Position numbers and translations under genes: made by a program. The notes beneath the pieces were generated by a model, which was not told the origin of the DNA, ran no database searches, and saw nothing but the letters and a program-made list of their open reading frames with translations. Positions 1 to 64,000 of a stretch of DNA of 64,000 nt are shown one piece after another; within the stretch, counting starts at the first letter, position 1, and each line of letters opens with the position of its first letter. Source of the stretch: Actinomycetota bacterium (GTDB lineage: Bacteria > Actinomycetota > Geothermincolia > Fen-727 > Anoxymicrobiaceae); contig JAHJCO010000059.1 of the NCBI GenBank assembly GCA_018831265.1, forward strand, positions 76,708-140,707. Direction: 5' to 3'.

Positions 1-2584
1 AAGCCACACAGTGGGCGGGGATGCGGACATGTTCGTCACCTGGGGCTCAGCAGATACGGGGAAAGCCGTCAGCGGCGTGTCCTTCATCAAGCCCGGTACC
101 GACGCCGGCCACGCCGTCGCCGTCGGTCCGGACGGCAACCCGGTGGTGGTGGGGACGACGTCAAACGGCTCGGACCTGGACCTGTACGCGGGCAAGTTCC
201 CCGCGGCGGGCGCCGGCACCGAGCTGTGGAAGATCCAGCTCGACGGCGGTGGCAACGACGTGTTGAACGGGGTCGCGGTCGGCGCCGACGGTAACCCCGT
301 GCTGGTGGGCCGCGTTTACGAAAGCGCGTCCGGTGACGACAACATCTGGATACGGTGCGTCGACGGGCAGAACGGGACGATGGTCTGGCAGCGGACCGTC
401 GACAGCGGAAAGGGAAACGACGTCGCCGACGCCGTGGCCGTGGGGCCCGACCTCTGCCCCGTGGTGGTGGGGGAGTACAACAGCGGGAGCACCATGGACA
501 TCTGGGTGCGCAAGTACGACGGCCAGGGGAACACGCTCTGGACCAGCATCATCCCGGGCGCCGTCGGCCACGACGCCGCCACGGGCGTTGCGATCGGCCT
601 GGACGGGGACCCCGTCGTCTGCGGTTACCTGCACAACGGGGCGGACACCGACACCTGGGTGATGAAGTACGATGGGCAGAACGGGCAGTCGCGCTGGTCG
701 AGGCTCATCGACAGCGGCAAGGGCTGGGACCAGGCCTTCGGCGTGGCGATCGGGCCGGACGGCAACCCGGTGGTAAGCGGCCACTTCGAGAGCGGGACCT
801 CGTGGGACCTGTGGGTGAACAAGTTCAGCGGCGCCACGGGCGGCACGGTCTGGAACCGCCTCACCAAGGGAGGGGTCGAGTGCAGCGGGCGCTCCATCTG
901 CTGCGATGCGACCGGAAACGTGATAGTCGCCGGGTACTGCACTGTGGGCACCACAAAGGATCTGATCGTCAAGAAGTACCCACCCGGTAAGTACACTTCA
1001 ATGACCACCGTCGGGTTCAAGAAGCCGGTGGAGAAGCAGGGCCAGGCGCTCTCGGGTTTCATGGAGAAGCCGGGCGCGAAGCACAAGGGGTCGGTCATCT
1101 ACCAGCTCTCCTCGAACGGGAAGGACTGGTACTACTACTCGAACGGCTGGAAGAAGGCCGCGGGCCCGGCGCAGTCCAACAGCGCCGGCGAGGTCGACCT
1201 GAGGATCGGCGACTTCGACCAGACCGCGGCATCGAAGCTGTACCTGCAGGCGTTCCTGCAGTCGAGCGGACTGGAGCAGGTGGAGCTGGACGCGGTCACG
1301 GTCTACCTGTCTCCGCCGGTCCCCAGCGGCAACAACGACCAGTGGTACCTGGCCGAGGGTTCGACCAACTGGGGGTTCTCGACCTACATCACGGTGCTGA
1401 ACCCCAACCCGAGCGCGGTGAACGCCGAGATAACCTACATGACCGGGACCGGCGCGGTGAGCGGCGGGACGGTCACGATGCCGGCGATGAGCCAGGCGAC
1501 CATAGACCCGGCGCAGGTGGTTCCCGCCACCGACTTCTCTACCAGGGTCCGCTGCGTGGAGGGCCTGCCGATAGCGGTCGACAGAACCATGTCCTGGACC
1601 GGAACGGGCGCCGCGGCCCCCGAGAGCCACTCGTCCATCGGGGTCACCTGGCCGAGCTGCGCGTGGTGCATGCCCGAGGGCTCCAGCGCCTGGGGCTTCG
1701 AGACCTGGACGCTCGTGCAGAACCCGAACCAGATCAACGCGCAGGTCAGCATAACCTACATGATGGAGAACGAAGCCCCGGTCATGGTGAACGATACGCT
1801 CCCGCCGCTCTCCCGGAGGACCTACAGCATGAAGGATCACATCGGGGAGAAGGACGCCTCCATCAAGGTGACCAGCGACGTCCCGGTCATCCCCGAGCGT
1901 GCCATGTACCGCAACAACCGGCGTGAGGGGCACGAGTCGATCCCCTGCGAGCTGCCCGGGTACGATTACTACCTGGCCGAGGGCTCTACCGCATGGGGTT
2001 TCACCACCTACCTGCTTATCCAGAACAACAACAAGGGGACGGCGGACGTAACGGTCACCTACATGACGTCGAACGGTCCGGTGATCCAGCCGACGTTCCA
2101 GATGCCCATGAGCTCCCGGAAGACGATAAGGGTGAACGATGTGCTCCCGAACGCGGACTTCTCCATCAAGGTCAGTTGCCCCGGCACGATAATAGCCGAG
2201 CGGGCCATGTACTGGAACTCGCCCACAGGCGAGGTGTGCCACGACTCGGTGGGGACAGCCGACGCACACACAACCTACCACCTGCCCGACGGCGATACCA
2301 CCAACGGAATCGAGACCTGGACCCTGGTCCAGAATCCCAACGGGAGCGACGTACAGGTAGAGGTGCAGTACCTGACGCCGGACGGCAAGGGCAACAAGTC
2401 GTTCACCGACACCGTACCAGCCAACTCCCGAAGGACATACTCGATGGCCGACCACATCACAAACGGGCGGGCAGGCATAGTGGTTACCTCGAAGACGGCG
2501 GGCGCGAAGATCATCGTCGAGAGGTCGATGTACTCCGACGGCCGGCAGGCCGGCACCGATACCATCGGGGGTTACAGGGACTGA
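1..2584 (+). CDS. Secreted repeat protein, 5'-partial (runs off window start): ~55-aa beta-propeller-like repeats followed by 4 copies of the ~110-aa 'YLAEG' module
   Basis: Frame is open to nt 2; no signal peptide, unlike the paralogs; repeated 'GVAVGPDGNPVV.G' blocks; four modules with WYLAEGST.WGF / LVQNPN / TYMT / ERAMYWN / GHDSIG motifs; paralog of 18080-20728, 50911-53784, 60341-61921. Confidence 0.75.
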   Translation, partial: SHTVGGDADMFVTWGSADTGKAVSGVSFIKPGTDAGHAVAVGPDGNPVVVGTTSNGSDLDLYAGKFPAAGAGTELWKIQLDGGGNDVLNGVAVGADGNPVLVGRVYESASGDDNIWIRCVDGQNGTMVWQRTVDSGKGNDVADAVAVGPDLCPVVVGEYNSGSTMDIWVRKYDGQGNTLWTSIIPGAVGHDAATGVAIGLDGDPVVCGYLHNGADTDTWVMKYDGQNGQSRWSRLIDSGKGWDQAFGVAIGPDGNPVVSGHFESGTSWDLWVNKFSGATGGTVWNRLTKGGVECSGRSICCDATGNVIVAGYCTVGTTKDLIVKKYPPGKYTSMTTVGFKKPVEKQGQALSGFMEKPGAKHKGSVIYQLSSNGKDWYYYSNGWKKAAGPAQSNSAGEVDLRIGDFDQTAASKLYLQAFLQSSGLEQVELDAVTVYLSPPVPSGNNDQWYLAEGSTNWGFSTYITVLNPNPSAVNAEITYMTGTGAVSGGTVTMPAMSQATIDPAQVVPATDFSTRVRCVEGLPIAVDRTMSWTGTGAAAPESHSSIGVTWPSCAWCMPEGSSAWGFETWTLVQNPNQINAQVSITYMMENEAPVMVNDTLPPLSRRTYSMKDHIGEKDASIKVTSDVPVIPERAMYRNNRREGHESIPCELPGYDYYLAEGSTAWGFTTYLLIQNNNKGTADVTVTYMTSNGPVIQPTFQMPMSSRKTIRVNDVLPNADFSIKVSCPGTIIAERAMYWNSPTGEVCHDSVGTADAHTTYHLPDGDTTNGIETWTLVQNPNGSDVQVEVQYLTPDGKGNKSFTDTVPANSRRTYSMADHITNGRAGIVVTSKTAGAKIIVERSMYSDGRQAGTDTIGGYRD

Positions 2585-2761
2585 CCAGTCTTCCGAAGCC
2601 TGCTGGGCGGAGAAGGCCCGGTCGTCCCCTGCGGACGGCCGGGTCTTTCTCGCTCACCTTCCGACGGGGTGGAGGACGCCAACGGCCGCCCGGCAGGAAC
2701 AGCCCCGTTTCCGTCAAATCATGCCTGCAGGACTAACTCGAGAGGACGGGAGGCGGTTTCT

Positions 2762-3055
2762 ATGACACTGCTACTGGACAGCATGAGCCGGTTTGCCGAC
2801 TGGGGACCGCACATGGACTTCGACGGGGGAGGCTGGTTCTGGATGGGCATCATGATGATCGTTGGGACCCTGCTGGTGATCGCGGTGATCTACATCATCA
2901 TCAGGGCGCTCCACCAGGAGGGCGTCTTGCGGGCTCAGCCTCCGGCGGCCGGCCCGACCGAGACCCCGATGGACATCACGAAGCGGCGGCTCGCCTCGGG
3001 AGAGATAACCGAGGAGGAGTTCGAGAAGATCAAGAACCGGCTCGGGAGTCCATGA
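2762..3055 (+). CDS. SHOCT-domain membrane protein
   Basis: GGGAGG RBS; one TM helix (WFWMGIMMIVGTLLVIAVIYIII); C-terminal 'SGEITEEEFEKIKNRL' SHOCT motif. Confidence 0.65.
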   Translation: MTLLLDSMSRFADWGPHMDFDGGGWFWMGIMMIVGTLLVIAVIYIIIRALHQEGVLRAQPPAAGPTETPMDITKRRLASGEITEEEFEKIKNRLGSP

Positions 3056-3494
3056 AGCAGGTATTGATGAGCCACTCCAGGACGTCGGCGCCGGCCTCGG
3101 AGACGACGCCCGGGTAGGTCGCTAGCGGCAGGGGGGGCCCGGCGGGCGGGATCGCCTTGAGCCGTACCTTGCACGAGAACCGGCGGGAGAGGTCCATGAG
3201 GTCGGCCCTGGTCAGGTACCGACAGTAGGCCGAGGACCTGAACCAGGTCAGCCAGGGCACGATCTCTATGGTGACGGACCTGCCACCTATCTCCACGGCG
3301 ATCCTGGAGAACGGGGCCGCGGTCCCGGTAAGCAACCTCACCAGTGCGGAGCGCCCGGTGATCATCCTCTCGCCCTTCCTCTGCCCCCGCCTTACGAGCG
3401 CCCGGGCCCAGGCCGCGAGCAACCGCGACGGGCACACCGCTATCCCGGCCCTGGCAGAGCCGATCATCGCCGCCCGCTGGACACGCAAGTCCAA
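3030..3494 (-). CDS. Hypothetical protein (uncertain coding status)
   Basis: Only sizeable ORF in a 460-bp gap; no recognisable motifs; AGG/ATA-rich codon usage atypical for this genome. Confidence 0.2.
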   Translation of the reverse strand: MDLRVQRAAMIGSARAGIAVCPSRLLAAWARALVRRGQRKGERMITGRSALVRLLTGTAAPFSRIAVEIGGRSVTIEIVPWLTWFRSSAYCRYLTRADLMDLSRRFSCKVRLKAIPPAGPPLPLATYPGVVSEAGADVLEWLINTCFMDSRAGS

Positions 3495-3512
3495 GCACCT
3501 CCTCCCAGCAGA

Positions 3513-3597
3513 AGTGTAGCAAAAGGGTCAGGCACTTTTGCTACACTCTTGCCACAGGAACAGCACGTGCAAAAGGGTCAGGCACTTGTGCACATGA
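3513..3597. repeat. Two REP-like hairpins (stem ...GTAGCAAAAG / loop GGTCAGGCA / CTTTTGCTAC...)
   Basis: agtgtagcaaaag-ggtcaggca-cttttgctacact and gtgcaaaag-ggtcaggca-cttgtgcac; GTAG tetranucleotide 5' of stem. Confidence 0.8.
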
Positions 3598-3618
3598 TCA
3601 ACTGTCTGGGGTGAGAAG

Positions 3619-3981
3619 ATGGTCAGGATAATAGACCGGCCGGCCGAGGTTCTCGCGGAAGGGAACCCGCCCAAGAAGATCCTCGAGTTCGCCGGCCGGG
3701 TGAGCTCGGGTAGTAAGGATATCAGCATCGCGCTGATGAGGAGCCCGGGTGGCTGGACAGAGCCGGGACAGACGCCGGAGTTCGCAGAGTACTCGGTCGT
3801 CCTTGAAGGGATGCTGCGTGTCACCACCAGGGACGGCACTCATGACGTGCGCAAGGGACAGGCCGTGATCGTCGAGAGCGGCGAATGGGTCCAGTACGGT
3901 ACTCCGCTGCCGGAGGGTGCCGAGTACATCTCGGTATGCGTCCCCCCGTTTTCAGCCGATACAGTCCACCGCGACCCGTGA
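3619..3981 (+). CDS. Cupin-domain protein
   Basis: Small single-domain protein; two-His/Glu cupin-like beta-barrel pattern (TEPGQTPEFAEYSVVLEG...VIVESGEWVQY); flanked on both sides by REP hairpins. Confidence 0.55.
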   Translation: MVRIIDRPAEVLAEGNPPKKILEFAGRVSSGSKDISIALMRSPGGWTEPGQTPEFAEYSVVLEGMLRVTTRDGTHDVRKGQAVIVESGEWVQYGTPLPEGAEYISVCVPPFSADTVHRDP

Positions 3982-4035
3982 TGTAGCAGCAGTGTAGCAA
4001 AAGTAGCAAAAGGGTCAGGCACTTTTGCTACATCC
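3982..4035. repeat. REP-like hairpin(s), GTAGCAAAAG-GGTCAGGCA-CTTTTGCTAC
   Basis: tgtagcagcagtgtagcaaaagtagcaaaagggtcaggcacttttgctacat. Confidence 0.8.
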
Positions 4036-4045
4036 GGGTCTTTTC

Positions 4046-5998
4046 CTAGAAGAAGCGTACCGCGACCTGGGTGGAGAAGATCCAGGCGAAGGCGAGTCCC
4101 ATCAAAAGGGAGGATGAGGCGACCCCGTAGCCCCGGCGGCGGAAGAACAGCGTTAGCACCGAAGCCGGGATGAAAGCCACGAAGCCGATGACGGCGACCA
4201 CCGGCACCAGCGGGACCCTGGTGTGCGGCACAAGCCCTCCGATGAGCAGGAACGGGTTGAAGGCGAACGGGATGAAGGCGACGCCCAGACCAATGCCGCG
4301 CACCCCTGCCTCGGCCAGGACGTAGGTGACGCGTCTGCGCCGCGTCTCCAGGTCGGTCCAGCGGGGCAGCAGGAACGCGTGGAAGAAGTGACCTGATACG
4401 TACAGGTAAGCCGCCGTGACGCCCGCCAGGACCAGGAACCAGCCTATCGATATCGGGACACCCCGCGGCAGGAACAGCGCGTACGCCGTCGGCGAGTAGA
4501 GCAGGGCGAAGACCGCGAATGGGACCAGCCCGACGAACGCGACCGCCCCCGCCCCCAGGGTCTCGGGCTCTTCCTCGCCCCGCCCCCGCTTCATCCACGC
4601 GGATGGCCTGGGCCATGCGCTTGCCGGTGCCAGCTTCCATCGCCGCTCGAGCATGGCCAGCAGCACAAAGGCCGAGAGCATGACCAGCACCTGCCCCGCC
4701 GCTACGCCCGCAAGCACATCGGGGCCGAGTATCAGGGGTAGGGAAGAGAACGGGATGAAGGCGCCCAGCCCGAGCACGCCGACAAGAGGCAGCGCGGCAA
4801 GGGACGCGGCGAGATATACGAGGGTACAACCGAGCGCAACGATGCCGTAGTCCCGCTTGCGGTCCGGGGTCGGCTCAGGGGCCCACCTCTTACGGCCCTC
4901 ACCGAACGCGTGCCTGCCGGCGTACAGGCAGGCGAGCGCCACCAGCAGGAAGCCGAGCATGACCATCGCCTGGAAGAGGGCGCGCATTATGGGGGTGCGG
5001 GTCGCGGGCGCGGGCGCCTTCAGGTCGAAAGCCCGGAATATCCAGGAGTAGACCGCCGTCCAGACCGCGGGGCTGGTCATCTCGCTGAAGTGGGTGTCCT
5101 TAGTCACCACGAACTTACGGGCTGTGCCGTCCTCGAACGACCCGTAGGTACGACCCGGGACCACCCCGGGCAGACCCGCCGCCAGCGCTACCACCTTCTC
5201 CTGCTCCTCGACAGAGGTCAGCTCGTCGTTGGAGCCGATGACCAGAAGGAAGTTCGGCGGTCTGTCGGCGGTGATGGTGTCGGCGAAGTCCCTGTCGTCC
5301 ACGTCGGCCTCCGAGTGGACGTCGAAGGCATGGGAGACCGCCAGGTGCTTCCAGAGCCTGCCGATGAAGCCATCCGCGCCGCCGTACTGGCGCTCCATTG
5401 CGCTGCGGACGCTCGTCGAGCTGTAGACCGCGGCGACGGCCTTTATCTCCTCGTCAGGCTGGAGTATCCCGGCACGTGTCGATGTGACCCCACCGCGCGA
5501 GTGACCGGTGATCGCTATCCTGTCCGCGTCCACCCCCGGGAGCGAGCGTAGGTAGGTGACCGCCCCCAGGGCGTCCATGGCCTCCGAGTAGTTCTGGTCG
5601 GCGGCTCCACCGGTGCTGCCATGCCCCCGAAGGTCGATGTCGAGCACCATCACCCCGCGCCGTGCGAGCTCGCGGGCCGGCTCGAAGTAGGCCTCCTTGG
5701 ACTGGGTGAACCCGTGGCAGAAGATGACCGCCGGGGTCGGGCTCGCGACCGGGTCGTCGGGGGTGATGAGGAGCCCGCTCACCTTCCGGGCCGGTGACTC
5801 GAATCCCTCGGTGGAGATGCCCACCCGGCGGATGGAGACGTCCGGGAAGGTCAGCAGGGCGGCCCCGAGGATCCCAATCGCCGCGACGACGAGCCCGACG
5901 ACGAGCGAGACCATGGCCCGCTTCTTCAGCTTCGGAGCGGCCGCTCCTTTTCTCTGCGGTACCGCCGCGCACTCTTCCTTTGCCACATCATCCATCAA
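4046..5998 (-). CDS. Alpha/beta-hydrolase (dienelactone hydrolase/S9-like) fused to C-terminal polytopic membrane domain
   Basis: N-terminal TM anchor; 'VIFCHGF', nucleophile elbow 'GHSRGG'; C-terminal ~300 aa with ~8-9 hydrophobic helices. Confidence 0.7.
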   Translation of the reverse strand: MMDDVAKEECAAVPQRKGAAAPKLKKRAMVSLVVGLVVAAIGILGAALLTFPDVSIRRVGISTEGFESPARKVSGLLITPDDPVASPTPAVIFCHGFTQSKEAYFEPARELARRGVMVLDIDLRGHGSTGGAADQNYSEAMDALGAVTYLRSLPGVDADRIAITGHSRGGVTSTRAGILQPDEEIKAVAAVYSSTSVRSAMERQYGGADGFIGRLWKHLAVSHAFDVHSEADVDDRDFADTITADRPPNFLLVIGSNDELTSVEEQEKVVALAAGLPGVVPGRTYGSFEDGTARKFVVTKDTHFSEMTSPAVWTAVYSWIFRAFDLKAPAPATRTPIMRALFQAMVMLGFLLVALACLYAGRHAFGEGRKRWAPEPTPDRKRDYGIVALGCTLVYLAASLAALPLVGVLGLGAFIPFSSLPLILGPDVLAGVAAGQVLVMLSAFVLLAMLERRWKLAPASAWPRPSAWMKRGRGEEEPETLGAGAVAFVGLVPFAVFALLYSPTAYALFLPRGVPISIGWFLVLAGVTAAYLYVSGHFFHAFLLPRWTDLETRRRRVTYVLAEAGVRGIGLGVAFIPFAFNPFLLIGGLVPHTRVPLVPVVAVIGFVAFIPASVLTLFFRRRGYGVASSSLLMGLAFAWIFSTQVAVRFF

Positions 5999-6043
5999 GA
6001 TCCGGTACTCCCCCAGTGGGCCACGCGATCTGGATGCAAAAGG

Positions 6044-6511
6044 CTACCCGCGTTCCACCCGCTTCTTCAGGTCGCTCAGCGCCGAGTTCATGACGCGTTT
6101 GTCCACCGACTTCAGGAGACGCTTCGTGACCGGGTTCATCAGCGCCCTGGGGATGGAGTAAGAGACGTCGTAGTGGTAGGTGACCTCGGTGCGGTCGTCG
6201 TCAAGGGGCTCGAACTCGTAGTAGGAGTTGCAGTCGTCCAGGTCGCCCTCGACATAGCCCATGTCGATGCGGTCGGCCTTGTCGTCATACGAGTAGGACA
6301 GGACGTAGGATATCTTGCGCAGGATGATGTCCACCGTGTAGCGGACCTGGGTGCCCCGCTTCTTCTTGTCCCGCTTGAGCACCTCCATGGCCTCGACGCC
6401 GCCCATCCAGTCCGGGTAGGACTCGAAGTCGAGCAGGACGCTCTTTATGTCGTCCACGCCCGCGTTGATGGTGATCGAATCGGTGAGGCCCGCGCTGGTT
6501 GTATCCGCCAT
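6044..6511 (-). CDS. SRPBCC (polyketide cyclase/START-like) family protein
   Basis: ~150-aa protein with alternating beta/alpha pattern typical of Polyketide_cyc2; likely start MADTTSAG. Confidence 0.5.
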   Translation of the reverse strand: MADTTSAGLTDSITINAGVDDIKSVLLDFESYPDWMGGVEAMEVLKRDKKKRGTQVRYTVDIILRKISYVLSYSYDDKADRIDMGYVEGDLDDCNSYYEFEPLDDDRTEVTYHYDVSYSIPRALMNPVTKRLLKSVDKRVMNSALSDLKKRVERG

Positions 6512-6524
6512 CTCATCCTCCTGA

Positions 6525-6659
6525 CTAGAGTAGGGGTCAGGCACTATTCTATTCATTTCCCTGATAAGTCCGCCACCGGGGCCGTGACTTGACTGGTGCC
6601 TGACCCCTACTCTAGTCGACCCCTACTCTAGTCATGTGACTTGAATCCCGCCTGGCACC
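6525..6659. repeat. MITE/REP-like element with perfect 20-bp terminal inverted repeats (ctagagtaggggtcaggcac ... gtgcctgacccctactctag) plus partial duplicate
   Basis: Perfect TIRs at 6525-6544 and 6596-6615; shares GGGGTCAGGCAC core with other elements. Confidence 0.8.
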
Positions 6660-6714
6660 GATTTATTCAGAGTTATTAGTTATAATGCTGGGACCTCGCG
6701 AAAAGGAGACATGG

Positions 6715-7638
6715 ATGAACGCTCCCGCCGTCAGCGGGATACTGGGCCTGGTCGGGGACACCCCCGTGGTGGAGATCGCCCGGCTCAACCCCAACCCGAG
6801 GGTGCGGATACTGGCCAAGCTCGAGGGGTACAACCCGTGCAGCTCGGTCAAGGACCGCATCGCCCTCTACATGATCGAGGGCGCCGAGGAGCGGGGCGAT
6901 CTCGAGGGCGGTATGACCATCCTGGAGCCGACCAGCGGCAACACCGGCATCGGCCTGGCCATGGTCGCCTCGGTGAAGGGCTACAAGCTGAAGATAATCA
7001 TGCCCGAGACCATGAGCGTGGAGCGCCAGCAGGCCCTCAAGGCGTTCGGGGCCGAGCTGGTCCTCACCCCCGGCGAGGAGGGGATGAACGGGGCTATCGA
7101 GCTCGGGCGCATGATGGGGCGCGAGGCGAAGTACTACATGCCCGACCAGTTCACCAACCCCGATAACGTACGGGCGCACTACGAGGGGACCGGCCGCGAG
7201 CTGCTCCAGCAGACCGACAGCGTGGACATGCTGGTCGCGGGTATCGGCACCGGGGGCACCCTGATGGGTGTCTCGAGGCGGCTGCGCGAGCGCGACCCCG
7301 GGATGAAGGTGGTCGCCGTAGAGCCCTTCCCGAACTCCCGCATCCAGGGCCTGCGCAACCTGGGAGACTACATGCCGCCCATATTCGACATCTCGGTCCT
7401 CGACGAGAAGCTGAACGTCGACGACCGTTCGGCCTTCACCATGGCGCAGGCGCTGGTGAAGGACGAGGGGCTCTTCGTGGGCATCTCCTCTGGGGCGGCT
7501 ATGTGCGAGGCGAGGCACCAGGCGACAAAGATGGACGGCGGCACCATCGTGGTCGTCTTCCCGGACCGAGGCGACCGCTACCTCTCCACGGAGTGCTTCA
7601 GCCACCAGCGCAGCGACGTGCCCACCGAGGGCATCTGA
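6715..7638 (+). CDS. cysK: Cysteine synthase (O-acetylserine sulfhydrylase), PLP-dependent
   Basis: AGGAG RBS 6 nt upstream of the ATG; 'SSVKDR' PLP-lysine motif, 'TSGNTGIGLA', 'GIGTGGT' glycine-rich loop. Confidence 0.9.
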   Translation: MNAPAVSGILGLVGDTPVVEIARLNPNPRVRILAKLEGYNPCSSVKDRIALYMIEGAEERGDLEGGMTILEPTSGNTGIGLAMVASVKGYKLKIIMPETMSVERQQALKAFGAELVLTPGEEGMNGAIELGRMMGREAKYYMPDQFTNPDNVRAHYEGTGRELLQQTDSVDMLVAGIGTGGTLMGVSRRLRERDPGMKVVAVEPFPNSRIQGLRNLGDYMPPIFDISVLDEKLNVDDRSAFTMAQALVKDEGLFVGISSGAAMCEARHQATKMDGGTIVVVFPDRGDRYLSTECFSHQRSDVPTEGI

Positions 7639-7665
7639 CCGGCAGGGCCGCTCGCCCTATCCGAG

Positions 7666-7845
7666 TCAGAATTCCTCGATGGAGTCCAGCTCTTCTTCGT
7701 CCTCGACGCGGAAGTCCGCCTCGCAGGGAACCAGGAATCCGCAGTTGGAACAGACCTCACCCATCTCGGAGAGGTCGAGCTCCACGCCGCAGTTTGGACA
7801 GGCCAGCATCCCCATCAACTCCCCGCTGCTCGCCGTCCGGACCAT
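7666..7845 (-). CDS. Small Zn-ribbon protein (LysW-like pattern, acidic C-terminal tail); not in ORF track (59 aa)
   Basis: MVRTASSGELMGMLACPNCGVELDLSEMGEVCSNCGFLVPCEADFRVEDEEELDSIEEF; CPxCG...CSxCG zinc ribbon. Confidence 0.5.
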   Translation of the reverse strand: MVRTASSGELMGMLACPNCGVELDLSEMGEVCSNCGFLVPCEADFRVEDEEELDSIEEF

Positions 7846-7866
7846 TGTACTACCATCCGTGGGATC

Positions 7867-8283
7867 CTATGACCCCCGGGTGGTATCGTCCGTCTCCGCG
7901 CGGCCTTCAGCCTTCTTCAGGTCCGCCAGGGGCAAGACTGAAAAGCCGAGCTCGCCGAGGACCTCTACCGCCCGGTTGGGGTCCTCGACGGTGAAGCCGA
8001 TACGGGTCCAGCGGTCCTTCTTCGTGATGAGGAACATCTTGTCCCTCCTGTGCCTCCGGTAGTCCTTTGGGCACCAGGTCCGAAAGTCGCCGGACCCCCA
8101 GTACCGGTACTTACCGCTCCACCACGCGGGCACCCACCAGTAAACGCCCTCGATCTCAGCGAGAGGCATGGTCTTGTCCCCGCGGGGGAAGTAGTAGTCG
8201 CGAAAGGTGATCGAGTCGCCTCGGATCTCGACGAGGTTGTCTGAGTACACGGTCTCGCCCGCGGTCGATTCGGAGTCGCCCAT
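7867..8283 (-). CDS. Hypothetical protein
   Basis: ORF beginning MGDSESTAGETVYSDNL...; the longer track ORF to 8676 lacks support upstream. Confidence 0.4.
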   Translation of the reverse strand: MGDSESTAGETVYSDNLVEIRGDSITFRDYYFPRGDKTMPLAEIEGVYWWVPAWWSGKYRYWGSGDFRTWCPKDYRRHRRDKMFLITKKDRWTRIGFTVEDPNRAVEVLGELGFSVLPLADLKKAEGRAETDDTTRGS

Positions 8284-8388
8284 TTCAAACCCCCGGTGTC
8301 GAGATGATTGTACCACGGGCCCTGGACGGCCGCAGTCAGAACGATTGACCGTTTGCTTGTTTTGCTCTATCATCGTAGCAGAACAAGC

Positions 8389-9399
8389 ATGGATGAATCT
8401 GATATCTTCAAGGAAGAAGGATACGAGCTCGCCGAGCGCCTGGCGGACGACTGCTGGGGTGAGCTTCATCGCGCCGTGTACCTGCCGCACCGCCGGGAGG
8501 TTCTTTTTCGGCGGTTCCCCTCCGTTCTGGGCGAGGACCCCGACGCCTGGTCGCTCGCCGAGGCCGAGATAAAGGCCTGGGCGCGGCTGGACCATCCGGG
8601 CATCCTGCAGGCCCTGGACTGGGGACTCACCGGCTCGGGGCCGTTTCTCGCCAGCGAGATGCCGGCCGGCCTCCAACTGGCACAGTGCCTGGATTCGGGT
8701 GAGGCCCCCGGCTACGAGGAGCTCTTCGGGCCGCTACTGGAGGCGGTCGAGCACGCGCGGCGGCTGGGGGCGCTGCACCTCGGCCTGAGCCCGCGGAACG
8801 TCTGGGTCGCACGCGGCGAGGGTGCCTGTCGCGTGCAGGTCGCCGAGTTCGGCCTGTGGTACGTCTGCCGGCGGTTCCCCGACGCCCTGCCCACCGACGA
8901 CGCCTTCCTGGCTCCCGAGCAGCACGGGGAGGGGAAGGCGAGCGCTGCGAGCGACGTCTACTCGCTGGGGCTGCTGCTGGCCTCCGTGGTGGCGGGCGGA
9001 AGCGGTCCCGACCGGGCAGGGGATCGATCAGGCATCGTGGACGCCCACTTCGAAGGCCCTCCCGAGCTGGCTTCCGTGGTGGCGTGCTGCCTGTCCGAGC
9101 AGCCCCTGGCCCGCTACGCGACCGCCGGAGAGCTGGCCGGGGCGCTGGGGCTGTCAACGGAGCCGCATGAAGACGACGCAGGCGAGTGCCCGATATGCAG
9201 GCTGAAAGACGAGATCGGGGTCCGTCCCTTCGAGGGCCGTTCTACCTCAGAGGCTGGTAGATCTGAGGATAGCGATCCTCATCATGTGACGACGTTTCGT
9301 GCATCGACTTCGAAGGGTCTTCCAGGCCGCTACGCCTGGCTCATGATCGCCGCACTCGCGCTGGCTACGTTGCTGGTCTGGTGGGCCGCGTTCCGGTAG
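8389..9399 (+). CDS. Membrane-anchored protein-kinase-like pseudokinase
   Basis: Kinase fold motifs present but degenerate: HLGLSPRN (HRD Asp->Gly), EFG for DFG, no VAIK lysine or Gly-loop; APE and 'DVYSLG' retained; C-terminal TM helix. Confidence 0.6.
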   Translation: MDESDIFKEEGYELAERLADDCWGELHRAVYLPHRREVLFRRFPSVLGEDPDAWSLAEAEIKAWARLDHPGILQALDWGLTGSGPFLASEMPAGLQLAQCLDSGEAPGYEELFGPLLEAVEHARRLGALHLGLSPRNVWVARGEGACRVQVAEFGLWYVCRRFPDALPTDDAFLAPEQHGEGKASAASDVYSLGLLLASVVAGGSGPDRAGDRSGIVDAHFEGPPELASVVACCLSEQPLARYATAGELAGALGLSTEPHEDDAGECPICRLKDEIGVRPFEGRSTSEAGRSEDSDPHHVTTFRASTSKGLPGRYAWLMIAALALATLLVWWAAFR

Positions 9400-9466
9400 G
9401 GCCGCGACTCCAGTCGACGGCGCGTGTGGTGGTCTGGATCCCACCGCAGGCAGTCGAGTCTATGTC

Positions 9467-9500
9467 TACAGATAGATTGACATATCTGTTTACATATCGT
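9467..9500. promoter_or_regulatory. Putative TA promoter/operator: inverted repeat ACAGATA-N8-TATCTGT overlapping a TTGACA -35 hexamer, plus direct repeat ACATATC x2
   Basis: acagatagattgacatatctgtttacatatcg ~40 bp upstream of the antitoxin start. Confidence 0.4.
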
Positions 9501-9539
9501 AGCCTGAGTTCGAACCCACTCGGACTCGGGGAGGTCACC

Positions 9540-9797
9540 ATGGCCCAGGCAGCATGGGCGAATGTGCGAATAAAGAAGGAGACCAAGAGCATCTTGGACG
9601 AGATGGCACATGAACTGGACATCTCGCAGGGCGCGGTGATCGAGTTCGCACTCGACCGACTCAGGCGGCAGCGGATATTGGAATCAGCCGCGGCGGCTTA
9701 CGATCGTATGCGCGAGGATCCTGAGGCCGCTCAGGCCTTCGATGAGGAGATGGAAGCGTGGGACCATATTCCTGACGAAGGCTTGGAGAACGTATGA
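9540..9797 (+). CDS. RHH-type antitoxin (MazE/PemI-like)
   Basis: GGGAGG RBS; beta-strand + helix pattern 'NVRIKKETKSILDEMAHELDISQGAVIEFAL'; 4-bp ATGA overlap with the toxin gene. Confidence 0.6.
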   Translation: MAQAAWANVRIKKETKSILDEMAHELDISQGAVIEFALDRLRRQRILESAAAAYDRMREDPEAAQAFDEEMEAWDHIPDEGLENV

Positions 9798-10171
9798 CCA
9801 GGTATGGAGCCGCAAGGCCGGCCAGGCCCGACAAGGTCGAACGTGGCCAGATCTGGATTGTCGACTTCGAGCCCGTTCTTGGCAAGGAGATGAACAAGGA
9901 GAGGCCGGCGCTTGTCCTTTCATCTGATATCCTGAACTCGAGCGGCTGGCGGCTGGCAACAGTTATCCCCTTTTCAACGAAACGCATGGAAGGCAACGAA
10001 TTGCGCCTGGAGGTAAGACCGCCTCTTGGAGGCCTTCGCGAAACGAGCTTCGCCGTCTGTGACTATCTAAGGACGATTTCGCAGGCGCGCCTCATGAGCT
10101 ATCTCGGTCGCCTTCCCGCGGGATTGATCTCCGAGATCGGTGAAAGGGTTCGAATATCCCTGGAGATATAG
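9794..10171 (+). CDS. MazF/PemK-family toxin endoribonuclease
   Basis: 'GQIWIVDFEPVLGKEMNKERPALVLS' signature of PemK/MazF. Confidence 0.85.
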   Translation: MTRYGAARPARPDKVERGQIWIVDFEPVLGKEMNKERPALVLSSDILNSSGWRLATVIPFSTKRMEGNELRLEVRPPLGGLRETSFAVCDYLRTISQARLMSYLGRLPAGLISEIGERVRISLEI

Positions 10172-10247
10172 ATCGCCTCCGACCTCTCTCCTGACACGTA
10201 GGTGACCGGCCCCTGCTTCCCACAGACAAGGTGGCTGACCCGGCGTT

Positions 10248-11042
10248 TCAGATCGGCGCGCTACCCATCTTCCGGGCCTCGAAGGTGGCGAGCTCCGTGT
10301 ACCCGGCCGAGCGGACCAGCTGCAGCGCACGGTCGAAGTCGCGCCCGACGTCCTCGGGGCTGTGAGAGTCCGACCCCAGGGTGACCGGCACCTCCAGCTC
10401 GGCGGCGATACGCACGAACTCGGGCTCCGGGTACATCTCCGCGACCGGCCAGCGCAGCCCCGCCGTGTTTATCTCGTAGCACATCCCGGCCGCCTTCACC
10501 TTCTCCAGCAGGCTTCGGTAGTGGGGCCGCAGGTCGATGGATGCGCGCATGTCGAACTTCTTGGCCAGGTCGGCGTGGGCGACGATGTCGTAGAGGCCGG
10601 TCTGCACCATGGACCCGACGGCGTACAGGTATTCCGCGTAAAACTCGTCCAGGTCTATGTCGCGGTAGCGGTCCAGGTTGCGCGGGTCGTCGAATATCCA
10701 GCCGTCCAGCACGTGTACGGAGCCTATGATGTAGTCCCACGGGTAGGCTTCCATCATGACGACGCGCTCCTCCATGGTGGCCGCGTCGTAGTCGGCCTCG
10801 ATCCCCAGGCGCACGGTTATCCGCCCCGCGAAGCGCTTCTTGAGCCCCAGCACCTGCTCCACGTACAGGGGCAGCTGCTCACGTGCCATCGCCAGATCGG
10901 GGTTTTCGTCGTACAGCAGTGGCATGTGGTCCGCGATGCCGATCTCGGCGAAGCCCTTGTCGATGGCGGCCTCCACCAGCTCGTCCAGCGTCCCGCGGGC
11001 GTGACCGCAGAGCGCCGTGTGCACGTGGTAGTCGAAGATCAC
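10248..11042 (-). CDS. hisK: Histidinol-phosphatase, PHP family
   Basis: N-terminal 'DYHVHT', PHP metal ligands, HisJ/HisK-family length and motifs. Confidence 0.8.
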   Translation of the reverse strand: MIFDYHVHTALCGHARGTLDELVEAAIDKGFAEIGIADHMPLLYDENPDLAMAREQLPLYVEQVLGLKKRFAGRITVRLGIEADYDAATMEERVVMMEAYPWDYIIGSVHVLDGWIFDDPRNLDRYRDIDLDEFYAEYLYAVGSMVQTGLYDIVAHADLAKKFDMRASIDLRPHYRSLLEKVKAAGMCYEINTAGLRWPVAEMYPEPEFVRIAAELEVPVTLGSDSHSPEDVGRDFDRALQLVRSAGYTELATFEARKMGSAPI

Positions 11043-11743
11043 TCCTCGCTCCCCTCGCCTATCCTGTCTATCAACGCCCTCTTCGCTATCTCGAACTCCT
11101 CCTCGGTGAGGACCCCGCGGCCCCGCATGGCGTCCAGCCTTTCGATCTGGTCCACTATCTCCGAGTAGATCGGCGGGCGCTCCGGGGGGAGCGGCGCCAT
11201 CTCGGAGGTCGGCTGGACCTTGTTGATCTCGCGTGCCGTCTTGAGCGCCAGCTCGTCCGCGTCAAGCACAGGGGACCCCGTCCCGGCAGGATGCGCCTGC
11301 TCCAGTATGTCAGCCCGCAGCCGGTCCGGGTGCGGGACGTCGAAGAACGCCTGCCTCACAGACCCCTGCGAGTCCTGCACCAGGAGGTCTCCCATGCGCA
11401 GCAACCGCCCGAGTACGAGCTGGTAAGATGCCACGTTCTGGATGCTCGACACCGGCACCTCGCGAGAGTGGCGCCTGAGCAGGCCGGACTGGTAGATCAG
11501 CCGCCGGTTTGTGAGGACCAGGCTGGTTCGCATCCGCTCGAGCACTCGCCACAGGAAGAACAGCCAGGTCCCCAGGACCACGACCAGCCCCACTATGACC
11601 AGCCACTTCTGCGCGCCGAACCCGATCATGAGGATTATCCAGCCCGCCAGCGAGAACGTCGCGACCACACCTGAGGGTACCAGGACCCAGGGGTGGTGGC
11701 GCGTCTCGAAGACGATCTCTTCGCTTTCGCCCAGCGCGGGCAT
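11039..11743 (-). CDS. Membrane PH-domain (YdbS/bPH_2-like) protein with C-terminal SHOCT domain
   Basis: Two TM helices then 'LVLTNRRLIYQSG'; C-terminal 'GVLTEEEFEIAKRALIDRI' SHOCT; the track ORF's N-terminal extension to 11908 is unsupported. Confidence 0.55.
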   Translation of the reverse strand: MPALGESEEIVFETRHHPWVLVPSGVVATFSLAGWIILMIGFGAQKWLVIVGLVVVLGTWLFFLWRVLERMRTSLVLTNRRLIYQSGLLRRHSREVPVSSIQNVASYQLVLGRLLRMGDLLVQDSQGSVRQAFFDVPHPDRLRADILEQAHPAGTGSPVLDADELALKTAREINKVQPTSEMAPLPPERPPIYSEIVDQIERLDAMRGRGVLTEEEFEIAKRALIDRIGEGSEE

Positions 11744-11949
11744 ACTATGCTTCAAAGGGCCTCCAAGCGGTCTCGAAGAATAGTTATGCACGCCTCGCGG
11801 GTTACCCTGCCGTGAACGCGGCATCGAGGCGGTTCGTCGAAAAACAAGTGCCTTGCGCGTACACTTGGAAGTACATCGCGGAAGCGAACAAATGACAAGA
11901 AACGACACGTGCCTGGCAATAGCAATACGATGCGGGAATGAGTTCGAGG

Positions 11950-11998
11950 ACTAATACTCAGGAGCTAAAGTGCCAGGCACCTTAGCCGACAAGTATTA
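11950..11998. repeat. Palindromic element, family 2 (CTAATAC...GTGCCAGGCAC...GTATTAG)
   Basis: Near-identical copy at 53785-53824. Confidence 0.65.
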
Positions 11999-12014
11999 GC
12001 AAATACGATGCGGG

Positions 12015-13382
12015 ATGACGATGAGTACGAAGAAAAGATTGAAGAGGCTGGATGACAGCGGTGGGCCGCGGCGCCGTCCGAGGTCCAGGCCCGCCGAGCC
12101 CGGCGTCCCGCTGGAGCAGGTGGAGCCCACCGTGTACCGGAGGAAGCGCCGGCGCTGGCCGAAGATACTGCTGCTATCGGTGATAGTGCTTCTCCTCGTC
12201 TTCATCGGCCTGGGCATCTGGGGCTATGCCTGGATGAAGTCCAAGGAGTCCCGCATGCGCGAGGCCGGCGTCGCCGAGGCGCTGGACCCGGTGCGCCCCG
12301 GGCAGCCTGTCACGACACTCATCATGGGGGTCGACAAGGGAAGCGTACCCGGCGAGACCGGCAACTACCGTACCGACATCATGATGCTGGTCAGCGTCAA
12401 GCCGGGCGAGAAGAAGTCCGCGGTCATCTCCATCCCCCGCGACACCATGATCACCATACCCGGACACGGCACCCAGAAGATAAACGCCGCCAACGCCTTC
12501 GGGGGCCCACCGCTCGCCATCGAGACGGTCAGGCGGTTCACCGGCCTGGACGTCAACCACTACGTGCTGATGGACTTCGAGGGCTTCAAGGGGATAGTGG
12601 ACGCGGTCGGCGGCGTGAAGATGCACGTCGACGCGGAGATCCACGACCAGTATGCCGGCGACGTCCCCGCCGGGGACCAGGTGCTGGACGGCAACACCGC
12701 GCTCGCGTTCGTCCGCGCCCGGCACGACCCCGACTCGGTACCCGAGGGCGACCTGTCCCGTGTCGAGAACCAGCGCAAGTTCTTCCAGGCGATGCTGTCC
12801 ACCGTCTCCCACGTCCGCAACCCGTTCAAGCTCATGAAGGTGGTGGATGTCGCCTCCAAGAACATAAAGACCGACCTCACCTTCCTGCAGATGCTCTCCC
12901 TGGGCCGCAAGCTGCAGGGGGCGGGCGACCAGATGCAGATGGCCACCGTGCCCGGCACCCCGAAGTACACAAAAGGGGGCTGGTACTACATCGTCGACGA
13001 GGACGCCTTCCGGCAGATGCTGGAGACGTTCATGAGTTCGCAGGAGGTCCCGTCCCAGCCCGAGGCAGAAAGCGAATCGAGCAGCGATCAGAGGGCAGGA
13101 ATAAAGGTCGCGGTGTTGAACGGGACGGATGTCACCGGGCTCGCGGCGAAGGTCGCCGCCGAGCTCGGCAAGGCGGGTTACGGGGGGGTCAACACCGGCA
13201 ACGCCGAGGACGCGTACAGCAGGACTACTGTATACTATGCCCCGGGCGAAAGCTCGAAGGCGGGACTGGTGGCCTCGGACCTCGAGGGGGCCAGGGAGCC
13301 CGTGATCGAGGAAGGCGCCGGCGTCACCTCCGACCACGACGCGACGGTGGTCGTGGTCCTGGGCTCGGACTACAGGCACTAG
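12015..13382 (+). CDS. LCP family (LytR-CpsA-Psr) cell-envelope phosphotransferase with LytR_C domain
   Basis: N-terminal basic region + TM helix; LCP core ('RTDIMMLVSV', 'ISIPRDT'); C-terminal LytR_C. Confidence 0.85.
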   Translation: MTMSTKKRLKRLDDSGGPRRRPRSRPAEPGVPLEQVEPTVYRRKRRRWPKILLLSVIVLLLVFIGLGIWGYAWMKSKESRMREAGVAEALDPVRPGQPVTTLIMGVDKGSVPGETGNYRTDIMMLVSVKPGEKKSAVISIPRDTMITIPGHGTQKINAANAFGGPPLAIETVRRFTGLDVNHYVLMDFEGFKGIVDAVGGVKMHVDAEIHDQYAGDVPAGDQVLDGNTALAFVRARHDPDSVPEGDLSRVENQRKFFQAMLSTVSHVRNPFKLMKVVDVASKNIKTDLTFLQMLSLGRKLQGAGDQMQMATVPGTPKYTKGGWYYIVDEDAFRQMLETFMSSQEVPSQPEAESESSSDQRAGIKVAVLNGTDVTGLAAKVAAELGKAGYGGVNTGNAEDAYSRTTVYYAPGESSKAGLVASDLEGAREPVIEEGAGVTSDHDATVVVVLGSDYRH

Positions 13383-13435
13383 TACTGAGCGAAGTCCCTC
13401 CTCCACGGTCCGCTCACACCCGAAAGGTGGCACTC

Positions 13436-13882
13436 ATGGAGCAGATCAAGGTACGCGCCACGGGGCCGGAAGACCTCCAGAGGGAGATGGAGCGCTTCTT
13501 CGAGCACCTGGGACGGTGGAAGAGGCCCGTCTTCTTCTTCGAGAAGGCGTGGAAGCCGCTCTGCGACGTCTCCGAGACCGGCGTCGACCTCGTGGTGGTG
13601 GTCGAGCTTCCGGGGGTCACCCCCGAGAACGTGCACATCGAGGTCCATGGCAGCACCCTGATGCTCCGGGGCATCCGCCGGGAGCCCCCCAGCGCCCCAC
13701 GCAGGAACTATCACCTGATGGAGATAAGCTACGGCGTCTTCGAGCGCGAGATATCGCTGCCCATCGAGGTGGACGCGGACAACGCCCGCGCGGTCTTCGT
13801 GGACGGCTTCCTGGAGATACGGCTGCCGAAGGTCGCCGCGCCGCTCCGGAAGGAGGTCGATATCAATGTGCCCTCCGAGTGA
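13436..13882 (+). CDS. Hsp20/alpha-crystallin small heat-shock protein
   Basis: Alpha-crystallin domain ('DVSETGVDLVVVVELPGV...EVHGSTLMLRG','AVFVDGFLEIRLPK'). Confidence 0.85.
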   Translation: MEQIKVRATGPEDLQREMERFFEHLGRWKRPVFFFEKAWKPLCDVSETGVDLVVVVELPGVTPENVHIEVHGSTLMLRGIRREPPSAPRRNYHLMEISYGVFEREISLPIEVDADNARAVFVDGFLEIRLPKVAAPLRKEVDINVPSE

Positions 13883-16472
13883 TTCCTCCGATGACAGCAA
13901 GCCGGAGGTGCCCGCCGAGGGGAATCCTCCAGAGGAGCAACCCGCCGGGAATTCTGTGGAGGAGGCACCCGCCGGGGGGAATCCCACCGAGGAGCAGCCC
14001 ACGGTGATCGAGGCCGAGTCCGCGCCGTCCGCCGGCGAGCGGGAGGAGAGCGGAACCCCGGTCGACAAGATAGAGATCGCCTCCGAGCTCCCCATCATGC
14101 CCCTGACGGACACCGTGATATACCCGCACATCGTAGCGCCGCTGCTGGTCACCGAGGAGCCTCTGATCAAGCTGATCGACGACGCCCTGGCCGGAGACCG
14201 CATCGTCGGCGTGGTGACCGCGAAGGTCGAGGTGGAGGACGAGGTCATACCCACGCCCGAGCAGCTCTACGAGGTGGGCTCGGCCGTCGCCGTGGCGCGC
14301 ATGTTCAAGCTGCCCGACGGCAAGATGCAACTGCTGGTACAGGGCATCGCGCGCATCAGGGTCAATGAGTACTCGCAGACCCAACCGTACCTGCGCGCCT
14401 CGGTCGAGAAGCTCACCGACAGGATCGAGGACGGCGTCGAGACAGAGGGGCTGGCGCGCAACGCGCTCAACCTCTTCCGGCAGATCGTCAACCTGGCGCC
14501 CTACCTCCCCGACGAGATGTTCGTCGCCGCGATGAACGTGGGCGACCCCAACGACCTGGCCGACTTCCTGGCCGCAAACATCAACCTGGATACCAACCAG
14601 AAGCAGGAGATCCTGGAGGAGCTGGACGTAAAGGAGCGGCTGCGCAGGCTGACCGTCTTCCTCAACCACGAGGTCGAGGTCCTGGAGATAGGCTCCCGCA
14701 TACAGGACCAGGTGCAGTCCGAGCTGGGCAAGGGGCAGAGGGAGTTCTACCTGCGCGAGCAGCTCAAGGCCATCCAGAAGGAGCTGGGCGAGCTCGACGA
14801 GAAGAGCATGGAGATCAACGAGATCCGAGAGGCCATCGACGAGTCCGGCATGCCCGAGGAGGCCCGCAAGGAGGCCGAGCGAGAGCTGGACCGCCTGGCC
14901 AACATGCCCGCCGCGGCTGCGGAGTACACGGTCGCGCGCACCTACCTGGACTGGATGGTCAACCTCCCCTGGCAGAAGAGCACCGAGGACAACCTGGACG
15001 TCAAGCGCGCCGCGCGCATCCTGGACGAGGACCACTACGACCTGGAGAAGGTCAAGGAGCGCATAGTCGAGTACCTGGCGGTGCGCAACATCAAGGAGGA
15101 CACCAAGGGGCCCATCCTCTGCTTCGTAGGCCCGCCCGGGGTCGGCAAGACATCGCTGGGTCACTCCATCGCGCGCGCCCTGGGGCGCACCTTCCACCGT
15201 ATCTCGCTTGGCGGGGTGCGGGACGAGGCGGAGATCCGCGGGCACAGGCGCACCTACGTGGGGGCGCTTCCCGGGCGCATCATCCAGGGACTGCGCAAGG
15301 CCGGCACCAACAACCCGGTGTTCATGCTGGACGAGGTGGACAAGCTGGGAGTGGACTTCCGCGGGGACCCGGCCGCGGCGTTGCTGGAGGTGCTGGACCC
15401 TGAGCAGAACCACTCCTTCTCCGACCATTACCTGGACGTGGCCTTCGACCTGTCCACGGTGATGTTCATCACCACGGCGAACATCCTGTTCACCATCCCC
15501 CCGGCGCTGCTGGACCGCATGGAGGTGCTGGAGCTCCCCGGCTATACCGAGCCGGAGAAGGTGATGATCGCCAGGCAGTTCCTGGTGCCGAGGCAGGTGG
15601 AGGAGCACGGCCTGACCGGGCACGAGGTGGAGGTCGAGGACGGCGCCCTGCACGGCATCATCCGCAACTACACCCGCGAGGCCGGGGTGCGCAACCTGGA
15701 GCGCGAGATCGCCGGCACCCTGCGCAAGGTGGCGAGGAAGGTCGCCGAGGGAGAGAAGGGGCCGTTCAAGATTACCGCGGACGACCTGCACGAGATGCTG
15801 GGCCCCATCAAGTTCCGCCTGGACGTCATAGAGCAGGCGGACGAGGTGGGCGTGGCCACCGGGCTGGCCTGGACCGAGGTCGGTGGCGACGTGCTGTTCG
15901 TCGAGGCCGAGTCGTTCCCCGGCAAGGGCAACCTCTCCCTGACCGGCAAGCTGGGCGAGGTGATGCAGGAGAGCGCGCGGGCCGCCGTGACCTACGCCCG
16001 GGCGAACTCGGAAGCCCTTGGTATCTCGCCCGACTTCTTCGAGAAGAACGATATCCACATCCACGTGCCGGCGGGCGCGATTCCAAAGGACGGCCCCAGC
16101 GCGGGCGTGACCATGGCCGCGGCGCTGGTCTCGGCGGCGACCGAGAAGCCCCTGGTGAAGGACATCGCCATGACCGGCGAGGTGACGCTGCGGGGCAAGG
16201 TCCTTCCGGTGGGCGGCATCAAGGAGAAGGTCCTGGCGGCGCACAGGGCCGGCGTGAAGAAGGTGATCCTCCCCGAGGACAACGAGAAGGACCTGGAGGA
16301 GGTACCCGACTTCGTAAAGCAGGATATGCAGTTCTCCTTCGTCACCAACGTGAGCGAGGTGATCTCCGAAGTGCTGAAAGACGGGAGCAGGAGTGAGCCC
16401 GGTGGGGCGGGGAAGGGCAAGGCGGGCGGGGGAAAAGGCACCGGTGAGGCATCAGCGGGTGAAGGTGCCTAG
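13866..16472 (+). CDS. lon: ATP-dependent Lon protease
   Basis: Lon N-domain; AAA+ Walker A 'GPPGVGKTS'; protease Ser-Lys dyad 'KDGPSAGVT...K'. Confidence 0.95.
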   Translation: MCPPSDSSDDSKPEVPAEGNPPEEQPAGNSVEEAPAGGNPTEEQPTVIEAESAPSAGEREESGTPVDKIEIASELPIMPLTDTVIYPHIVAPLLVTEEPLIKLIDDALAGDRIVGVVTAKVEVEDEVIPTPEQLYEVGSAVAVARMFKLPDGKMQLLVQGIARIRVNEYSQTQPYLRASVEKLTDRIEDGVETEGLARNALNLFRQIVNLAPYLPDEMFVAAMNVGDPNDLADFLAANINLDTNQKQEILEELDVKERLRRLTVFLNHEVEVLEIGSRIQDQVQSELGKGQREFYLREQLKAIQKELGELDEKSMEINEIREAIDESGMPEEARKEAERELDRLANMPAAAAEYTVARTYLDWMVNLPWQKSTEDNLDVKRAARILDEDHYDLEKVKERIVEYLAVRNIKEDTKGPILCFVGPPGVGKTSLGHSIARALGRTFHRISLGGVRDEAEIRGHRRTYVGALPGRIIQGLRKAGTNNPVFMLDEVDKLGVDFRGDPAAALLEVLDPEQNHSFSDHYLDVAFDLSTVMFITTANILFTIPPALLDRMEVLELPGYTEPEKVMIARQFLVPRQVEEHGLTGHEVEVEDGALHGIIRNYTREAGVRNLEREIAGTLRKVARKVAEGEKGPFKITADDLHEMLGPIKFRLDVIEQADEVGVATGLAWTEVGGDVLFVEAESFPGKGNLSLTGKLGEVMQESARAAVTYARANSEALGISPDFFEKNDIHIHVPAGAIPKDGPSAGVTMAAALVSAATEKPLVKDIAMTGEVTLRGKVLPVGGIKEKVLAAHRAGVKKVILPEDNEKDLEEVPDFVKQDMQFSFVTNVSEVISEVLKDGSRSEPGGAGKGKAGGGKGTGEASAGEGA

Positions 16473-17916
16473 CGGTCCTCGGGACCGGCTGGACAGGGTC
16501 TTCAAGCCGCGCTCCGTCGCGTTCTACGGGGCGTCCAACGACCCGCTCACCATGGGGACCGGCCAGCTCGCCAACCTCATCCTCCAGGGGTACCAGGGAG
16601 CCATCTACCCTGTCCACCCCACCGAGCAGACCGTGCTGGGCCTGCCGGCCTACCCCGACATCGAGCACGTCCCGGAGACCCCCGACCTGGTGGTGATGGT
16701 CCTGCCCACCGGGATAGTGGCAAGGCTGCTGGACGACTGCGGGCGCGCGGGGGTGCGGGCGGCGGTGGTGGTGTCGGGCGGGTTCCGCGAAGTGGGTGGG
16801 CGCGGGGTGGAACTGGAGCGGGAGCTGGCCGAGGTGGTGGAGAGGCACGGGATAGCCCTCATCGGGCCGAACTGCATCGGGGTATCCAACTTCCACGTCG
16901 GTCTGAACACGACCTACTTCCCCTATCAGCAGGAGCCCGGCGGGGTGACGATCATCAGCCAGAGCGGGACCTACTCCTGCCACGTCTACGGGTTCACACG
17001 GAAGCTGGGCGTGCGCCTGAGCCATACCGTGAGCGTGGGCAACTCGCTGGCGACCGACCTCGCCGACTGCATCCGCTACTTCGCCGACGACCCCGAGACC
17101 AGGGTGATCGCGCTCTACATAGAGGGTATCCCCGAGGGGGAGAAGTTCATGGAGGCGGCGCGCTACGCGGTGGCGAGGAAACCCGTGGTGGCGCTGTACG
17201 TGGGCGGGACCGGCGCCGGGGCCCGGGCCGGGATGTCCCACACGGGCGCGATGGCGGGGGACGACGACATCTACTCCGGGATGCTGCGCCAGGCGGGCAT
17301 CCTGCGCGCATATACGATTGAGGAGATGCTGGACTGGTCCTGGGCGCTGGAGACGCAAACGCCCCCGCGGGGCAGGCGCACCTGCGTACTGACCAACTCG
17401 GGGGGCCCGGGGGCCAGCATGGCCGACACCTGCGTAAGGGCCGGGCTGGAGGTGCCGGTGCTCTCCGACGGCCTGCAGGAGAAGCTGCGCGTACACCTGC
17501 CGTTCACCGCGGCGAGCGTGAACCCGGTGGACATCACCTTCCACATGAACATCAAGGACATCTACGACCGGCTGCCCCGCCTGCTGCTGGAGAGCGGCGA
17601 GATAGACGGCATAGTGATGTACGGGGCGTTCGGCTCGATGCTGTTCCGCATGATGCAGGAGGCGATGGGGGAGCGCGTCCAGTACCCGGTGGAGCGGGTG
17701 GCGCCGATTATCCTGGAGATGGTCCAGCGGTTCACGGGCCTGCCGGGCGAGTACGGCATGCCGATCGTGATGTCATCGTTCTGGGGGCGCGACGACGAGG
17801 CCCTCGAGTACATGTCCGACCACGGCATCCCGGTGTACCCCAGCCCCGAGCGCGCGGTGATGGCCATGGCCGCCCTCTACCACCGCGGCACCGTCCTCGA
17901 CAAGGCCGTTGACTGA
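16459..17916 (+). CDS. CoA-binding acyl-CoA synthetase (NDP-forming)-family protein (alpha-domain type)
   Basis: 'VAFYGASNDP' CoA-binding Rossmann start; 'IGPNCIG', 'SQSGTYSCHVYG'; probable GTG start within the lon 3' end. Confidence 0.65.
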   Translation: MKVPSGPRDRLDRVFKPRSVAFYGASNDPLTMGTGQLANLILQGYQGAIYPVHPTEQTVLGLPAYPDIEHVPETPDLVVMVLPTGIVARLLDDCGRAGVRAAVVVSGGFREVGGRGVELERELAEVVERHGIALIGPNCIGVSNFHVGLNTTYFPYQQEPGGVTIISQSGTYSCHVYGFTRKLGVRLSHTVSVGNSLATDLADCIRYFADDPETRVIALYIEGIPEGEKFMEAARYAVARKPVVALYVGGTGAGARAGMSHTGAMAGDDDIYSGMLRQAGILRAYTIEEMLDWSWALETQTPPRGRRTCVLTNSGGPGASMADTCVRAGLEVPVLSDGLQEKLRVHLPFTAASVNPVDITFHMNIKDIYDRLPRLLLESGEIDGIVMYGAFGSMLFRMMQEAMGERVQYPVERVAPIILEMVQRFTGLPGEYGMPIVMSSFWGRDDEALEYMSDHGIPVYPSPERAVMAMAALYHRGTVLDKAVD

Positions 17917-18079
17917 AAGTCCCCGAAAGCCGGATCCAAGGTCTCACACACTGACTGGCGACTCAATATCGCCTGCAATGCTGTGCTGCACGCGGCTACG
18001 GCAGCGCTCGCTGCCTGTGGTTACCGTGCCGTCCGTTTGTGAGATGGCGCTATGAGATTGGGTCTGACCCCTCGGTGTG

Positions 18080-20728
18080 TCAGTCGCTGAAGCCACCGAT
18101 GGTCTCGGTGCCCGCGCCCCTGTCGTTCCAGTACATGGCGCGCTCGACCATTATCTTCTTGCCGGTGGAGGTGCAGTTGACCAGCACCGCCGCCCGCCCG
18201 CTGGCTATCTTGTCCGCCATGTTGTACGTCTTGCGCGAGTTGGCCGGTATTGAGTCGGTGAACGTCTGGTTGCCTGTCCCGGTGGCTGTCAGATAAGTGA
18301 TGGTTATGTTGACCGCGCTCCCGTTGGGGTTCTGCACCAGGGTCCAGGTCTCCCTGCCGTTCGATGTCTCGCCGTCCGGCAGGTAGAACGCCTGGTGGGG
18401 CGACGCCATCCCGATGGAGTCGTGGCACGCCTCGCCGGTGCCCTTGTCCCAGTACATGGCCCTCTCCGCGATGATGGGCTCGGTGCCGTGCACCTTGGTG
18501 GAGAGGTCCACCCCCGGCTTGACGTCGTTCACCCTGATGGTCTTGCGGGAGTTCGCCGGCATCTGGAAGACGTCCTGCGGGTCCGGGCCTTCGGTCGTCA
18601 TGTAGGTCACCGTCACGTCCACCGCGGTGCTGTTGGGGTTCTGGATCAGGACAAAGGTGGTGAAGCCCCACGCCGTGGTGCCCTCGGCCAGGTAGTAGTC
18701 GGTGGCCGGCGAGGTGGTCCCTATGGAGTCGTGCCCCTCGCGGCGCGAGTTGCGGTACATGGCGCGCTCAGGGATCACCGGCACGTCGGACGTCACCTTA
18801 ATCGATGCGTCCTTGGCGCCGATGTGTTCGGCCATGTTGAAGGTCTTACGCGTGCCCCCGTCCACCACCACGTCGAACTCCCGGGGGTCGGCCCCCTCTA
18901 TCATGTAGGTGATGGTGCAGTTGGCATCGGCGCTGTTGGGGTTCTGAATGAGCAGCCAGCACTCGAAGCCCCACTCCGATGAGCCTTCCGCCAGGTACCA
19001 GGTTGTGGCCGGCGCGGTCACCCCCACCGAGTTGTGGGACTCCTCGGCAACGGCTCCACCGTTTGTGCCAGCGCCGGCTCCACCGCCTGTCCACCTCATG
19101 GTGCGGTCAACCGCTATCATCTTTCCCTGGGCGCAGGACACCCTGGTGGAGAAGTCAGTGGCGCCCAGCACATCGGCCGGATTGATGGTGGTCTGGGAGT
19201 TGGCCGGCAGGTTGAAGTCCCCTCCGTCCACCGGGCCACCGGATGTCTGGTAGTCGACCGCGGCGGTGACCGCGGTGCTGTTGGGGTTCTGGATGGTTAT
19301 GTAGGTGGAGAACCCCCAGGCGGTGGTCCCCTCCGCCAGGTACCAGCTGTAGTAGTCGGTGGACATGTGCTGGGCGTACAGGTCGAGGTTGCCCACCCCG
19401 CTGTACTGCACCGGGAAAGCCATTATGGCGCCCCCGTACCCGTCCGGTATCATGTCCATCCAACCTGAGTCGTCCGCCACCCCGAATACCGCCTCCCCGT
19501 TGGTCTTCCAGCGCGCCAGGCCGCTGGAGGTGATGCTCTGCGCGTACCACTGGAGGCCCACCCGGCTGTCGTTCCAGGACACTATGGCCCCGCCGCTTCC
19601 GTCTCCACATATCTCCGGGTCTTCAATGTTCCAGTTCCCGGATACCAGCTGTACCCCTCCTGCCGTCCACTGCGCGCTTCCCGAGGAGTCAATGCGCTGG
19701 GCGTATACGGCCATCTTGGAGGGCAGCAGCCTTCCGTCCTCCCAGCTCACTATGGCCCCGCCGCTTCCGTCCGCCACTATCACCGGGTCGGACCCTGCGT
19801 GCAGCCCTACCCCCTGCGCGGTCCAGGCCGCCGCGCCCGCTGCTGTCACCCTCTGGGCACGAACATTCGAGCTGCCGACCGACCAGGACATGATGGCCCC
19901 GCCCCCCGAGTCCGGGATCATGTGCAGGTCATCGCAGTCGCCCAGGTTGCACATGAGCACGCCGTTGGCAGTCCATTTCATGTTGCCGCTGGAGTCCGCC
20001 TTCTGGCAGTAGACGTGGGTGTCGGCGCCGCTCCTCAGGTCGTCCCAGGAGAACACTGCCCCACCTGAGCCATCCGCCACCACGTTCGCGTAGCGCTGGG
20101 TCCCTGCCGCGGTGCAGACCGCCTTGCCCGCAGCTCCCCACCTGCGGGTGCCGCCGGAGTCGAGGCGCTGGGCGTATATATCGTCGGAAGCCCCGCGGGT
20201 ATCGCCCCAGGCGATTATCGCCCCACCGGAGCCATCAGTGGCTATGTCCCCGTTCAGCTGCTCGTTGGCCAGGTCGTTACTGACCAGGATACCGTTTGCC
20301 GCCCACTGGGCCACTCCGTTAGAGTTTATCCTCTGGGCATAGACGTGCTGGTTGAACAATGGACCGTCCGACCATATTATTACCGCTCCGCCGGAGCCGT
20401 CCGACACGATTGTGGGATACTCCTGCGTGCCTGCCGCGTTGCAGATGGGCACGCCGCTGGCTGCCCACTTCTTCGCCCCGCTCGCGTCTATGCGCTGTGC
20501 GTATATGTCGCTGTCGCCGGTGCGCATGTCGCCCCACACCATTATTGCGCCGCCTTGCCCGTCCGGGATCGTCTCAGGGTCCTCCTGGTCCCCGGCGGCG
20601 GTGCAGACCGCCTTGCCGTTGGTGCCCCAGCGCTGCACCGCGGCCATGGCGGAGGTTGCGGTGAGCAGGCACACCAGTAGTGCGGCCAGCGTCACGAAGA
20701 GAAGTGAACGGACGGTGAAGCGAGACAT
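18080..20728 (-). CDS. Secreted repeat protein: signal peptide, ~9 copies of a ~48-aa repeat (W..NG..VC.AAG.Q..P.IV.DGSGGAIV.W.D.R...DIYAQRI), then 4 'YLAEG' modules
   Basis: Start ATG at 20728 with AGGGGG RBS (track ORF extends to 20785); signal peptide MSRFTVRSLLFVTLAALLVCLLTATSAMA. Confidence 0.8.
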   Translation of the reverse strand: MSRFTVRSLLFVTLAALLVCLLTATSAMAAVQRWGTNGKAVCTAAGDQEDPETIPDGQGGAIMVWGDMRTGDSDIYAQRIDASGAKKWAASGVPICNAAGTQEYPTIVSDGSGGAVIIWSDGPLFNQHVYAQRINSNGVAQWAANGILVSNDLANEQLNGDIATDGSGGAIIAWGDTRGASDDIYAQRLDSGGTRRWGAAGKAVCTAAGTQRYANVVADGSGGAVFSWDDLRSGADTHVYCQKADSSGNMKWTANGVLMCNLGDCDDLHMIPDSGGGAIMSWSVGSSNVRAQRVTAAGAAAWTAQGVGLHAGSDPVIVADGSGGAIVSWEDGRLLPSKMAVYAQRIDSSGSAQWTAGGVQLVSGNWNIEDPEICGDGSGGAIVSWNDSRVGLQWYAQSITSSGLARWKTNGEAVFGVADDSGWMDMIPDGYGGAIMAFPVQYSGVGNLDLYAQHMSTDYYSWYLAEGTTAWGFSTYITIQNPNSTAVTAAVDYQTSGGPVDGGDFNLPANSQTTINPADVLGATDFSTRVSCAQGKMIAVDRTMRWTGGGAGAGTNGGAVAEESHNSVGVTAPATTWYLAEGSSEWGFECWLLIQNPNSADANCTITYMIEGADPREFDVVVDGGTRKTFNMAEHIGAKDASIKVTSDVPVIPERAMYRNSRREGHDSIGTTSPATDYYLAEGTTAWGFTTFVLIQNPNSTAVDVTVTYMTTEGPDPQDVFQMPANSRKTIRVNDVKPGVDLSTKVHGTEPIIAERAMYWDKGTGEACHDSIGMASPHQAFYLPDGETSNGRETWTLVQNPNGSAVNITITYLTATGTGNQTFTDSIPANSRKTYNMADKIASGRAAVLVNCTSTGKKIMVERAMYWNDRGAGTETIGGFSD

Positions 20729-20967
20729 CTTATACCCCCTGTTCGAAGCCTGCAGCCCTGATGGTGAATACATCACAACCGACATCTCCCCGTTTGTCTT
20801 CCTGACACAGCGATTCTACCCCTTTCCCTATCGATCTTCGCATCTTCATCACCAATTCCACCGCCTGCTCCGCCTCAGCCTATCACCTGGGACTTCCGGG
20901 GCGGGCGAGTAGGCATCAAGGTCATTGCACTTCAAATGAATTGAATCTGACCTGACCCCCGGTTGAG

Positions 20968-22224
20968 TCATTCCCAGGCGTCTGGGCGGGAGCGGATCTC
21001 GCCGCCCACGACCTCCTCGATCCCGTGATACAGGCCGGCGATTATCCCCTCGAGGTTCCGCAGGCGCTCGGAGAGCAGGTTGCGCGATACGGCGTTGAAC
21101 GCCTTCATCTCCTCGGCTATCAGCCCCGGTGTGGGTATCGGTGCCCCCCTCGGGCGCATCAGGAAAGAGGCAACCCGCAACGATGACGGCGGAGGCGGGC
21201 TCTCCCACGGTTTCAACGGGGGGATAAACAGGTGCGGGAAAGCGAGGGTCTGCGTTGGCATCGCCTCAGCGACCTCCATGAGCCCCATGAGCTTCTTGAG
21301 GGCGCTCAGCATCGCCCTGGGGTTGGAGGTCATCTTCGATGCCAGGGTATCCGCGAATAGGGTCTCGTTGTGCCCGGGGCCCTGGACGTTCATGTCGGCA
21401 AGCTCGGATTCTTCCGGCAGTGACTTCGGCTGCCCCGTCCAGATCGAGAAGGCCGTCGCGCCCCGGACCCTCTGGTAGTAGGTGAGCTGCTTCCATGGCA
21501 TGTACGGCTGGACGATTATCCCCAGCCAGAGCGGCGCCACAGGGATGACGAACAGTGGGAGCATCGCGACGAACGGGTTGTTGAGCGCTATCGCGACCGC
21601 CACGGGGAGCAGTAAGGCGACGAGCGTGACCAGAACCAGTGTCCTGGGCTTCAGGGCGATCGGTGCCTTCAGGCCGGTGTGCGCCGCGATGTGAGCCACC
21701 TGGTGGGCCATCACCACCTCGACCTCCGGGCCGCTCAGCTTCGCGTCAAGCATCTCCGGCGTGACTCCTACGGCGGGCCTGCCGCCCACCTCGAAGGTCA
21801 GCGCGTTCGCCGTCGGCATCCCGACCGGGACCACGTGCGGTGGCCTCACCCCCGCGGCGATGGCCGCCGCCTCAGCCGCCTCCTGGAACAGGTGTAGCCG
21901 GTGGCGGTCGTAGGTCGGGGTCCCGCGACTCAGTGAGCGGTACTGCTGGACCAGCGGTTTCAGGACGGCGAAGTAGTAAGCGGCGGGGAAGAGGATGGCC
22001 AGTATCCCAACGATGAGGAGTGGCTCGGCCACGACGGCCCAGCCTATGTTACTGTGCCCGTACCTTCCCGTGATCGAGCTGAGCCTGAACGCGTTGAACA
22101 CCTGGTAGCCGATGATGAGGAGTATCGGCACGAGTGGCAGCAGGGCCAGGCCGACGCGCAGCCGCGCCCTGTTCCTGTACTTCCTGAGGCTCTTCTCGAT
22201 CTGCGGCTCGAACTTCACCGGCAC
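20968..22224 (-). CDS. Membrane M48/M56-like peptidase homologue with degenerate HExxH (HQVAH)
   Basis: Several TM helices; 'VVMAHQVAHIAAH' in place of HExxH; downstream 'ETLFADTLAS' third-ligand-like region; paralog of 22254-23399. Confidence 0.5.
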   Translation of the reverse strand: MPVKFEPQIEKSLRKYRNRARLRVGLALLPLVPILLIIGYQVFNAFRLSSITGRYGHSNIGWAVVAEPLLIVGILAILFPAAYYFAVLKPLVQQYRSLSRGTPTYDRHRLHLFQEAAEAAAIAAGVRPPHVVPVGMPTANALTFEVGGRPAVGVTPEMLDAKLSGPEVEVVMAHQVAHIAAHTGLKAPIALKPRTLVLVTLVALLLPVAVAIALNNPFVAMLPLFVIPVAPLWLGIIVQPYMPWKQLTYYQRVRGATAFSIWTGQPKSLPEESELADMNVQGPGHNETLFADTLASKMTSNPRAMLSALKKLMGLMEVAEAMPTQTLAFPHLFIPPLKPWESPPPPSSLRVASFLMRPRGAPIPTPGLIAEEMKAFNAVSRNLLSERLRNLEGIIAGLYHGIEEVVGGEIRSRPDAWE

Positions 22225-22253
22225 CCCCCCGCCACCCCAACGGGCGTACTATT

Positions 22254-23399
22254 CTACAACGCGGTCCCCCCGACCGCCCGCCCGCCCCTCTCGAACGCCA
22301 TCCACCTGCCCTCTTCTATAGCTTCCAGGTTCGCGATGCGCTCGGCGACCAGCCCCTTGCCCCAGGCGGACAGTTCTTCGAGGTTGGTCGTCATGCGGGC
22401 GGCACGGCTCTGCACCGAGGCGTCGCTCCACTTGAGGCCGAGCTCGTCGCGCTGACGGCGCAGGAGATCTTGCGGCGTCTCGCTCCAGCGGTACGGCGGC
22501 ATGAACATGTGATCCAGGCCCATGTCGTTGACCGGCAGAGGGGAGTCCTTCGCGTTGTTGACCAGCGAGTCGAGCTTCTTGACAGCATCCAGCAGCGGAG
22601 CCGGCTCGCCGGTCAGGCGGACCGCGATGGAGTCCGCCAGGATGTCGTCGTGCCCGCGGGCGTTCCTTCGCTTCTTGTTGAAGAAGACCATGAGCAGGAG
22701 GGCCATCCACAGGATGAACCCCACCGCTACCGCGACCAGGGGCCTGCCGCCGCTCCCCGCCATGGGGACCGCGAACAGGGCGAGGGCGGTGTAGAGGGCG
22801 AAAAGCCCGGTGATCAGCGCGTCGGGGGTTATCGGCCCGGGGCGCGCCAGGTAGTCGCCGGCGAGAATACCGCCCAGCTCGTGGGCCATTATCGCCCCGA
22901 CCTGCGCGTACGTCAGGTCCGCCTCGAGGGCGGCGACCGTCACGCCGATCTCCGGCCCGCCATCGGCCTCGAACGCCAGGGCGTTGGGCCGATCACCCCT
23001 GATCACCTTCACCCGAGGCGCGGGTACCCCGGCCTCCTCGCTGACCTGGTCCAGCGTATTGAGAAACCGCCCGAGCTTCGCGATGTCGAAGCCCCCCGCG
23101 CCCACGGTCAGCGCGCCGAATGCGGCTCCGTCACGGATGATGGACGGGACGTAGAAGGTCACCATGCCGACGAGGAAGAGGACCAGCACCACCAGCGCGG
23201 CGATGAGGAGCGCCGTGCGCCCGCCCGTGCCCCGCACCAGCGGGCTGAACGTGGTGTTGCCGGCCGCGTAGGGTACGATGACGAGAACCATCACCAGCAC
23301 GATCATGAGCGACAGGACCGCCAGCATCGCCCGGCGGGCGAGCAGGGCCCTTCGCCGGTATCGCTTTATGGCTTGCTTCACGTCGGGATTGAGGCTCAC
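22254..23399 (-). CDS. Membrane M48/M56-like peptidase homologue with degenerate HExxH (HELGG)
   Basis: 'AIMAHELGGILAGD'; 'GHDDILADSIA'; TM helices; paralog of 20968-22224. Confidence 0.5.
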   Translation of the reverse strand: MSLNPDVKQAIKRYRRRALLARRAMLAVLSLMIVLVMVLVIVPYAAGNTTFSPLVRGTGGRTALLIAALVVLVLFLVGMVTFYVPSIIRDGAAFGALTVGAGGFDIAKLGRFLNTLDQVSEEAGVPAPRVKVIRGDRPNALAFEADGGPEIGVTVAALEADLTYAQVGAIMAHELGGILAGDYLARPGPITPDALITGLFALYTALALFAVPMAGSGGRPLVAVAVGFILWMALLLMVFFNKKRRNARGHDDILADSIAVRLTGEPAPLLDAVKKLDSLVNNAKDSPLPVNDMGLDHMFMPPYRWSETPQDLLRRQRDELGLKWSDASVQSRAARMTTNLEELSAWGKGLVAERIANLEAIEEGRWMAFERGGRAVGGTAL

Positions 23400-23417
23400 G
23401 ATATGAGTCTAACAGTT

Positions 23418-23461
23418 TCGCATCGGGGTCAGACGCCGATGCGAATGGGGTCAGGCTGGGC
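23418..23461. repeat. REP-like hairpin, variant loop (TTCGCATCGG-GGTCAGAC-GCCGATGCGAA) plus GGGGTCAGGC half-site
   Basis: Identical hairpin at 31097-31125. Confidence 0.8.
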
Positions 23462-23573
23462 CTCCATCATGGTGGAGAGCCTCACCAGCGGCAAGGAAGT
23501 CATGTGCGAGAGGGCCATGTACTGGAACTCGAGGGGAGCGGGCACGGACACCATCGGAGGGTATGCGGAATGA
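23444..23573 (+). pseudogene. C-terminal remnant of a 'YLAEG'-module protein
   Basis: Encodes ...SGKEVMCERAMYWNSRGAGTDTIGGYAE*, matching the last ~35 aa of the paralogs (ERAMYWN..GAGTDTIGG); no upstream domain or start. Confidence 0.55.
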
Positions 23574-23745
23574 AAGAAAACCTCAGCACGTCTTGTTGCA
23601 CTCGATCCGGCCATAATGAAAGAAGACCTCAGCACGTCTTGTTGCGCTCTTCGAGTCCGATCGACCTGTTGTCACAGTGCAAGAAGATGTCTGAGGTATT
23701 GTTTCATTCATCGGTGAAAGAAATGGTCTGAGGTTTTCTTTCACT
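23571..23745. repeat. AT-rich palindromic repeat cluster, family 3 (GAAAGAANACCTCAGACCATTTCTTTC and variants)
   Basis: Direct and inverted copies; same family at 30019-30093 and 56091-56207. Confidence 0.7.
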
Positions 23746-24532
23746 ACAGGTGGCTGAGGATCTTACTGAAGAAGTCCTGGGTTCGGGGGTGCTTCGGGTT
23801 GTTGAAGATCTCGGTCGGGTCGCCGTCCTCGACGACCAGTCCCTCGTCCATGAAGATCAGCCGGTCGCCGACCTCACGAGCGAACCCCATCTCGTGGGTG
23901 ACCACGATCATGGTCATCCCCTCGCGGGCCAGGTCCTGCATGGTGTCCAGGACCTCCTTGACCAGCTCGGGGTCGAGCGCGCTCGTCACCTCGTCGAACA
24001 GCATCACGTCAGGCTCCATGGCCAGCGCCCGCGCGATGGCCACGCGCTGCTGCTGGCCCCCGGAGAGATGGGCCGGGAAAGCGTCCGCCTTGTCCCCGAG
24101 CCCGACCTTCCCCAGCAGCTCGACCGCCTTGACGTTCGCCTCCTCCTGCGAGATGCCCCGTACCTTGAGCGGGGCGAGCGTCACGTTCCTGATGGCCGTG
24201 AGGTGCGGGAAGAGGTTGAAGGACTGGAAGACCATACCCACCTTCTCACGGACCTTGTTGATATCCGTGGCCCGGTGGGTCACGTCCACGCCCTCTATGT
24301 AGATGTGCCCTCGCGTGGCGTGCTCGAGCCCGTTTATACAGCGGAGCATGGTGCTCTTGCCGGACCCGCTCGGCCCCACCACGACCACCACCTGCCGGGG
24401 AAGAACCTCCAGGTCGATCCCCTTGAGCGCGTCGAAGTCGCCGAACTTCTTGTGCAGGCCCTCGATCTTTATCATGGGCTCGCCCGGCTTCAACTCCATC
24501 GGCGGCTCGTCGCCGTCGCGGTGGTCGGCCAT
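23744..24532 (-). CDS. Amino-acid ABC transporter ATP-binding protein
   Basis: Walker A 'GPSGSGKST', signature '[15 protein letters not shown]', Walker B '[11 protein letters not shown]'; ATGA overlap with the permease gene. Confidence 0.9.
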
Positions 24533-25575
24533 CAGTCTCCCTTCGCCAGCCTGTTTTCCAGGTAATGCACCCCACGCATGGCGGGGATCGTCACCAGCAG
24601 GAAGAACAGCGCCACGCCCACCAGCGGGGTCACGTTGGCGGCCTGACCCATGCCCTCTTTCCCCATCATGAACGCCTCGCCCATTCCGATGAAGGCGACC
24701 AGAGCGGTGTCCTTGGTGAGCATGATGAACTCGTTGGAAAGGGGCGGGATGACCCGCCGGACCGCCTGTGGCAGCACCACGTACCTCATGGACTGCAGGT
24801 AGGTCATGCCCAGCGACCGTGCGGCCTCCATCTGCCCCTTGTGGATGGACTCGATACCCGCCCTGTATATCTCGGCCTCGTAGGCCGAGTAGCACACCGT
24901 GAGCGCGACCACCCCCGCGGTGAACCGGCTGAAGTTCAACCCCAGGTAGCTGAGCCCGAAGTAGATGATGAAGATCTGGAGGATGAGGGGCAGGCCCCGG
25001 ATCACGTCGATGTAGATCGCGGCGAAGACCCGGAAGGTGCGTAGCCTGGATATCCTCAGCATGGCTATCAGCAGCCCGAATATGAGGATGAAAACCTCCG
25101 AGACCACGGCGAGCTTGAGGGTCGTCAGGAACCCGCGCGCCACCTCCGGCCACCACTCCTTGATGGTCTCCCAGTCGAAGAAGTCCTCGGTGAAAGCGCG
25201 CAGGCGGTCCTGCATGAAGAGCACGAACAGCCCTGCCGCCACCAGTGCCAGCCCGATTATCCCAAGGGTCTGGCCGGCCGTGGCCAGTCCCACGCCGCCC
25301 AGGTCGCTGTGGAGTATCTGCCTCTTTGCGACGCGCGCGAACACGATGGCCAGGATGGAGGCGATCACCGGGAGCCCGGAGAGCCCAACGCTCCCGAGGA
25401 CATTGCCCGCCTCGAGCTCGGTCGAGAAGACGGAGAGGAAGATGGCCACGACACCCGGGACCGAGAGCAGCCCGAGTATCCCACAGACCACGGAAGCCTT
25501 GGCCCAGCCGCTGATGTCGGGGTTCTCGAACTCCGATAGCGGCTCCGCGAACCGCCCGGCCGGCGCTTCTTCCAT
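24532..25575 (-). CDS. Amino-acid ABC transporter permease (polar amino-acid family) with extended N-terminus
   Basis: EAA-like loop, His/Glu/Gln/Arg/opine-family permease pattern; extra N-terminal TM helices. Confidence 0.85.
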
Positions 25576-25659
25576 CTACGGTGTCCTCATCTTAGAAACA
25601 TGGGCCTGCATCCGCACGGACGCAGGCCCACGAACTGCATTCAGACTACTGTTCCGCTA

Positions 25660-26448
25660 TCAGCTGGGCGGCTCCACGCCGAACCACTTCAGGTAGATCT
25701 CCTTGTAGGTGCCGTCGTCTATGACCTCTTTCAGGGCCGCGTTGACCTTGTCGAGCAGCTCGGTGTTGTCCTTGTTGACCCCTATGCCGTACTGCTCGTC
25801 GGTCTTGATCGTGGTCACGACCTTGGTCTTGCCCTCCCTCTTGGTGCAGATGTAGGCGTTGACGGGCAGGTCATTGATGATCGCGTCTATCTTGCCCTGC
25901 TCGAGCGCCTCGAACGCCACCAGGATGGTGTCGAACTTCTGGATCTCTTTGATGCCGACAGTGGGCTGGATCTCCTCGGCCTTGAACTGTCCCGTGGTGT
26001 CTATCTGGACCCCGACCACCTTGTCCTTGAGGTCCGCCTCGGACTTGATGGTCGAGTCGGAGGCGACCGCGATGGACTGGTTGCTGTCGATGTAGGGGTC
26101 CGAGAAATTGATCTCCTGCTTGCGCTCGTCGGTGATGGTCATCGCCGACATGATGATGTCGTACTTCTTGGTCTTCAGCCCCGGGATGATCCCGTCCCAG
26201 GCCGTGGAGATGACCTCGAGCTCGACGCCCATCTTCGCCGCGATCGCCTCGGCCAGCTCGACGTCGAACCCCACCGTCTTGCCGCCTTCCTTGCTCTCGA
26301 ACGGCGGGTACGATGTGTCGCTGCCCATCTGGAGCTTGCCGCTGGTGATCAGGTAGCCGGTGCTGCCGCAGCCTGCCACGAGTGGCACCGCCAGCGCGGC
26401 CACCAGCAACAGGCCGATCACGGCCTTCGCCAAACTGCTCCCCCTCAT
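25660..26448 (-). CDS. Amino-acid ABC transporter substrate-binding lipoprotein (SBP family 3)
   Basis: Lipobox 'LVAGC'; SBP_bac_3 pattern. Confidence 0.9.
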   Translation of the reverse strand: MRGSSLAKAVIGLLLVAALAVPLVAGCGSTGYLITSGKLQMGSDTSYPPFESKEGGKTVGFDVELAEAIAAKMGVELEVISTAWDGIIPGLKTKKYDIIMSAMTITDERKQEINFSDPYIDSNQSIAVASDSTIKSEADLKDKVVGVQIDTTGQFKAEEIQPTVGIKEIQKFDTILVAFEALEQGKIDAIINDLPVNAYICTKREGKTKVVTTIKTDEQYGIGVNKDNTELLDKVNAALKEVIDDGTYKEIYLKWFGVEPPS

Positions 26449-26529
26449 GCTGCCTCCTTCCTCCGCCCCCCGGAAGGGGCTTTCGACCCACGGATGCCGC
26501 CAATACGCAATCTAGAAGATTATATATGC

Positions 26530-26822
26530 GGGGTCAGGCTCAATTCAATTTCAGCGATCAAGCCGCACGACCTGTATGGTGTGAATTGAATTGTGCCTGA
26601 CCCCTAGCCTAGTCAACTTGCGGGCCGCTCGAAGTATTCAATTTCAGCGATCAAGCCGCACGACCTGTATGGTGTGAATTGAATTGTGCCTGACCCCTAG
26701 CCTAGTCAACTTGCGGGCCGCTCGAAGTATTCAATTTCAGCGATCAAGCCGCCCGATCTGTATGGTGTGAATCGAATTGTGCCTGACCCCTAGCTGAGTC
26801 ACTTGTGGCCGCTCAAGGTATT
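26530..26822. repeat. Tandem array (~93-bp unit, ~3 copies) of a MITE-like element with GGGGTCAGGC(T/A)CAATTCAATT inverted arms
   Basis: Units starting ~26581, 26674, 26767 are near-identical, including the internal segment. Confidence 0.85.
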
Positions 26823-27179
26823 GAGGTCCCTGCTCGACACCACGTCGACACCCGTGCCGAGCAGGTCGGCGAGGATGACCTGGCCTTCCTTCACCGGCGC
26901 CTCGACCGCGATAGAGGCCAGTGATTCGACTGCTTCCCGCACCAGGCGCCTGGGGATCGCCTCGGTCGAGCGTACCGGCAGGAGTGGAAGCGTCCCGTTG
27001 CGCACCGTGACGGTCGTTGTGACCACCCGGCGCGGGTCGGTGAACTCGGCCTCGGCGTACTTCTCCCCCAGCCGGCACTCCGCGCCCTTCACTTCGAGCA
27101 CCCGCCCGTCCTCCTCGACGAGCTCGAGCGGACAGCTCAGCGGGCAGTTGATGCAGGTGAACTCGTGGCTACTCCGCAT
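26799..27179 (-). CDS. DUF1667-domain protein (Cys-rich)
   Basis: 'CINCPLSCPLEL...C' N-terminal Cys cluster; operonic with two FAD oxidoreductases, as in anaerobic GlpA-like clusters. Confidence 0.65.
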   Translation of the reverse strand: MRSSHEFTCINCPLSCPLELVEEDGRVLEVKGAECRLGEKYAEAEFTDPRRVVTTTVTVRNGTLPLLPVRSTEAIPRRLVREAVESLASIAVEAPVKEGQVILADLLGTGVDVVSSRDLNTLSGHK

Positions 27180-28434
27180 CCGGGGCTACCTCCACCACGA
27201 GCTCGCGGACCCCCTCCGAACCCCCGCCCGGGACCGAGGCCGGGATCATCGCCATCTCCGGGGGGTGCACCATCTTCGCCTTCCTGCGGCCGAGGGTCTC
27301 GCCGCCGGCCTTCACCGTCATCCTGACCGCCTTCTCCGGGTGCTCCACCCGGAAGTAGAAGTCTATGTCGCGCTCGAAGGAGCGGACGAGCTGCGGGACC
27401 ACGTACTTCACGTTCCTCCCCGGCACCACCGTCACGGGGGCCTTCCTGGGCCGGCCTTCGAGCACGCGCTCGGCGGCGCCCCTGCCGGCGATCTCGGCGC
27501 TGTGAGTGACGTAATCGACAAGGTCATAGACGTTGACCACGTTGCCACAGGCGAATATCCCGTCCACCGAGGTCTCCATGCGCTCGTCCACCAGGGGTCC
27601 GGCGGTCACGGGGTCGAGCCGCAGGTCGGCCCTCTTGGAGAGCTCGTTCTCCGGGATGAGCCCGACCGAGAGCATGAGCGTGTCGCAGGGGATGTGCCGC
27701 TCGCTGCCCGGGACGGGGAGGCGTTCCCGGTCGACGGCCGCGACGGTGACGCCCTCCACCCTCCCCGGCCCGTGTATGAAGGTCACCGTGTGCGACAGGT
27801 GGAGGGGTATCTCGAAGTCGTTCAGGCACTGGACGATGTTCCTGGTCAGGCCGCCCGGGTGGTCGAGTATCTCGTAGACCCCCTCGACGGTCGCGCCCTC
27901 GAGAGTGAAGCGCCTTGCCATGATGAGGCCGATGTCACCGGAGCCGAGGATCACCACTTTCCCGCCCGGCATGAGCCCCTCTATATTTATGTACCGCTGC
28001 GCGGCGCCCGCGGTGATCACCCCGGCGGGGCGGTAGCCCGGCAGCAGCACCTGGTGCCGGGTCCTCTCCCTGCATCCCATGGCGAGTATCACCGACCTGG
28101 GCTCGATGTCGACAAGGCCGTCGCGCGAGTTCATCGCCGTTATCCTGCGGTCGGGGGCCAGGTCGAGCACTATCGTCTCCAGCATCACCTCCACGTTGGT
28201 CCGGGCGAGCTCGTCCACGTAGCGCTGCGCGTACTGCGGCCCCGTGAGCGTCTCCTTGAACACTATCGAGCCGAAGCCGTCGTGTATGCACTGGGGGAGG
28301 ATCCCGCCCAGCTCGATGTCGCGCTCGATCAGCAGGACGTCGTCCAGCCCGGCGGATGAGGCTGCAAGCGCGGCGGCCAGCCCGGCGGGGCCACCCCCGA
28401 TCACCACGCAGTCAGGCCTGCGGACCTTACTCAT
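27169..28434 (-). CDS. FAD/NAD(P)-binding pyridine-nucleotide-disulfide-type oxidoreductase
   Basis: 'VVIGGGPAGLAAA' and second Rossmann 'VVILGSGDIGL'; ATGA overlap with upstream gene. Confidence 0.8.
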   Translation of the reverse strand: MSKVRRPDCVVIGGGPAGLAAALAASSAGLDDVLLIERDIELGGILPQCIHDGFGSIVFKETLTGPQYAQRYVDELARTNVEVMLETIVLDLAPDRRITAMNSRDGLVDIEPRSVILAMGCRERTRHQVLLPGYRPAGVITAGAAQRYINIEGLMPGGKVVILGSGDIGLIMARRFTLEGATVEGVYEILDHPGGLTRNIVQCLNDFEIPLHLSHTVTFIHGPGRVEGVTVAAVDRERLPVPGSERHIPCDTLMLSVGLIPENELSKRADLRLDPVTAGPLVDERMETSVDGIFACGNVVNVYDLVDYVTHSAEIAGRGAAERVLEGRPRKAPVTVVPGRNVKYVVPQLVRSFERDIDFYFRVEHPEKAVRMTVKAGGETLGRRKAKMVHPPEMAMIPASVPGGGSEGVRELVVEVAPDAE

Positions 28435-30002
28435 ACTGCGCCCCCATCGCCGTCCCGTCGCGAGGCACCGTCGAGAAGGCACTTCGCCGGGCCGACGAAC
28501 AGCTCGGAGCCGGGGCCCTTCTTGGTTATCTCGTGCCTGGGGACGCCGAGCTCCCGGGCGAGTATCTCGCTTATCCAGGGGGTGCAGAAACCGCCCTGGC
28601 ACCTGCCCATGCCCGCCCTGGTCCGCCGCTTCACCGCGTCCATGCTCCTCGCGGGCACCACACCGTGAATCGCGTTGACCACGTCGGCTTCGGTCACCTG
28701 CTCGCAGCGGCAGACTATGTGCCCGTGCCGGCGGTCGCGCTCGATGAGCGCCTCCTGCTCCGCGCGCTCGCAGTCGGCGAACATCCTCGGGGTCGGCCTG
28801 GCCTGATTGAAGTACGCGCGTTTTACCCGCGGGATGCCCAGGTCGTGCAGGATCTGCATGACCATCTCTGCCACAGCAGGCGCGGAGGCCAGGCCGGGGG
28901 ACTGCATGCCGGCGACGTTCACGAAGCCGGCGACCTCCTTCGAGGCGCCTATGATGAAGTCCTCGTCCTCGCTCGGCGCCCGGACGCCGGAGAACATCGC
29001 GATGACCGAATCCCTGGGGAAGTCGGGGAGCAGGTAGTGAAAGCGGTCGAAGATCTCCCGTATCTCGTCGCCCGAGATCGAGGTGTCCTCCTTATCGTCG
29101 ACCTCGATGGCGGTGGGGCCGAGCTGAAGGTTTCCTTCCAGGGTCGGCATCGCGCCCCCACCCTTTGAGGTGCGCTTCTTGCGCCCTGTGATGCGGAACT
29201 CCGCCACGCTTCCCTTCACGTACTCCCTGGTCGCCTCCCGGTCGAATATCAGGGTGGCGCCCTTCCTGCCGTGGATGCGGAAGCCGCCGGCGCCCGCCAT
29301 ATCCGCTATCTCGTCCGCGTAGACGCCCGCGGCGTTGACAACTATGCCGCACTCGATCTCGCCCGCGTCCGTGACGACGGCGCGAACGGCGCCGCCCTCG
29401 GTGCGGATCCCCGTGACGCGCGTGTCCAGACACAGGCGCGCGCCGTTGAGCACCGCGTGCTCCGCCAGCGCGATCGTGAGCTTGTAGGGGCTGACGAGGC
29501 CGTAGGTCCGGTCGTGGACCCCGACTATCGCGTCGCGCGTGACGTTGGGCTCCATCCGGAATATCTCGTCGCGGTCCACCACCGTGAGCCAGGGGATTCC
29601 CTTCCTGTTCCCGCTGCGGACGATGAGCCGCGGCAGGACCCTGCGGTTCAGGAAGTCGCACAGGAACCCGGGGGAGTACCTGGCCAGTCCCTCGGGAAGC
29701 GAGCGCGGGGTGATGACTATCAACAACCCCTGCCTCCTGAAGTCCACGTTCAGGCCCGACACGAAGTCGTCGTACATCTGGTTCCCCCGGACGTTCAGCC
29801 GCTGTTTGAGGGTGCCAGATTTTTCCCCTATGCCGCTGTGCACCTCGGCGTTGTTGGCCTTGCTGGTGCCGGAGGAGACGTCGCTCTCCTTGTCCAGGAT
29901 CACCACGTCGTGCGTGTAACGGGTAAGCTCGCGCGCGATGGAGCAGCCGATGACGCCCGCTCCTATCACCACGACCCCGGCCCGCCCGGGAAGCTCGTCC
30001 AA
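28431..30002 (-). CDS. FAD-dependent oxidoreductase, GlpA (anaerobic glycerol-3-phosphate dehydrogenase)-like, with BFD-like [2Fe-2S] domain
   Basis: 'VVVIGAGVIGCSIA' DAO fold; C-terminal 'CRCEQVT...GRCQGGFC'; probable TTG start at 30002 with GGAGG RBS; the track's 30 N-terminal codons are repeat-element DNA. Confidence 0.75.
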   Translation of the reverse strand: MDELPGRAGVVVIGAGVIGCSIARELTRYTHDVVILDKESDVSSGTSKANNAEVHSGIGEKSGTLKQRLNVRGNQMYDDFVSGLNVDFRRQGLLIVITPRSLPEGLARYSPGFLCDFLNRRVLPRLIVRSGNRKGIPWLTVVDRDEIFRMEPNVTRDAIVGVHDRTYGLVSPYKLTIALAEHAVLNGARLCLDTRVTGIRTEGGAVRAVVTDAGEIECGIVVNAAGVYADEIADMAGAGGFRIHGRKGATLIFDREATREYVKGSVAEFRITGRKKRTSKGGGAMPTLEGNLQLGPTAIEVDDKEDTSISGDEIREIFDRFHYLLPDFPRDSVIAMFSGVRAPSEDEDFIIGASKEVAGFVNVAGMQSPGLASAPAVAEMVMQILHDLGIPRVKRAYFNQARPTPRMFADCERAEQEALIERDRRHGHIVCRCEQVTEADVVNAIHGVVPARSMDAVKRRTRAGMGRCQGGFCTPWISEILARELGVPRHEITKKGPGSELFVGPAKCLLDGASRRDGDGGAV

Positions 30003-30018
30003 CTCGCCGCCTCCGTCC

Positions 30019-30093
30019 GGTGAAAAAAAACCTCTGAAAAAAAACCTCAGACCATTTCTTTCACCGAAAGAATACCTCAAACTGTTTTTCACC
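30019..30093. repeat. AT-rich palindromic repeat, family 3
   Basis: ggtgaaaaaaaacctctgaaaaaaaacctcagaccatttctttcaccgaaagaatacctcaaactgtttttcacc. Confidence 0.7.
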
Positions 30094-30222
30094 GCCGACG
30101 ATCAGTCAAAAGTCCACCCCTTCTGAAGATGGAGGCTCGAGGTTTCTTCTTTGAGTGTCCGTCCAGGATGAGCGGGCACGTGTTTGTGGTATAAGGAGAC
30201 GTTTTGTAACGGGCGGTGGTAG

Positions 30223-31155
30223 ATGGCGAGAGACTTCAAGGGCTGGTTCAACGAGACCCGCAGGGCGGAGCTGATGCTGATAGGCATCACCGTCATCTGG
30301 GGGCTTACCTTCGCGCTGGTCAAGCGGTCGCTGGACGACATAGCGCCGTTCACCTTCATGGCCTGGCGGTTCATGCTGGCCGCGGCGATCATGCTCGTCC
30401 TCTGCGCGCGGAAGTGGAAGGGCCTGGACCGCCGCATCCTGGTCGCCGGCCTGCTGCTGGGGGCGCTGCTGTACGGCTCCTACGCGTTCCAGACCTTCGG
30501 GCTGCAGTACACCTCCGCGGGCAACGCCGGCTTCATCACCGGCCTCTTCATAGTATTCACGCCGCTGCTCTCCGTGCTGTTCCTGAGGCACAGGCCCGGC
30601 GCCAAGTCCCTTCTGGCGGTGGGCATAGCGCTGTGCGGGCTGTGGGTGCTCTCCGTGCAACCGAACATGGGCATCAACAAGGGGGACGCGCTGGTACTGG
30701 CGTGCGCCTTCACCTACTCGGTGCACATCATCCTGCTGGACAGGTACGTGAAGGTGCACGACCTGGCGCTGCTCACCTTAATCCAGATGGTGGTGCTGGC
30801 GGTGGCCAACACCGGCTCGGGTCTGGTGTTCGAGGAGTTCATCCTCCCCCCCAACGCCTTCGTCTGGATGACGGTCATCATCTGCGGGGCGCTGGCCAGC
30901 GCGCTGGCGTTCTACGTGCAGGGGCACGCCCAGAAGGTGCTGACCCCGGTTCGGACCTCGATGGTGCTCATCATGGAGCCGGTCTTCTCCGTGGTGTTCG
31001 GCATCATCATCCTGGGGGAGTCGCTTTCCTGGCGGGGCGCCCTCGGCAGCGGGCTGATCTTCGCCGGGATGCTGCTTACCGAGCTGCCTGACGAAATTCG
31101 CATCGGGGTCAGACGCCGATGCGAAAAAGTCAATCCTTCAGAGCCCGGTAAATAG
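30223..31155 (+). CDS. DMT-superfamily (EamA) transporter
   Basis: 10 TM helices, two EamA repeats; last ~20 codons run into REP hairpin 31097-31125. Confidence 0.8.
   Translation: MARDFKGWFNETRRAELMLIGITVIWGLTFALVKRSLDDIAPFTFMAWRFMLAAAIMLVLCARKWKGLDRRILVAGLLLGALLYGSYAFQTFGLQYTSAGNAGFITGLFIVFTPLLSVLFLRHRPGAKSLLAVGIALCGLWVLSVQPNMGINKGDALVLACAFTYSVHIILLDRYVKVHDLALLTLIQMVVLAVANTGSGLVFEEFILPPNAFVWMTVIICGALASALAFYVQGHAQKVLTPVRTSMVLIMEPVFSVVFGIIILGESLSWRGALGSGLIFAGMLLTELPDEIRIGVRRRCEKVNPSEPGK
31097..31125. repeat. REP-like hairpin TTCGCATCGG-GGTCAGAC-GCCGATGCGAA
   Basis: Identical to 23418-23446; abuts the 3' end of the RAYT gene. Confidence 0.8.
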
Positions 31156-31861
31156 TCGCAGGATGGACACCGAGGTGCCCGGCCACTCCGGCGACGCTGA
31201 AGCCGCGATCTCTAATGGCACTCCTGATAACGTCGTTCCTCGCGCCGGCGTCCTTGGTGCCCTTGAGGAGTGAGTTCAGTATCAGCGCCTGGTCTTTCAT
31301 GCTGGAGGCTTCGTGAAGCCCCGCGAGAACGTACCCGGTGAATTCTTCACGCGCCCTGGAGGGATTGTCTGAGAAGCATCCGAGAACGAAAGAGGTCGTC
31401 AGGAAGTCGGGTTCAATACAGAGGCCGGCCGTGGCTGAGTAACTGCTCCACCTCCAGTTCTCCGGGGACCCAGCCATGCCTTCCTTGACTGGATTGAGAA
31501 AGATATAGCGGAACAAGGCAAACAGGTGACGCTCGTTCTCCACTAGCGGAGAAAGAAACCTGCCCTGAACGACATGTCCAATCCTCTTGTGCTTCCATGC
31601 GAAGTACCGGCAGTAGTTTCCGTTCAGCTGCTGCATTCCCTCAGAAAGGTTGGCCTCGGGCGTTTCGATCAGAATGTGATAGTGGTTTCCCATCAGGCAG
31701 TAAGCATGGCAGTTCCAACGGAAATCGCGGATCGTGCCAGCCAGTCCCTTGATGAACACGCGACGATCTCCGTTCGTCAGAAAGATCTTCTGTTTATCGT
31801 TCCCTCGGGACATGACGTGGTAGAAAGCCCCTGGGAACAGCTGTCGCGGCTGTCGCCCCAT
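31130..31861 (-). CDS. REP-associated tyrosine transposase (RAYT; IS200/IS605 Y1 HUH family) with C-terminal HTH
   Basis: HUH motif 'GNHYHILIE'; Y1 transposase fold length; C-terminal 'LGVHPATIYRALKD' HTH; flanked by palindromes (31097-31125 and gtgtgcaagttgcacac at ~31890). Confidence 0.85.
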   Translation of the reverse strand: MGRQPRQLFPGAFYHVMSRGNDKQKIFLTNGDRRVFIKGLAGTIRDFRWNCHAYCLMGNHYHILIETPEANLSEGMQQLNGNYCRYFAWKHKRIGHVVQGRFLSPLVENERHLFALFRYIFLNPVKEGMAGSPENWRWSSYSATAGLCIEPDFLTTSFVLGCFSDNPSRAREEFTGYVLAGLHEASSMKDQALILNSLLKGTKDAGARNDVIRSAIRDRGFSVAGVAGHLGVHPATIYRALKD

Positions 31862-31973
31862 GAAGCAATTCTAGCAAGCAAAACAAGCGTGTGCAAGTTG
31901 CACACCTGAAAAGGTCACGAATAATACTCCCGCCGTGTTTTTTTCGCAACGGCGTCTGGCACCATTGCGAAAG

Positions 31974-33143
31974 TCAGATCCAGCCGCGTTTCGCCATGAA
32001 GTTCACCAGCGGACGGCCCAGGCCCGACTTGTACAGGAGCGGAAGTCGCTTCACCGAGGCCTCGTCGTTGCCGCCCTTCATCAGGGGGGCGAGCTTGCCG
32101 AACCCCAGACCCCGGTCCCGGGCCAGCAGGGCCGTCATGTGCATCTGTCCCTCCGGCAGGACGAGGTCACTCGGCCTGGATATAAGGCTCATCGCCCCGC
32201 TGGGGCAGGTGGAGACGCACAGCCCGCAGCCGATGCACCTGTCGGGGTCCACCCGCATCGACCCCTCCCGCGAGACCAGCGCCTCCATCTGGCAGCGCTC
32301 GACGCAGGTCTCGCACTCGTTGCAGAGGTCCGAGTCGATGCGGGCCTGGAAGTTGGTGTAGACGGCCTCGGCCGGCCTCTCGTGCATCTTGAGGAGCTTG
32401 AGCACCCCGCAGCAGCACGAGCAGCAGCAGCATATGTTGATTATCTCCTTGCAGTTGGTCGGTGCGAGCACCAGGCCCGCCTCCTCCGCCCGATCGAGTA
32501 TCTTCAGGGCTTCGTCGACGTCGATCTTCCTGCCTTTGCCGTAGTCGACGTAGTACCGGGCGCCGAGCCCGAAGATGAGGCAGGACTCCAGCGGCTTGTC
32601 GCAGCCCCTGTCCACGAGGTGCTGGGCCTTGCGGCAGATGCAGTCGGCGACCGCGACCTCCGTCTGCCCCTTTACCATCTCACGGACCATGTCGTAGCTG
32701 CCTATGGTCGTGGTCGCCTCGACGGCCGAGTTCACCGGCACCACCCGGAACTGCTTGACCACCGTGTCCGCGAAGTACGGGTCTATCTCCTCCGCGAGCT
32801 CGACGTACTCCCTGTCGATGCTGTCCACGTGGAACTCGTGGATCCCCACAACGAACTGGGCCGCCTGGTAGAACCTGTCCTTCCCGCTCCTCAGGCTCAG
32901 TATGAGGCCCTTGCGCGCCATGGACTCGAGCTTCTGCTCCGCTTCGGCCGCGGGGATTCCCAGGCGCTTCGCGATAGCGCCGGCGGGCTCGGGGAACTGG
33001 CGGAGCTTCATGGTCAGCTCCGCCTCCTCCGGGGTGAAGAACTTCCGGAGTATATCCAGCTCTTTTCCGGTCGGGGTCTCGGGGTAGCCCCCCGGGAGCC
33101 TGTCGAGGAACTCTCGCAGTTCGACGTAAACGGTCTCTGCCAT
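31974..33143 (-). CDS. 4Fe-4S dicluster-domain protein with poly-Cys run (CCCCSCCC) and N-terminal wHTH-like region
   Basis: 'CNECETCVERC' and 'CIGCGLCVSTCP' ferredoxin motifs; 'NICCCCSCCCG'; start MAETVYVEL; the track's extension to 33272 is unsupported. Confidence 0.65.
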   Translation of the reverse strand: MAETVYVELREFLDRLPGGYPETPTGKELDILRKFFTPEEAELTMKLRQFPEPAGAIAKRLGIPAAEAEQKLESMARKGLILSLRSGKDRFYQAAQFVVGIHEFHVDSIDREYVELAEEIDPYFADTVVKQFRVVPVNSAVEATTTIGSYDMVREMVKGQTEVAVADCICRKAQHLVDRGCDKPLESCLIFGLGARYYVDYGKGRKIDVDEALKILDRAEEAGLVLAPTNCKEIINICCCCSCCCGVLKLLKMHERPAEAVYTNFQARIDSDLCNECETCVERCQMEALVSREGSMRVDPDRCIGCGLCVSTCPSGAMSLISRPSDLVLPEGQMHMTALLARDRGLGFGKLAPLMKGGNDEASVKRLPLLYKSGLGRPLVNFMAKRGWI

Positions 33144-33238
33144 GGGATCCCCCTTAGTCTTTGCGTGGTATGCAAATATAATACATGCGAGCGGCGGAAC
33201 GCCGCCAGCATTCGTCCCGCGAACGGAGGTGCCGTCCA

Positions 33239-33993
33239 TGCGACGCAACGGTAAGTACACATCGATAGCCATAGCGCTCCTCCTGGCCGCGGCGCTCGCG
33301 GCGGGCGGCTGCGGGGAGCAACCTTCACTGGCCTACGATTCTTCCGGCGGGAACGTGGTGGTGCAGGTGGAATCCGGCGGGGGGCTGGCGCCCTTCTACC
33401 TCGACACCGTGCCTTCCTTCCGCGCCTTCGGTGACGGTCGGGTCGTGAAAGCGGCGGACGATACCAGGAACAACAGCCTGCTACTGGAAGGAACGCTGGG
33501 GGACGGCGGGGTGGAGGGCCTGCTCGAGAGCATCGAGAAGGCGGGGTTTTTCGACCTGAAGGATTCCTACCGCGACGACAGGGTGATGGACGGGGTCACC
33601 GTGAGCGTCACCGTTTCGCTGAAAGACGGGAGGAAGAAGGTAGACGTCTACATGACCGAGGTGCCGGAGTTCGCCGCCACGCTGAAGGCCGTCAATGGAT
33701 TCCCGGTCACGGGCGAACACCCCTACGTCCCTGAAGAGGGGTATCTCTACGTCACCCGGCAGAACGAGCCGCCGAAGGACCCTCGGGTCCCACCGGACGA
33801 CATCGCCGCCCTGATACCCGGGGTACAGATACTCGAGCCGGCCGATTCCGCCAACGAGCCCGTGGTGGTCCCGGGCGGGGAATTCGTGAAGATAAAGGAG
33901 TGGGAGGTGACGCAGAAGTATTCGGGCCTGGACGTGCTGTCCGGAGGGACATGGTTCAAGGTCTACCCGGTGTACGAGAAGCGCGAGTACTAG
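33239..33993 (+). CDS. Lipoprotein, function unknown
   Basis: Signal peptide with lipobox 'LAAGGC'. Confidence 0.55.
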
Positions 33994-34070
33994 CGCGTAC
34001 GGACGCCCCGCGTGTCACTGGGACGGGCGATAATGATCGGTATGAAGAGACTCACGTCCCGGGAGTGTCT

Positions 34071-37000
34071 GTGAACTTCCAGAGCAACACCCTGGTCGAG
34101 GCCATCGCCTCGCTGTGCGCGGAAGAGCCGTTGAAGCCCAAGATCATAATCGCGCCCTCCAACCGGGCCGGGAACCAGTGGCTCGAGCGCGTCGCCATGT
34201 CGGGCCGTCCGGTCCTGAACGCCGGCTCCCGGACGCTCCGGGGGCTCGCCCTCGAGCTGTCCGCTCCCCTGCTGGTCGAGCGGGGGCTGCAGCTGGTGGG
34301 AGGCATCCGCGCACAGGTTCTGATGGACAGGGCCTTCGCCCGTATCTCCCCGAAAGAGCCTTACCTGTCTCGTCTCGAGCCGGGGCCGGGCCTGGTCCGC
34401 ACCCTGCTCGGAGCCGTGAGGGACCTTCGCCTCGCCGGGCTGGATGCGGACGCCGTCGACGAGCGCGCGTTCGAGGTGAGGTCCAAGGGCGCCGAGGTGA
34501 AGGCGCTCCTCGAGGCGTTCGAATCCGTGCTGGCGGAGGGCGGCTTAACCGACTACGCAGGGTGTCTCCGCCTTGCCGTCGAGCGCGTCACCTCCGATAG
34601 AGGGCTCCCGCTCGACTCCCTTGTGGCGATCCCCGCGGACCTCGAGGAGCGCCTGGCGGGCCTCGAACGCTCTCTCTGGTCGGCGATGCCTGAGAGCAAC
34701 CGTCGCATACTCGAGGTGGACCTGCCCGGCGACCCGAGCACCGACTCCTCGCGTCGTTACATGCTGAGCTTCGCCCTGCACCCCCAGACCGCGCCCGACC
34801 CCGGGCCGGACGGCGGCGGAGTCAGGATGTTCCGCGCGGTGGGCGAGGTCAACGAGGTCCGAGAGGTCTTCAGGCGGGTCGTCGAGGAGGGCCTGCCCTT
34901 CGACGACGTCGAGGTGTTGTACACCGAACCGGCAACGTACCTCCCGCTCCTGTTCGAGCTGGCCTCCCGCCAGGCGGCCGACGGGTCCGATGAGCTCCCG
35001 GTGACCTTCCTGGAGGGCGTCCCCACCCGGTACTCGAGGCCCGGAAGGGCACTGGCCGGGTGGCTGGAGTGGGTGAGGGGGGGCGATCTCCCCCAGGGTA
35101 CGCTGGTCCGCATGGTCCACGACGGGTTGCTCGAGATACCCGCGGTCGAGGGCGGCGATCTGAGCTTCGCGAGGCTGGGCGCGATACTACGGTCGGTGGC
35201 GATCGGGGCCGGGCGCGAGAGGTACCTGGCCTCGCTGGACTCGGAGGCCCGCGCCCTGACCTCGCAGATCGTGGGGCTGGACGAGGCGGAGGAGGAAGGG
35301 CGCGACGCGCGGAGACGTATCGGCCTCTCGGAGCGCCTGGAGGGCCTGGGCGCGCTGCGCGAGCTCATCGGCGGCCTCCTCGAGGTAGTCCCTTCCACCG
35401 GTGGGCAGGCGGAGGCGCTCAGCTCCGCGTCGCTGTTCCTCGAGAGGTACGCGAGGCACTCGGGGAAGTTCGACGAGTACAGCAGGGTGATACTGCTCGA
35501 CTCGGTGGCCGAGATCGAGCGGTGCCTCCAGGACGGCGAGGTTGCCGGCTTCGAACCCTGGAGCTGGCTCGATGAGGTGATCTCCTCGATCAGCGTCGAG
35601 GGATCGGGGCCTGCCCCGGGCCGGCTGCACACGGCCCCTGTGGACAAAGGCGGTCATTCCGGCCGCGGGCACACGTTCATCGTCGGCTTCGACGAGGCCC
35701 GGTTCCCCGCCGCGGGCAGGCAGGACCCCGTTCTGCTGGATGGCGAGAGAGAGCGGCTGTCGGACGATCTGCTCACGGGAGAAGCGAGGCTCACGCGCGA
35801 GCTGGAGCAGCTGATGCTGCTGTTCGCCCGGTTGAGGGGCGAGGTGACCTTGAGCTACTGCTGCCGGAGCCTCATCGACGATCGCGAGCTGTTCCCGAGC
35901 CCGGTGCTGCTGTCCGCCTACCGCGTGCTGGAGAAGCGCGACGGCGACCAGCAGGACCTGAACGCATACTGCGGGGACCCGGTCTCTTTCGCGCCGGCGT
36001 CGCCGGAGAGCGCCATCGACACCACCGAGTGGTGGCTTTCTCTCGCGTGCGGTCGGACCGACCGGCTGGTCCCGACCGGACTGGTCGTGGCGAGTTTCGG
36101 CCACCTGGGGCGCGGGATGAGGGCGCGCGAGATGAGGGAGAGCCCGGAGTTCACCGAGTACGACGGCTACGTGCCCGAGGCCGCCTCGGAGTGCGATCCC
36201 GCGCGCGAGGGGGCGAGGCCGCTCTCGGCGTCCGCCCTCGAGGAGCTCGCGAGGTGCCCGCTGGAGTATTTCCTCCACCGTGTCCTGCGCATAGATCCGC
36301 TCGAGGAGTACGAGATCGACCCCAACGAGTGGCTGGACGCCAGGCAGGTCGGCCACTTTCTCCACGGCTGCTTCAGGATCTTCCTCGAGCGCCTGGACGA
36401 GCGGGGCGAGCGCCCGAGCCGGGACGCCCACCTCGCCGAGCTGCGGCGCCTGTTCGACGATGAGCTCGCATACTGGCGGCGCGTGGTGCCTCCACACAAC
36501 GAGGCTTCCTACAAGGCCCAGGCCAGGATGCTCGAGCGCGCCGCCTGCATCTTCCTGACGGAGGAGGAGCTGCACTGCGTCGACAGGCGGCCTGCGTACT
36601 TCGAGGTCTCGGTGGGTCGGATGCCCGACCTGCCCGGGAGGCGAGGCAACGAGATAGACACCGCCGAGCCCGTGCTTGTCTCCCTGCCGAAGGGGATGGT
36701 CTTCCGCGCCCACGGGCAGATGGACAGGGTGGACGAGCTCCCTGGCGCACCCGAGGGCCGTCGCTTCGAGGTCTGCGACTACAAGTCGGGCGGCGCCGGC
36801 CGGTACGACGTCAACGACCCGTTCGCCTGCGGCCGTCACGTGCAGAACATCCTGTATACGCTGCTCCTGCAGAGCAGGCTCGACGAGCTCTTTCCGGGCG
36901 CGCGCGTAGAGGGTTTCAGCTACTACTTCCCCAGCCTGTACGGAAGGGGTGAGCGGGTGGGATGGACCATGGATGAGCTCGAGGCGGGGGAGACGGTCCT

Positions 37001-37220
37001 CGCGGATCTCTGTGCGATGCTCGCAACCGGCTGCTTCCCGTTCACCATCAACCCGAACCTCGACCTGACCTACAGCGATTTCGTCTTCGCGTACGGCGAT
37101 GTCGCCGATGCCGCCAGGCAGGCGAGAGTCAAGGTAGATAACCTCGCCAACGAGGCGCTGCTGCCTTACCGCGAGCTGCGCGCCCGCGAGCTGGACGAGG
37201 AACAGGAAGAGGGCGAATGA
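34071..37220 (+). CDS. addB: AddB/RexB-like PD-(D/E)XK nuclease subunit (no Walker A)
   Basis: GTG start with GGGAG RBS; C-terminal RecB-type nuclease motif 'FEVCDYKSG'; ~1050 aa; immediately upstream of and overlapping the AddA-like gene. Confidence 0.7.
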   Translation: MNFQSNTLVEAIASLCAEEPLKPKIIIAPSNRAGNQWLERVAMSGRPVLNAGSRTLRGLALELSAPLLVERGLQLVGGIRAQVLMDRAFARISPKEPYLSRLEPGPGLVRTLLGAVRDLRLAGLDADAVDERAFEVRSKGAEVKALLEAFESVLAEGGLTDYAGCLRLAVERVTSDRGLPLDSLVAIPADLEERLAGLERSLWSAMPESNRRILEVDLPGDPSTDSSRRYMLSFALHPQTAPDPGPDGGGVRMFRAVGEVNEVREVFRRVVEEGLPFDDVEVLYTEPATYLPLLFELASRQAADGSDELPVTFLEGVPTRYSRPGRALAGWLEWVRGGDLPQGTLVRMVHDGLLEIPAVEGGDLSFARLGAILRSVAIGAGRERYLASLDSEARALTSQIVGLDEAEEEGRDARRRIGLSERLEGLGALRELIGGLLEVVPSTGGQAEALSSASLFLERYARHSGKFDEYSRVILLDSVAEIERCLQDGEVAGFEPWSWLDEVISSISVEGSGPAPGRLHTAPVDKGGHSGRGHTFIVGFDEARFPAAGRQDPVLLDGERERLSDDLLTGEARLTRELEQLMLLFARLRGEVTLSYCCRSLIDDRELFPSPVLLSAYRVLEKRDGDQQDLNAYCGDPVSFAPASPESAIDTTEWWLSLACGRTDRLVPTGLVVASFGHLGRGMRAREMRESPEFTEYDGYVPEAASECDPAREGARPLSASALEELARCPLEYFLHRVLRIDPLEEYEIDPNEWLDARQVGHFLHGCFRIFLERLDERGERPSRDAHLAELRRLFDDELAYWRRVVPPHNEASYKAQARMLERAACIFLTEEELHCVDRRPAYFEVSVGRMPDLPGRRGNEIDTAEPVLVSLPKGMVFRAHGQMDRVDELPGAPEGRRFEVCDYKSGGAGRYDVNDPFACGRHVQNILYTLLLQSRLDELFPGARVEGFSYYFPSLYGRGERVGWTMDELEAGETVLADLCAMLATGCFPFTINPNLDLTYSDFVFAYGDVADAARQARVKVDNLANEALLPYRELRARELDEEQEEGE

Positions 37221-40200
37221 CCGTGCAGCCCGCGAGCCAGCCACCCCCGGACCAGGACCAGCGCGACCTGATCGTCAGCGCGCTCGACCGCAACGTTGTG
37301 GTCGAAGCCGCGGCCGGAACTGGGAAGACCACCAGCATGGTGGACCGCATGGTGGCGCTGCTTCGCACGGGTGCGTGCGACGATATCCGGAGGATGGCGG
37401 CGGTGACGTTTACCCGGAAGGCCGCCTCCGAGCTGCGCGACCGCTTCAGACTTGCCCTGGAGAAGGCCGTGCGCGGGGCCGCCGGCGACGAGAGGGGGCG
37501 CCTTGCCGGGGCGCTGGACAGCATAGACCAGTGCTTCGTGGGTACGATCCACTCGTTCTGCGGCCGGCTGCTCCGCGAGCGGCCCATAGAGGCGGGGGTG
37601 GACCTCGCCTTCGAGGAGCTCGACGAGGACGCCGATATGCGCCTGCGCCAGGAGGCATGGGCGGCATATGCCGAGTCGGTGATAGGGCTCGGCCCGGGGA
37701 GCGTGATCGACGAGCTCGACGACCTCAACCTGGACCTGTCCGACCTCGCCGACACCTTCTACAGGTTCGCCGAGTACCCGGACGTGGACGACTGGCCCCT
37801 GCCTCCCGAGAGCGAAATGCTCGAGGACCTCGACGAGGCGGCAGTAGCGGTGAAGCGTTTCACGGAGCGCATGAGGAAGCTCGCCGACAGGCTGCCCAGG
37901 GAGTGCGGCTCGGACCGGCTGATGCCGCGCTACTCGAAGATGCCGAGGGTGGTATCGCACTACGAGGACCTGAGCGAACGCGCTTCCATGCTCGAGCTCA
38001 TCGACATGTTCTTCGACAAGCGCTCGGGCGCGGTGCTAAAGGAGTGGGTGCAGAAGGGCGGGTTTACCCAGGAGGAGGCGCGCTCGGAGCGCGAGGCCTG
38101 GGACGCTTTCCGCGAGGAGTTCGCCGCGCCGCTCGCCGAGGCGTGGCGGGAGCTTCGCTACCGCACGGTCATGAAGGTGATAACCGAGGCCGGGGCCGTC
38201 TACGATCGCATGAGGGCGGAGCGCGGCCAGCTCGACTTCCAGGACCTGCTGATGAAGGCGGCCGGCCTGCTCAAGGGGAGCCCTCACGTGCGCTCCTACT
38301 TCGCAGGGCGCTACTCGCACCTGCTGGTCGACGAGTTCCAGGACACCGATCCCATACAGGCGGAGGTCATGCTGCTGCTTACCGCTACCGACCCCCGCCA
38401 GGACGACTGGCGCCTGTGCGTGCCCCGCGGCGGGTCGCTGTTCGTTGTGGGGGACCCCAAGCAGTCGATATACCGGTTCCGCAGGGCAGACATCGTTACC
38501 TACAACAGGGTGAAGCGGATGATCCTGGAGGGCGACGGCGGGAAGGGCCGCGGCATCGAGGTCCGGCTGTTCGCCAACTTCCGCACGTCGGCGGCCGTCA
38601 TCCAGTGGATAGACGAAGTCTTCGCGCCCAAGGGTGACTGCACGGACAAGTCCGGCAGGCTGGTTTGCTTCCCGGAGGCGGCCTCCGAGCAGTCTCCGGC
38701 CTACGTCCGGCTGGAGGCCGGCCGGAGCGAGTCCCTTCAGGGCGAGCTGGGAGGAGTGTTCCAGTTGACCATACCCTCCGACGAGATCCTGCTCACCTCC
38801 CACCTCGTGGAGGGCGGACCGCCGACCGCGCAGGAGGCCGCGGTCCTGGCGCGCCGGTACACCAGGAGCGAGCTTGCGGCGTCCTACGAGGCGGACCTCA
38901 TCGCCCGCTACATCCGGTGGGCGATAGACGATCGCGTCACCGTTCCCCGAAGCGAGAAGGAGCTCGAGGATATCCACAGGCGCATGCCCTCGTGCGAGGA
39001 CCCGGCCGCGCTTCGGGCCGAGGACTTCCTGATCATCACGCGAAACAAGACCCACCTGAGCACCTACGGCCAGGCACTCCAGAGGTACGGCATCCCGCAC
39101 CGGGTGACGGGGGGCACTGCCCTGAACGAGGTGGAGGAGCTCCGGCTGCTGCTGACCTGCCTCCGTGCGGTGGACAGGGTCGATGATCCCGTGGCGCTGG
39201 TCGGGGCACTGCGGAGCGAGCTGTTCGGCATCAGTGACGCGGCGCTATACCGGTTCAGGAGGAACGGCGGCCGATTCAACTACAACGGCCCGGTTCCCGA
39301 GGGGCTGCCCCCCGGGGACGAGGAGGCCATCACCGACGCCTTCGACAGGCTGCGCCGGTACCGCGGCTGGGTGAAGACCATGCCACCGCTGGCCGCCTTC
39401 GAGAAGGTCGTCTCGGACCTGGGGCTGATGGTGCTGGCCGCGACCCGCGACGGCGGAGACGTCCAGGCGGGCAGCCTCGGCAAGGCGCTCGAGTTGCTCA
39501 GGGGTGACCAGCGCGCGCACTGGAGCACCTCCCACCTGGTCGATTTCCTCGCCGACCTGGTCGAGGGCGAGTTCAGCTACGACGGGGTGTCGGCACGGTC
39601 ACATGAGGTCGGGGCGGTGAGGGTGATGAACCTCCACAAGGCCAAGGGGCTGGAGTCCACGGTGGTGTTCCTCGCCGACGGCTCCGGCGAGCCCAGGTCG
39701 GGCCCGGAGATCGTCATCGACCGCGGCGGCGACCGGACGATCGGCTACATCGGAGTGTTCGGCCCGAGGTGGGGCGCCTGGTACAGGCCCCTGCTGGCGG
39801 CGCCGGGCGGCTGGGCGGACCGCCAGGCGGTCGAGAAGGAGTTCGAGGCCGCCGAGAGGCTGAGGTTGCGCTACGTGGCGGCCACCAGGGCGGGCTCGGC
39901 GATGATCGTGTGCGAGCGCGAGGACGGCAGGGCCAACGGCTCCAATCCCTGGAAGTATTTCAGGGATCACCTCGCCGGGGTGCCCGACCTGCCTGACCCG
40001 GGCCCGAGGAGCGCACCATCACGGGAGGCGCTCGACATCTCGGTGGAGGACGTGACGAAGGCTTCAGAGGAGGCGGCCGGCAGGATGCGGCGCGCAGAAG
40101 GTCCCACCTACGCGAGGCTCGCGGCCAAAGAGTACGCGCTCCGGGGAAAAGATTTTGCAAAAGGGTCAGGCACTTTTGCACCATCAACCACGGGCGGGCC

Positions 40201-40684
40201 GGAGTATGGCATCAACTGGGGCACCGCCATGCACATGCTGCTGGAGCTGGCTATGAGCCGGCCGGGCTTCGATGTCGAGGCCTGGGCGGAGAGGGTGCTG
40301 GGGGAGAACGAGATCGATCCGGGTGAGACGCCGCGGGCGGTGGAGACCGTCCGGGCGGTCACCGGATCGGCGTTGTGGGAAAGAGCCCTTGCCTCCGACC
40401 TGTGCCTGACGGAGGTCCCGTTCCACATGCTCCTCGGGGATGCGGACATCCCCACCACGATGAACGGGGCCATGGACCTGGCTTTCCGCGAGGAGGGGGG
40501 TTGGGTCATAGTGGACTACAAGACCGACAGGATAAGCGCATCGAGGAGCGAGCGGGCCCTGGCGGACGAGTACGCCCCGCAGCTCGAGCTGTACGGCCGG
40601 GCCTGGGCGGGGTGCACCGGCGAGACCGTCAAGGAGACCGGCCTGTTCTTCGTGGACAACCGTACATACCACAGGATCAGATGA
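37217..40684 (+). CDS. addA: AddA/RecB-like UvrD-family helicase with C-terminal PD-(D/E)XK nuclease
   Basis: Walker A 'AAGTGKTT', 'TFTRKAASELRDR'; C-terminal 'GWVIVDYKTDRI'. Confidence 0.85.
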   Translation: MTVQPASQPPPDQDQRDLIVSALDRNVVVEAAAGTGKTTSMVDRMVALLRTGACDDIRRMAAVTFTRKAASELRDRFRLALEKAVRGAAGDERGRLAGALDSIDQCFVGTIHSFCGRLLRERPIEAGVDLAFEELDEDADMRLRQEAWAAYAESVIGLGPGSVIDELDDLNLDLSDLADTFYRFAEYPDVDDWPLPPESEMLEDLDEAAVAVKRFTERMRKLADRLPRECGSDRLMPRYSKMPRVVSHYEDLSERASMLELIDMFFDKRSGAVLKEWVQKGGFTQEEARSEREAWDAFREEFAAPLAEAWRELRYRTVMKVITEAGAVYDRMRAERGQLDFQDLLMKAAGLLKGSPHVRSYFAGRYSHLLVDEFQDTDPIQAEVMLLLTATDPRQDDWRLCVPRGGSLFVVGDPKQSIYRFRRADIVTYNRVKRMILEGDGGKGRGIEVRLFANFRTSAAVIQWIDEVFAPKGDCTDKSGRLVCFPEAASEQSPAYVRLEAGRSESLQGELGGVFQLTIPSDEILLTSHLVEGGPPTAQEAAVLARRYTRSELAASYEADLIARYIRWAIDDRVTVPRSEKELEDIHRRMPSCEDPAALRAEDFLIITRNKTHLSTYGQALQRYGIPHRVTGGTALNEVEELRLLLTCLRAVDRVDDPVALVGALRSELFGISDAALYRFRRNGGRFNYNGPVPEGLPPGDEEAITDAFDRLRRYRGWVKTMPPLAAFEKVVSDLGLMVLAATRDGGDVQAGSLGKALELLRGDQRAHWSTSHLVDFLADLVEGEFSYDGVSARSHEVGAVRVMNLHKAKGLESTVVFLADGSGEPRSGPEIVIDRGGDRTIGYIGVFGPRWGAWYRPLLAAPGGWADRQAVEKEFEAAERLRLRYVAATRAGSAMIVCEREDGRANGSNPWKYFRDHLAGVPDLPDPGPRSAPSREALDISVEDVTKASEEAAGRMRRAEGPTYARLAAKEYALRGKDFAKGSGTFAPSTTGGPEYGINWGTAMHMLLELAMSRPGFDVEAWAERVLGENEIDPGETPRAVETVRAVTGSALWERALASDLCLTEVPFHMLLGDADIPTTMNGAMDLAFREEGGWVIVDYKTDRISASRSERALADEYAPQLELYGRAWAGCTGETVKETGLFFVDNRTYHRIR
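40156..40180. repeat. REP hairpin (TGCAAAAG-GGTCAGGCA-CTTTTGCA) embedded in frame in the AddA-like CDS
   Basis: Encodes ...DFAKGSGTFAP... in the linker before the nuclease domain. Confidence 0.75.
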
Positions 40685-41514
40685 GCGAGCACATGCTTCT
40701 GCCCGAGGTCGACTTCTGCGCCTTCGACCTGGAGACGACGGGGCTGTCCAACTTCAGCCGGATAGTGGAGGTCGGGGCGGTCCGGTTCCGCCTCGAGGCG
40801 GTGCACGACCGTTTCAGCGAGCTGGTCCACCCCGGCAGGAGCATCCCCGAGGTGGTCATCGGCATACACGGAATCACCGACACCATGGTCGCGGGGGCCG
40901 CGGCGGCGCCGGAGGTTATCGATCGGTTCTTCGAGTTCGCGGACGGGTGCGTTCTAGTCGCGCACAACGCGGCGTTCGACTCCGGGATAATGGCCACCGA
41001 GTTGCACAGGGCCGGGCTGGAGCCGCCCGAGCCCCTCATCCTCGACACCATCGCGCTGGCCAGGAGGTTCCTGCCGAGGCTGCCGAGCTACGGGCTGGGC
41101 GCCCTCTCGCGCGATCTGGGCATCGGGCGGCCCCGCAAGCACCGCGCCCTCGAGGACGCGGAGGCCTGCAGGAGGATCTTCGAGAGAACCGTGCTCTCGG
41201 TCCCGGAGTGGCAAGGCCGGCCACTGGACCTGCTGGCCGATGCCGCCGGCGGCTGCACCCTGCGCTACCGGCCGCAGGCGCCCTCCGATCTGCCCCCCGG
41301 CATGGAGGCCATCCTCGCCGCCCTCGAGAGGCGCGGTGACGTGGTGGTAGTCTACAGGGGGGGCAGCAAGGGCACCGTGCCCAGGCGACTGTCGCCGGTA
41401 TCGGTGTACTCGGCGGGGGGTCACTGCTACATGGAGGCCCGCTGCCACGTGGACAACGTGACCAAGTCTTTCAGGGTCGACCGCATCGCCAGCGTAGAGC
41501 TCTGGGAGGACTGA
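40681..41514 (+). CDS. DEDDh 3'-5' exonuclease (DnaQ-like) fused to a C-terminal WYL-like domain
   Basis: Exo I 'FDLETTG', Exo II 'LVAHNAAFD', Exo III 'HRALEDA'; C-terminal 'VVVVYRGGSKG...RLSPVSVY..HCYMEARC...SFRVDRI' WYL pattern; ATGA overlap with the AddA-like gene. Confidence 0.7.
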   Translation: MSEHMLLPEVDFCAFDLETTGLSNFSRIVEVGAVRFRLEAVHDRFSELVHPGRSIPEVVIGIHGITDTMVAGAAAAPEVIDRFFEFADGCVLVAHNAAFDSGIMATELHRAGLEPPEPLILDTIALARRFLPRLPSYGLGALSRDLGIGRPRKHRALEDAEACRRIFERTVLSVPEWQGRPLDLLADAAGGCTLRYRPQAPSDLPPGMEAILAALERRGDVVVVYRGGSKGTVPRRLSPVSVYSAGGHCYMEARCHVDNVTKSFRVDRIASVELWED

Positions 41515-41521
41515 GCTTCCC

Positions 41522-43204
41522 ATGGCCAGGATGATCCCCGAGATAGAGGTCGGCCGGTATCCCCACGGCGAGGGACTCCTCTACCGCTGGCTCAAGGGGC
41601 TGCCCGACGATTACCGCGTCTTCCACGGCGTCCACCTGCTCCGGCAGTCCGGCGGCTCGCTGAGGCGCGGAGAGGCCGACTTCGTGGTGCTCCACAAGGA
41701 CCTGGGCTTCCTGGTGATAGAGGTCAAGGGCGGCAAGGTCACCTGCCAGCCGGGTAGGGGCCGGTGGACCTCGACGGACTACCGGGGCGAGGAGCATCCG
41801 ATCAAGGACCCGTTCCTGCAGGCTGAACGCAACGTCAACGCCATCGTCGAGCGCATCAGGGACTCAGGGGTGTTCGGCCCCGGCCCGCTGAAGACCCTGC
41901 CCGTCACGGTGGGCTACTGCGTAGCCTTCCCCGACGGGGTGGCGCAGCAGAAGAACCTCCCGCTGCACGTGGTGCCGGAGGTCGTCATAGACAGCCGGGA
42001 CGCGGCCCGGATGGCCGCGCGGATCGAGGGGCTGTTCGGCGCCTGGCGAAAGAAGAGGCCCGGATCGCGCGGCTTCACCCCCCGGGAGTTCAACGACCTG
42101 TGCAACAAGGTCCTGCTCACCCGGTTCAACGTGACCGTGCCCCTGAGCGTGAGATTCGGGAGGGAGAAGGAGCGCTTCGAGTCCCTGACCGACGAGCAGT
42201 GCCGCATCCTGGAGACCGTCTCCGGCGGGAAGCGCGCCCTGTTCAGGGGATACGCGGGGACGGGCAAGACGCAGTTGCTGATGGAGAACGCCAGGCGCTT
42301 CGCCGCCGCCGCCGCCCGGGTACTGGTGGTCTGCTACAACCAGCCGCTCGCGGAACTCCTCTCACAGTGGGCCGCGAACGTCTGCGGAGCCGGAGGCGTA
42401 ACGGTCAGGCACTTCCACGGCCTCGCCGAGGAGTATGCCGGCGAGGCGGGTCTCGACTTCGATGTCCCGCCGGAGGACGAGCCGGACGCGCTGCAGGCCT
42501 TCTACGAGAGGGGATCGGCGGCCCTGCTGGAGGCGGCGCTTGCCGAGGCGCCCGGACGTTTCGATTGCGTGCTGGTGGACGAGGGCCAGGACTTCCACCT
42601 GGAGTGGCTGCGGGTGCTCTCGGAGCTGCTCGACCCGGCGGGGATGGACGTCTTCCACATCTTCTACGACGAGCAGCAGAACGTCTACGGCAAGGAGCTC
42701 GAGTTCCCCTTCGAGGCCGTGCCCTACGACCTGAGCTATCAGATGCGCAGCACCGCGAACGTCTGCGAGGTCGCCCGGAAGGCCGGCTCGGTCGATATCC
42801 GGTGCTTCCCAGACTGGGTCAAAGGTGCCCCCGTGAAGTACTTCCCCTACCGTGAACCGTCCGAGCAGGTCGCCCTGATCGAGAAGGTGGTCAGGGAGCT
42901 TCTCGACAAAGGCATCGACCCCTCACAGGTGATGGTGATCTCGTCACACCGCAGGGCCCGCTCCTGCCTGGCCGGGGTCAACCGACTGCAGGGGTACCCG
43001 CTGGTGGAGTACCGGCCCCCCGGCGAGGAGGACACCATCGCGTTCTCCAGCCTGCACCGCGCCAAGGGCCTCGAGTCGGACGTGGTGATCTTCTGTGACG
43101 TGGACGGCGGCGAGCCGTACTGCAGCCGCTCAAACCAGTACGTGGCGGTCTCGCGCGCCCGCCACCTGCTCTACATCATCCACCGCAGGGACTGGAAGCT
43201 TTGA
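41522..43204 (+). CDS. NERD-domain nuclease fused to SF1 (UvrD/DUF2075-like) helicase
   Basis: N-terminal NERD 'GEADFVVLHKDLGFLVIEVKG'; Walker A 'GYAGTGKTQ', Walker B 'VLVDEGQD'; C-terminal 'SLHRAKGLESDVVIF'. Confidence 0.75.
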   Translation: MARMIPEIEVGRYPHGEGLLYRWLKGLPDDYRVFHGVHLLRQSGGSLRRGEADFVVLHKDLGFLVIEVKGGKVTCQPGRGRWTSTDYRGEEHPIKDPFLQAERNVNAIVERIRDSGVFGPGPLKTLPVTVGYCVAFPDGVAQQKNLPLHVVPEVVIDSRDAARMAARIEGLFGAWRKKRPGSRGFTPREFNDLCNKVLLTRFNVTVPLSVRFGREKERFESLTDEQCRILETVSGGKRALFRGYAGTGKTQLLMENARRFAAAAARVLVVCYNQPLAELLSQWAANVCGAGGVTVRHFHGLAEEYAGEAGLDFDVPPEDEPDALQAFYERGSAALLEAALAEAPGRFDCVLVDEGQDFHLEWLRVLSELLDPAGMDVFHIFYDEQQNVYGKELEFPFEAVPYDLSYQMRSTANVCEVARKAGSVDIRCFPDWVKGAPVKYFPYREPSEQVALIEKVVRELLDKGIDPSQVMVISSHRRARSCLAGVNRLQGYPLVEYRPPGEEDTIAFSSLHRAKGLESDVVIFCDVDGGEPYCSRSNQYVAVSRARHLLYIIHRRDWKL

Positions 43205-43212
43205 CTAGGATA

Positions 43213-43260
43213 GGGGTCAGGCACCATTCAAGTCATTTGACTTGAATGGTGCCTGACCCC
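43213..43260. repeat. Perfect 48-bp palindrome (GGGGTCAGGCACCATTCAAGTCA tt TGACTTGAATGGTGCCTGACCCC) between convergent genes
   Basis: 23-bp perfect arms; sits between the stops of 41522-43204 (+) and 43321-44544 (-). Confidence 0.85.
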
Positions 43261-43320
43261 GGGTCTAGTCACGCGCGGGGCTGAGAGCCCCGCCTCAAAG
43301 CCCCGCCTCGACAGCCCTCT

Positions 43321-44544
43321 TTAGAACCAGTCCGTCGTCCTGACGTTGGGCTGGTAGAGCATGCCGTAGAGGTCCATCGCGTAGCGGTCGGTCATGCCGG
43401 CGAGGTAGTCGCAGACCACGCGCTCGGCAGGCTCGCTCTCGAGGTCCTCCACCAGGGGAGCGGGGAGCATGTCCGGCTTGGAGGTGAAGGTCTCGTACAG
43501 GCCGCCTAGGATCTTCTCGCCCTTGAAGATCATCCGGCTGACGATCGGGTTCAGGTAGACCTCCTCCAGCATGGCGAGCGCGAAGGCGTGCACCTGGGAG
43601 TCTATGCCCGGCGAGAACGATACCAGCGGGTCGGGCAGCCCGCGCAGGGCCTCGGGGGTCCCCGCTCCCGCCCTGCTCATCCGCGCCACGGTCTCCCTCG
43701 CCACGTCGGTGATGAGGGCATTAATCATCCCGCTTATGGCCCGCATCCGCCCGACGTCCGTTCGGCTGGCGCCCAGGTCCCAGCCGGGGTCCTCGATGGA
43801 GTCGACCATCACCCGGGCGACCTGCGCGATGAGCGGCATCTCCGAGGCCCGCTCCCCGAGCCAGTCGGCGCTGACCAGCCCGATCCTGAGCGCGTCGTCC
43901 AGGTCGTGCGTGCACCAGGCGATGGTGTCGGCGACGTTGACCACCTGGCACTCGGCCGAGGGCTGCGGGTAGGCGGAGAACTCCTCGAGCACCGGCGGCT
44001 CGTCGAACAGCGTCCTGTGCCGCGCCAGCCCCTCGCGCGTCTCCCAGCAGAGGTTAAGGCCGCGGAACGACGGGTAGCAGCGCTCGAGCCAGTCGACCAC
44101 CCGCAGGCCGTGGAGGTTGTGGTCGAAGCCGCCGCCGTCCTTCATCAGCGCGTCCAGGGCGGTCTCACCGCCGTGCCCGAACGGGGGGTGCCCGATGTCG
44201 TGCACCAGGGCGATGGCCTCGGCCAGCGTCTCGTTGAGCCCGAGCATGCGCGCCAGCGAGCGGGATATCTGCATGACCTCAATGGTGTGGGTCATGCGGG
44301 TGCGGTAGAGGTCTCCCTCGTGGGTCACGAAGACCTGGGTCTTGTACTGGAGCTTGCGGAACGAGGAGGAGTACAGGATGCGGTCGCGGTCGAGCTGGAA
44401 GCGCGGGCGCTCCGGCTGGGGCGGCTCCTCGCACGCCCTGACCCGGCCGGCCTTCGCGGGCAGGTCGGTCCCCAGGGACGCCAGGGGCGACAGCTCCCCG
44501 CGCTCGCTGTCGTCGAAGTATGATGCGCCGCGCAGATCGACCAT
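43321..44544 (-). CDS. dgt: dGTPase-family HD phosphohydrolase
   Basis: HD motif 'HDIGHPPFGH'; dGTP triphosphohydrolase-like length and motifs. Confidence 0.85.
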   Translation of the reverse strand: MVDLRGASYFDDSERGELSPLASLGTDLPAKAGRVRACEEPPQPERPRFQLDRDRILYSSSFRKLQYKTQVFVTHEGDLYRTRMTHTIEVMQISRSLARMLGLNETLAEAIALVHDIGHPPFGHGGETALDALMKDGGGFDHNLHGLRVVDWLERCYPSFRGLNLCWETREGLARHRTLFDEPPVLEEFSAYPQPSAECQVVNVADTIAWCTHDLDDALRIGLVSADWLGERASEMPLIAQVARVMVDSIEDPGWDLGASRTDVGRMRAISGMINALITDVARETVARMSRAGAGTPEALRGLPDPLVSFSPGIDSQVHAFALAMLEEVYLNPIVSRMIFKGEKILGGLYETFTSKPDMLPAPLVEDLESEPAERVVCDYLAGMTDRYAMDLYGMLYQPNVRTTDWF

Positions 44545-44546
44545 GG

Positions 44547-45857
44547 TCAGCCCCGGTCCCGGCCTTCGGAGAAGTAGTTGATGAAGAACTGGGGGTTCAG
44601 CTCCGGCGCGAAGTAATGCTTGTGCTTTATCCAGACGAAACCGTCGCTCCGGGTGATCACCGCGACGTCGATGGGACCGCCCACCGACTCGGCGGCGAAA
44701 GACATCCTGGTCCTGAACGAGGTCAGGTTGACGAGCGACTCGGCGATCTCGGACAGCTCGTTCTTGGGCAGGCCCGCTATGACGTCTATGACCGGTATCA
44801 CGTACTTCTTGCGCCGGAACGCCGCGAGCTCCCTGGGTATCTCGGCGGCCCCTTTCCGGATCGAGTCCGCCCGCTTGCGGTAGTCCTCCTTGTCGCCGGC
44901 GTCCTTCAGCTCGCCGATGAGCCCCTCGACCAGCTCCCGGTAAGCGTCGAGCGCGACGCCATACCTGTTGAACACTGTATCGTTGTAGGCGGGCTCCGCG
45001 CCTTCCATGAATGCGTTCACCATCTCGCGGCGCGCGAAGGGGATAACGGCCGCCCGCGTGCCGGAGCCCGTGCCGGACACCCGGTCCTTCTTGAAACGAA
45101 GGTGGTCGCAGACCACGCCGCCCACCAGGAACTCGACCACGGTGGGGAAGATGTCCTTCTCGCCGAAGCCGGCCACCACCACGCCGGAGAGAGTGCCGAA
45201 CTGCGGTGCGGACGGGGACTTGATGAAGATATCGAGAGCCAGCCTGTTGAGCCTGCCCGAGTACGACGGGGAGGCGGGCCAGCGCCGGAACACCTTCCTG
45301 CGGATCTCCCTGATGACCTTCCCGTACTCGCCCTCGAGTCGCTCCGGGAGGTCGGCCGGCGTGCCTGGAAGCTCCTCGGCCTTGTCCCAGACCTTCAGTA
45401 TCGCGCGAAAGGCCTTGTTTGCCGCCTCCCGCTTCTGCTCGTCGGTGGCCGCGGGGTTCTCCTCGACCAGCGAGTTGACCGCGTCACGGAGGACGTTCTT
45501 CACTAAAACGAAGCAGTCAGTGACCGTGGCGGCGAAGTAATCGCGCTGCTCGGACTCGGGGTACAGGCGCATCTCGCCGGAGAGAAAGCCCATGAAATCG
45601 TCGGCGTACTCCTCGAGCGTGTCGAAACACCCCGCGCCGAGCCTCTCCTGGTAGAGGGACACCACGGTCTCCCAGGGCACTCCCATGTGGTTGGCGCCGC
45701 CGAACATCATCACCCCGACCGGGCACTTCCTGGAAAGCGTGAATATCTTGTTGGCGGAGGTGATGACCTTCTCGTCGCGGCCCTTCTGTATGGTCACGGC
45801 GCTATCGGCGGCCAGCGCCACCGCTTCCCTGTTCATAACCACTATCTCGGCGGTCAT
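44547..45857 (-). CDS. Proteasome beta-subunit-type Ntn hydrolase homologue with large insertions
   Basis: 'TAEIVVMNREAVALAADSAVT' matches proteasome beta N-terminus (Thr1); 'GSGTGSGT' and C-terminal 'GGPIDVAVITRSDGFV' match beta-subunit motifs; 436 aa vs ~200; start ATG at 45857 with GGAGG RBS (track start 45926 lies in repeat DNA). Confidence 0.55.
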   Translation of the reverse strand: MTAEIVVMNREAVALAADSAVTIQKGRDEKVITSANKIFTLSRKCPVGVMMFGGANHMGVPWETVVSLYQERLGAGCFDTLEEYADDFMGFLSGEMRLYPESEQRDYFAATVTDCFVLVKNVLRDAVNSLVEENPAATDEQKREAANKAFRAILKVWDKAEELPGTPADLPERLEGEYGKVIREIRRKVFRRWPASPSYSGRLNRLALDIFIKSPSAPQFGTLSGVVVAGFGEKDIFPTVVEFLVGGVVCDHLRFKKDRVSGTGSGTRAAVIPFARREMVNAFMEGAEPAYNDTVFNRYGVALDAYRELVEGLIGELKDAGDKEDYRKRADSIRKGAAEIPRELAAFRRKKYVIPVIDVIAGLPKNELSEIAESLVNLTSFRTRMSFAAESVGGPIDVAVITRSDGFVWIKHKHYFAPELNPQFFINYFSEGRDRG

Positions 45858-45865
45858 GCACACCT

Positions 45866-45985
45866 CCGGGGTCAAACCTGGTTCTTTGCATTTCTTGCAT
45901 TTGGGGTCAAACCTGAGATCTTGCATACCCCTGACGACTGCAACAAGAACGTAAGAAACGCAGAATCTCAGGTTTGACCCCTAGA
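45866..45985. repeat. MITE-like element, family 4: 17-bp perfect inverted repeats GGGGTCAAACCTGAGAT ... ATCTCAGGTTTGACCCC plus extra half-copy
   Basis: IRs at ~45902-45918 and 45966-45982; half copy at ~45868. Confidence 0.75.
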
Positions 45986-46079
45986 TTATGTCACAGCCCT
46001 GTCAGGGCCGCTCCGCGCGCCCTGCCGTGGGTGTACAATCGACGTGCAGGCGATCATCGAGTGCCGGGGTTGGCGTATT

Positions 46080-46535
46080 ATGCGGCGCAGGAGTACGTCC
46101 GGGACGCTCTTCACCATAGGGTACGAGGGTCTGAGCCCTGGTGACCTGGTGAAGACACTGCGGCACAACGGTGTCGAGCTCGTCTTAGACGTCCGCCAGC
46201 GGGCCTCCAGCCGCAAGGCCGGTTTCTCCAAGTCGGTCCTGAAGTCCAACCTGGAGAAGCACGGGATAAGCTACCAGCACTTCCCCGAGCTCGGCAGCCC
46301 ACCAGACCTGCGAAAGAAGTACAACGCCGACGGTGACCGCGCCTACTTCATCCGGCACTACAGGAACTCGCTCGAGGGCAAGGGTTCCATCCTGCAGGAG
46401 TTGGCCAACCTCGCCTCGACGATGCCGGTCGCGCTGGTCTGCTACGAGGCCGACCCGGGCCATTGCCACCGCTCGATCGTGGCCTCCGAGATGGCCCGCC
46501 TGTCGACGCCCGCCCTCCAGGTCCAGGACCTGTAA
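46080..46535 (+). CDS. DUF488-family protein
   Basis: 'TLFTIGYEG...VLDVRQ...GISYQHFPELG' DUF488 pattern. Confidence 0.65.
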   Translation: MRRRSTSGTLFTIGYEGLSPGDLVKTLRHNGVELVLDVRQRASSRKAGFSKSVLKSNLEKHGISYQHFPELGSPPDLRKKYNADGDRAYFIRHYRNSLEGKGSILQELANLASTMPVALVCYEADPGHCHRSIVASEMARLSTPALQVQDL

Positions 46536-46599
46536 AGGGAGACCGGCGCCCTTGACGGAACATATTTCCAACGGGCAGTGGCTTGCAAAGGGGGTAGGA

Positions 46600-47535
46600 A
46601 TGAGACGTGGCAGGGTTACAGTGCCGGCCGCCGCCATATGCGTACTGGCGATGGTAGTGGCACTCTCCGCGGGGTGTGGCGGAGCGAATAAACCGGTCGT
46701 TTCCTCGACGACGCCTGCCAGCTCCGATCCGGGCCTGGAGGTCGCGATCCTGGGGCAGGACTTCGGGTCCGAGCAGGGGGACTCCACGGTCTCCTTCGGG
46801 GACCAGAAGACGGCCGTGCAGGACTGGACGGACACCGCCATCACGGCCATGGTCCCCAGGGACCTCAAGGCCGGCGACTACAAGGTGACCGTGACCACCT
46901 CGGGCGGGACCAGCGACCCGCTCGATTTCGAGGTGTTGAAGACCGGGACCAGCCACGCGGTCAACCCCGGCGAGATCGAGCATACCGTCCCGGTCCAGGC
47001 TATTGAGGCGTGGCTGAAGAAGAGCGGCGTCGATGCGACCGGCATGACCTTCAGTGTCTACTCCGCAAGTAAGAACGACCCGAACTGGAAGATCGACAAC
47101 GCTTACCAGGGCGGCAGCCTCTGGGGCCAGTTCCTGCTCCGCAACGTAAAGGGGAACTGGACCGTGGTCGAGGCCAAACAGGCCATCACCTCCGACGACC
47201 TGAAGAAGTACGGGGCTCCGAGCGACCTGCTCCCGTCGCCACCGACTCCCCCGACTCCGCCACAGCCGCCGAAGGAAGCCGCGGCGATTACCGCCTACCT
47301 GCAGTCGAAGGGCCAGCTGATCGACGGATGGACCTTCAGGGTTGCCAAGGTCAGCACCCAGGACCCCAACTGGGAGATCGTCACCGGGACCAGGGAAGCG
47401 ACCTCCGATAACTTCCTGGTCGTCTTCAACAACATGCTTGGCGACTGGCAGTGCCTCGCCGACCAGGGGCCGCCGTGGCCGGGAGTCGAGTTCAAGGGCG
47501 AGGCCGTCCCGAGCGACCTGAACAGCCTGCCGTAA
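46600..47535 (+). CDS. Lipoprotein with IPT/TIG-like domain and an internally duplicated ~100-aa domain
   Basis: Lipobox 'LSAGC'; internal repeat (...SKNDPNWKIDNAYQGGSLWGQFLL... / ...STQDPNWEIVTGTREATSDNFLVVF...). Confidence 0.55.
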   Translation: MRRGRVTVPAAAICVLAMVVALSAGCGGANKPVVSSTTPASSDPGLEVAILGQDFGSEQGDSTVSFGDQKTAVQDWTDTAITAMVPRDLKAGDYKVTVTTSGGTSDPLDFEVLKTGTSHAVNPGEIEHTVPVQAIEAWLKKSGVDATGMTFSVYSASKNDPNWKIDNAYQGGSLWGQFLLRNVKGNWTVVEAKQAITSDDLKKYGAPSDLLPSPPTPPTPPQPPKEAAAITAYLQSKGQLIDGWTFRVAKVSTQDPNWEIVTGTREATSDNFLVVFNNMLGDWQCLADQGPPWPGVEFKGEAVPSDLNSLP

Positions 47536-47608
47536 CCGTAGCGCGACAGGAAAGAAAAGGCCCCCGGCGTCCTCGCCGGGGGCCTTGCCTCGTGTGTCGA
47601 TCTGAGTT

Positions 47609-48328
47609 CTAGGCCTCAGGAGTGGTCGGCGGCTCAGCGGGAGGGACCGCCGGCGGAGGCGCCGCGAACTGCTCTGGAGGCATCACCGCGGTCGTGCCGG
47701 ACGCGGCCAGCAGCCAGCGGTACACATACGCGATCGAGATCATGATGATCGGGGCCGTGACGAAGACGCCGATACAGCAGGCGAGGAAGCCGAGTATCCC
47801 GAGGCCGATCATCGTAAGGAAGAAGAGGAACAGGTGCCACCAGTGGCCCTTGGTCATCTGGCCGCTCTTCTTGATGGCGTCCACCGGGCTCATCCCCTGG
47901 TCTATCACGAGGTACCCCCAGAAGTGGTACTTGACCGCCCAGTAGATGCCCGGGACGATGAGGAGGATAATGCCGCCGAGCACTATCAGGAAGTAGAGGA
48001 TGCTTCCCACCAGCATGTCCAGGAACTTCGTGTACTGCGAGTAGAGGTCCGTGAAGTCCGCCGGCTTCTGGTCGCAGGCGGTCAGTCCTATCTTCGTCTG
48101 CGCCATGTTCTGGAATACGCCCACGATGAAGGCGATTATCCCGAAGACGACCCCGAAGGTGATGACGATCCCCCTCGAGTTCACGAAGACTCCCATGTTC
48201 GTGAAGAAGTTGGGGATCGCGCCGGCGATGAAGATTATCAGCACCACCGCGATGTAGAACCCCACGTTCTCTTTGAACTGCTCCCAGCCGTACGAGACCG
48301 CGTCACCTATTCTGAAGTCCTGTTCCAT
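47609..48328 (-). CDS. Polytopic membrane protein (DUF975-like) with Pro/Ala-rich tail
   Basis: 4-6 TM helices; C-terminal 'AAPPPAVPPAEPPTTPEA'. Confidence 0.55.
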   Translation of the reverse strand: MEQDFRIGDAVSYGWEQFKENVGFYIAVVLIIFIAGAIPNFFTNMGVFVNSRGIVITFGVVFGIIAFIVGVFQNMAQTKIGLTACDQKPADFTDLYSQYTKFLDMLVGSILYFLIVLGGIILLIVPGIYWAVKYHFWGYLVIDQGMSPVDAIKKSGQMTKGHWWHLFLFFLTMIGLGILGFLACCIGVFVTAPIIMISIAYVYRWLLAASGTTAVMPPEQFAAPPPAVPPAEPPTTPEA

Positions 48329-48360
48329 GCGCTCCCCCCTTGGAGTCGGTTACCCCTACG

Positions 48361-48393
48361 ATGTAATAAAAGGGTCAGGCCCTTTTATTACAT
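48361..48393. repeat. REP hairpin ATGTAATAAAAG-GGTCAGGCC-CTTTTATTACAT
   Basis: Loop conserved, stem differs from the other copies. Confidence 0.8.
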
Positions 48394-48463
48394 CTGCTGT
48401 ACCTGTCACTGCATAGAATAATGACTTCGGGCGTCAAGCGCCAACCCCTGCTCCTGACTCCCT

Positions 48464-49501
48464 CTACTCCGATCCCGTGAGCATGCTCTCAAATACGCCC
48501 TCGCCCTGGAGGTCCACCCGCTCGCCCGCCACGCGCCCGCTGGCACCGACCCGCATGACGTGCTGCGCCCAGACGGGCTGCAGGGCCGAGGTCTCGCCGA
48601 AAGCCTGGAAGCGGAATGCCTCGATTTCCTGCCCCAGTTCCATCTCCACGTGGAGATCGGTACCGCGCCACCGTGCCTCGAAGTGCGCCCGCTTCGGTAG
48701 CCGGCGGCCCGACGGGGTGTGCTCCTGGTACTCGAGCACCCGGTGGCGCAGCAGCAGGCCGGTGACATCGAAGATGTCGGCCATGCACTCCTCGCCGCGA
48801 TAGACCAGGAGTGCGCGCATGGTCGCGTTCATGGCCCGCCGGGGCGCCTGTGCCACGGGGAAGATGAAAGTCCAATCGCCCAGAAAGAAGCGGTTCCAGT
48901 ACCAGTAGCTGAAGAGGCCCTGGAAGCGGGCGTCGGTGCGGCCCTGCTCGTGGTAACCGACCCCGCTTACGGCCACCTCGCCGCCCGGGAGAGAAAGCCG
49001 GCCCTCGACCGCGCCCCGGGGCACCATCGAGGCGTAGTGGAAATACTTTTCCGGCGCGAGCGTCCAGAGCAGGGGCCTCGCCATGAATCCGGCCCGCCCG
49101 GGAAACGGGGGCCACGGTGGAAGCAGCGGTCTGTACTCCAGGTCGAAGCCGAGGTTTCCCTGGAGCGCACGCACCCGGTACCGGCCGTCCTCGAAGGAGG
49201 CGAAGTCCTCGCCGAACGACATCCTCATGCCGGATTCGTCCGCGGAAAACTCCCCGGGGTAGTAGGCATGGGAACGGTGAGCGACAGGGCCGGGCTCGAC
49301 CACGGCCAGGGTTATTCCGGGATCCGGTCCGTTGTCGTCGTCCTCCACCGCCCCGAACATGCGGGGCATCATGATGGTCATCACGCGGTGACCGCTCTCG
49401 AACTCGCCGTCGAAGAACCACCACTGGGTGTACTCGCTCCGCCCGTCCCACTGGTACCGCTCCGCCACGTAAGGGAGTGGCTTGTACCGGCCCTCGCGCA
49501 T
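48464..49501 (-). CDS. Hypothetical protein (possibly lipocalin-like CrtC/AttH superfamily)
   Basis: 'QWWFFDGEF' near N-terminus; no catalytic motifs recognised. Confidence 0.35.
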   Translation of the reverse strand: MREGRYKPLPYVAERYQWDGRSEYTQWWFFDGEFESGHRVMTIMMPRMFGAVEDDDNGPDPGITLAVVEPGPVAHRSHAYYPGEFSADESGMRMSFGEDFASFEDGRYRVRALQGNLGFDLEYRPLLPPWPPFPGRAGFMARPLLWTLAPEKYFHYASMVPRGAVEGRLSLPGGEVAVSGVGYHEQGRTDARFQGLFSYWYWNRFFLGDWTFIFPVAQAPRRAMNATMRALLVYRGEECMADIFDVTGLLLRHRVLEYQEHTPSGRRLPKRAHFEARWRGTDLHVEMELGQEIEAFRFQAFGETSALQPVWAQHVMRVGASGRVAGERVDLQGEGVFESMLTGSE

Positions 49502-49599
49502 AGCTCTCCTTTCGTAACGGACTCGCCGCTTGAGCCCGGGCTCTCAGCCCGGGATTGTCATCGCTTGTGAAAAAAGATGGTTGAGGTGAATTCTCATGG

Positions 49600-50250
49600 T
49601 CAGATGTCCAGCGAGTAGATGTACCCCGTGACCTCTTCGCCGGGCAGCGAGTAGTCGTAGGCCGTCAGGTTGAACTCCCGCACGCGGGAGAACCCGTACC
49701 TCTCGTAGAAGTCCCACGAGAGTGTTGTGTCCGTGCCGACCGTGGTCTTGTGATAGCCCAGGGCGCGCGATTCGGCGACCCAGGCGTCCATCATCACCCT
49801 GCCGATGCCTCCGCGGTACTCCTTCTGGCTGGTGAGCATGAGCGTCTCGGTGCTGGGGCTCATCGGGTGACGGTAGGTGAACGGCAGATAGCCGACGAGC
49901 ACCCTGCGCAGGCAGGCCCTGGCGAAAGGCGTTGCCTTGGCCCGGTTCCGCCCGGCGAACCAGCGCATGAGGAACGACATGCCCGTTCCCATCATGCGCG
50001 CGGCCCGGCGGTTCTCGAACGGAAGCCCACCCACGAGTATCCCGCGGGCTTCCCCGTCCGCCTCGGCCACGTAGGTCGCCGCGCTCATGTGGTTAGCGGT
50101 GAGGATCATGTCCTCGAGCAGGGACCTGTCCGCGTGGTCGATGAGGGGCCAGAGTATGTGGTGAAATCCGCTCACGAAGGCGTCGCAGGCCCCGGCCAGG
50201 TCCCTCTCCGGCTCGAACCTCCGCACCATGTAGGTGTCCAGTGCGCTCAC
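49600..50250 (-). CDS. GNAT-family N-acetyltransferase
   Basis: Acetyl-CoA binding 'RGGIGRVMMDAW' (R/Q-x-x-G-x-G/A) motif. Confidence 0.55.
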   Translation of the reverse strand: MSALDTYMVRRFEPERDLAGACDAFVSGFHHILWPLIDHADRSLLEDMILTANHMSAATYVAEADGEARGILVGGLPFENRRAARMMGTGMSFLMRWFAGRNRAKATPFARACLRRVLVGYLPFTYRHPMSPSTETLMLTSQKEYRGGIGRVMMDAWVAESRALGYHKTTVGTDTTLSWDFYERYGFSRVREFNLTAYDYSLPGEEVTGYIYSLDI

Positions 50251-50273
50251 CTCAGCGTGCGCTCCCTATCCCG

Positions 50274-50302
50274 TGTGCAAAAGTGCCTGACCCTTTAGCA
50301 CA
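50274..50302. repeat. REP hairpin (reverse orientation) TGTGCAAAAG-TGCCTGACC-CTTTAGCACA just 3' of the tRNA
   Basis: Loop is the reverse complement of GGTCAGGCA. Confidence 0.75.
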
Positions 50303-50313
50303 TCAGGGTCGTG

Positions 50314-50390
50314 TGGAGCCCCGGGCGGGACTCGAACCCGCGACCTACGGATTAGGAATCCGTCGCTCCATCCGTCTGAGCTACCGGGGC
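50314..50390 (-). tRNA. tRNA-Arg (anticodon CCU)
   Basis: Cloverleaf: acceptor GCCCCGG/CCGGGGC, D-stem GCTC/GAGC, anticodon stem ACGGA/TCCGT with loop TTCCTAA, T-arm GCGGG-TTCGAGT-CCCGC, encoded CCA. Confidence 0.85.
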
Positions 50391-50448
50391 ATGGTTTATC
50401 CGATTGTAGCAGATGGACAGTGGCGGCTGCGGCTCCAGTGCCCCCGGA

Positions 50449-50838
50449 TCACTGCCAGGAAGTGGAGACCTTCTTGACCGACTCCATCACCAGGTTCACG
50501 GCCTTGATGTACTTCATGACGGTCTGCATATTGCCCTCGAAGAGCAGCTTCTTGGTCATGATGGCCTGCAGGGGGTCCTGCTTGCCGGCCACGACCTCCT
50601 TCCACAGCGCGTAGTCGCCGGTCAGGGTGAAGTCGCACTTCCTGTCCTCGCCGCTGACCGCCTCGAGCACGGCCCCGTCCTTCATGTGTGTCCAGAAATG
50701 GATGTCGCCGCCCTTGGCGCCCGTCGCCACGAAGTGTATCGTCGCGTCGAACCCCTTGCCGGCCCTGGGAAGCTCCTTGTCCTTGTTGACCGTGGTCTTG
50801 AGTAACTCCACCCACTCCTGGCTTCCGAACTGTGCCAT
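50449..50838 (-). CDS. SCP2 sterol-binding domain protein
   Basis: ~129 aa; 'FDATIHFVATGAKGGDIHFW...LTGDYALWKEVVAGK' SCP-2 fold pattern; GGAGGGGG RBS. Confidence 0.65.
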   Translation of the reverse strand: MAQFGSQEWVELLKTTVNKDKELPRAGKGFDATIHFVATGAKGGDIHFWTHMKDGAVLEAVSGEDRKCDFTLTGDYALWKEVVAGKQDPLQAIMTKKLLFEGNMQTVMKYIKAVNLVMESVKKVSTSWQ

Positions 50839-50910
50839 GGCGCCCCCTCCTCGGTTAGCCGCTCTACCGCCGAGGATACTATCCAATCGACCATCGGGTG
50901 TCGAGCGTCG

Positions 50911-53784
50911 TTGACCACCCAGGGGGGCGGCCCTATCATGGCGACAAGAAGCCGTACCGAGCATCCCTGGAGGAACGCCGTGAAGAGAAGCATCGCCGCC
51001 GCCCTGCTGACCGTGCTGATCTGTGCCGTCGCCGCGCCGGCGATGGTGCTGACACCGGCGATTGCGGGGCAACCGGCGGGTCCGGCCGTTCCGCGGCCCG
51101 GGCGGTACGCGCCCGGCGAGGTGCTGGTCAGGTTCAGGGAGCCGGTGGGAGCGGGGGCGGTCGAGAGCGCGCTGACGGGACTGGGGGCCAGGCGGGCGAA
51201 GCGCCTCACCGTGAGCGGCATCGAGCTGCTGGAGGTGCCGGGCGGGGTCGAGGAGGCGATCGAGGCGTTGCGGGCCTCGGGGCTCGTCTACTACGCGGAG
51301 CCGAACTACGTGCGCAGCGTCGACTTCACCCCCAACGACACCGATTTCGACAAGCAGTGGAACCTCCACGATACGACGCCGGTGGACGCCGATATTAACA
51401 TGCCCGCCGCCTGGGACATCGAGACAGGGTCGCCGGGCGTGGTGGTGGCGGTGCTGGACACCGGGATCGCCTACCGCGACGGCGGTGGCTTCCATAAGGC
51501 GACTGACCTGGACACGACCGCTTTCACCCAGGGCTATGACTTCATCAACGACGACCAGTACGCCGACGACGACCACGGACACGGCACGCACGTCGCGGGC
51601 ACCGTGGCGCAGAGCACTAACAACAACTTCAGGGTGGCCGGCGTGGCGTTCGGGTGCACACTCATGCCGGTGAAGGTGCTGGACGGCGAGGGCAGTGGCA
51701 CTGACGTCGAGCTCATCCAGGGTCTTGAGTTCGCCTCCACCCACGGGGTCGAGGTCGTGAACATGAGCCTGTCCGGCCCGGAGCCCAACGCCGCGCTCGA
51801 AGAGGCTCTGAGGCTCGCCCGGAGCCGCGGGACGCTGCTGTGCGCCTCGTCGGGAAACGACGACGACCCGCTGGTAGGGTACCCGGCGGCCTACCCTTCG
51901 TGCGTCGCGGTGGGCGCTACAAACAAGAACAAGAACAGGTCTTCGTACTCGAACTACGGCAGCGAGCTGGACGTCTGCGCCCCGGGCGGTGATGGGCACC
52001 TGTTCGCTCAAGGCATCATCCAGGAGACGTACCAGACCCTGGGTAATCCATCAAGCCCGTTCGTCGAGGTTTCGATGCAGGGCACCTCCATGGCCTGCCC
52101 CCACGTCGCGGGCGTGGCGGCCCTGGTGCGGTCCGAGCACACCACCTGGACGGTGGACGAGGTCACCGGGGCCATCAGCTCGACATGCAGGGACATCGGA
52201 GCGGCCGGCTGGGACAACGAGACCGGCTGGGGCCTCATCGACGCGGAGGCGGCCCTGCTGGCCCCCAGGCCGTCGGGGACCGGTCCCGCGATATCCTCGG
52301 TGACGCCCGACCACTCGGACACGGGGGCCGACGCGCATCTGACCATCACCGGCGCCAACTTCGCGACGCCGGCGAAGGTGGCGTTGCAGCGCGAAGGCGA
52401 GCTGGCGATCACCGGGACCGCCATCGCGGTGAGCGGCTCCACACGTATCGACTGCGACGTGGACCTCACCGGTGCCCAGGCCGGCCCATGGAACCTGGTG
52501 GTCGAGAACGACGACATGCTGGGCGACTCGCTGGACGGAGGGTTCGTGGCCGATCCTTCGATGAGTACGACCTGGTACCTGGCCGAGGGCTCGACCGCAT
52601 ACGGCTTCGAGGAGTACGTCCTCATACAGAACGCGGGCGGGACGCAGGCCAGCACTACGGTCACCTTCATGACCCCGGACGGGTCGCTGGACCCGCTGGC
52701 CGTACCGGTGCCCGCGCAGAGCAGGACCACCATCCGGGTCAACGACTTCGCATTGGACACCGACGTATCGACCAAGGTGACCTCCGATGCCGAGATAATC
52801 TGCGAGCGTTCCATGTACTGGGGCGGCAGGATCGAGGGCACGGACTGCATAGGGGTCGAGGCGCCCGCGTACTCCTGGTACCTGGCGGAGGGGACGACCG
52901 ACTACGGCTTCGACACCTACCTGCTGATACAGAACCCCCAGAGCAAAGTGGCAACCGTCTTCGTGACCTACATGACGCCGGAGGGCCCCGTCGAGAAGGC
53001 GCCTTTCGCCATGCCCCCCAACAGCCGCGAGACAATCGTGGTCTCGGAGGACCTGCCGGCCGAGGAGATGTCGTTCAAGGTGCTCTCGGACCAGAGGATC
53101 ATCGCCGAGCGTTCCATGTACTGGGACGGGATGCGCGGGGGGCACGACTCGATCGGCACCGTGACGCCGTCGGAGACCTGGTACATTGCCGAGGGCACGA
53201 CCGACTGGGGCTTCGACGAGTACGTGCTGCTGCAGAACCCGGGCTCCGAGAACGCGACCGTGACGCTCACCTACATGACGCCGGAAGGCCCGGTTCCGCA
53301 ACCGCCGGTGACGGTCGATGCGGGTACCCGTCAGACCATCCACGTGGACGACGTCCTGCCTGCCGAGGACGTCTCGGTGAGGGTGGAGTCCGACGTCGGG
53401 GTCATCGCCGAGCGCGCGATGTACTGGAACAACGGGACCGGCAAGGCCGGGCACTGCGCGATCGGGGTCCTGCAGTCCAGGCAGGAGTGTTTCCTGGCCG
53501 AGGGCACCACCGACTGGGGCTTCGACGAGTGGATACTCATCCAGAACCCGAACCCGGAGCCGGCGAACATCGGCGTCAAGTACATGACCCCGCAGGGCCC
53601 GGTGGACCGGGACGGCTTCGTGCTTGCGGGAAACAGCAGGGTTACCGTGCACGCCAACGAAGACCTGGTGCCGGCGAGCGATGCCTCGGCCTATGTCTTC
53701 TCCGACCGGCGGATAATCGCGGAGCGCTCGATGTACTGGAACGCCCGGGGCGGCGGCCACGTCTCCACCGGGATGATGAAGTAG
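50911..53784 (+). CDS. Secreted subtilisin-like serine protease (S8, with I9 propeptide) fused to IPT-like domain and 4 'YLAEG' modules
   Basis: Signal peptide; catalytic 'VLDTGI', 'HGTHVAG', 'GTSMACPH'; four C-terminal modules (WYLAEGSTAYGF..., WYLAEGTTDYGF..., WYIAEGTTDWGF..., FLAEGTTDWGF...). Confidence 0.9.
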   Translation: MTTQGGGPIMATRSRTEHPWRNAVKRSIAAALLTVLICAVAAPAMVLTPAIAGQPAGPAVPRPGRYAPGEVLVRFREPVGAGAVESALTGLGARRAKRLTVSGIELLEVPGGVEEAIEALRASGLVYYAEPNYVRSVDFTPNDTDFDKQWNLHDTTPVDADINMPAAWDIETGSPGVVVAVLDTGIAYRDGGGFHKATDLDTTAFTQGYDFINDDQYADDDHGHGTHVAGTVAQSTNNNFRVAGVAFGCTLMPVKVLDGEGSGTDVELIQGLEFASTHGVEVVNMSLSGPEPNAALEEALRLARSRGTLLCASSGNDDDPLVGYPAAYPSCVAVGATNKNKNRSSYSNYGSELDVCAPGGDGHLFAQGIIQETYQTLGNPSSPFVEVSMQGTSMACPHVAGVAALVRSEHTTWTVDEVTGAISSTCRDIGAAGWDNETGWGLIDAEAALLAPRPSGTGPAISSVTPDHSDTGADAHLTITGANFATPAKVALQREGELAITGTAIAVSGSTRIDCDVDLTGAQAGPWNLVVENDDMLGDSLDGGFVADPSMSTTWYLAEGSTAYGFEEYVLIQNAGGTQASTTVTFMTPDGSLDPLAVPVPAQSRTTIRVNDFALDTDVSTKVTSDAEIICERSMYWGGRIEGTDCIGVEAPAYSWYLAEGTTDYGFDTYLLIQNPQSKVATVFVTYMTPEGPVEKAPFAMPPNSRETIVVSEDLPAEEMSFKVLSDQRIIAERSMYWDGMRGGHDSIGTVTPSETWYIAEGTTDWGFDEYVLLQNPGSENATVTLTYMTPEGPVPQPPVTVDAGTRQTIHVDDVLPAEDVSVRVESDVGVIAERAMYWNNGTGKAGHCAIGVLQSRQECFLAEGTTDWGFDEWILIQNPNPEPANIGVKYMTPQGPVDRDGFVLAGNSRVTVHANEDLVPASDASAYVFSDRRIIAERSMYWNARGGGHVSTGMMK

Positions 53785-53824
53785 CTAATAGTTGGTGCCA
53801 GGCACCTTAGTGTAAAAGTATTAG
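53785..53824. repeat. Palindromic element, family 2 (CTAATAG..GGTGCCAGGCACC..GTATTAG)
   Basis: Copy of 11950-11998. Confidence 0.65.
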
Positions 53825-53901
53825 TCTGTCCGGTTGTCAATGGATGTTCGGGGACCGTTCCCGGGGGCTTACGTAGCCGGTAGCGGGCAGGAGGTTCCGC
53901 C

Positions 53902-54120
53902 TTGATATTGAAGATGCCATGGATAGACCGTGGCCGATGCGATCGCAAGCTGGACTGCGCGGCGGCCAGGGTGTGCCCGAGAGGGGCGCTGGAGGTCGGG
54001 CCCGAATCCGAGGAGGAGGAGGGGCGCGCCTCGGAGTATCCCCTGGTGGACCTGGAGCACTGCCGGCGGTGTGGCGATTGCGCCAAGGCCTGCCCGGAGG
54101 GCGCCGTGAAGATGGTGTAG
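53902..54120 (+). CDS. 2x[4Fe-4S] ferredoxin
   Basis: 'CDRKLDCAAARVCP' and 'CRRCGDCAKACP'; GGAGG RBS. Confidence 0.7.
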   Translation: MILKMPWIDRGRCDRKLDCAAARVCPRGALEVGPESEEEEGRASEYPLVDLEHCRRCGDCAKACPEGAVKMV

Positions 54121-54174
54121 AATGGCGCGCGTGGGAGCCGGGGCTCCCGCGACGCCGAGAGACGGGGAGGAAAG

Positions 54175-54492
54175 ATGGCCGACGTGCTGGAGATAACCGA
54201 TCAGAATTTCGAGACCGAGATCATCAATGCAGACAAGCCGGCGCTGGTGGATTTCTGGGCGCCGTGGTGCGGCCCCTGCAAGATGATGCACCCGGTCATC
54301 GAGGGCCTCAGCGACGAGATGGCAGGCAAGGCGGTCGTCGCCAGGTGCAACGTGGACGAGAACCCGGAGCTGGCCGGACGCTTCGGGGTTACCGCCATCC
54401 CTACAATCGTGTTCTTCAAGGGCGGGCAGGAGACCGACAAGGTCATTGGCGTCTGCCAGCCCGACGAGCTTCGCAAGCGCCTGGAGGCTTAG
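54175..54492 (+). CDS. trxA: Thioredoxin
   Basis: 'WAPWCGPCK' active site; 105 aa. Confidence 0.9.
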   Translation: MADVLEITDQNFETEIINADKPALVDFWAPWCGPCKMMHPVIEGLSDEMAGKAVVARCNVDENPELAGRFGVTAIPTIVFFKGGQETDKVIGVCQPDELRKRLEA

Positions 54493-54502
54493 CGGCCCGG
54501 CC

Positions 54503-55240
54503 GTGTCTGCTCTACAGATCAAGGGTTTCATACCAAGCTCGATGCTCGACTGGGAGGGCATGCTGGTCTCCACCGTCTTCCTGCCGCGCTGCAACTTCCG
54601 CTGCCCGTTCTGCCAGAACCCCGACCTCGTGCTGAATCCCTCCACCCTGGAAACGGTGCCGCTGGGAGAAGTGCTCGACTTCCTGGCCGACCGAAAGGGA
54701 TGGATAGAAGGCGTCTGCATAACCGGCGGCGAGCCCTGCCTGCAGGAGGGTCTGCCTGACCTCTGCGCCTCCCTGAAGGGCGCCGGGGTGAGGGTGAAGC
54801 TCGACACCAACGGCAGCCTGCCCGAGGCGCTCTCGGGGCTCATGGACGAGTGTCTGATCGATTACGTGGCGATGGATGTCAAGGCTCCGCTGGAGCCAGG
54901 CCCGTACCGGGTGGCCACGGGGGTGGACGACGCCGGGTTGCTGGACCGGGTGCTCGAGAGCATCGAGCTGATACGTTCGTCCGACCTGGAGAGGGAGTTC
55001 CGAACGACCGTGGTACCCATGATGCACGGCCCCGAGGAGGTGTCCCGCATCGCAAAGGGCCTGGAGGGTGAGGAGCGCTACGTGCTCCAGCACTTCAGCC
55101 CACGCGATACCCTTGACCCGCGGTTCGCGAAGTTGCGGCCTTTCACCGAGGAGGACATGGACGGGATGCTCGCTGAGGCGAGGCGTCATATACCGGGCAC
55201 GATCGTGCGGGGGGCGCCGGCGGCGCTGGACGAAGCGTGA
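54503..55240 (+). CDS. Radical-SAM glycyl-radical-enzyme activase family protein (NrdG/PflA-like)
   Basis: 'CNFRCPFCQNP' CxxxCxxC; ~245 aa; GTG start inferred. Confidence 0.65.
   Translation: MSALQIKGFIPSSMLDWEGMLVSTVFLPRCNFRCPFCQNPDLVLNPSTLETVPLGEVLDFLADRKGWIEGVCITGGEPCLQEGLPDLCASLKGAGVRVKLDTNGSLPEALSGLMDECLIDYVAMDVKAPLEPGPYRVATGVDDAGLLDRVLESIELIRSSDLEREFRTTVVPMMHGPEEVSRIAKGLEGEERYVLQHFSPRDTLDPRFAKLRPFTEEDMDGMLAEARRHIPGTIVRGAPAALDEA

Positions 55241-64000: not shown

Follow-up and report, generated by a model that had tools for sequence, protein, structure and literature searches.

A probable REP palindrome translated in frame within the inter-domain tether of an AddA-like helicase-nuclease from an uncultured Actinomycetota lineage

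REPs are defined as extragenic elements and effects on proteins have rarely been documented for them; to our knowledge, the mechanism by which they spread has not been established in any organism. The classical REP/RAYT systems are those of Gammaproteobacteria, i.e., Escherichia coli (TnpAREP/YafM), Pseudomonas and Stenotrophomonas, in which short imperfect palindromes of approximately 25–35 nt with a 5' head similar to GT(A/G)G occur in many, mostly intergenic copies, with stems that are kept by compensatory changes and with a single Y1 (HUH) gene between two inverted copies, the downstream REP abutting the gene end (PMC2817692). This location of a RAYT gene between two inverted REPs is the defining arrangement (Nunvar et al., 2010; PMC2817692). 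In the REPIN model, singlet REPs are regarded as immobile remnants (Bertels and Rainey, 2011; PMC3116915). Palindromic repeats that lie in frame inside working genes have been described for Rickettsia as RPEs, which, as far as the review that reports them describes these elements, measure 105–146 bp, encode 35–50 amino acids, occur in many intragenic copies per genome and have no known RAYT (Ogata et al., 2000, as cited in PMC3184786). In-frame repeats in working genes are also known for several MITE-like repeats, including the Coxiella MITEs (PMC3184786; PMC5896051).

Here, we analyzed a stretch of 64,000 nucleotides from an uncultured Actinomycetota lineage, in the following called the window, in which a short palindrome is part of a gene encoding an AddA-like helicase-nuclease. 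The best reading of the data is a clear case, though not the first of its kind, in which selfish repeat DNA has become part of a working protein. It is probable that a genuine REP was inserted or copied into the tether-coding region of addA before the two available MAGs split, that it was tolerated at this site and that it was passively co-opted as a spacer. Particular to this case are the nature of the element, a short RAYT-type REP, the uncultured Actinomycetota host and the fact that the repeat constitutes most of the inter-domain tether of a DNA-repair enzyme. As for the Rickettsia RPEs in the account given by the review, an in-frame palindrome adds a peptide at a permissive site, apparently without destroying function; the addA insert is much shorter than an RPE (36–45 nt), and it is the only internal in-frame copy among approximately 45 examined. 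The intragenic small repeats of other bacteria (Delihas, 2007), i.e., Bordetella BRE, pneumococcal BOX/RUP/SPRITE and the Coxiella MITEs (PMC5896051), are TIR-type MITEs or longer composites, whereas the addA element is a RAYT-type REP singlet. Inverted REP doublets as in REPINs (PMC3116915) exist at three loci in related lineages; unlike these, the addA copy is single. The case provides a natural example of a selfish repeat supplying a linker and it illustrates the tolerance of the AddA/RecB tether, while the accepted view of how AddAB works is unchanged by it.

The product of addA contains, according to Pfam, a UvrD-helicase domain (residues 14–434), a UvrD_C domain that ends at residue 898 and a PDDEXK_1 domain that starts at residue 1001, and its best PDB relative is Bacillus subtilis AddA (3U44). 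A UvrD-type SF1 helicase is thereby followed by a RecB-type PD-(D/E)XK nuclease, with an AddB-like partner adjoining (Table 1), which is the architecture of AddA; matches of the partner to AddB/RexB profiles are weak only. As the scores for the NCBIfam equivalogs addA_alphas and addA_Gpos (225 and 212 bits) are far below both cut-offs (861 and 708), "AddA-like" is the correct wording, and the protein represents a divergent branch outside both curated equivalogs.

A sequence-only reading of this DNA had proposed that a REP hairpin at 40156–40180 is translated in frame in the linker just before the nuclease domain, and each part of this proposal was borne out. The hairpin has an 8-bp stem and belongs to a dispersed family, inverted copies of which flank a RAYT gene; the 36-mer quoted in that reading was found in frame with the addA ORF (Table 1); and its codons 979–990 lie between the end of UvrD_C and the start of PDDEXK_1. 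The hairpin folds better than shuffled sequences, with an energy of -11.3 kcal/mol as RNA (z = -2.95) and of -8.4 kcal/mol as DNA (z = -4.4). In the AlphaFold model of the addA product (mean pLDDT 84.3), which is confident on either side of the insert, pLDDT falls below 50 for residues 962–996 and residues 977–994 are coil, so that the repeat is located in a disordered tether. The sister MAG GCA_043807425.1 carries at this site a complete canonical REP of the GTTGC type with a 10-bp stem, reading VAKGSGTFAT. Relative to this sister copy, the window copy has lost two outer stem pairs through substitutions that alter the protein, G to T (V to F) and A to C (T to P); its 5' arm is GTTGC-like and its 3' arm GTGC-like.

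Table 1. Positions of the genes, repeats and tether discussed in the text (numbered from the first letter of the window)
Feature	Coordinates	Strand	Remarks
Intergenic REP, canonical type A	3513..3547	+	AGTGTAGCAAAAG-GGTCAGGCA-CTTTTGCTACACT; dG -18.1
Intergenic REP, type A, GTGC variant	3567..3591	+	25-mer match; one stem mismatch
Intergenic REP, type A	4003..4031	+	25-mer match; duplicated 5' arm ahead (3994-4002)
Type B hairpin flanking RAYT-1	31097..31125	+	TTCGCATCGG-GGTCAGACG-CCGATGCGAA; identical copy at 23417-23445
RAYT-1, RAYT-like Y1 (HUH) transposase, C-terminal HTH	31130..31861	-	243 aa; Pfam Y1_Tnp, PDB, NCBIfam
Type B hairpin, inverted and diverged, opposite side of RAYT-1	31937..31965	-	flanks RAYT-1
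AddB-like partner, C-terminal PD-(D/E)XK (PDDEXK_1)	33900..37220	+	1106 aa; 4-nt overlap with addA start
addA: AddA-like UvrD-family helicase with C-terminal PD-(D/E)XK nuclease	37217..40684	+	1155 aa, intact; Pfam, NCBIfam, PDB
Tether between helicase part and nuclease domain	40139..40198	+	residues 975-994; hypervariable in orthologues, disordered in model
Possible duplicated 5'-arm remnant	40145..40155	+	GGAAAAGATTT (sister: GTCGAAAAAGT)
REP-derived codons 979-990	40151..40186	+	36-mer gattttgcaaaagggtcaggcacttttgcaccatca read as DFAKGSGTFAPS; includes decayed outer stem (GAT..ATC)
REP core inside addA	40156..40180	+	TGCAAAAG-GGTCAGGCA-CTTTTGCA; perfect 8-bp inverted-repeat stem (TGCAAAAG/CTTTTGCA), 9-nt loop (GGTCAGGCA)
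Intergenic REP, different, fully compensated stem	48360..48394	+	GATGTAATAAAAG...CTTTTATTACATC; dG -20.4
Intergenic REP, type A	50276..50300	-	25-mer match; adjoins tRNA-Arg(CCT) at 50314-50390

The 25-mer of the addA core recurs in the window with at most 2 mismatches at 3518, 3568 and 4005 on the plus strand and at 50276 on the minus strand, with 0 matches expected (100 shuffles); altogether, the window contains 6 type A copies, all of them intergenic except the one in addA. The dispersal of the family was examined by searching the 19-nt core AAAAGGGTCAGGCACTTTT in a genome set with a single representative of each species. The sister MAG contains this exact core at approximately 28 loci, and several matches came from the Actinomycetes MAG nzgw108 and, within the Coriobacteriia, from Ca. 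Aveggerthella and an uncultured genome, with scattered single matches elsewhere. The inner 19 nt are invariant across these copies merely because they were used as search key. The outer stem, by comparison, is lineage-specific yet complementary throughout: the heads, which are themselves part of the stem, are mostly GTAGC, GTGC or GTTGC, which may correspond to the GT(A/G)G-like head of classical REPs, but ATGTGA or TTCACC in other lineages and TTTGC in the addA copy of the window. In an alignment of 48 copies, 88.7% of cells are paired and 8 pairs are changed on both sides; the covariation score is 0.42, compared to 0.125 for shuffles and at most 0.128 when the partner is slid. These compensatory changes, the length and copy number of the palindromes and their predominantly extragenic location agree with classical REPs, whereas an A/T-rich stem in a genome of 68% GC, an inner stem and loop of 19 nt common to lineages that differ in the outer stem, and an intragenic, translated copy do not. 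Fold energies across the family range from -11 to -20 kcal/mol. An Rfam search returned only the tRNA, and no described RNA family matches the hairpin. In JGI metagenomes, a 23-mer REP query retrieved 5 contigs, which belong to an unrelated lineage and have different outer stems; neither blastn similarity to the window nor a RAYT was found in them. A core-like match with 1 mismatch and without a convincing stem lies at 42400–42414 in the neighboring gene for a NERD-helicase and is kept in the sister MAG.

Among the approximately 45 copies examined, that in addA is the sole internal in-frame one. At one locus of the sister MAG (L052), a gene probably reads through into a REP doublet at its 3' terminus, a probable 3'-end fusion such as those known for intragenic MITEs and other small repeats. 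The remaining candidates were artefacts: in the sister MAG, a crude ORF caller had drawn the 5' edges of genes over REPs, and the long stop-free frames at six loci are read-through into 5' regions and not real coding sequence.

For the identity of the element, a second RAYT gene carries more weight than RAYT-1. RAYT-2, a Y1_Tnp protein of 248 aa that is 51% identical to RAYT-1, is encoded at 1501–2247 of contig L065 in the window's own assembly GCA_018824995.1 and is flanked by inverted REPs of the addA type (GTGCAAAAG-GGTCAGGCA-CTT(C/T)TGCAC) at 1431–1459 (+) and 2232–2258 (-). The upstream repeat reads GTGCAAAAGGGTCAGGCACTTCTGCAC and the downstream one is the reverse complement of GTGCAAAAGGGTCAGGCACTTTTGCAC; as in classical systems, the latter abuts the gene end, its loop even providing the TGA stop codon of RAYT-2. 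Since both genomes are MAGs, this contig is tied to the window by binning, which is supported by synteny: an orthologue of RAYT-2, likewise enclosed by a REP pair, occupies the syntenic position in the sister MAG. Inverted REPs with the same core also flank RAYT homologues in nzgw108 and Aveggerthella. The repeat found in addA is thus a bona fide REP by its flanking of RAYT-2 in inverted orientation, and the comparison supports the view that the addA element is a genuine REP of the genome's own REP/RAYT system.

The core in addA is identical in 25/25 nt to that of the REP at 2232–2258 beside RAYT-2, with 0 matches expected by chance, and the sister allele is a full canonical REP whose stem has 10 bp. 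A chance resemblance of an ordinary linker specific to this lineage, which the hypervariability of the segment would in principle allow, almost any sequence being possible there, can therefore hardly be entertained. Moreover, the core codons (GCA AAA GGG TCA GGC ACT TTT GCA) end in A/T in 6/8 cases in a gene with a GC3 of 0.89; this usage, atypical of addA, is a signature of a non-coding origin.

In relatives, the tether is bounded by the conserved motifs AKEYAL and GEHGVEWG. In 60 aligned orthologues it is unalignable, 17–39 aa long (median 26) and mostly acidic and Pro-rich; the window tether has 20 aa, 12–15/20 of which are REP-derived. GSGTF occurs among 120 AddA homologues only in the window protein and in its 91%-identical sister (P0001 and P0002), the remaining homologues being approximately 47–55% identical to the window protein. 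The alignment of AddA orthologues suggested by the sequence-only reading accordingly gave a divided answer: the residues are absent at approximately 50% identity and REP-free orthologues with the same residues, which would have made the segment a conserved linker, were not encountered, whereas a clean empty site did not appear either, the counterparts being non-homologous linkers of similar or greater length. With the nearest repeat-free homologue approximately 54% identical, the insertion boundaries and the mechanism are inferred. A junction-specific query (AGGCACTTTTGCANCATCAACC) found no match in JGI metagenomes, i.e., neither further addA alleles nor empty sites. On the best reading, the insertion is older than the split of the two available MAGs.

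A REP of the genome's own REP/RAYT system would have been inserted or copied into the tether-coding part of addA and would have landed in a stop-free frame, in which a canonical REP reads V-A-K-G-S-G-T-F-A-T. Such an open in-frame landing is not improbable, as stop codons are missing from three to five of the six frames of the canonical REP sequence, the number varying with the head. The Gly/Ser/Thr-rich peptide may have been tolerated because the tether needs length and flexibility and not a particular sequence, and with 12–15 of the 20 tether residues the repeat codons probably act as a spacer. The peptide would have no role beyond this spacing.

How the repeat arrived can be envisaged in two ways. 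Without the repeat, the window tether would comprise approximately 5–8 aa, less than the minimum of 17 among the 60 orthologues, so that the event was probably not a simple addition; the numbers suggest replacement over pure addition, the ancestral tether sequence would have been lost, and the protein may by now depend on the repeat instead of just tolerating it. If another REP had served as donor in recombination, gene conversion or template switching during repair, and part of a longer, older tether had been overwritten, this would be accounted for, as would the mixed GTTGC-like and GTGC-like arms of the window copy. The family moreover shows recurrent 5'-arm duplications, which indicate slippage-prone replication; they were seen in intergenic copies at 3994–4031 of the window and at two loci outside of it, and the A-rich segment upstream of the REP in both addA alleles seems to resemble such a duplicated arm. 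The end product alone cannot tell this route from transposition. We consider recombination a rather unlikely alternative, and favor placement of the REP in addA by RAYT activity. A further scenario, in which a split gene was fused again and thereby enclosed an intergenic REP as linker, was discarded for lack of parsimony, AddA being a single chain in all 120 homologues.

Since the insertion, the gene has remained under purifying selection. The ORF of 1155 codons is intact in two independently assembled MAGs, the two alleles are 92.7% identical at the nucleotide level with a dS of 0.186, and dN/dS amounts to 0.235 over the entire gene, to 0.30 in the nuclease domain, which follows the insert, and to approximately 0.76 in the linker. 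The Walker A and DExx residues and the D..DYK residues of the nuclease (D/D-x-K) fall into invariant alignment columns. Taken together, these values support purifying selection on addA in both REP-carrying genomes, as judged from substitution patterns. The initial reading had left two alternatives, a host that tolerates a REP-derived linker insertion and a gene that is inactivated in some lineages. The former agrees with the intact, constrained gene and with orthologues that lack the residues, whereas the open frames, the kept catalytic motifs and the low dN/dS lend the latter no support. Repeat insertions into coding sequence frequently disrupt genes (PMC3184786), but a pseudogenization of addA, completed or in progress, is very improbable in view of these data and of the high confidence of the structural model before and after the tether. 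As in RPE-type in-frame insertions, the ORF is open, here in two MAGs, and the site is disordered; that the protein functions is inferred. Judged by dS (approximately 0.19), a RAYT-type REP has long been translated as part of a conserved recombinational-repair enzyme.

Apart from its coding contribution, the hairpin could act as a nucleic acid, either in mRNA processing, mRNA stability or translational pausing, or as a retained site for RAYT binding or cleavage. Between the two MAGs, the 25-nt core shows no difference whereas flanking linker codons have changed, its A/T-ending codons remain unameliorated and its fold exceeds that of shuffles as RNA and as DNA. However, zero changes over 25 nt are statistically ordinary at this divergence (approximately 1.5–1.8 expected, chance approximately 0.15–0.2), and the identity of the core was therefore dismissed as a sign of constraint. 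Furthermore, the addA copy folds least stably of all family members as RNA, with -11.3 kcal/mol compared to -13.3 for the sister copy and -18 to -20 for intergenic copies, the two broken outer stem pairs in the window genome result from non-synonymous changes, and neither a T run at the hairpin nor an Rfam match was found. The orientation of REPs relative to neighboring genes is not strict either, with approximately 11 co-oriented and 5 opposite copies, a bias that is not significant. A role of the addA hairpin as a nucleic acid thus appears improbable to us, and its passive use as a spacer remains the preferred reading. An internal start or a terminator downstream of the hairpin was likewise rejected, as the sequence shows neither an RBS-preceded in-frame ATG nor a T run.

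The sequence AAAAG-GGTCAGGCA-CTTTT is unchanged in several Actinomycetota classes and likewise adjoins RAYT homologues in Campylobacterota MAGs, with the outer stem compensated separately in each lineage. One might speculate that this 19-nt core marks an undescribed, HTH-bearing RAYT clade that recognizes the loop and moves horizontally with its REP, and that the addA copy has been kept as a nucleic-acid element, i.e., as RAYT docking site or mRNA structure, rather than merely as codons; we regard this combined proposal as a long shot. The REP/RAYT system exposed here in an uncultured Actinomycetota lineage, with a core conserved across distant lineages, is useful for learning what RAYTs recognize. 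The core common to distant lineages, the HTH-bearing RAYT clade and the two RAYT/REP classes pose a more open question than the insert in addA.

The sister MAG has no counterpart of RAYT-1, the RAYT-like gene of the window itself, at the syntenic position. The product of RAYT-1 scores 34.9 bits for Pfam Y1_Tnp (cut-off 23) and, unlike classical RAYTs, has a C-terminal HTH and remains below the cut-off of NCBIfam REP_Tyr_transpos (69.5 versus 80 bits). The sole PDB match is E. coli TnpAREP (4ER8; E = 0.007), with the HUH and YIxxNP motifs aligned; H60, H62 and Y119-I-x-x-N-P are conserved in 4 homologues, and homologues in JGI are named "REP element-mobilizing transposase RayT". RAYT-1 is flanked by hairpins of type B (Table 1), and one genome carries two RAYTs together with two hairpin classes, type A and type B.

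Because RAYT-1, a gene resembling those of the REP-associated tyrosine transposases, is accompanied by its own second class of hairpin (type B), the window genome appears to harbour two RAYT/REP pairs. The loop of the type B hairpin, TTCGCATCGG-GGTCAGACG-CCGATGCGAA, is similar to that of the type A REP. Outside the phylum, hairpins of the form AAAAG-GGTCAGGCA-CTTTT, which have the same loop and inner stem, share loci with RAYT homologues of Campylobacterota, and their co-occurrence in a Helicobacteraceae MAG (L007) and a Sulfurospirillaceae MAG (L030) suggests that this core moves with this RAYT clade across phyla.

Within the window, GGGTCAGGCAC is found 12 times where 0.11 occurrences are expected, and this core is common to the REP loop and to two long MITE-like palindromes, lying within the stem in the latter but in the loop in the REP. 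The MITE-like terminus is also represented by GAATTGAATTGTGCCTGACCCCTAGCCTAGTCAAC, which closes each unit of an intergenic tandem array.

REP features and related sequences in the window, the sister MAG (GCA_043807425.1) and other loci
Feature	Location	Strand	Remark
RAYT-1, RAYT-like gene	window 31130-31861	-	not present at the syntenic site in sister MAG
Hairpin-flanked RAYT-like region, type B	window 31097-31965		
Solo type B hairpin	window 23417-23445		identical copy
RAYT homologue with hairpins	L007 426-2219		gene bracketed by two inverted hairpins
RAYT homologue	L030		closest hairpin ~2 kb off
MITE-like palindromes	window 43203-43275; 6520-6640		arms bear GACTAG..TAGGGGTCAGGCACC.TTCAAGTCA
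93-bp tandem units (n=3)	window 26520-26810		GAATTGAATTGTGCCTGACCCCTAGCCTAGTCAAC at end of each
Back-to-back REP doublet	L052 3660-3750 (sister MAG)		read through at 3' end of ORF 2839-3750
Core-like AACGGTCAGGCACTT, 1 mismatch	window 42400-42414		inside NERD/UvrD_C helicase gene 41522-43204
5'-arm duplications	window 3994-4031; L031; L015; possibly sister addA (L001 12930-12950)		

REP sequence also enters a reading frame of the sister MAG, where a REP doublet contributes roughly the final 20 codons of an ORF together with its stop codon, probably as a C-terminal extension of the protein. Immediately 3' of addAB, window 40681-43204 encodes a WYL-containing RNase_T exonuclease and an SF1 helicase that carries a NERD domain. 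Their gene order is unchanged in the sister MAG, and they may form a nucleic-acid-processing or defence-like cluster. The AACGGTCAGGCACTT sequence inside the helicase gene, around which no convincing stem was found, is kept in the sister MAG; it may be what is left of an ancient REP, or the resemblance may be coincidental.

In several copies the 5' arm of the REP is repeated in tandem, for example GTAGCAAAAG-TAGCAAAAG-GGTCAGGCA, and this recurrent duplication may be the footprint of slippage or of a REP copying mechanism.

Follow-up and report, generated by a model that had tools for sequence, protein, structure and literature searches.

The window analyzed here, a 64-kb stretch of actinobacterial DNA, contains an ORF that raises the question of what a WYL domain does at the end of an exonuclease. 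Characterized WYL proteins in the literature that we examined are transcription factors (PafBC, DriD, CapW, and BrxR) and Pif1 helicases. The gene (40681..41514, forward strand; 277 codons plus TGA) encodes a 277-aa fusion of a DEDDh exonuclease and a WYL domain, here called ExoWYL; its ATG overlaps the stop codon of the upstream AddA-like gene (ATGA, 40681-40684), and an AGGA lies 5 nt upstream of the ATG. An identical protein (P0001) in assembly GCA_018822775.1 bears the NCBI name "WYL domain-containing protein." A first-pass annotation had proposed the fusion from short motifs, and every one of them is present: FDLETTG (residues 15-21), HNAAFD (95-100), and HRALEDA (154-160) in the exonuclease half, and VVVVYRGG (221-228), RLSPVSVY (236-243), HCYMEARC (248-255), and SFRVDRI (263-269) in the WYL half. 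Because the Pfam RNase_T and WYL profiles match the same protein, these motifs are not chance resemblances, and ExoWYL is confirmed as a genuine fusion of a DEDDh exonuclease and a separate WYL domain. In the full-length AF2 model (pLDDT 89.6, pTM 0.77) the domains are joined by a linker (41182..41304, forward strand; residues 168-208) that is weakly conserved in the family alignment and consists of two short helices (175-179 and 182-189) followed by a poorly conserved, low-confidence stretch (pLDDT 59-67 over residues 190-210).

The N-terminal half is, as had been claimed, a DnaQ/PolC-type DEDDh 3′-5′ exonuclease domain (40720..41181, forward strand; residues 14-167), matched by Pfam RNase_T (PF00929) with an E value of 1.9e-30. 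Its five catalytic residues, D16 and E18 of the Exo I DxE motif (40726-40734), D100 of Exo II (40978-40980), and H154 (41140-41142) and D159 (41155-41157) of the Exo III Hx4D motif, are invariant in all 41 homologs of the family alignment. The AF2 model has pLDDT values above 90 over most of residues 1-180 and adopts the RNase H-like α/β fold, and Foldseek aligned it with the PolC exonuclease, DnaQ, the N-terminal domain of DinG, and ε (E values of 1e-11 to 1e-14, rmsd of ∼2-2.5 Å). The closest relatives of the domain are DNA exonucleases: PolC, DnaQ, DinG, ε, and ExoX, with PolC, DnaQ, DinG, ExoX, and the actinobacterial PRK07883 DEDD proteins providing the strongest matches (E values of 1e-47 to 1e-33). 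The PHROG match is likewise "DNA polymerase exonuclease subunit" (1.6e-45). These features are best explained by a catalytically competent 3′→5′ exonuclease, and the company that the domain keeps suggests that its substrate would be DNA and not RNA.

Many members of the family are annotated by JGI as "DNA polymerase III epsilon subunit," and ExoWYL passes the NCBIfam TIGR00573 dnaq subfamily domain model (95.8 bits, cutoff 71.5), which would be consistent with a variant proofreading subunit of Pol III in which the WYL tail has replaced the polymerase-binding tail. We consider this reading extremely unlikely. Scores against all ε equivalog models fall far below their cutoffs (TIGR01406, 79.7 vs. 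222.7; NF004316, 80.8 vs. 196; NF004963, 87.9 vs. 245), the C terminus is a WYL barrel without an ε-type tail, and none of the lineages examined has replication genes next to the exonuclease-WYL gene. The family is also sparse, with at least ∼24 full-length matches among 185,579 species representatives, and is therefore a poor fit to an essential part of the replisome. A parallel is provided by the N-terminal exonuclease of Staphylococcus aureus DinG, the PRK07883 DEDD-GIY-YIG proteins, and the DEDDh-BRCT and RQC-DEDDh fusions, which have the same type of core with the same five catalytic residues together with a targeting or partner module. In ExoWYL that module is the WYL domain, and all of the corresponding equivalog models score far under their cutoffs (e.g., 161.9 vs. 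495). Sister exonucleases of ExoWYL carry BRCT, RQC, or GIY-YIG modules by Pfam annotation, which fits the theme of a core nuclease combined with a targeting module. The PADLOC candidate PDC-S48 was not matched over its full length, the alignment being confined to the exonuclease domain (positions 5-172 of the 411-aa profile and 17-210 of the 512-aa profile).

The C-terminal region (41305..41502, forward strand; residues 209-274) matches Pfam WYL (PF13280) with an E value of 2.2e-11 and a score of 44 bits (gathering cutoff 21.8); when the C-terminal 87 aa were searched alone, the E value was 1.8e-12 and the domain score 47.5 bits. The full-length AF2 model places a helix and five strands at residues 208-274, and the C-terminal 75 aa modeled alone gave the same elements, one helix and five strands, with a pLDDT of 91.8. 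The SH3-like barrel that the first-pass annotation named as a check is thus present as a five-stranded, Sm-like SH3 barrel, and the region has both a Pfam match and a fold of its own distinct from that of the exonuclease. When the isolated model was searched against the PDB with Foldseek, the top 30 matches were all WYL domains, with Sm and Hfq folds appearing from rank 32. TMq values to the solved WYL domains of BrxR, CapW, DriD, and PafBC were 0.80-0.89, the matches including BrxR 7qfz (0.88), CapW 7tb5, ssDNA-bound DriD 7tzv, and PafBC 6sj9 and 9fnd. PDB 6oaw ("a CRISPR Cas-related protein"), which we take to be the ssRNA-binding Cas13d accessory protein WYL1, was matched with a TMq of 0.67-0.74. 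At the sequence level, a profile of the family WYL domain detected PafBC first among PDB sequences (4.8e-17), then BrxR, the Pif1-type 8bnv (5.7e-8), DriD, and CapW; the closest WYL sequences are those of the ssDNA sensors PafBC/PafC (4.8e-17 and 8e-12), and the closest solved sequence is the second WYL domain of PafBC.

The residues by which WYL domains contact ssDNA are largely retained. The DriD contacts Y168, R178, Y192, R204, W206, and R207 align with Y225 (41353-41355), R235, Y250 (41428-41430), K262 (41464-41466), F264, and R265 (41473-41475) of ExoWYL. [quoted passage not shown] In the family alignment Y225 and F/Y264 occur in 41 of 41 members, C255 in 40, K/R262 and R265 in 39 each, R/K268 in 38, and Y250 in 35, with R235 being arginine in only 27 of 41; DriD R176 is not kept (V233 in ExoWYL). 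The groove also fits the pattern of "four basic residues plus a cysteine" described for WYL domains (PMC4012209), through R/K230, R235, K/R262, R265, R/K268, and C255. The catalytic and groove residues of ExoWYL are both intact and under purifying selection. The HTH-WYL-WCX factors PafBC, DriD, CapW, and BrxR share with ExoWYL the WYL fold and the ssDNA-contacting tyrosine, arginine, and aromatic residues, but ExoWYL lacks their winged HTH, WCX, and dimerization domains, and it would act through a nuclease, not through transcription. Pfam and NCBIfam scans found no HTH family in ExoWYL, whose N terminus is the exonuclease, and there is no WCX or dimerization domain after the WYL domain, since the protein of 277 aa stops three residues past the last strand, which ends at residue 274. 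In DriD and PafBC, residues of the WCX or dimerization domain complete the ssDNA pocket; this contribution is missing from ExoWYL, and affinity or ligand could therefore differ. Ligands other than ssDNA are bound by some WYL domains.

Taken with the exonuclease assignment, the conserved ssDNA contacts make ssDNA the most likely ligand of the WYL domain, so that the "ligand" would probably be the enzyme's own substrate. Our favored explanation, which we regard as probable, is that ExoWYL is a DNA-degrading 3′-5′ exonuclease to which the WYL domain adds an accessory module for binding ssDNA, comparable with the Pif1-WYL helicases. The WYL groove would hold the 5′-ward part of a single strand, the 3′ end of which is fed into the two-metal active site of the exonuclease, and such tethering could improve substrate capture and processivity. 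Activity might depend on the presence of a stretch of ssDNA, with the WYL domain acting as an accessory substrate-binding module and not as a sensor of a separate signal. For a WYL domain in this capacity on an enzyme, precedents exist in TePif1 (10.1101/163188) and in the DdPif1 model (PMC9964779). Like ExoWYL, the Pif1-WYL helicases TePif1, DdPif1, and SsPif1 combine an enzyme acting on ssDNA with a terminal WYL domain and have neither HTH nor WCX; the TePif1 WYL domain serves as an accessory module for binding ssDNA and is absent from other Pif1 proteins. The catalytic partner differs, being an SF1B helicase in those proteins and a DEDDh exonuclease in ExoWYL, and the two tyrosines equivalent to DriD Y168 and Y192 are absent from DdPif1 but conserved in ExoWYL. 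Exonuclease-WYL proteins would offer a simple system for comparing two possible roles of a WYL domain on an enzyme, substrate tether and allosteric switch.

An Sm-like barrel on a DEDD nuclease could also point to an exoribonuclease, with the WYL domain binding ssRNA in the manner of Hfq or WYL1 and the enzyme trimming or degrading RNA 3′ ends. The Pfam family is itself named RNase_T, a Rv2179c-like exoribonuclease family was matched just below threshold (25.8 vs. 27 bits), folds of the RNase T, ERI, and ISG20 types are in the Foldseek list of the exonuclease domain, 6oaw and the Sm and Hfq folds are among the structural matches of the WYL domain, and Makarova et al. used the term "3′→5′ exoRNase" for the fused domain (PMC4012209). 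We nevertheless judge this improbable: the strongest matches of the N-terminal domain are DNA exonucleases, the WYL domain is best matched by PafBC and DriD, both of which bind ssDNA, DriD in preference to ssRNA, and the operon partners described below are DNA helicase-nucleases.

The fusion had been called uncommon in the first-pass annotation, which is correct insofar as it is a minority architecture but understates a populated, multiphylum family that was listed in 2014 (PMC4012209) and of which NCBI already names this member as a WYL protein. Among the 150 best matches in a library of 12,318 WYL representatives at 50% identity, an exonuclease was present in 49, making exonuclease-WYL a minority architecture; 64 of the same 150 were proteins of 600-850 aa with a pair of WYL matches, resembling the fused PafBC chain 6sj9 in size and arrangement. 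Family size is a lower bound, with no fewer than 49 representatives clustered at 50% identity and at least 24 GTDB species from several phyla. The count of representatives came from an exhaustive search; a word-indexed search with the WYL profile returned only short WYL proteins (≤144 aa) and fragments. Nearly all matches in a scan of metagenome contigs with the single protein, using the Exo II motif as the pattern, were exonuclease-only. The listing by Makarova, Anantharaman, Grishin, Koonin, and Aravind of WYL fusions to a "3′→5′ exoRNase" describes the same DEDD-type 3′-5′ exonuclease plus WYL with the same basic and cysteine groove signature, but gives the architecture only, in a supplementary file, with no member, context, or function, and the nuclease that it calls an exoRNase looks DNA-directed in ExoWYL (PMC4012209). 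Full-text searches of the literature returned no paper characterizing an exonuclease-WYL protein. The domain fusion itself, cataloged in 2014 and annotated in GenBank, is thus not new and suggests no new principle; the value of ExoWYL is as a well-defined candidate for biochemistry rather than as a discovery.

ExoWYL lies in a tightly packed cluster of genes for DNA helicases and nucleases. The first gene (33900..37220, forward strand; start at ∼34071 according to NCBI) encodes an AddB-like PD-(D/E)XK nuclease subunit (Pfam PDDEXK_1, 5.9e-22; weak addB/rexB NCBIfam matches), and its stop codon overlaps the start (ATGA) of the gene for a 1155-aa AddA-like UvrD helicase with a PD-(D/E)XK nuclease domain (37217..40684, forward strand; Pfam UvrD-helicase, 4e-50, and PDDEXK_1), which scores 212-225 bits against the NCBIfam addA models, under their cutoffs. 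The gene beginning 7 nt downstream of ExoWYL (41522..43204, forward strand) has its Shine-Dalgarno sequence, GGGAGGA, inside the 3′ end of ExoWYL and encodes a 560-aa protein with a NERD nuclease-like domain and an SF1 (UvrD_C_2) helicase (Pfam NERD, 1.9e-12; UvrD_C_2, 1.1e-8). Convergent with this operon is a gene for an HD-domain dGTP triphosphohydrolase (dGTPase; 43321..44544, reverse strand), which scores 363.8 bits against NCBIfam NF002326 (cutoff 390) and 260.6 against TIGR01353 (cutoff 152). A scan of the operon's surroundings for promoters and terminators gave no signal exceeding that expected from shuffled sequence.

Parts of this arrangement are conserved within the lineage. The NERD-SF1 helicase gene adjoins the exonuclease gene in six WYL-bearing loci and in one WYL-less locus, and the helicase is 62-64% identical among relatives with the pairing. 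In five relatives at 41-46% identity the exonuclease is followed by the NERD helicase, with the dGTPase nearby in all five and both addAB-like genes in three despite rearrangement: the AddA-like gene is within 4 kb of the exonuclease-WYL gene in loci L084, L086, and L087, and the dGTPase is syntenic and 65-68% identical in these and in L173. The convergent dGTPase gene stands between addAB and the exonuclease/NERD-helicase pair in the relatives. An ortholog without the WYL domain (P0019, 206 aa) occupies the same slot directly upstream of the NERD helicase, indicating that the WYL domain is accessory and not obligatory. Outside this lineage the picture is different. In other phyla the family gene is found alone among unrelated, mostly metabolic genes (argR/argG, PGK, ThiF, TPR, MoxR, and CAP), and clustering of the neighbors at 34 loci revealed no conserved defense neighbor, only lineage-specific synteny (TPR, ThiF, MoxR, PGK, CAP, and DUF6580). 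A family-wide operon was rejected when TBLASTN detected none of the window's AddB, AddA, NERD-helicase, or dGTPase proteins in 24 GTDB family loci. The link to the NERD helicase and AddAB is limited to one lineage and therefore says little about the general role of the family.

The tight translational coupling with AddA and the close spacing with the NERD helicase suggest a complex, and for some regulators the WYL domain is cited as a module for protein interaction (PMC9964779), so the domain might serve mainly in protein-protein contacts or oligomerization, docking the exonuclease on the NERD helicase or AddAB or dimerizing it. This is very unlikely. The groove residues are conserved in phyla with no adjacent NERD helicase or AddAB, and the WYL-less P0019 is still paired with the NERD helicase; at the level of gene order, the WYL domain is therefore not needed for the association. 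In this Geothermincolia-like actinobacterial lineage, ExoWYL is cotranscribed with the NERD-SF1 helicase beside an AddAB-type helicase-nuclease and a dGTPase. On the accessory ssDNA-binding interpretation it would probably trim 3′ ssDNA tails or flaps arising from end resection or unwinding, a repair role that, like the tethering geometry, is inferred.

The first-pass annotation had also suggested a ligand-gated nuclease, and here the evidence points elsewhere. Its elaborated form, in which a small molecule or second messenger such as a cyclic or modified nucleotide is sensed by the WYL domain, making the exonuclease a gated effector of defense or stress responses, draws on several observations: ExoWYL matches PADLOC WYL models labeled "associated_signaling" at ∼5e-9, the neighboring NERD helicase and dGTPase match defense-library models, ligand sensing was proposed for WYL-enzyme fusions by Makarova et al. 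(PMC4012209), and a WYL regulator perceiving c-di-GMP is reported (PMC11880434). However, Pfam, NCBIfam, and PADLOC searches found no cas, cyclase, CBASS, or BREX components among the neighbors, and the window contains no CRISPR-like array. Searches of 72,556 plasmid records and 50,697 phage records gave no full-length homolog, and a search of viral contigs with the full alignment yielded one full-length locus among the 80 kept; the family is chromosomal, with no defense association found. The solitary genes in other phyla, the WYL-less ortholog in the same slot, and the identity of the conserved groove residues as ssDNA contacts argue in the same direction, and we think a ligand-gated effector of this kind has little likelihood. 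A defense island, suggested by the PADLOC matches of the dGTPase and NERD helicase, was rejected as the main reading: the dGTPase fits housekeeping models best and reaches only 240.6 against the anti-phage model (cutoff 400), and both proteins are 62-68% conserved and syntenic in distant relatives, in core-genome surroundings (Lon, HSP20, and an ABC transporter). The best PADLOC match of the NERD helicase itself is RTasNERD-Hel, a retron/DRT-associated model (2e-55), so that a defense role may still apply.

A bolder proposal is that ExoWYL is autoinhibited until binding of ssDNA or a nucleotide signal to its WYL domain activates it allosterically, and that with the NERD-SF1 helicase it forms a previously undescribed machine of two components that degrades DNA or processes its ends and is coupled genetically to AddAB. 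Such gating would be the first case in which the protein directly controlled by a WYL domain is a nuclease and not a transcription factor, but we rate it as rather unlikely. The conserved pairing of the exonuclease with the NERD-SF1 helicase by addAB may be a sign that this little-studied actinobacterial class has a further end-processing module. In Bacillus subtilis, the addB-addA-sbcD-sbcC operon has the genes for AddAB followed by those for a second pair of proteins, also with a nuclease, for processing DNA ends. The ExoWYL operon is similarly composed of AddAB-like genes followed by a second nuclease-containing pair, which is SbcCD in B. subtilis and a DEDDh-WYL exonuclease with a NERD-SF1 helicase in the window.

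ExoWYL is encoded by an unbroken 277-codon ORF (40681-41514, + strand) whose ATG, with an AGGA ahead of it, shares the ATGA at 40681-40684 with the stop codon (TGA) of the 1155-aa gene upstream. Every exonuclease and WYL motif quoted in the first-pass annotation was found in place in the protein. Pfam assigned residues 14-167 to RNase_T (PF00929, E 1.9e-30) and residues 209-274 to WYL (PF13280, E 2.2e-11, 44 bits, where the gathering score is 21.8), and the C-terminal 87 residues scored by themselves gave 47.5 bits for WYL. An identical protein in GCA_018822775.1, a MAG labeled "Actinobacteria bacterium," carries the GenBank name "WYL domain-containing protein." Unlike WYL transcription factors, ExoWYL has no HTH, and because it terminates three residues past the barrel, it is without a WCX domain to complete the pocket.

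A full-length AF2 model built from a family alignment of 41 sequences had a mean pLDDT of 89.6 and a pTM of 0.77, and consisted of an alpha/beta exonuclease, two short helices, a linker modeled at low confidence (~190-210), and one helix followed by five strands (208-274). When the whole model was compared with the PDB using Foldseek, matches to the N-domain dominated, the best being the PolC exonuclease domain, DnaQ domains, the Staphylococcus aureus DinG N-terminal exonuclease, Pol III epsilon, and ExoX, with RNase T and TREX ranking below them. That ExoWYL is itself a replicative epsilon is very improbable, since it fails the equivalog thresholds. The final 75 residues modeled separately (pLDDT 91.8) matched WYL domains in all 30 of the best PDB hits, including BrxR (7qfz, TMq 0.88), CapW, ssDNA-bound DriD, and PafBC; the CRISPR Cas-related protein 6oaw and Sm/Hfq barrels ranked next. 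The family C-terminal profile matched the sequences of solved WYL proteins PafBC (4.8e-17), PafC (8e-12), BrxR (3e-8), the Pif1-type helicase 8bnv (6e-8), DriD (2e-7), and CapW (5e-4). The Foldseek and profile matches therefore identify the C terminus as a separate, bona fide WYL domain rather than part of the exonuclease fold, and Pfam, AF2, Foldseek, and profile matches together bear out the original call of an exonuclease joined to a WYL domain.

The DEDDh catalytic residues D16, E18, D100, H154, and D159 are invariant in the 41-member alignment. Within the WYL domain, the best-kept positions are Y225 (41/41), P239, A253, and C255 (each 40/41); Y250 is present in 35 of the 41, with Phe in three more, and the remaining positions are K/R262 (39/41), F/Y264 (41/41), R265 (39/41), D267 (39/41), and R/K268 (38/41). 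DriD and PafBC bind ssDNA through WYL groove residues, with no base specificity. The DriD contacts are Y168, R176, R178, Y192, R204, W206, and R207 (PMC9186387), six of which align with Y225, R235, Y250, K262, F264, and R265 of ExoWYL (for Y168, R178, Y192, R204, W206, and R207, respectively); the sole contact lost is R176, replaced by V233. PafC R201 and R204, mutation of which abolishes PafBC ssDNA binding (PMC11804915), correspond to R265 and R268. The conserved residues also fit the groove pattern of "four basic residues and a cysteine" described in 2014 (PMC4012209). Judged from these alignments, the WYL groove of ExoWYL keeps the residues through which DriD and PafBC bind ssDNA.

In a word-indexed search, PF00929 and PF13280 occurred together in ~45 of the 120 top-scoring clusters (90% identity), in proteins of 260-300 aa. 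When 1.84 billion representatives (50% identity) were searched exhaustively by HMM, 12,318 matched the WYL profile at E ≤1e-3; in the top 150, a homologous exonuclease domain was also present in 49, and a further 64 were proteins of 600-850 aa with two WYL matches, similar in length and layout to the fused PafBC chain 6sj9. The GTDB species representatives include at least 24 genomes with a full-length homolog, from Planctomycetota, Thermodesulfobacteriota, Obscuribacterales/Melainabacteria, Spirochaetota, Bacteriovoracales, Oligoflexia, and Omnitrophota. On these counts, exonuclease-WYL is a minority WYL architecture, yet a real multiphylum family. The earlier description of the fusion as uncommon thus holds only for its share of WYL proteins. 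The fusion has been on record since 2014, when Makarova et al. listed it (PMC4012209), and "exonuclease" is named again among WYL fusions in later papers. Since catalogs and database annotations already include this architecture, ExoWYL is a further, uncharacterized member of a known family; full-text literature searches found no paper characterizing an exonuclease-WYL protein. Stand-alone WYL proteins of 72-144 aa (P0121-P0160), such as the 78-aa planctomycetotal P0121, closely resemble the family WYL domain (E down to 4e-23); part of this group clearly consists of fusion proteins truncated at contig ends, and other members may be free-standing WYL genes. The best WYL-profile match in the representative library, P0170 (3664 aa, E 2e-37), owes its score to positions 14-38 of the profile, which it matches partially 26 times, and is probably a repetitive protein mimicking the "YxGGxxG" strand-loop, not a WYL protein.

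ExoWYL is the third gene in a tightly packed four-gene set on the + strand. It follows genes for an AddB-like PD-(D/E)XK protein (ending at 37220) and an AddA-like UvrD helicase with a PD-(D/E)XK domain (37217-40684), both junctions being ATGA overlaps, and precedes by 7 nt the gene for a 560-aa NERD and SF1 (UvrD_C_2) helicase (41522-43204), whose GGGAGGA Shine-Dalgarno lies within the 3′ end of ExoWYL. In PADLOC, this helicase matches the DRT-associated RTasNERD-Hel model best (2e-55), yet its synteny is that of the core genome. Convergent with the set is an HD-domain dGTP triphosphohydrolase gene (dGTPase; 43321-44544, − strand), which matches PADLOC dGTPase at 1.8e-91, scores highest with housekeeping NCBIfam models, and reaches 240.6 with the anti-phage dGTPase model, against a cut-off of 400.

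The loci of five relatives 41-46% identical to ExoWYL were compared: P0004 (annotated Candidatus Geothermincolia), P0009, P0013, P0015, and P0016. In all five, the NERD helicase gene directly follows the exonuclease gene, and behind it lies the convergent dGTPase gene. AddB- and AddA-like genes lie just beyond the dGTPase at P0004, P0009, and P0013, where the gene set matches that of the window in a different order; at P0015 the gene on the far side of the dGTPase is truncated and unannotated, and at P0016 addAB is absent. Identity to the window proteins is 62-64% for the helicase, 65-68% for the dGTPase, and 41-49% for AddA/AddB. The NERD helicase is the conserved operon partner in this lineage. 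Two other relatives, P0005 and P0017, are without this neighbor. A 206-aa ortholog, P0019 (locus L175, 8001-8621, + strand), lacks any WYL domain, is 49% identical over the exonuclease, and is found in the same LytR-HSP20-Lon syntenic block, with 23 nt between it and the NERD helicase gene downstream. Because P0019 keeps both slot and helicase, what is stable in this lineage is the exonuclease-helicase pair, with the WYL domain as an add-on. The lineage-specific pairing beside addAB is one useful addition of this analysis. Outside the lineage there is no neighborhood in common: tblastn of the window AddB, AddA, NERD helicase, and dGTPase found none in 24 GTDB family loci, and clustering of all ORFs within 6 kb at 34 loci gave lineage-specific synteny only, recurrent neighbors elsewhere being TPR, ThiF, MoxR, PGK, CAP, and DUF6580 proteins, or argR/argG. 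In one planctomycetotal locus (L088), the strand opposite the exonuclease-WYL gene carries, 1.5 kb downstream, an XPB-like helicase and DUF790 (Bax1-like nuclease) pair (9367-12641, − strand), an arrangement not seen in other lineages.

The N-domain is predicted to be an intact DNA-type 3′-5′ exonuclease. In TePif1, the only enzyme-WYL fusion studied, the WYL domain, absent from other Pif1 proteins, serves as an accessory module for binding ssDNA: it increases ssDNA affinity and links ATPase activity with unwinding (10.1101/163188). Because of this precedent, the intact exonuclease, and the conserved groove, we propose that the WYL domain would tether the enzyme to the single strand, 5′ of the end under degradation, in which case the WYL "ligand" and the exonuclease substrate would be one molecule; such tethering may amount to allosteric gating. 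The existence of the WYL-less ortholog argues that the domain modulates exonuclease function and does not enable it. From gene order alone, in which ExoWYL shares an operon with an SF1 helicase and lies close to AddAB genes, we infer that in the lineage of the window the enzyme would trim 3′ tails or flaps as DNA ends are processed. Action on RNA is unlikely, given that the N-domain is closest to DNA exonucleases and that the neighboring genes belong to DNA metabolism, and a WYL domain serving purely for protein docking is less likely still, as the groove is conserved in phyla without the partners. Orthologs with and without WYL, P0019 supplying the minus-WYL comparison, form a natural contrast that makes the choice between tether and gate directly testable, a second useful addition.

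The first-pass annotation had suggested a ligand-gated nuclease in a defense context. That the WYL domain senses a second messenger and gates a defense nuclease is as doubtful as action on RNA, and finds no contextual support: there were no cas or cyclase matches among the neighbors, no CRISPR-like array in the window, and no match covering 80% of ExoWYL in 72,556 plasmid or 50,697 phage records. Just one of 80 IMG/VR contigs kept from a viral scan encodes a full-length homolog (IMGVR_UViG_3300035661_000074, locus L179, 2935-3768, + strand; 32% identity over residues 8-272). A 93-bp tandem repeat (26543-26822; three copies, 94% matches, score 490) has no spacers and so is not CRISPR-like. Two nt beyond the dGTPase start codon, on the same strand, is a gene for a 436-aa protein (44547-45857, ORF to 45926, − strand) that matches phage family phrog_5990, of unknown function, end to end (E 2e-104); it had no match in Pfam, NCBIfam, PADLOC, or PDB sequences, and its gene is not at the corresponding position in the relatives examined. 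The sole tRNA/Rfam match in the window is tRNA-Arg(CCT) (50314-50390, − strand). An IS200/IS605-type Y1 transposase gene (~31130-31861, − strand; Pfam Y1_Tnp in the NCBI gene call) falls in the sole low-GC stretch of the window (30001-32000, 0.588 versus ~0.65), between an EamA gene and the addAB operon, and may be related to the rearranged gene order.

Follow-up and report, generated by a model that had tools for sequence, protein, structure and literature searches.

A NERD nuclease–SF1 helicase encoded with a DEDDh–WYL exonuclease in an addB–addA operon, and its possible role in DNA-end processing

The gene under study lies at positions 41522..43204 (plus strand) of the window, by which we mean the entire 64,000-nucleotide stretch of DNA that was analyzed. 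It begins with an ATG codon, specifies a NERD nuclease–SF1 helicase of 560 amino acids, and is the last gene of a tightly packed addB–addA–exonuclease–helicase operon. The first gene of the operon (33900..37220, plus strand) encodes an AddB-like nuclease subunit (Pfam PDDEXK_1, 5.9e-22; weak matches to addB/rexB). Its start codon is uncertain: the GTG at 33900 would give a product of 1106 residues, as compared to 1061 residues for the gene called in a 97%-identical relative. It is followed by a gene for an AddA-like helicase-nuclease of 1155 residues (37217..40684, plus strand; Pfam UvrD-helicase, 4.4e-50, and PDDEXK_1), which matched TIGR02784 at 1.7e-66, under the equivalog cutoff, and by a gene for a fusion of a DEDDh (RNase T/DnaQ-like) 3'-5' exonuclease to a WYL domain (40681..41514, plus strand, 277 residues; RNase_T, E=1.9e-30; WYL, E=2.2e-11). 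At both the addB/addA junction (37217-37220) and the junction between addA and the exonuclease gene (40681-40684), stop and start codons overlap as ATGA, and only 7 nucleotides separate the stop codon of the exonuclease gene from the ATG of the helicase gene. A promoter scan of 33000-46200 revealed no promoter-like site, and terminator-like sites in the same interval were at the level expected from shuffled sequence.

Convergent with the helicase gene is a gene for a dGTP triphosphohydrolase of 407 residues with HD and HD_assoc domains (43321..44544, minus strand). The inferred enzyme matched the PADLOC dGTPase model (E=1.8e-91) and scored 363.8 bits against NF002326 (cutoff 390) and 240.6 bits against the antiphage_dGTPase model (cutoff 400); as judged by profile scores, NF002326, the housekeeping model, suits it better than the anti-phage one. 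The GC content of the helicase region (0.67-0.69) is the same as that of its flanks, with no compositional anomaly. An IS200-like transposase gene is located 8 kb upstream of the helicase gene and a tRNA-Arg gene 7 kb downstream, and neither an integrase nor a direct-repeat boundary was seen at the locus. Also present in the window are a homologue of a phage/satellite cargo gene (phrog_5990) and, nearby, a DUF488 protein that matches the PADLOC candidate PDC-M19A; both count against a role in repair. No methyltransferase, reverse transcriptase (RT), DrmA/B, DruE, or other dedicated defense partner was found within 10 kb on either side.

The preliminary description had proposed that a single chain joins an N-terminal NERD (PD-(D/E)XK) nuclease to an SF1 helicase, and Pfam, alignment, AlphaFold2, and Foldseek all agree with this proposal, the catalytic motifs being intact. 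The nuclease domain comprises residues 1-212 (41522..42157, plus strand), of which residues 16-112 (41567-41857) form the Pfam core; the match to NERD (PF08378, E=1.9e-12), called for as a check on the assignment, is well above the gathering threshold (48.1 bits versus a cutoff of 22.1). The candidate catalytic residues are E17 (41570-41572), E51-A-D53 (41672-41680), and E67-V-K69 (41720-41728). The helicase core, delimited by conservation, Foldseek, and a PDB sequence search, extends from 42188 to 43189 on the plus strand and contains a full and conserved set of SF1 motifs (Q, I, Ia, II, III, IV, V, and VI). Among these are the Q motif TDEQ (42188-42199), the Walker A sequence RGYAGTGKTQ (residues 242-251, 42245-42274), the Walker B sequence CVLVDEGQDF (residues 349-358, 42566-42595), motif III IFYDEQQNVY (42659-42688), motif IV with R409 (42731-42754), motif V HRAKGLESDV (43052-43084), and motif VI YVAVSRARH (residues 540-548, 43133-43165), all on the plus strand. 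Two Pfam models for the C-terminal lobe exceeded their cutoffs, namely UvrD_C_2 (PF13538, residues 507-553, 35.3 bits versus 27.4) and UvrD_C (26.7 bits versus 25.6), while matches of the N-terminal RecA-like lobe to AAA_30, AAA_19, and UvrD-helicase were all below cutoff. The earlier assignment of the helicase to DUF2075/SLFN-g3 (PF09848) did not hold up, as no match was obtained at E<=0.01; several homologues, unlike the query, do have precomputed matches to this model.

To what extent are the motifs conserved? All of those noted at the outset were found and are kept in relatives down to 28% identity. In an alignment of 25 full-length sequences (28-78% identity), E17 and D53 of the nuclease domain were invariant, as were Q226, G243/A245/G246/G248/K249/T250, D353/E354/Q356/D357, D383/Q386, R409, G516, and R545/A546 of the helicase; E51, E67, K69, K515, and E518 were kept in at least 90% of the sequences. 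When 19 nuclease domains were aligned, E17, E51, D53, E67, and K69 were all invariant. Such conservation is far above chance.

The AlphaFold2 model of the whole protein had a mean pLDDT of 88.8. The nuclease domain (pLDDT 89.5) had structural neighbors that were weak but all of the PD-(D/E)XK type (VC1899, Shedu SduA, Cas4, Card1, Bax1, and NucS). For the helicase, a two-RecA-lobe SF1 fold is supported both by Foldseek, whose best matches included SLFN11/14 and Upf1 (SLFN11, 7e-18; Upf1, 2.6e-14; UvrD, 4.5e-14; also Dna2 and RecD2) and whose TM-scores were 0.46-0.49 for UvrD and 0.37-0.40 for Upf1, and by a PDB sequence-profile search, which returned HelD (1.4e-24) followed by UvrD1, SLFN11, PcrA, and GajB. 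HelD-like transcription factors have their own HelD-type N-terminal domain. We rejected an assignment to that group because the HelD match covers the C-terminal helicase lobe only and the N-terminus here is a nuclease. Matches to TAL-effector PDB profiles consisted of many weak repeats over residues 434-527, with no stretch significant by itself, and were discarded as spurious.

The protein belongs to a large and uncharacterized NERD-helicase family: a word-indexed search returned 419 homologues at E<=1e-5 and an exhaustive search 1,341 cluster representatives at E<=1e-30. The best profiles were two from PADLOC, one for an RT(UG34)-associated NERD-helicase (RTasNERD-Hel, PDLC03813; E=2.1e-55, 186.8 bits) and one for a CRISPR-linked NERD+UvrD candidate (C3a187, E=4.5e-29). 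The former corresponds to cluster 485 of Mestre et al. 2022 (PMC9226505), which is uncharacterized and accompanies only seven of 17 UG34 RTs (PMC9226505). Its members have the same layout as the protein described here (N-terminal NERD, C-terminal helicase), but a UG34 DRT system could be dismissed, as no RT domain was present within 10 kb on either side of the gene, either in the window or in the 97% relative. A search of the literature yielded no member of the family with an experimental test and nothing specific on NERD-helicases with a tie to AddAB or SbcCD, or on their occurrence in DISARM or Druantia; the sole exception was TALON systems, which have a separate NERD nuclease.

A likeness to Nhi of Staphylococcus epidermidis had also been suggested. 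This stands for architecture, in that each is one polypeptide in which an N-terminal nuclease region precedes an SF1 helicase, with the P-loop similarly placed (at about 200 of 470 in the PADLOC model, at residues 243-250 here). It fails for homology: the match to the PADLOC model for Nhi (PDLC02372, E=2.8e-4, 17.7 bits) covers residues 222-271 only, no stretch passes by itself, and nothing detectable extends beyond the P-loop. By this comparison, we reject orthology of the helicase to Nhi, a protein reported to act by degrading the replication intermediates of phages (PMC11084316, PMC10732053). The gene described here, unlike Nhi, is not stand-alone, because it has a conserved exonuclease partner and belongs to an addBA operon.

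We examined gene order in close relatives drawn from a metagenome scan and from contig look-ups, which represent about 14 distinct Geothermincolia-type lineages with helicases 53-78% identical to the query (denominators are evaluable lineages). The exonuclease gene was directly upstream of the helicase gene in nine of 12 lineages, the dGTPase gene was adjacent (within 2 kb) in 11 of 14, and AddB–AddA genes were present within 10 kb in six of ten, in two different arrangements. Two deeper lineages (L095 and L096) instead had sbcD–sbcC directly upstream and co-directional with the helicase gene, which in L095 was followed by a co-directional dGTPase gene. Identity on the same contigs was 62-64% for the helicase, 65-67% for the dGTPase, 46% for AddA, 41% for AddB, and 44% for the exonuclease. 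Moreover, the helicase locus is collinear with that of the 97%-identical genome, comparison with which revealed that the IS200-like element is a separate, strain-specific insertion of 880 bp far from the helicase gene. Conservation similar to that of its neighbors, the absence of a GC anomaly, and collinearity with the 97% genome are all signs of vertical inheritance. Hence, the defense-island behavior anticipated for close relatives was not observed, the 97% genome being collinear and the 53-78% clade retaining the exonuclease, dGTPase, and AddBA genes, and the fixed synteny that the preliminary description had said would argue for a housekeeping role is largely what the lineage displays. Part of this synteny may have been carried along passively within a larger collinear block, as the EamA, ADI, and ABC genes upstream are also conserved in relatives.

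A different picture emerged from distant homologues (25-43% identity; 80 loci among the matches listed), which were often found in defense-type operons, in keeping with the suggested tie of such nuclease-helicases to defense, here for the wider family. DISARM-like (DrmA–DrmB) or Druantia-like (DruE-like) operons accounted for 15 of the 80 distant loci among the matches listed: DrmA–DrmB–NERD-helicase operons at eight to nine loci and DruE-like–NERD-helicase pairs at six; a further pair of the latter kind was present on a mobilizable plasmid. Family members at 25-35% identity were located directly downstream of DrmA–DrmB or of DruE-like YprA-family helicases. One copy (L048) was flanked by McrBC-like genes, a clade at 41-43% identity had island-like contexts, a homologue at 53% identity was located amid a transposase and an integrase, and 29 copies were borne on plasmids. 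The partner exonuclease was absent at the 80 distant loci among the matches listed, and therefore the pairing is specific to the 53-78% clade; DEDDh–WYL homologues beyond the clade had ordinary, non-island contexts. A planctomycetotal homologue (L013, 32% identity) was downstream of sbcD–sbcC with addB nearby, and adjacency to AddAB or SbcCD was seen at two of the 80 distant loci among the matches listed, which is not significantly above the approximately one expected by our estimate. Because distant homologues occupy defense-type loci and this clade is located beside repair genes, the family appears to have both repair-linked and defense-linked branches.

How, then, is the gene to be understood? 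The main rival to the reading that we favor, and a modified form of the preliminary one, is a lineage-fixed anti-phage or anti-plasmid effector, in which the exonuclease and NERD-helicase would attack foreign replication intermediates or linear DNA as a nuclease of innate immunity, in the manner of Nhi, Hna, or Gabija, their stable inheritance beside AddAB and dGTPase being incidental. AddAB and dGTPase themselves have anti-phage roles. The two PADLOC profiles, the DISARM-like and Druantia-like operons among the matches listed, the McrBC-flanked, island-like, transposase-associated, and plasmid-borne copies, and, in the window itself, the dGTPase match to the PADLOC model, the phrog_5990 homologue, and the DUF488 match are all consistent with such an effector. 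We nevertheless regard it as a serious contender that is somewhat improbable, for synteny is kept across about 14 lineages with sequence conservation at least equal to that of adjacent housekeeping genes, the module is translationally coupled to addBA and has no dedicated defense partner within 10 kb, the exonuclease family is housekeeping-like elsewhere, and the dGTPase is closer to the housekeeping than to the anti-phage model.

Recent acquisition as a mobile defense-island gene, polymorphic for presence and absence, would accord with the IS200-like transposase and tRNA-Arg gene in the vicinity and with homologues on plasmids or amid transposases. It is already largely refuted by collinearity with the 97% relative and by synteny held across relatives at 54-64% identity, and the distance of the strain-specific insertion, the unremarkable GC content, and the lack of any integrase or direct-repeat boundary in sight make it very improbable; the helicase gene here is not a mobile defense-island gene. 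Equally improbable to us is an RNA-targeting enzyme, that is, a NERD RNA endonuclease driven by a Upf1/SLFN-like RNA helicase for RNA surveillance or defense against RNA phages. RNA endonuclease activity has been reported for the NERD domain of ZwsA (bioRxiv 10.64898/2026.04.06.716636), and SLFN11/14 and Upf1 are among the top structural matches, but the TM-scores for UvrD exceed those for Upf1, the sequence profiles are UvrD_C and UvrD_C_2, and the conserved partners (AddAB, SbcCD, the DnaQ-type exonuclease, and dGTPase) all act on DNA or dNTPs.

Given that the module belongs to an addB–addA operon, that AddBA or SbcDC genes lie near it in relatives, and that a housekeeping-type dGTPase gene lies alongside, the most likely role, to which we attach about even confidence, is that of an ATP-driven nuclease-helicase that works with its exonuclease partner as an auxiliary of the processing of DNA ends or single-stranded DNA intermediates. 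As suggested by its sequence and predicted fold, the complete SF1 motor would translocate along single-stranded nucleic acid while the putative NERD/PD-(D/E)XK site (E17, D53, E67, and K69) cut the strand, with cutting perhaps coupled to translocation by analogy with AddA/RecB and Dna2. The DEDDh–WYL 3'-5' exonuclease encoded immediately upstream would, from the conserved pairing of the two genes, complete the module; it may contact the helicase physically and bind single-stranded DNA through its WYL domain. Such a module, apparently inherited vertically in the Geothermincolia-type lineage and kept beside the DNA-end-processing machinery, could degrade or resect broken, forked, or unprotected linear DNA jointly with AddAB or SbcCD. 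An AddAB/RecBCD-like activity of this kind could aid recombinational repair, with foreign linear DNA destroyed as a by-product. Counting against a repair role are the defense-flavored character of the family at large, the possibly passive synteny, and the near-chance adjacency to AddAB or SbcCD at distant loci.

The proposed enzyme resembles AddA/RecB and Dna2 (the last a Foldseek match) in joining an SF1 motor and a PD-(D/E)XK nuclease in one chain. It differs in having a NERD-subtype nuclease at the N-terminus rather than a RecB-type domain at the C-terminus and in its much smaller size of 560 residues, and neither Fe-S nor Chi-recognition features were apparent in it. DNA repair by a helicase and a partner exonuclease of the DEDDh 3'-5' type has precedents in MrfA/MrfB of Bacillus subtilis (PMC11194089) and, as a fusion, in DinG-exonuclease proteins (PMC12345164), and archaeal HerA–NurA is a helicase and nuclease co-operonic with Mre11–Rad50 homologues (PMC3326311), an arrangement paralleled by the sbcD–sbcC–NERD-helicase genes of L095 and L013. 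The helicase families are different (SF2 for MrfA and DinG, a hexameric FtsK-like ATPase for HerA, and SF1 here), and the three cases are best taken as functional analogies, with no homology to the pair described here. Going further, and with considerable doubt, we entertain the idea that the NERD-SF1 helicase and DEDDh–WYL exonuclease are an unrecognized bacterial DNA-end-resection auxiliary, a compact counterpart of HerA–NurA, repeatedly recruited to AddAB (in Geothermincolia) and to SbcCD (in a deeper lineage and in one genome of the Planctomycetota), and that other branches of the family provide DISARM-like, Druantia-like, and ARMADA-like defense systems with effector subunits.

A nuclease-helicase in a single chain is usually taken for an anti-phage protein on sight; the present case shows such a label to be clade-dependent. 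The family of approximately 560-residue NERD-helicases supplies DISARM-like or Druantia-like subunits in many phyla, whereas in one actinobacterial class its member has been inherited stably together with its partner, a DnaQ-type exonuclease, amid AddAB, SbcCD, and dGTPase. A split between repair and defense has already been described for the YprA/MrfA helicases. If the link to repair is real, the NERD-helicases would be a second helicase family so divided, and an unstudied component would be added to bacterial double-strand-break processing.

Finally, we note that DISARM, Druantia, and ARMADA loci have a YprA-family helicase (DrmA plus DrmB, or DruE/ArmC) beside the helicase, whereas the window contains neither a YprA-family helicase, an SNF2 protein, nor a methyltransferase. 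ArmD of type II ARMADA is likewise a nuclease-fused UvrD-like helicase (bioRxiv 10.1101/2025.09.15.676423), but ArmD carries a RelE-like domain, whereas the protein described here carries NERD.

The open reading frame at 41522–43204 was recovered with exactly these bounds on the + strand, beginning with ATG and encoding 560 residues. Its product is, as the preliminary description had proposed, a single-chain fusion of a NERD nuclease to an SF1 helicase. Pfam places a NERD domain at the N-terminus (residues 16–112, E=1.9e-12, 48.1 bits against a cutoff of 22.1) and UvrD-type helicase domains at the C-terminus (residues 504–554; UvrD_C_2, 35.3 bits against a cutoff of 27.4, and UvrD_C, 26.7 against 25.6), and the matches to the first RecA-like lobe (AAA_30, AAA_19 and UvrD-helicase) were all below cutoff. 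All of the motifs that had been read from the sequence are present, namely E51-A-D53, E67-V-K69, GYAGTGKTQ (residues 243–251), VLVDEGQD (350–357) and SRAR (544–547), and the one detail of the observation to fall away is the assignment to DUF2075 (PF09848), for which a Pfam search gave no match at E≤0.01. An alignment of 25 homologues (28–78% identity) revealed invariant residues in the nuclease domain (E17 and D53), the Q-motif (glutamine Q226), Walker A (G243, A245, G246, G248, K249 and T250), Walker B (D353, E354, Q356 and D357), motif III (D383 and Q386) and motif VI (R545 and A546), as well as at R409 and G516; E51, E67, K69, K515 and E518 were conserved in at least 90%. An AlphaFold2 model built from the same alignment was confident (mean pLDDT 88.8), and its helicase half matched the structures of SLFN11 (7e-18), Upf1, UvrD, RecD2 and Dna2. 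The N-terminal 212 residues, when modelled separately (pLDDT 89.5), had weak structural neighbours only (best E=4e-3), the top-ranked of which were mostly PD-(D/E)XK nucleases (VC1899, Shedu SduA, Cas4, Card1, Bax1 and NucS). Judged by residues and fold, both the SF1 motor and the PD-(D/E)XK (NERD) active site on the same chain are predicted to be competent.

The protein had also been called Nhi-like. It shares with Nhi, as with AddA and Dna2, a working scheme of nuclease plus SF1 motor, but the likeness to Nhi is one of architecture and not of homology, because the PADLOC Nhi profile aligns at the P-loop only (17.7 bits, E=2.8e-4, residues 222–271). The best PADLOC profile was instead PDLC03813, "RTasNERD-Hel" (E=2.1e-55), and the next best was that of a "NERD+UvrD" candidate linked to CRISPR (E=4.5e-29). 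PDLC03813 corresponds to an uncharacterised NERD-helicase cluster that is co-located with seven of 17 UG34 reverse transcriptases (PMC9226505); no reverse transcriptase gene lies within 10 kb of the NERD-helicase gene in the window or in a 97%-identical genome. This is a large family, with 1,341 representatives of 50%-identity clusters recovered exhaustively at E≤1e-30; most of the best 150 of these are approximately 530–590 residues long and align almost end to end. NCBI labels its members simply "NERD domain-containing protein," and a sequence search of the PDB found no solved structure containing both the nuclease and the helicase halves. The window protein is a typical member of a family that is recognised by databases and, as far as the searched literature goes, experimentally untouched.

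The gene closes a run of four tightly spaced genes on the + strand. It is preceded by an addB-like gene (33900–37220; PDDEXK_1), an addA-like gene (37217–40684; UvrD-helicase and PDDEXK_1) and a gene whose product joins a DEDDh (RNase T/DnaQ-like) exonuclease to a WYL domain (40681–41514). ATGA overlaps join addB to addA and addA to the exonuclease gene, whose stop codon is only 7 nt from the helicase ATG. Downstream and convergent lies a dGTP triphosphohydrolase gene (43321–44544, − strand), whose product scores higher against the model for housekeeping dGTPases (363.8 bits) than against that for anti-phage ones (240.6 bits).

The closest matches to the protein come from Actinomycetota metagenome-assembled genomes (Candidatus Geothermincolia, Anoxymicrobiaceae and Anoxymicrobium japonicum). 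We assembled synteny data from contig look-ups, a metagenome scan and tblastn of the window neighbours against all fetched loci; distinct lineages were told apart by pairwise identities, and about 14 of the 53–78% identity clade could be scored. A DEDDh exonuclease, with or without WYL, lies directly upstream on the same strand in nine of 12 evaluable lineages (gaps of about 7–130 nt), a dGTPase gene lies within 2 kb downstream in 11 of 14, and AddB-AddA is found within 10 kb in six of ten, either upstream and fused into the operon, as in the window, or past the dGTPase gene, as in the others. The DEDDh-WYL partner is conserved and operonic, and clustering with AddAB or SbcCD and dGTPase is stable in this lineage while tolerating rearrangement. 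Two homologues from deeper lineages (54% identity) are without the exonuclease and have sbcD-sbcC directly upstream and co-directional (L095, 4186–11271; L096, 37–1891), in L095 with a co-directional dGTPase gene after the helicase gene. Where these genes share a contig, identity to the window counterpart is 62–64% for the helicase, 65–67% for the dGTPase, 46% for AddA, 41% for AddB and 44% for the exonuclease; the helicase has therefore been inherited together with its neighbours, under constraint at least as strong as theirs. DEDDh-WYL exonucleases beyond the clade occupy ordinary contexts without a NERD-helicase.

More distant members of the family keep other company. Homologues of 41–43% identity no longer have the exonuclease partner, and their surroundings resemble islands; the neighbours include an SMC_N/AAA_23 ATPase together with small ORFs, an HNH protein, ARPP-1 and an MNT-type nucleotidyltransferase. 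Two such loci (L109, 2986–5891; L110, 9797–12706) carry a conserved trio of a 71-residue ORF, an ATPase of about 718 residues and an ORF of about 172 residues, upstream of the NERD-helicase gene in one and downstream in the other; the trio may be a separate defence-type module. We also clustered the neighbours of homologues of 25–35% identity from many phyla and ran Pfam and PADLOC on the resulting clusters. Among the 80 species-representative genome loci listed, DrmA adjoins the helicase in nine and DrmB does so too in eight (L016, L050, L055, L078, L079, L080, L085 and L086, and L072; 25–30% identity, around locus position 10001). The genes usually run DrmA-DrmB-helicase, 0–100 nt apart, and come from diverse taxa (Pseudomonadales, Anaerolineaceae, Myxococcales, Slackia, Bradyrhizobium, Paracoccaceae, Vagococcus and Lachnospiraceae). 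Such loci look like a variant of DISARM in which the NERD-helicase takes the place where one would expect a nuclease subunit. In six others of the 80, the gene directly upstream encodes a DruE-like helicase of the YprA family, about 2,000 residues long (L020, L035, L039, L040, L045 and L051). Four of these six (L020, L039, L040 and L045) add an ORF of about 350 residues after the NERD-helicase gene and, convergently, a SNF2 (BrxH/DpdE-like) protein and a protein of about 1,000–1,100 residues that has no Pfam match. The five-gene module resembles ARMADA, with the NERD-helicase in place of ArmD; the fourth gene of ARMADA-type systems encodes a nuclease-fused UvrD-like helicase (bioRxiv 10.1101/2025.09.15.676423).

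Family members are carried by 29 plasmids, and the five-gene module recurs on a mobilizable Leisingera plasmid (NZ_CP083555.1, 84863–99889), beside DUF4338 and IS30 genes. On a Sphingomonas plasmid (NZ_CP117413.1, 99028–105590) a 1,618-residue DUF3883 protein, a further large-ATPase partner for the family, is encoded 3 nt before the homologue. A Planctomycetota metagenome-assembled genome (L013, 5406–11665) has sbcD-sbcC followed by the NERD-helicase gene, with addB divergent nearby; this layout, like that of L095 and L096, recalls the archaeal Mre11-Rad50-HerA-NurA operon. A Bacillota metagenome-assembled genome (L048, 74–14374) has, all co-directional, addB, addA, McrB-like, McrC-like (DUF2357 and PDDEXK_7), a 193-residue ORF, the NERD-helicase and a second McrB-like gene (both McrB-like proteins being AAA_5). 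There, the repair operon continues directly into type IV restriction-like genes.

What role might the protein play in the window? The reading we rank first, holding it with evenly balanced confidence, is that of an auxiliary in the processing of DNA ends or single-stranded intermediates. By analogy with AddA/RecB and Dna2, the strand unwound by the motor would be passed to the nuclease, while the DEDDh enzyme would shorten 3′ ends and its WYL domain would probably bind single-stranded DNA, as reported for DriD (PMC9186387); the pair would share ends, hairpins and forks as substrates with AddAB and SbcCD. We favour such an auxiliary because the link to end-processing nucleases recurs (fused to AddBA, adjacent to AddBA and adjacent to SbcDC), because its activity would also degrade unprotected foreign DNA, as that of AddAB/RecBCD does, and because synteny in the lineage, which the preliminary description had named beforehand, along with universal conservation and essentiality, as an argument for a housekeeping role, proves from the partner counts to be largely fixed.

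The main rival, that the protein is a stably inherited immune effector, draws on the strong defence associations in other branches of the family, and we regard it as a serious if less probable contender; the window gene has beside it none of the partners that define DRT-UG34, DISARM and Druantia. We give little credence to a recently acquired island gene. One 53% homologue is surrounded by transposases and an integrase, but in the window the GC content of the gene (0.67–0.69) equals that of its flanks, and the 97% relative is collinear across the locus, the sole nearby difference being an IS200-like insertion of 880 bp, absent from that relative, that lies upstream, about 2 kb from addB and about 10 kb from the helicase gene. 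An RNA-targeting enzyme, for all the structural matches to SLFN11 and Upf1 alongside those to UvrD, RecD2 and Dna2, seems similarly improbable. The architecture itself is ordinary. The clade-specific pairing with DEDDh-WYL and the genomic link with AddAB, SbcCD and dGTPase seem undescribed in the literature searched, as does the finding that DISARM-like and DruE-like operons contain family members as what looks like a subunit; the split of the family between repair and defence is a useful lead, as yet unproven.

Finally, we note several features of the surroundings. The IS200-like insertion (31095–31975) contains a Y1 transposase ORF (31130–31861, − strand) and has the lowest GC content of the window (0.563). 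The locus is followed, about 7 kb downstream, by the sole tRNA gene of the window, tRNA-Arg(CCT) (50314–50390, − strand), next to which no integrase or repeat boundary was seen. Two nucleotides upstream of the dGTPase gene, and probably co-transcribed with it, is a gene for a 459-residue protein (44547–45926, − strand) whose entire length matches phrog_5990 (unknown function; E=2.4e-104) and which has no match in Pfam, NCBIfam, PADLOC or the PDB. Homologues occupy cargo or "moron" positions, between Q/dam and holin in a lambdoid Providencia phage and last in the element in Streptococcus satellite phages. The gene is kept in the 97% relative and is missing on the other related contigs, where transglutaminase-like, zinc-ribbon and cation-efflux genes fill its slot; its role may be a defensive or accessory one that has gone unrecognised. 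Beyond it, a DUF488 protein of the DUF488-N3a subclade (46044–46535, + strand; Pfam E=2.1e-28), likewise kept in the 97% relative, matches the PADLOC candidate family PDC-M19A (E=4.2e-37).

Follow-up and report, generated by a model that had tools for sequence, protein, structure and literature searches.

A putative stand-alone Thr1 hydrolase of proteasome-like fold, usually encoded with a small partner protein and found with a dGTPase-family gene in one actinobacterial lineage

In the 64-kb stretch of actinobacterial DNA analyzed here (referred to as the window), a gene at positions 44547..45857 of the minus strand encodes a homolog of proteasome-like N-terminal-Thr hydrolases with multiple helical insertions (436 aa plus a stop codon). 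Based on a structural model and on conserved residues that align with the catalytic residues of proteasome beta subunits, we consider it likely that this protein is a stand-alone proteasome-like Ntn hydrolase and a putative Thr1 enzyme, of a family usually encoded in a cassette with a small partner protein, and coupled to a dGTPase-family protein in the lineage of the window. Its most likely function is that of a putative Thr1 peptidase on a mobile two-gene cassette. A preliminary description of this DNA, made from the letters alone, had already pointed out the 436-aa ORF as an enlarged proteasome beta-subunit homolog; we confirm this ORF and place it on the minus strand, a detail missing from that description.

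The hydrolase ORF with the farthest ATG spans 44547..45926 on the minus strand, and initiation at this upstream ATG (45926) would give a propeptide of 23 residues. This start was rejected in favor of the ATG at 45857, because a Shine-Dalgarno sequence GGAGG (45863..45867, minus strand, as read from the sequence) lies 5 nt upstream of the latter, PHROG 5990 aligns to the hydrolase from this Met over its full length (1-427/427), and the homologs likewise start with Met-Thr. The Met-Thr start is found in all 43 aligned homologs (the sample used for conservation; distribution and genomic context were assessed in 80 homologous loci), and in nearly all of the best 150 of the 6062 clusters in the family. 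Translation starts at Met-Thr (ATG-ACC, 45852..45857, minus strand), which places Thr directly behind the initiator Met, as first described, and aligns it with Thr1 of the beta subunits.

In the AF2 model (pLDDT 79.5, pTM 0.75), the protein is an alpha-beta-beta-alpha sandwich, with a beta-sheet core between two helix pairs. When the model was searched against PDB with Foldseek, the top 50 matches consisted only of 20S subunits, alpha or beta, and Anbu (the latter at rank 26), with a probability of about 1 and a target-normalized TM of about 0.5, while the top viral fold match was a phage “proteasome beta” protein (TMt 0.60). The best structural matches are proteolytic members of the proteasome family, rather than non-proteolytic Ntn proteins. 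Both helical layers of the model are expanded. The first layer (residues about 62-222; 45192..45674, minus strand) contains the H1/H2 equivalents and a ~100-residue helical insertion behind them, and six helices separate the strands E47-52 and E224-230. The second layer (residues about 286-384; 44706..45002, minus strand) contains the H3/H4 equivalents with an insertion between them, and its modeled helices span residues 289-384. The extra helices are located at residues about 139-209 and 320-362, and the alignment of distant copies indicates that those from Firmicutes, satellites, and plasmids have a shorter H3/H4 insertion. The preliminary description had proposed that two insertions roughly double the size of the protein, which agrees with the two helical regions that flank the beta core in the AF2 model; the “regulatory” character it gave to these inserts is a conjecture.

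At the sequence level, homology to the proteasome is weak, and the assignment therefore mainly relies on the predicted structure and the conserved residues in register. Scans of the hydrolase with Pfam, NCBIfam, and PADLOC gave zero significant matches. The 43 family members likewise lack a credible Pfam or NCBIfam match; PF00227 was found in none of them at E up to 10, with just scattered chance Pfam matches in the helical inserts, and phmmer and profile searches against PDB recovered beta subunits at E of 0.2-1.4 only. Across the 64-kb window, a beta-subunit HMM matched this ORF alone (E = 0.11). Matches to cullins within the first helical insert (E 0.012-0.09) were judged compositional and dismissed, as cullins are absent from the fold matches. 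The N-terminal TAEIVVMNREAVALAADSAVT and the C-terminal GGPIDVAVITRSDGFV, both singled out in the preliminary description, are present in the hydrolase, and the latter is the sole segment that matches the proteasome beta subunit in a plain sequence search (E about 1).

Profile comparisons with hhalign gave probabilities of 51-83% against beta subunits. With the full-length protein, just the C-terminal 20 residues were recovered, whereas the C-terminal strand pair alone, which is near-identical in the two proteins (GGPIDVAVITRSDGFV in the hydrolase and GGMIDVAVITRKDGYV in the 20S beta subunit), aligned at E = 1.6e-4 and 9.4e-6; the middle segment alone was non-significant (E = 0.15). Once the first helical layer is removed, an alignment with the beta subunit from end to end becomes possible, and residues 2-190 of the insert-deleted core profile align with residues 9-201 of the archaeal beta subunit at E = 1.1e-4. 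A GSGTGSGT motif had also been listed for this protein, but the actual string is V-SGTGSGT (residues 261-267). It is not the proteasome Gly-Ser-Gly and carries no weight; it is seen only in the lineage of the window (the window and the 86% relative P0002), and in the AF2 model it is placed before, not after, the strand preceding helix 3.

In the register of the core alignment, T2 corresponds to Thr1, D18 to Glu/Asp17, and K37 to Lys33. These three residues, together with K30 and E390, are invariant in the 43 homologs and in copies from phages, satellites, and plasmids with 26-34% identity, and the window protein retains 108 of the 144 near-invariant positions, with every catalytic candidate among them. 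Further, G48 is invariant and G53 near-invariant, roughly at the spacing after K37 that is expected for the oxyanion-hole Gly47, in a region where the profile alignment is unreliable. The Gly128-Ser129-Gly130 of the beta subunit is without a conserved counterpart, the aligned position being the A-x-I of the family motif AxIIPFAQ, and E390 and T/S391 may take the place of Asp166 and Ser169. Predicted structure and alignment together support the earlier assignment to a proteasome-fold Ntn-type protein, with Thr1 after Met and equivalents of Asp17 and Lys33 in register, and the conservation of Thr1 extends to orthologs with as little as 26% identity.

We propose that methionine aminopeptidase would strip the initiator Met and expose Thr1, whose hydroxyl, activated via the free alpha-amine and Lys37/Asp18, would attack a peptide or amide bond, by analogy with the proteasome beta subunit, HslV, and Anbu. 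Both helical layers are apparently expanded at the sites of the 20S pore loop and of the ring-ring contacts, and a canonical stacked-ring barrel would therefore be unlikely; the inserts more probably form a surface for the binding of substrate or partner. Another potential contact site is the conserved C-terminal segment D-G-F-x-W-I-K-x-K-H-Y-F...N...Y (residues 405-428; 44574..44645, minus strand), a candidate interaction motif in which D405, G406, W409, K411, K413, H414, Y415, F416, N421, and Y428 are invariant among the 43 homologs. AF2 confidence is low from residue 412 on (pLDDT <50 at residues 412-436).

The hydrolase is not an Anbu, BPH, HslV, or 20S beta subunit. It shares the Ntn fold with the 20S beta subunit (PF00227; Thermoplasma 1PMA), as well as Thr1, Asp/Glu17, and Lys33 in register, but it is about twice the size, has inserts at the ring-contact sites of the 20S, and lacks a propeptide, the Gly-Ser-Gly (Ser129) element, and a PF00227 match. 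In addition, it does not have an alpha subunit, Pup/PafA, or an ATPase nearby; in agreement with the preliminary description, no gene for an alpha subunit, Pup, or PafA was identified by Pfam within +/-10 kb. Similar to Anbu (PDB 5NYW, 5LOX), the hydrolase is stand-alone and ATPase-independent, and starts with Met-Thr without a propeptide. Anbu, however, is about 240 aa, and has a C-terminal coiled-coil helix and its own operon, none of which is found for the hydrolase. The Anbu operon contains genes of transglutaminase, ATP-grasp, and Alpha-E proteins (PMC5666114).

HslV and BPH also have the Thr1 hydrolase fold, and BPH likewise is without a dedicated unfoldase, but both are compact, insertion-free proteins that form double rings, and HslV pairs with HslU, which is not the case for the hydrolase (no AAA+ gene such as HslU adjoins it). 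The proposal of an “Anbu/BPH-like stand-alone” protease is retained for the stand-alone part, as the neighborhood lacks an ATPase, an alpha subunit, and a Pup system, but not for a kinship with Anbu or BPH, considering the different architecture, the absence of Anbu operon partners, and the absence of a family model match. Finally, connectase (DUF2121; PDB 6ZVZ) resembles the hydrolase in having Thr1 after Met and extra helical elements, which confer specificity in connectase. Unlike the hydrolase, it is missing H1/H2, contains a two-helix insert between S3 and S4, occurs in methanogens only, and has MtrA as its substrate; the hydrolase has no Pfam match to DUF2121.

The family of the hydrolase consists of 6062 clusters at 50% identity from bacteria, archaea, and phages, with a patchy phylogenetic spread and about 40% identity between phyla. 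It most likely corresponds to the “Proteasome homologues with Multiple Insertions” (PMI) (Fuchs, Alva and Lupas, Bioinformatics 2021, PMC8665760), specifically to PMI-4 and less likely to PMI-3, a match that was made by the architecture and distribution described in that survey, not by sequence. Insertions after H1/H2 together with insertions between H3/H4 are described for PMI-3 and PMI-4 only (PMC8665760). PMI-4 is the most abundant novel family, and is present in Proteobacteria, Firmicutes, Actinobacteria, Bacteroidetes, PVC, other bacteria, Euryarchaeota, and phages (PMC8665760, Table 1). This distribution agrees with the taxa of the 80 loci and with the hosts of the phage and plasmid copies; Cyanobacteria are absent among the loci sampled.

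Like the hydrolase family, PMI-4 has a proteasome-like core with Thr1, Asp17, and Lys33, both insertions, neither a propeptide nor an associated AAA+ ATPase, and a broad but patchy distribution. The PMI-4 representative HDY66466.1 is not among the accessions of ten family clusters. No function was assigned to the PMI families in the survey, where their genomic context was uninformative (PMC8665760); in contrast, a small partner ORF is located downstream of the hydrolase gene in >90% of our loci. We found neither experimental work on PMI proteins nor proteasome-like defense systems in the literature.

The partner is a 52-68 aa basic helical ORF, present directly downstream of the hydrolase gene and on the same strand in 74 of the 80 homologous loci. 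This ORF, the otherwise variable flanks, and the absence of the ORF in the lineage of the window, with a dGTPase gene in its place, are new in this study. Examples are the hydrolase P0081 with the ORF L003:9299-9475, and a pair on an Enterococcus plasmid. Its substitution pattern is that of a coding sequence, and its product, modeled with a disordered tail ahead of a long, kinked helix, has a strongly conserved motif S-x-x-E-F-E-K-x-F-F-P with an invariant Pro. It has no Pfam or PHROG family and matches 67 unnamed database entries. The gene is often overlooked by gene callers.

Copies of the hydrolase are also found on prophages, phage satellites, and plasmids, and a small ORF is positioned behind the hydrolase gene in all five of the annotated mobile-element records checked; the small ORFs on phages share only their position with the partner, and no similarity to it was detected in their sequences. 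There is no conserved third gene (no family in >3 of the 141 flanking genes from the 80 loci), and defense models of PADLOC match at most 4 of these flanking genes per family. The hydrolase and the small protein probably constitute an autonomous two-gene cassette in >90% of loci, which would move horizontally via prophages, phage satellites, and plasmids. The small protein probably binds to the hydrolase as its regulator, inhibitor, or substrate.

The copy in the window differs from the bulk of the family in that it belongs to a divergent branch (about 41% identity), and a dGTPase replaces the partner. The gene of a dGTPase-family HD phosphohydrolase is located at 43321..44544 on the minus strand (Pfam HD and HD_assoc; PADLOC dGTPase, 1.8e-91), and starts 2 nt behind the stop codon of the hydrolase gene (TGA-CC-ATG). 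Given this spacing, the two genes are probably co-transcribed and translationally coupled. The neighbor had been called a dGTPase before, and it is indeed a downstream HD protein of the dGTPase family, scoring 363.8 bits with the best NCBIfam dGTPase model (cutoff 390). By the NCBIfam alignment, it has an N-terminal extension of about 14-30 residues. The 97% and 86% relatives share this arrangement of hydrolase and dGTPase genes, which is limited to the actinobacterial lineage of the window. No copy of the small partner was recovered from the window by two HMMs (best E 0.23 and 0.7), and a fusion of the partner to the N-terminus of the dGTPase was rejected, as no similarity was found.

On the other side of the hydrolase gene is a divergent DUF488 gene (46080..46535, plus strand; Pfam DUF488 and DUF488-N3a; PADLOC candidates PDC-M19A and PDC-M45). 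A DUF488 gene is upstream of the hydrolase in loci L001, L011, and L094, and this adjacency is kept only in the lineage of the window. The region 5' of the hydrolase gene contains all three exact copies of the 13-mer CAGGTTTGACCCC that are present in the 64 kb, vs 0.12 expected by chance. Copy 1 (45868..45880, minus strand) abuts the Shine-Dalgarno sequence, copy 2 (45903..45915, minus strand) is in direct orientation, and copy 3 (45969..45981, plus strand) is inverted, just downstream of a CATAAT hexamer on the hydrolase strand. The 13-mers are kept in L011 and are a candidate operator. In this lineage, the small partner is absent, the hydrolase gene is probably coupled to that of the dGTPase in its stead, and the three 13-mers form an operator-like element upstream.

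As for the biological role, it is possible, albeit not the reading that we favor, that the cassette functions in genetic conflict as a toxin-antitoxin, abortive-infection, or superinfection-exclusion system, and that DUF488, hydrolase, and dGTPase form an anti-phage unit. Such a role would fit the patchy distribution with about 40% identity across phyla, and the locations of the copies: in the lambdoid “moron” slot beside lysis genes, at the very end of the record in seven Streptococcus satellite prophages, on plasmids, and, in one case, adjoining type I R-M and SIR2-HerA, with others amid HicAB, ParE, and MqsA modules. With the large gene first and a small, rapidly evolving partner behind it, the organization is like that of toxin-first TA systems, and neighbors in the window match the PADLOC models of dGTPase, NERD-UvrD, DEDDh-WYL, and DUF488 candidates. 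The hydrolase itself, however, matches zero families of PADLOC-DB v2, no defense family occurs more than 2-4 times among the 141 flanking genes from the 80 loci, and many flanking genes have housekeeping functions (e.g., ThiC, CTP synthase, and CO dehydrogenase). Further, the dGTPase is below every NCBIfam cutoff, including that of the anti-phage model, and the partner is missing in the lineage of the window, which speaks against an antitoxin that is obligatory. This alternative concerns the role only and could hold together with the catalytic mechanism that we propose.

Proteasome-fold proteins include ligases (connectase) as well as inactive members (alpha subunits). Although unlikely, the hydrolase could be a sequence-specific transpeptidase/ligase or a single-cut processing enzyme, similar to the monomeric connectase, with the small partner, or the dGTPase in the window, as its substrate. 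Connectase, a Thr1 proteasome homolog with ligase activity, provides the precedent (PMC7980362), insertions at the ring-contact sites speak against a self-compartmentalizing barrel (PMC8665760), and the S-x-x-E-F-E-K-x-F-F-P motif of the partner could serve as a recognition site. However, the connectase-type two-helix insertion between S3 and S4 is missing, with just a short low-confidence loop at residues 22-33, helices follow S5 in the AF2 model, where H1/H2, absent in connectase, are present, and the top 50 fold matches do not include a connectase structure. Somewhat less probable still is a specific scenario in which a mobile TA or abortive-infection module with a Thr-protease effector was rewired in the lineage of the window into a protease-controlled nucleotide-depletion defense, with the partner lost, the dGTPase coupled, and DUF488 alongside. 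Very improbable is a catalytically dead scaffold, i.e., a pseudo-enzyme like the proteasome alpha subunits with an N-terminus conserved for purely structural reasons: the Gly-Ser-Gly (Ser129) element is missing and alpha subunits are among the fold matches, but the absolute invariance of Met-Thr, Asp18, Lys37, and Glu390 down to 26% identity is hard to explain without catalysis, and alpha subunits have an N-terminal extension instead of an exposed Thr1 (PMC8665760).

We retain a putative Thr1 peptidase on a mobile two-gene cassette as the most likely function of this family. Taken alone, the gene in the window adds a further divergent member to a family that was most likely already covered by the computational survey of 2021. 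Proteasome-like Thr1 hydrolases beyond 20S, HslV, Anbu, BPH, and connectase are known from catalogues, with no member characterized, and with >6000 clusters at 50% identity, the family of the hydrolase is among the largest of these uncharacterized groups. The tiny helical partner, the carriage on mobile elements, and the dGTPase swap in one lineage provide handles for experimental work. If the enzyme is sequence-specific like connectase, it may also be of biotechnological interest.

Read from its farthest ATG, the minus-strand open reading frame of the hydrolase spans positions 44547 to 45926 of the window. The ATG at 45857, which gives the 436-aa protein of the preliminary description, is the correct start, because it is preceded at 5 nt by GGAGG in the sequence, the full length of PHROG 5990 aligns, beginning at the corresponding Met, and the homologs begin in the same way: MT(A/S)E is the N-terminus of all 43 aligned family members, and nearly all of the best 150 of the 6062 family clusters align from their own residue 1. 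The N- and C-terminal peptides quoted in that description are both found in the protein. The GSGTGSGT motif it reported actually reads V-SGTGSGT (residues 261-267) and is confined to the window protein and its 86% relative, the corresponding region of other family members being unrelated in sequence.

The hydrolase has no match in Pfam, NCBIfam, or PADLOC, and PF00227 matches none of the 43 family members even at E-values up to 10. Plain and profile searches of the PDB reached archaeal proteasome beta subunits only via the C-terminal strand pair (E 0.2-1.4). An AlphaFold2 model built from the family alignment (mean pLDDT 79.5, pTM 0.75) places beta strands at residues 5-60, 224-273, and 396-412, with two all-helical regions between them (residues ~62-222 and ~277-384). 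The top 50 Foldseek matches of this model in the PDB are solely 20S proteasome alpha and beta subunits and Anbu (5NYW), with probabilities of ~1 and a target-normalised TM of ~0.5, as expected for a 200-residue core within a protein of 436 residues. Among viral models, a phage “proteasome beta type-2” protein matches the model best (TMt 0.60). The expanded helical layers probably form a binding platform in place of the ring-forming surfaces of canonical proteasome subunits. A separate observation concerns the C-terminal segment W-I-K-x-K-H-Y-F...N-P-Q-F-F-x-N-Y (residues 405-436; window 44547-44645), which ranks with the best-conserved parts of the family; because residues 412-436 are nevertheless modeled with pLDDT <50, it may be a motif that folds only upon binding a partner or a neighboring subunit.

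Full-length hhalign comparison with archaeal beta subunits (all with PF00227; the seed is 98% identical to the Thermoplasma protein) aligned the last strands only (E=1.6e-4). With the helical regions deleted, core residues 2-190 of the construct aligned end to end with residues 9-201 of the beta precursor (E=1.1e-4), in a register that places Thr2 on Thr1, Asp18 on Glu17, and Lys37 on Lys33. These three residues, together with Lys30, Glu390, and the C-terminal motif D-G-x-x-W...K-x-Y-F, are invariant in 43 of 43 homologs, and remain so in copies from phages, satellites, and plasmids whose identity is only 26-34%. No counterpart exists for the beta-subunit Gly-Ser-Gly (Ser129): the residues aligned with it are the A-x-I of the family motif AxIIPFAQ. 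The preliminary description had considered that the best matches might be non-proteolytic or that Thr1 might vary among orthologs; the fold matches point to the proteasome group instead, and the Thr does not vary. Removal of Met by methionine aminopeptidase is well established for proteins with Thr at position 2. Propeptides are missing in proteasome homologs other than beta and HslV (PMC8665760). Met is presumably removed from the hydrolase in this way, and we infer that the window protein is hydrolytically active. The best-supported reading from the model and alignments is that of a Thr1 N-terminal-nucleophile hydrolase.

The enlarged proteasome beta-subunit homolog first noticed from the sequence is thus confirmed as an observation, and its interpretation holds in part: the proteasome relationship stands, while the suggested Anbu/BPH-like identity does not. 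Anbu was rejected, as the transglutaminase, ATP-grasp, and Alpha-E operon partners (operon definition in PMC5666114) are missing from the neighborhood; HslV, BPH, and connectase were rejected on membership criteria. Fuchs, Alva and Lupas (2021) described 22 new proteasome homologs, among which insertions both after H1/H2 and between H3/H4 were reported only for PMI-3 and PMI-4 (“Proteasome homologue with Multiple Insertions”; PMC8665760). The model of the window protein has the same two insertion sites. PMI-4 was the only abundant one (501 nr90 sequences), and for it alone was a range of Proteobacteria, Firmicutes, Actinobacteria, Bacteroidetes, PVC, Cyanobacteria, other bacteria, Euryarchaeota, and phages recorded (PMC8665760). 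Our family comprises 6062 clusters at 50% identity and is found in bacteria (Actinomycetota, Nitrospirota, Planctomycetota, Verrucomicrobiota, Chloroflexota, Acidobacteriota, Bacillota, Bacteroidetes, and Proteobacteria), archaea (Methanosarcinales, ANME, and DPANN), phages of Providencia, Stenotrophomonas, Porphyromonas, and Streptococcus, and plasmids of Rhizobium, Mesorhizobium, Ruegeria, Pantoea, and Enterococcus. Since insertion sites, abundance, and taxonomic spread all fit, PMI-4 appears to be the best assignment, matched by published descriptors rather than by sequence. Our literature search found no later characterization of any PMI protein; the window protein adds a divergent member to a kind that is catalogued but uncharacterized.

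The 2021 survey found no informative genomic context (PMC8665760). The first four loci examined outside the window each have a 58-60 aa ORF that overlaps the hydrolase gene or starts 0-3 nt after it; the gene caller missed it in one of them, and it is often uncalled overall. Among 80 species-level loci, a four-sequence HMM places it immediately after the gene and on its strand in 55, an iterated HMM in 74 (L003:9299-9475, L008:9291-9467, L009:9301-9483, L005:9304-9480, and 70 further loci, L012-L090), and at least three of the six misses hold a recognizably diverged small ORF. It evolves as coding sequence, with variation greatest at third codon positions and an ATG start in 49 of 54 copies. 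The encoded protein is 52-68 aa long and basic (mean net charge ~+5), with the consensus M..K..K.Y.S..EFEK.FFPKS....D....GI.LA.ESL..IR..L. It belongs to no Pfam or PHROG family, and its database matches are only 67 entries, all unnamed; the locus tag of one (CVT88_08720) adjoins that of a large-protein gene (CVT88_08715). Its AlphaFold2 model (pLDDT 84) has a disordered N-terminal tail, a short helix with S-x-x-E-F-E-K-x-F-F-P, a kink at the invariant Pro, and then a ~35-residue helix. All five annotated mobile-element records also have a 46-58 aa ORF after the hydrolase gene, with no detectable sequence similarity.

Because everything else around the pair varies, hydrolase and small ORF constitute an autonomous two-gene cassette: no Pfam family is seen more than three times among the 141 flanking genes, and defence models recur in four of them at most. 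The cassette occupies typical cargo positions: in temperate phages it lies next to the lysis genes, it is carried on plasmids, and it is sometimes flanked by R-M and SIR2-HerA genes or surrounded by toxin-antitoxin (TA) modules. In seven Streptococcus satellite prophage records (e.g., Javan103, L091, hydrolase copy at 4001-5380; also hits H7-H13), the two are the last genes, a typical accessory-cargo position. On a Mesorhizobium plasmid (MesoLj131c2, L096, 1-4437), the annotation makes the hydrolase ~45 residues longer and gives it a basic low-complexity C-terminal tail; its gene lies ~1.2 kb from divergently transcribed genes for a ThiF-family adenylyltransferase and a “multiubiquitin domain” protein, a single instance that suggests a bacterial ubiquitin-like system. 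On the best-supported reading, the Thr1 hydrolase would normally work with, on, or under the control of its small helical partner. It may act by degradation, processing, or ligation. A role of the cassette in conflict, as a TA, Abi, or exclusion system, is a tentative possibility. That the hydrolase is a connectase-like specific enzyme seems improbable.

HMM searches found no partner ORF anywhere in the 64 kb window. Instead, only CC separates the hydrolase stop codon from the ATG of a dGTPase-family HD gene, the neighbor named in the preliminary description. This coupling and a divergent upstream DUF488 gene recur in the loci of the 97% (L011) and 86% (L094) relatives; the arrangement occurs in none of the other 79 loci. 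The window protein forms a divergent branch, with 41% identity to other members against 58% among those, and is probably functional, because it retains 108 of the 144 near-invariant positions and every catalytic candidate. Upstream of its gene, the 13-mer CAGGTTTGACCCC occurs in three exact copies, two direct (45868-45880 and 45903-45915, minus strand) and one inverted (45969-45981, plus strand), with no further copy in the window and 0.12 expected by chance. One of them directly adjoins the SD sequence, and L011 keeps all three. The triple repeat looks like a candidate operator.

Other genes of the window deserve mention. The DUF488 gene (46080-46535, plus strand; active N3a subclade) matches the PADLOC candidate defence proteins PDC-M19A and PDC-M45; its position is kept in both relatives, and elsewhere in the family it is not a neighbor. 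Beyond the dGTPase gene is a plus-strand run of nucleic-acid enzymes (37217-43204): an AddA/AdnB-like UvrD-PD-(D/E)XK protein at 37217-40684, upstream of which lies a second PDDEXK_1 protein; a fusion of a DEDDh exonuclease to a WYL domain at 40681-41514; and, at 41522-43204, a NERD-UvrD helicase matching the PADLOC models “RTasNERD-Hel” and “NERD+UvrD”. This run could be a repair cluster or a defence island. A gene unrelated to the hydrolase (50911-53784, plus strand) encodes a 957-aa secreted-looking subtilisin. It combines Peptidase_S8 with a fervidolysin-like N-terminal propeptide domain, and after these come several beta-rich repeat modules of ~110 residues each (weak DUF5719 match).

In the window lineage, the coupling to a dGTPase hints at a possible link with nucleotide metabolism or defence. 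What is new and most useful about this family is its near-universal small partner gene and the lineage-specific replacement of that gene by a dGTPase.
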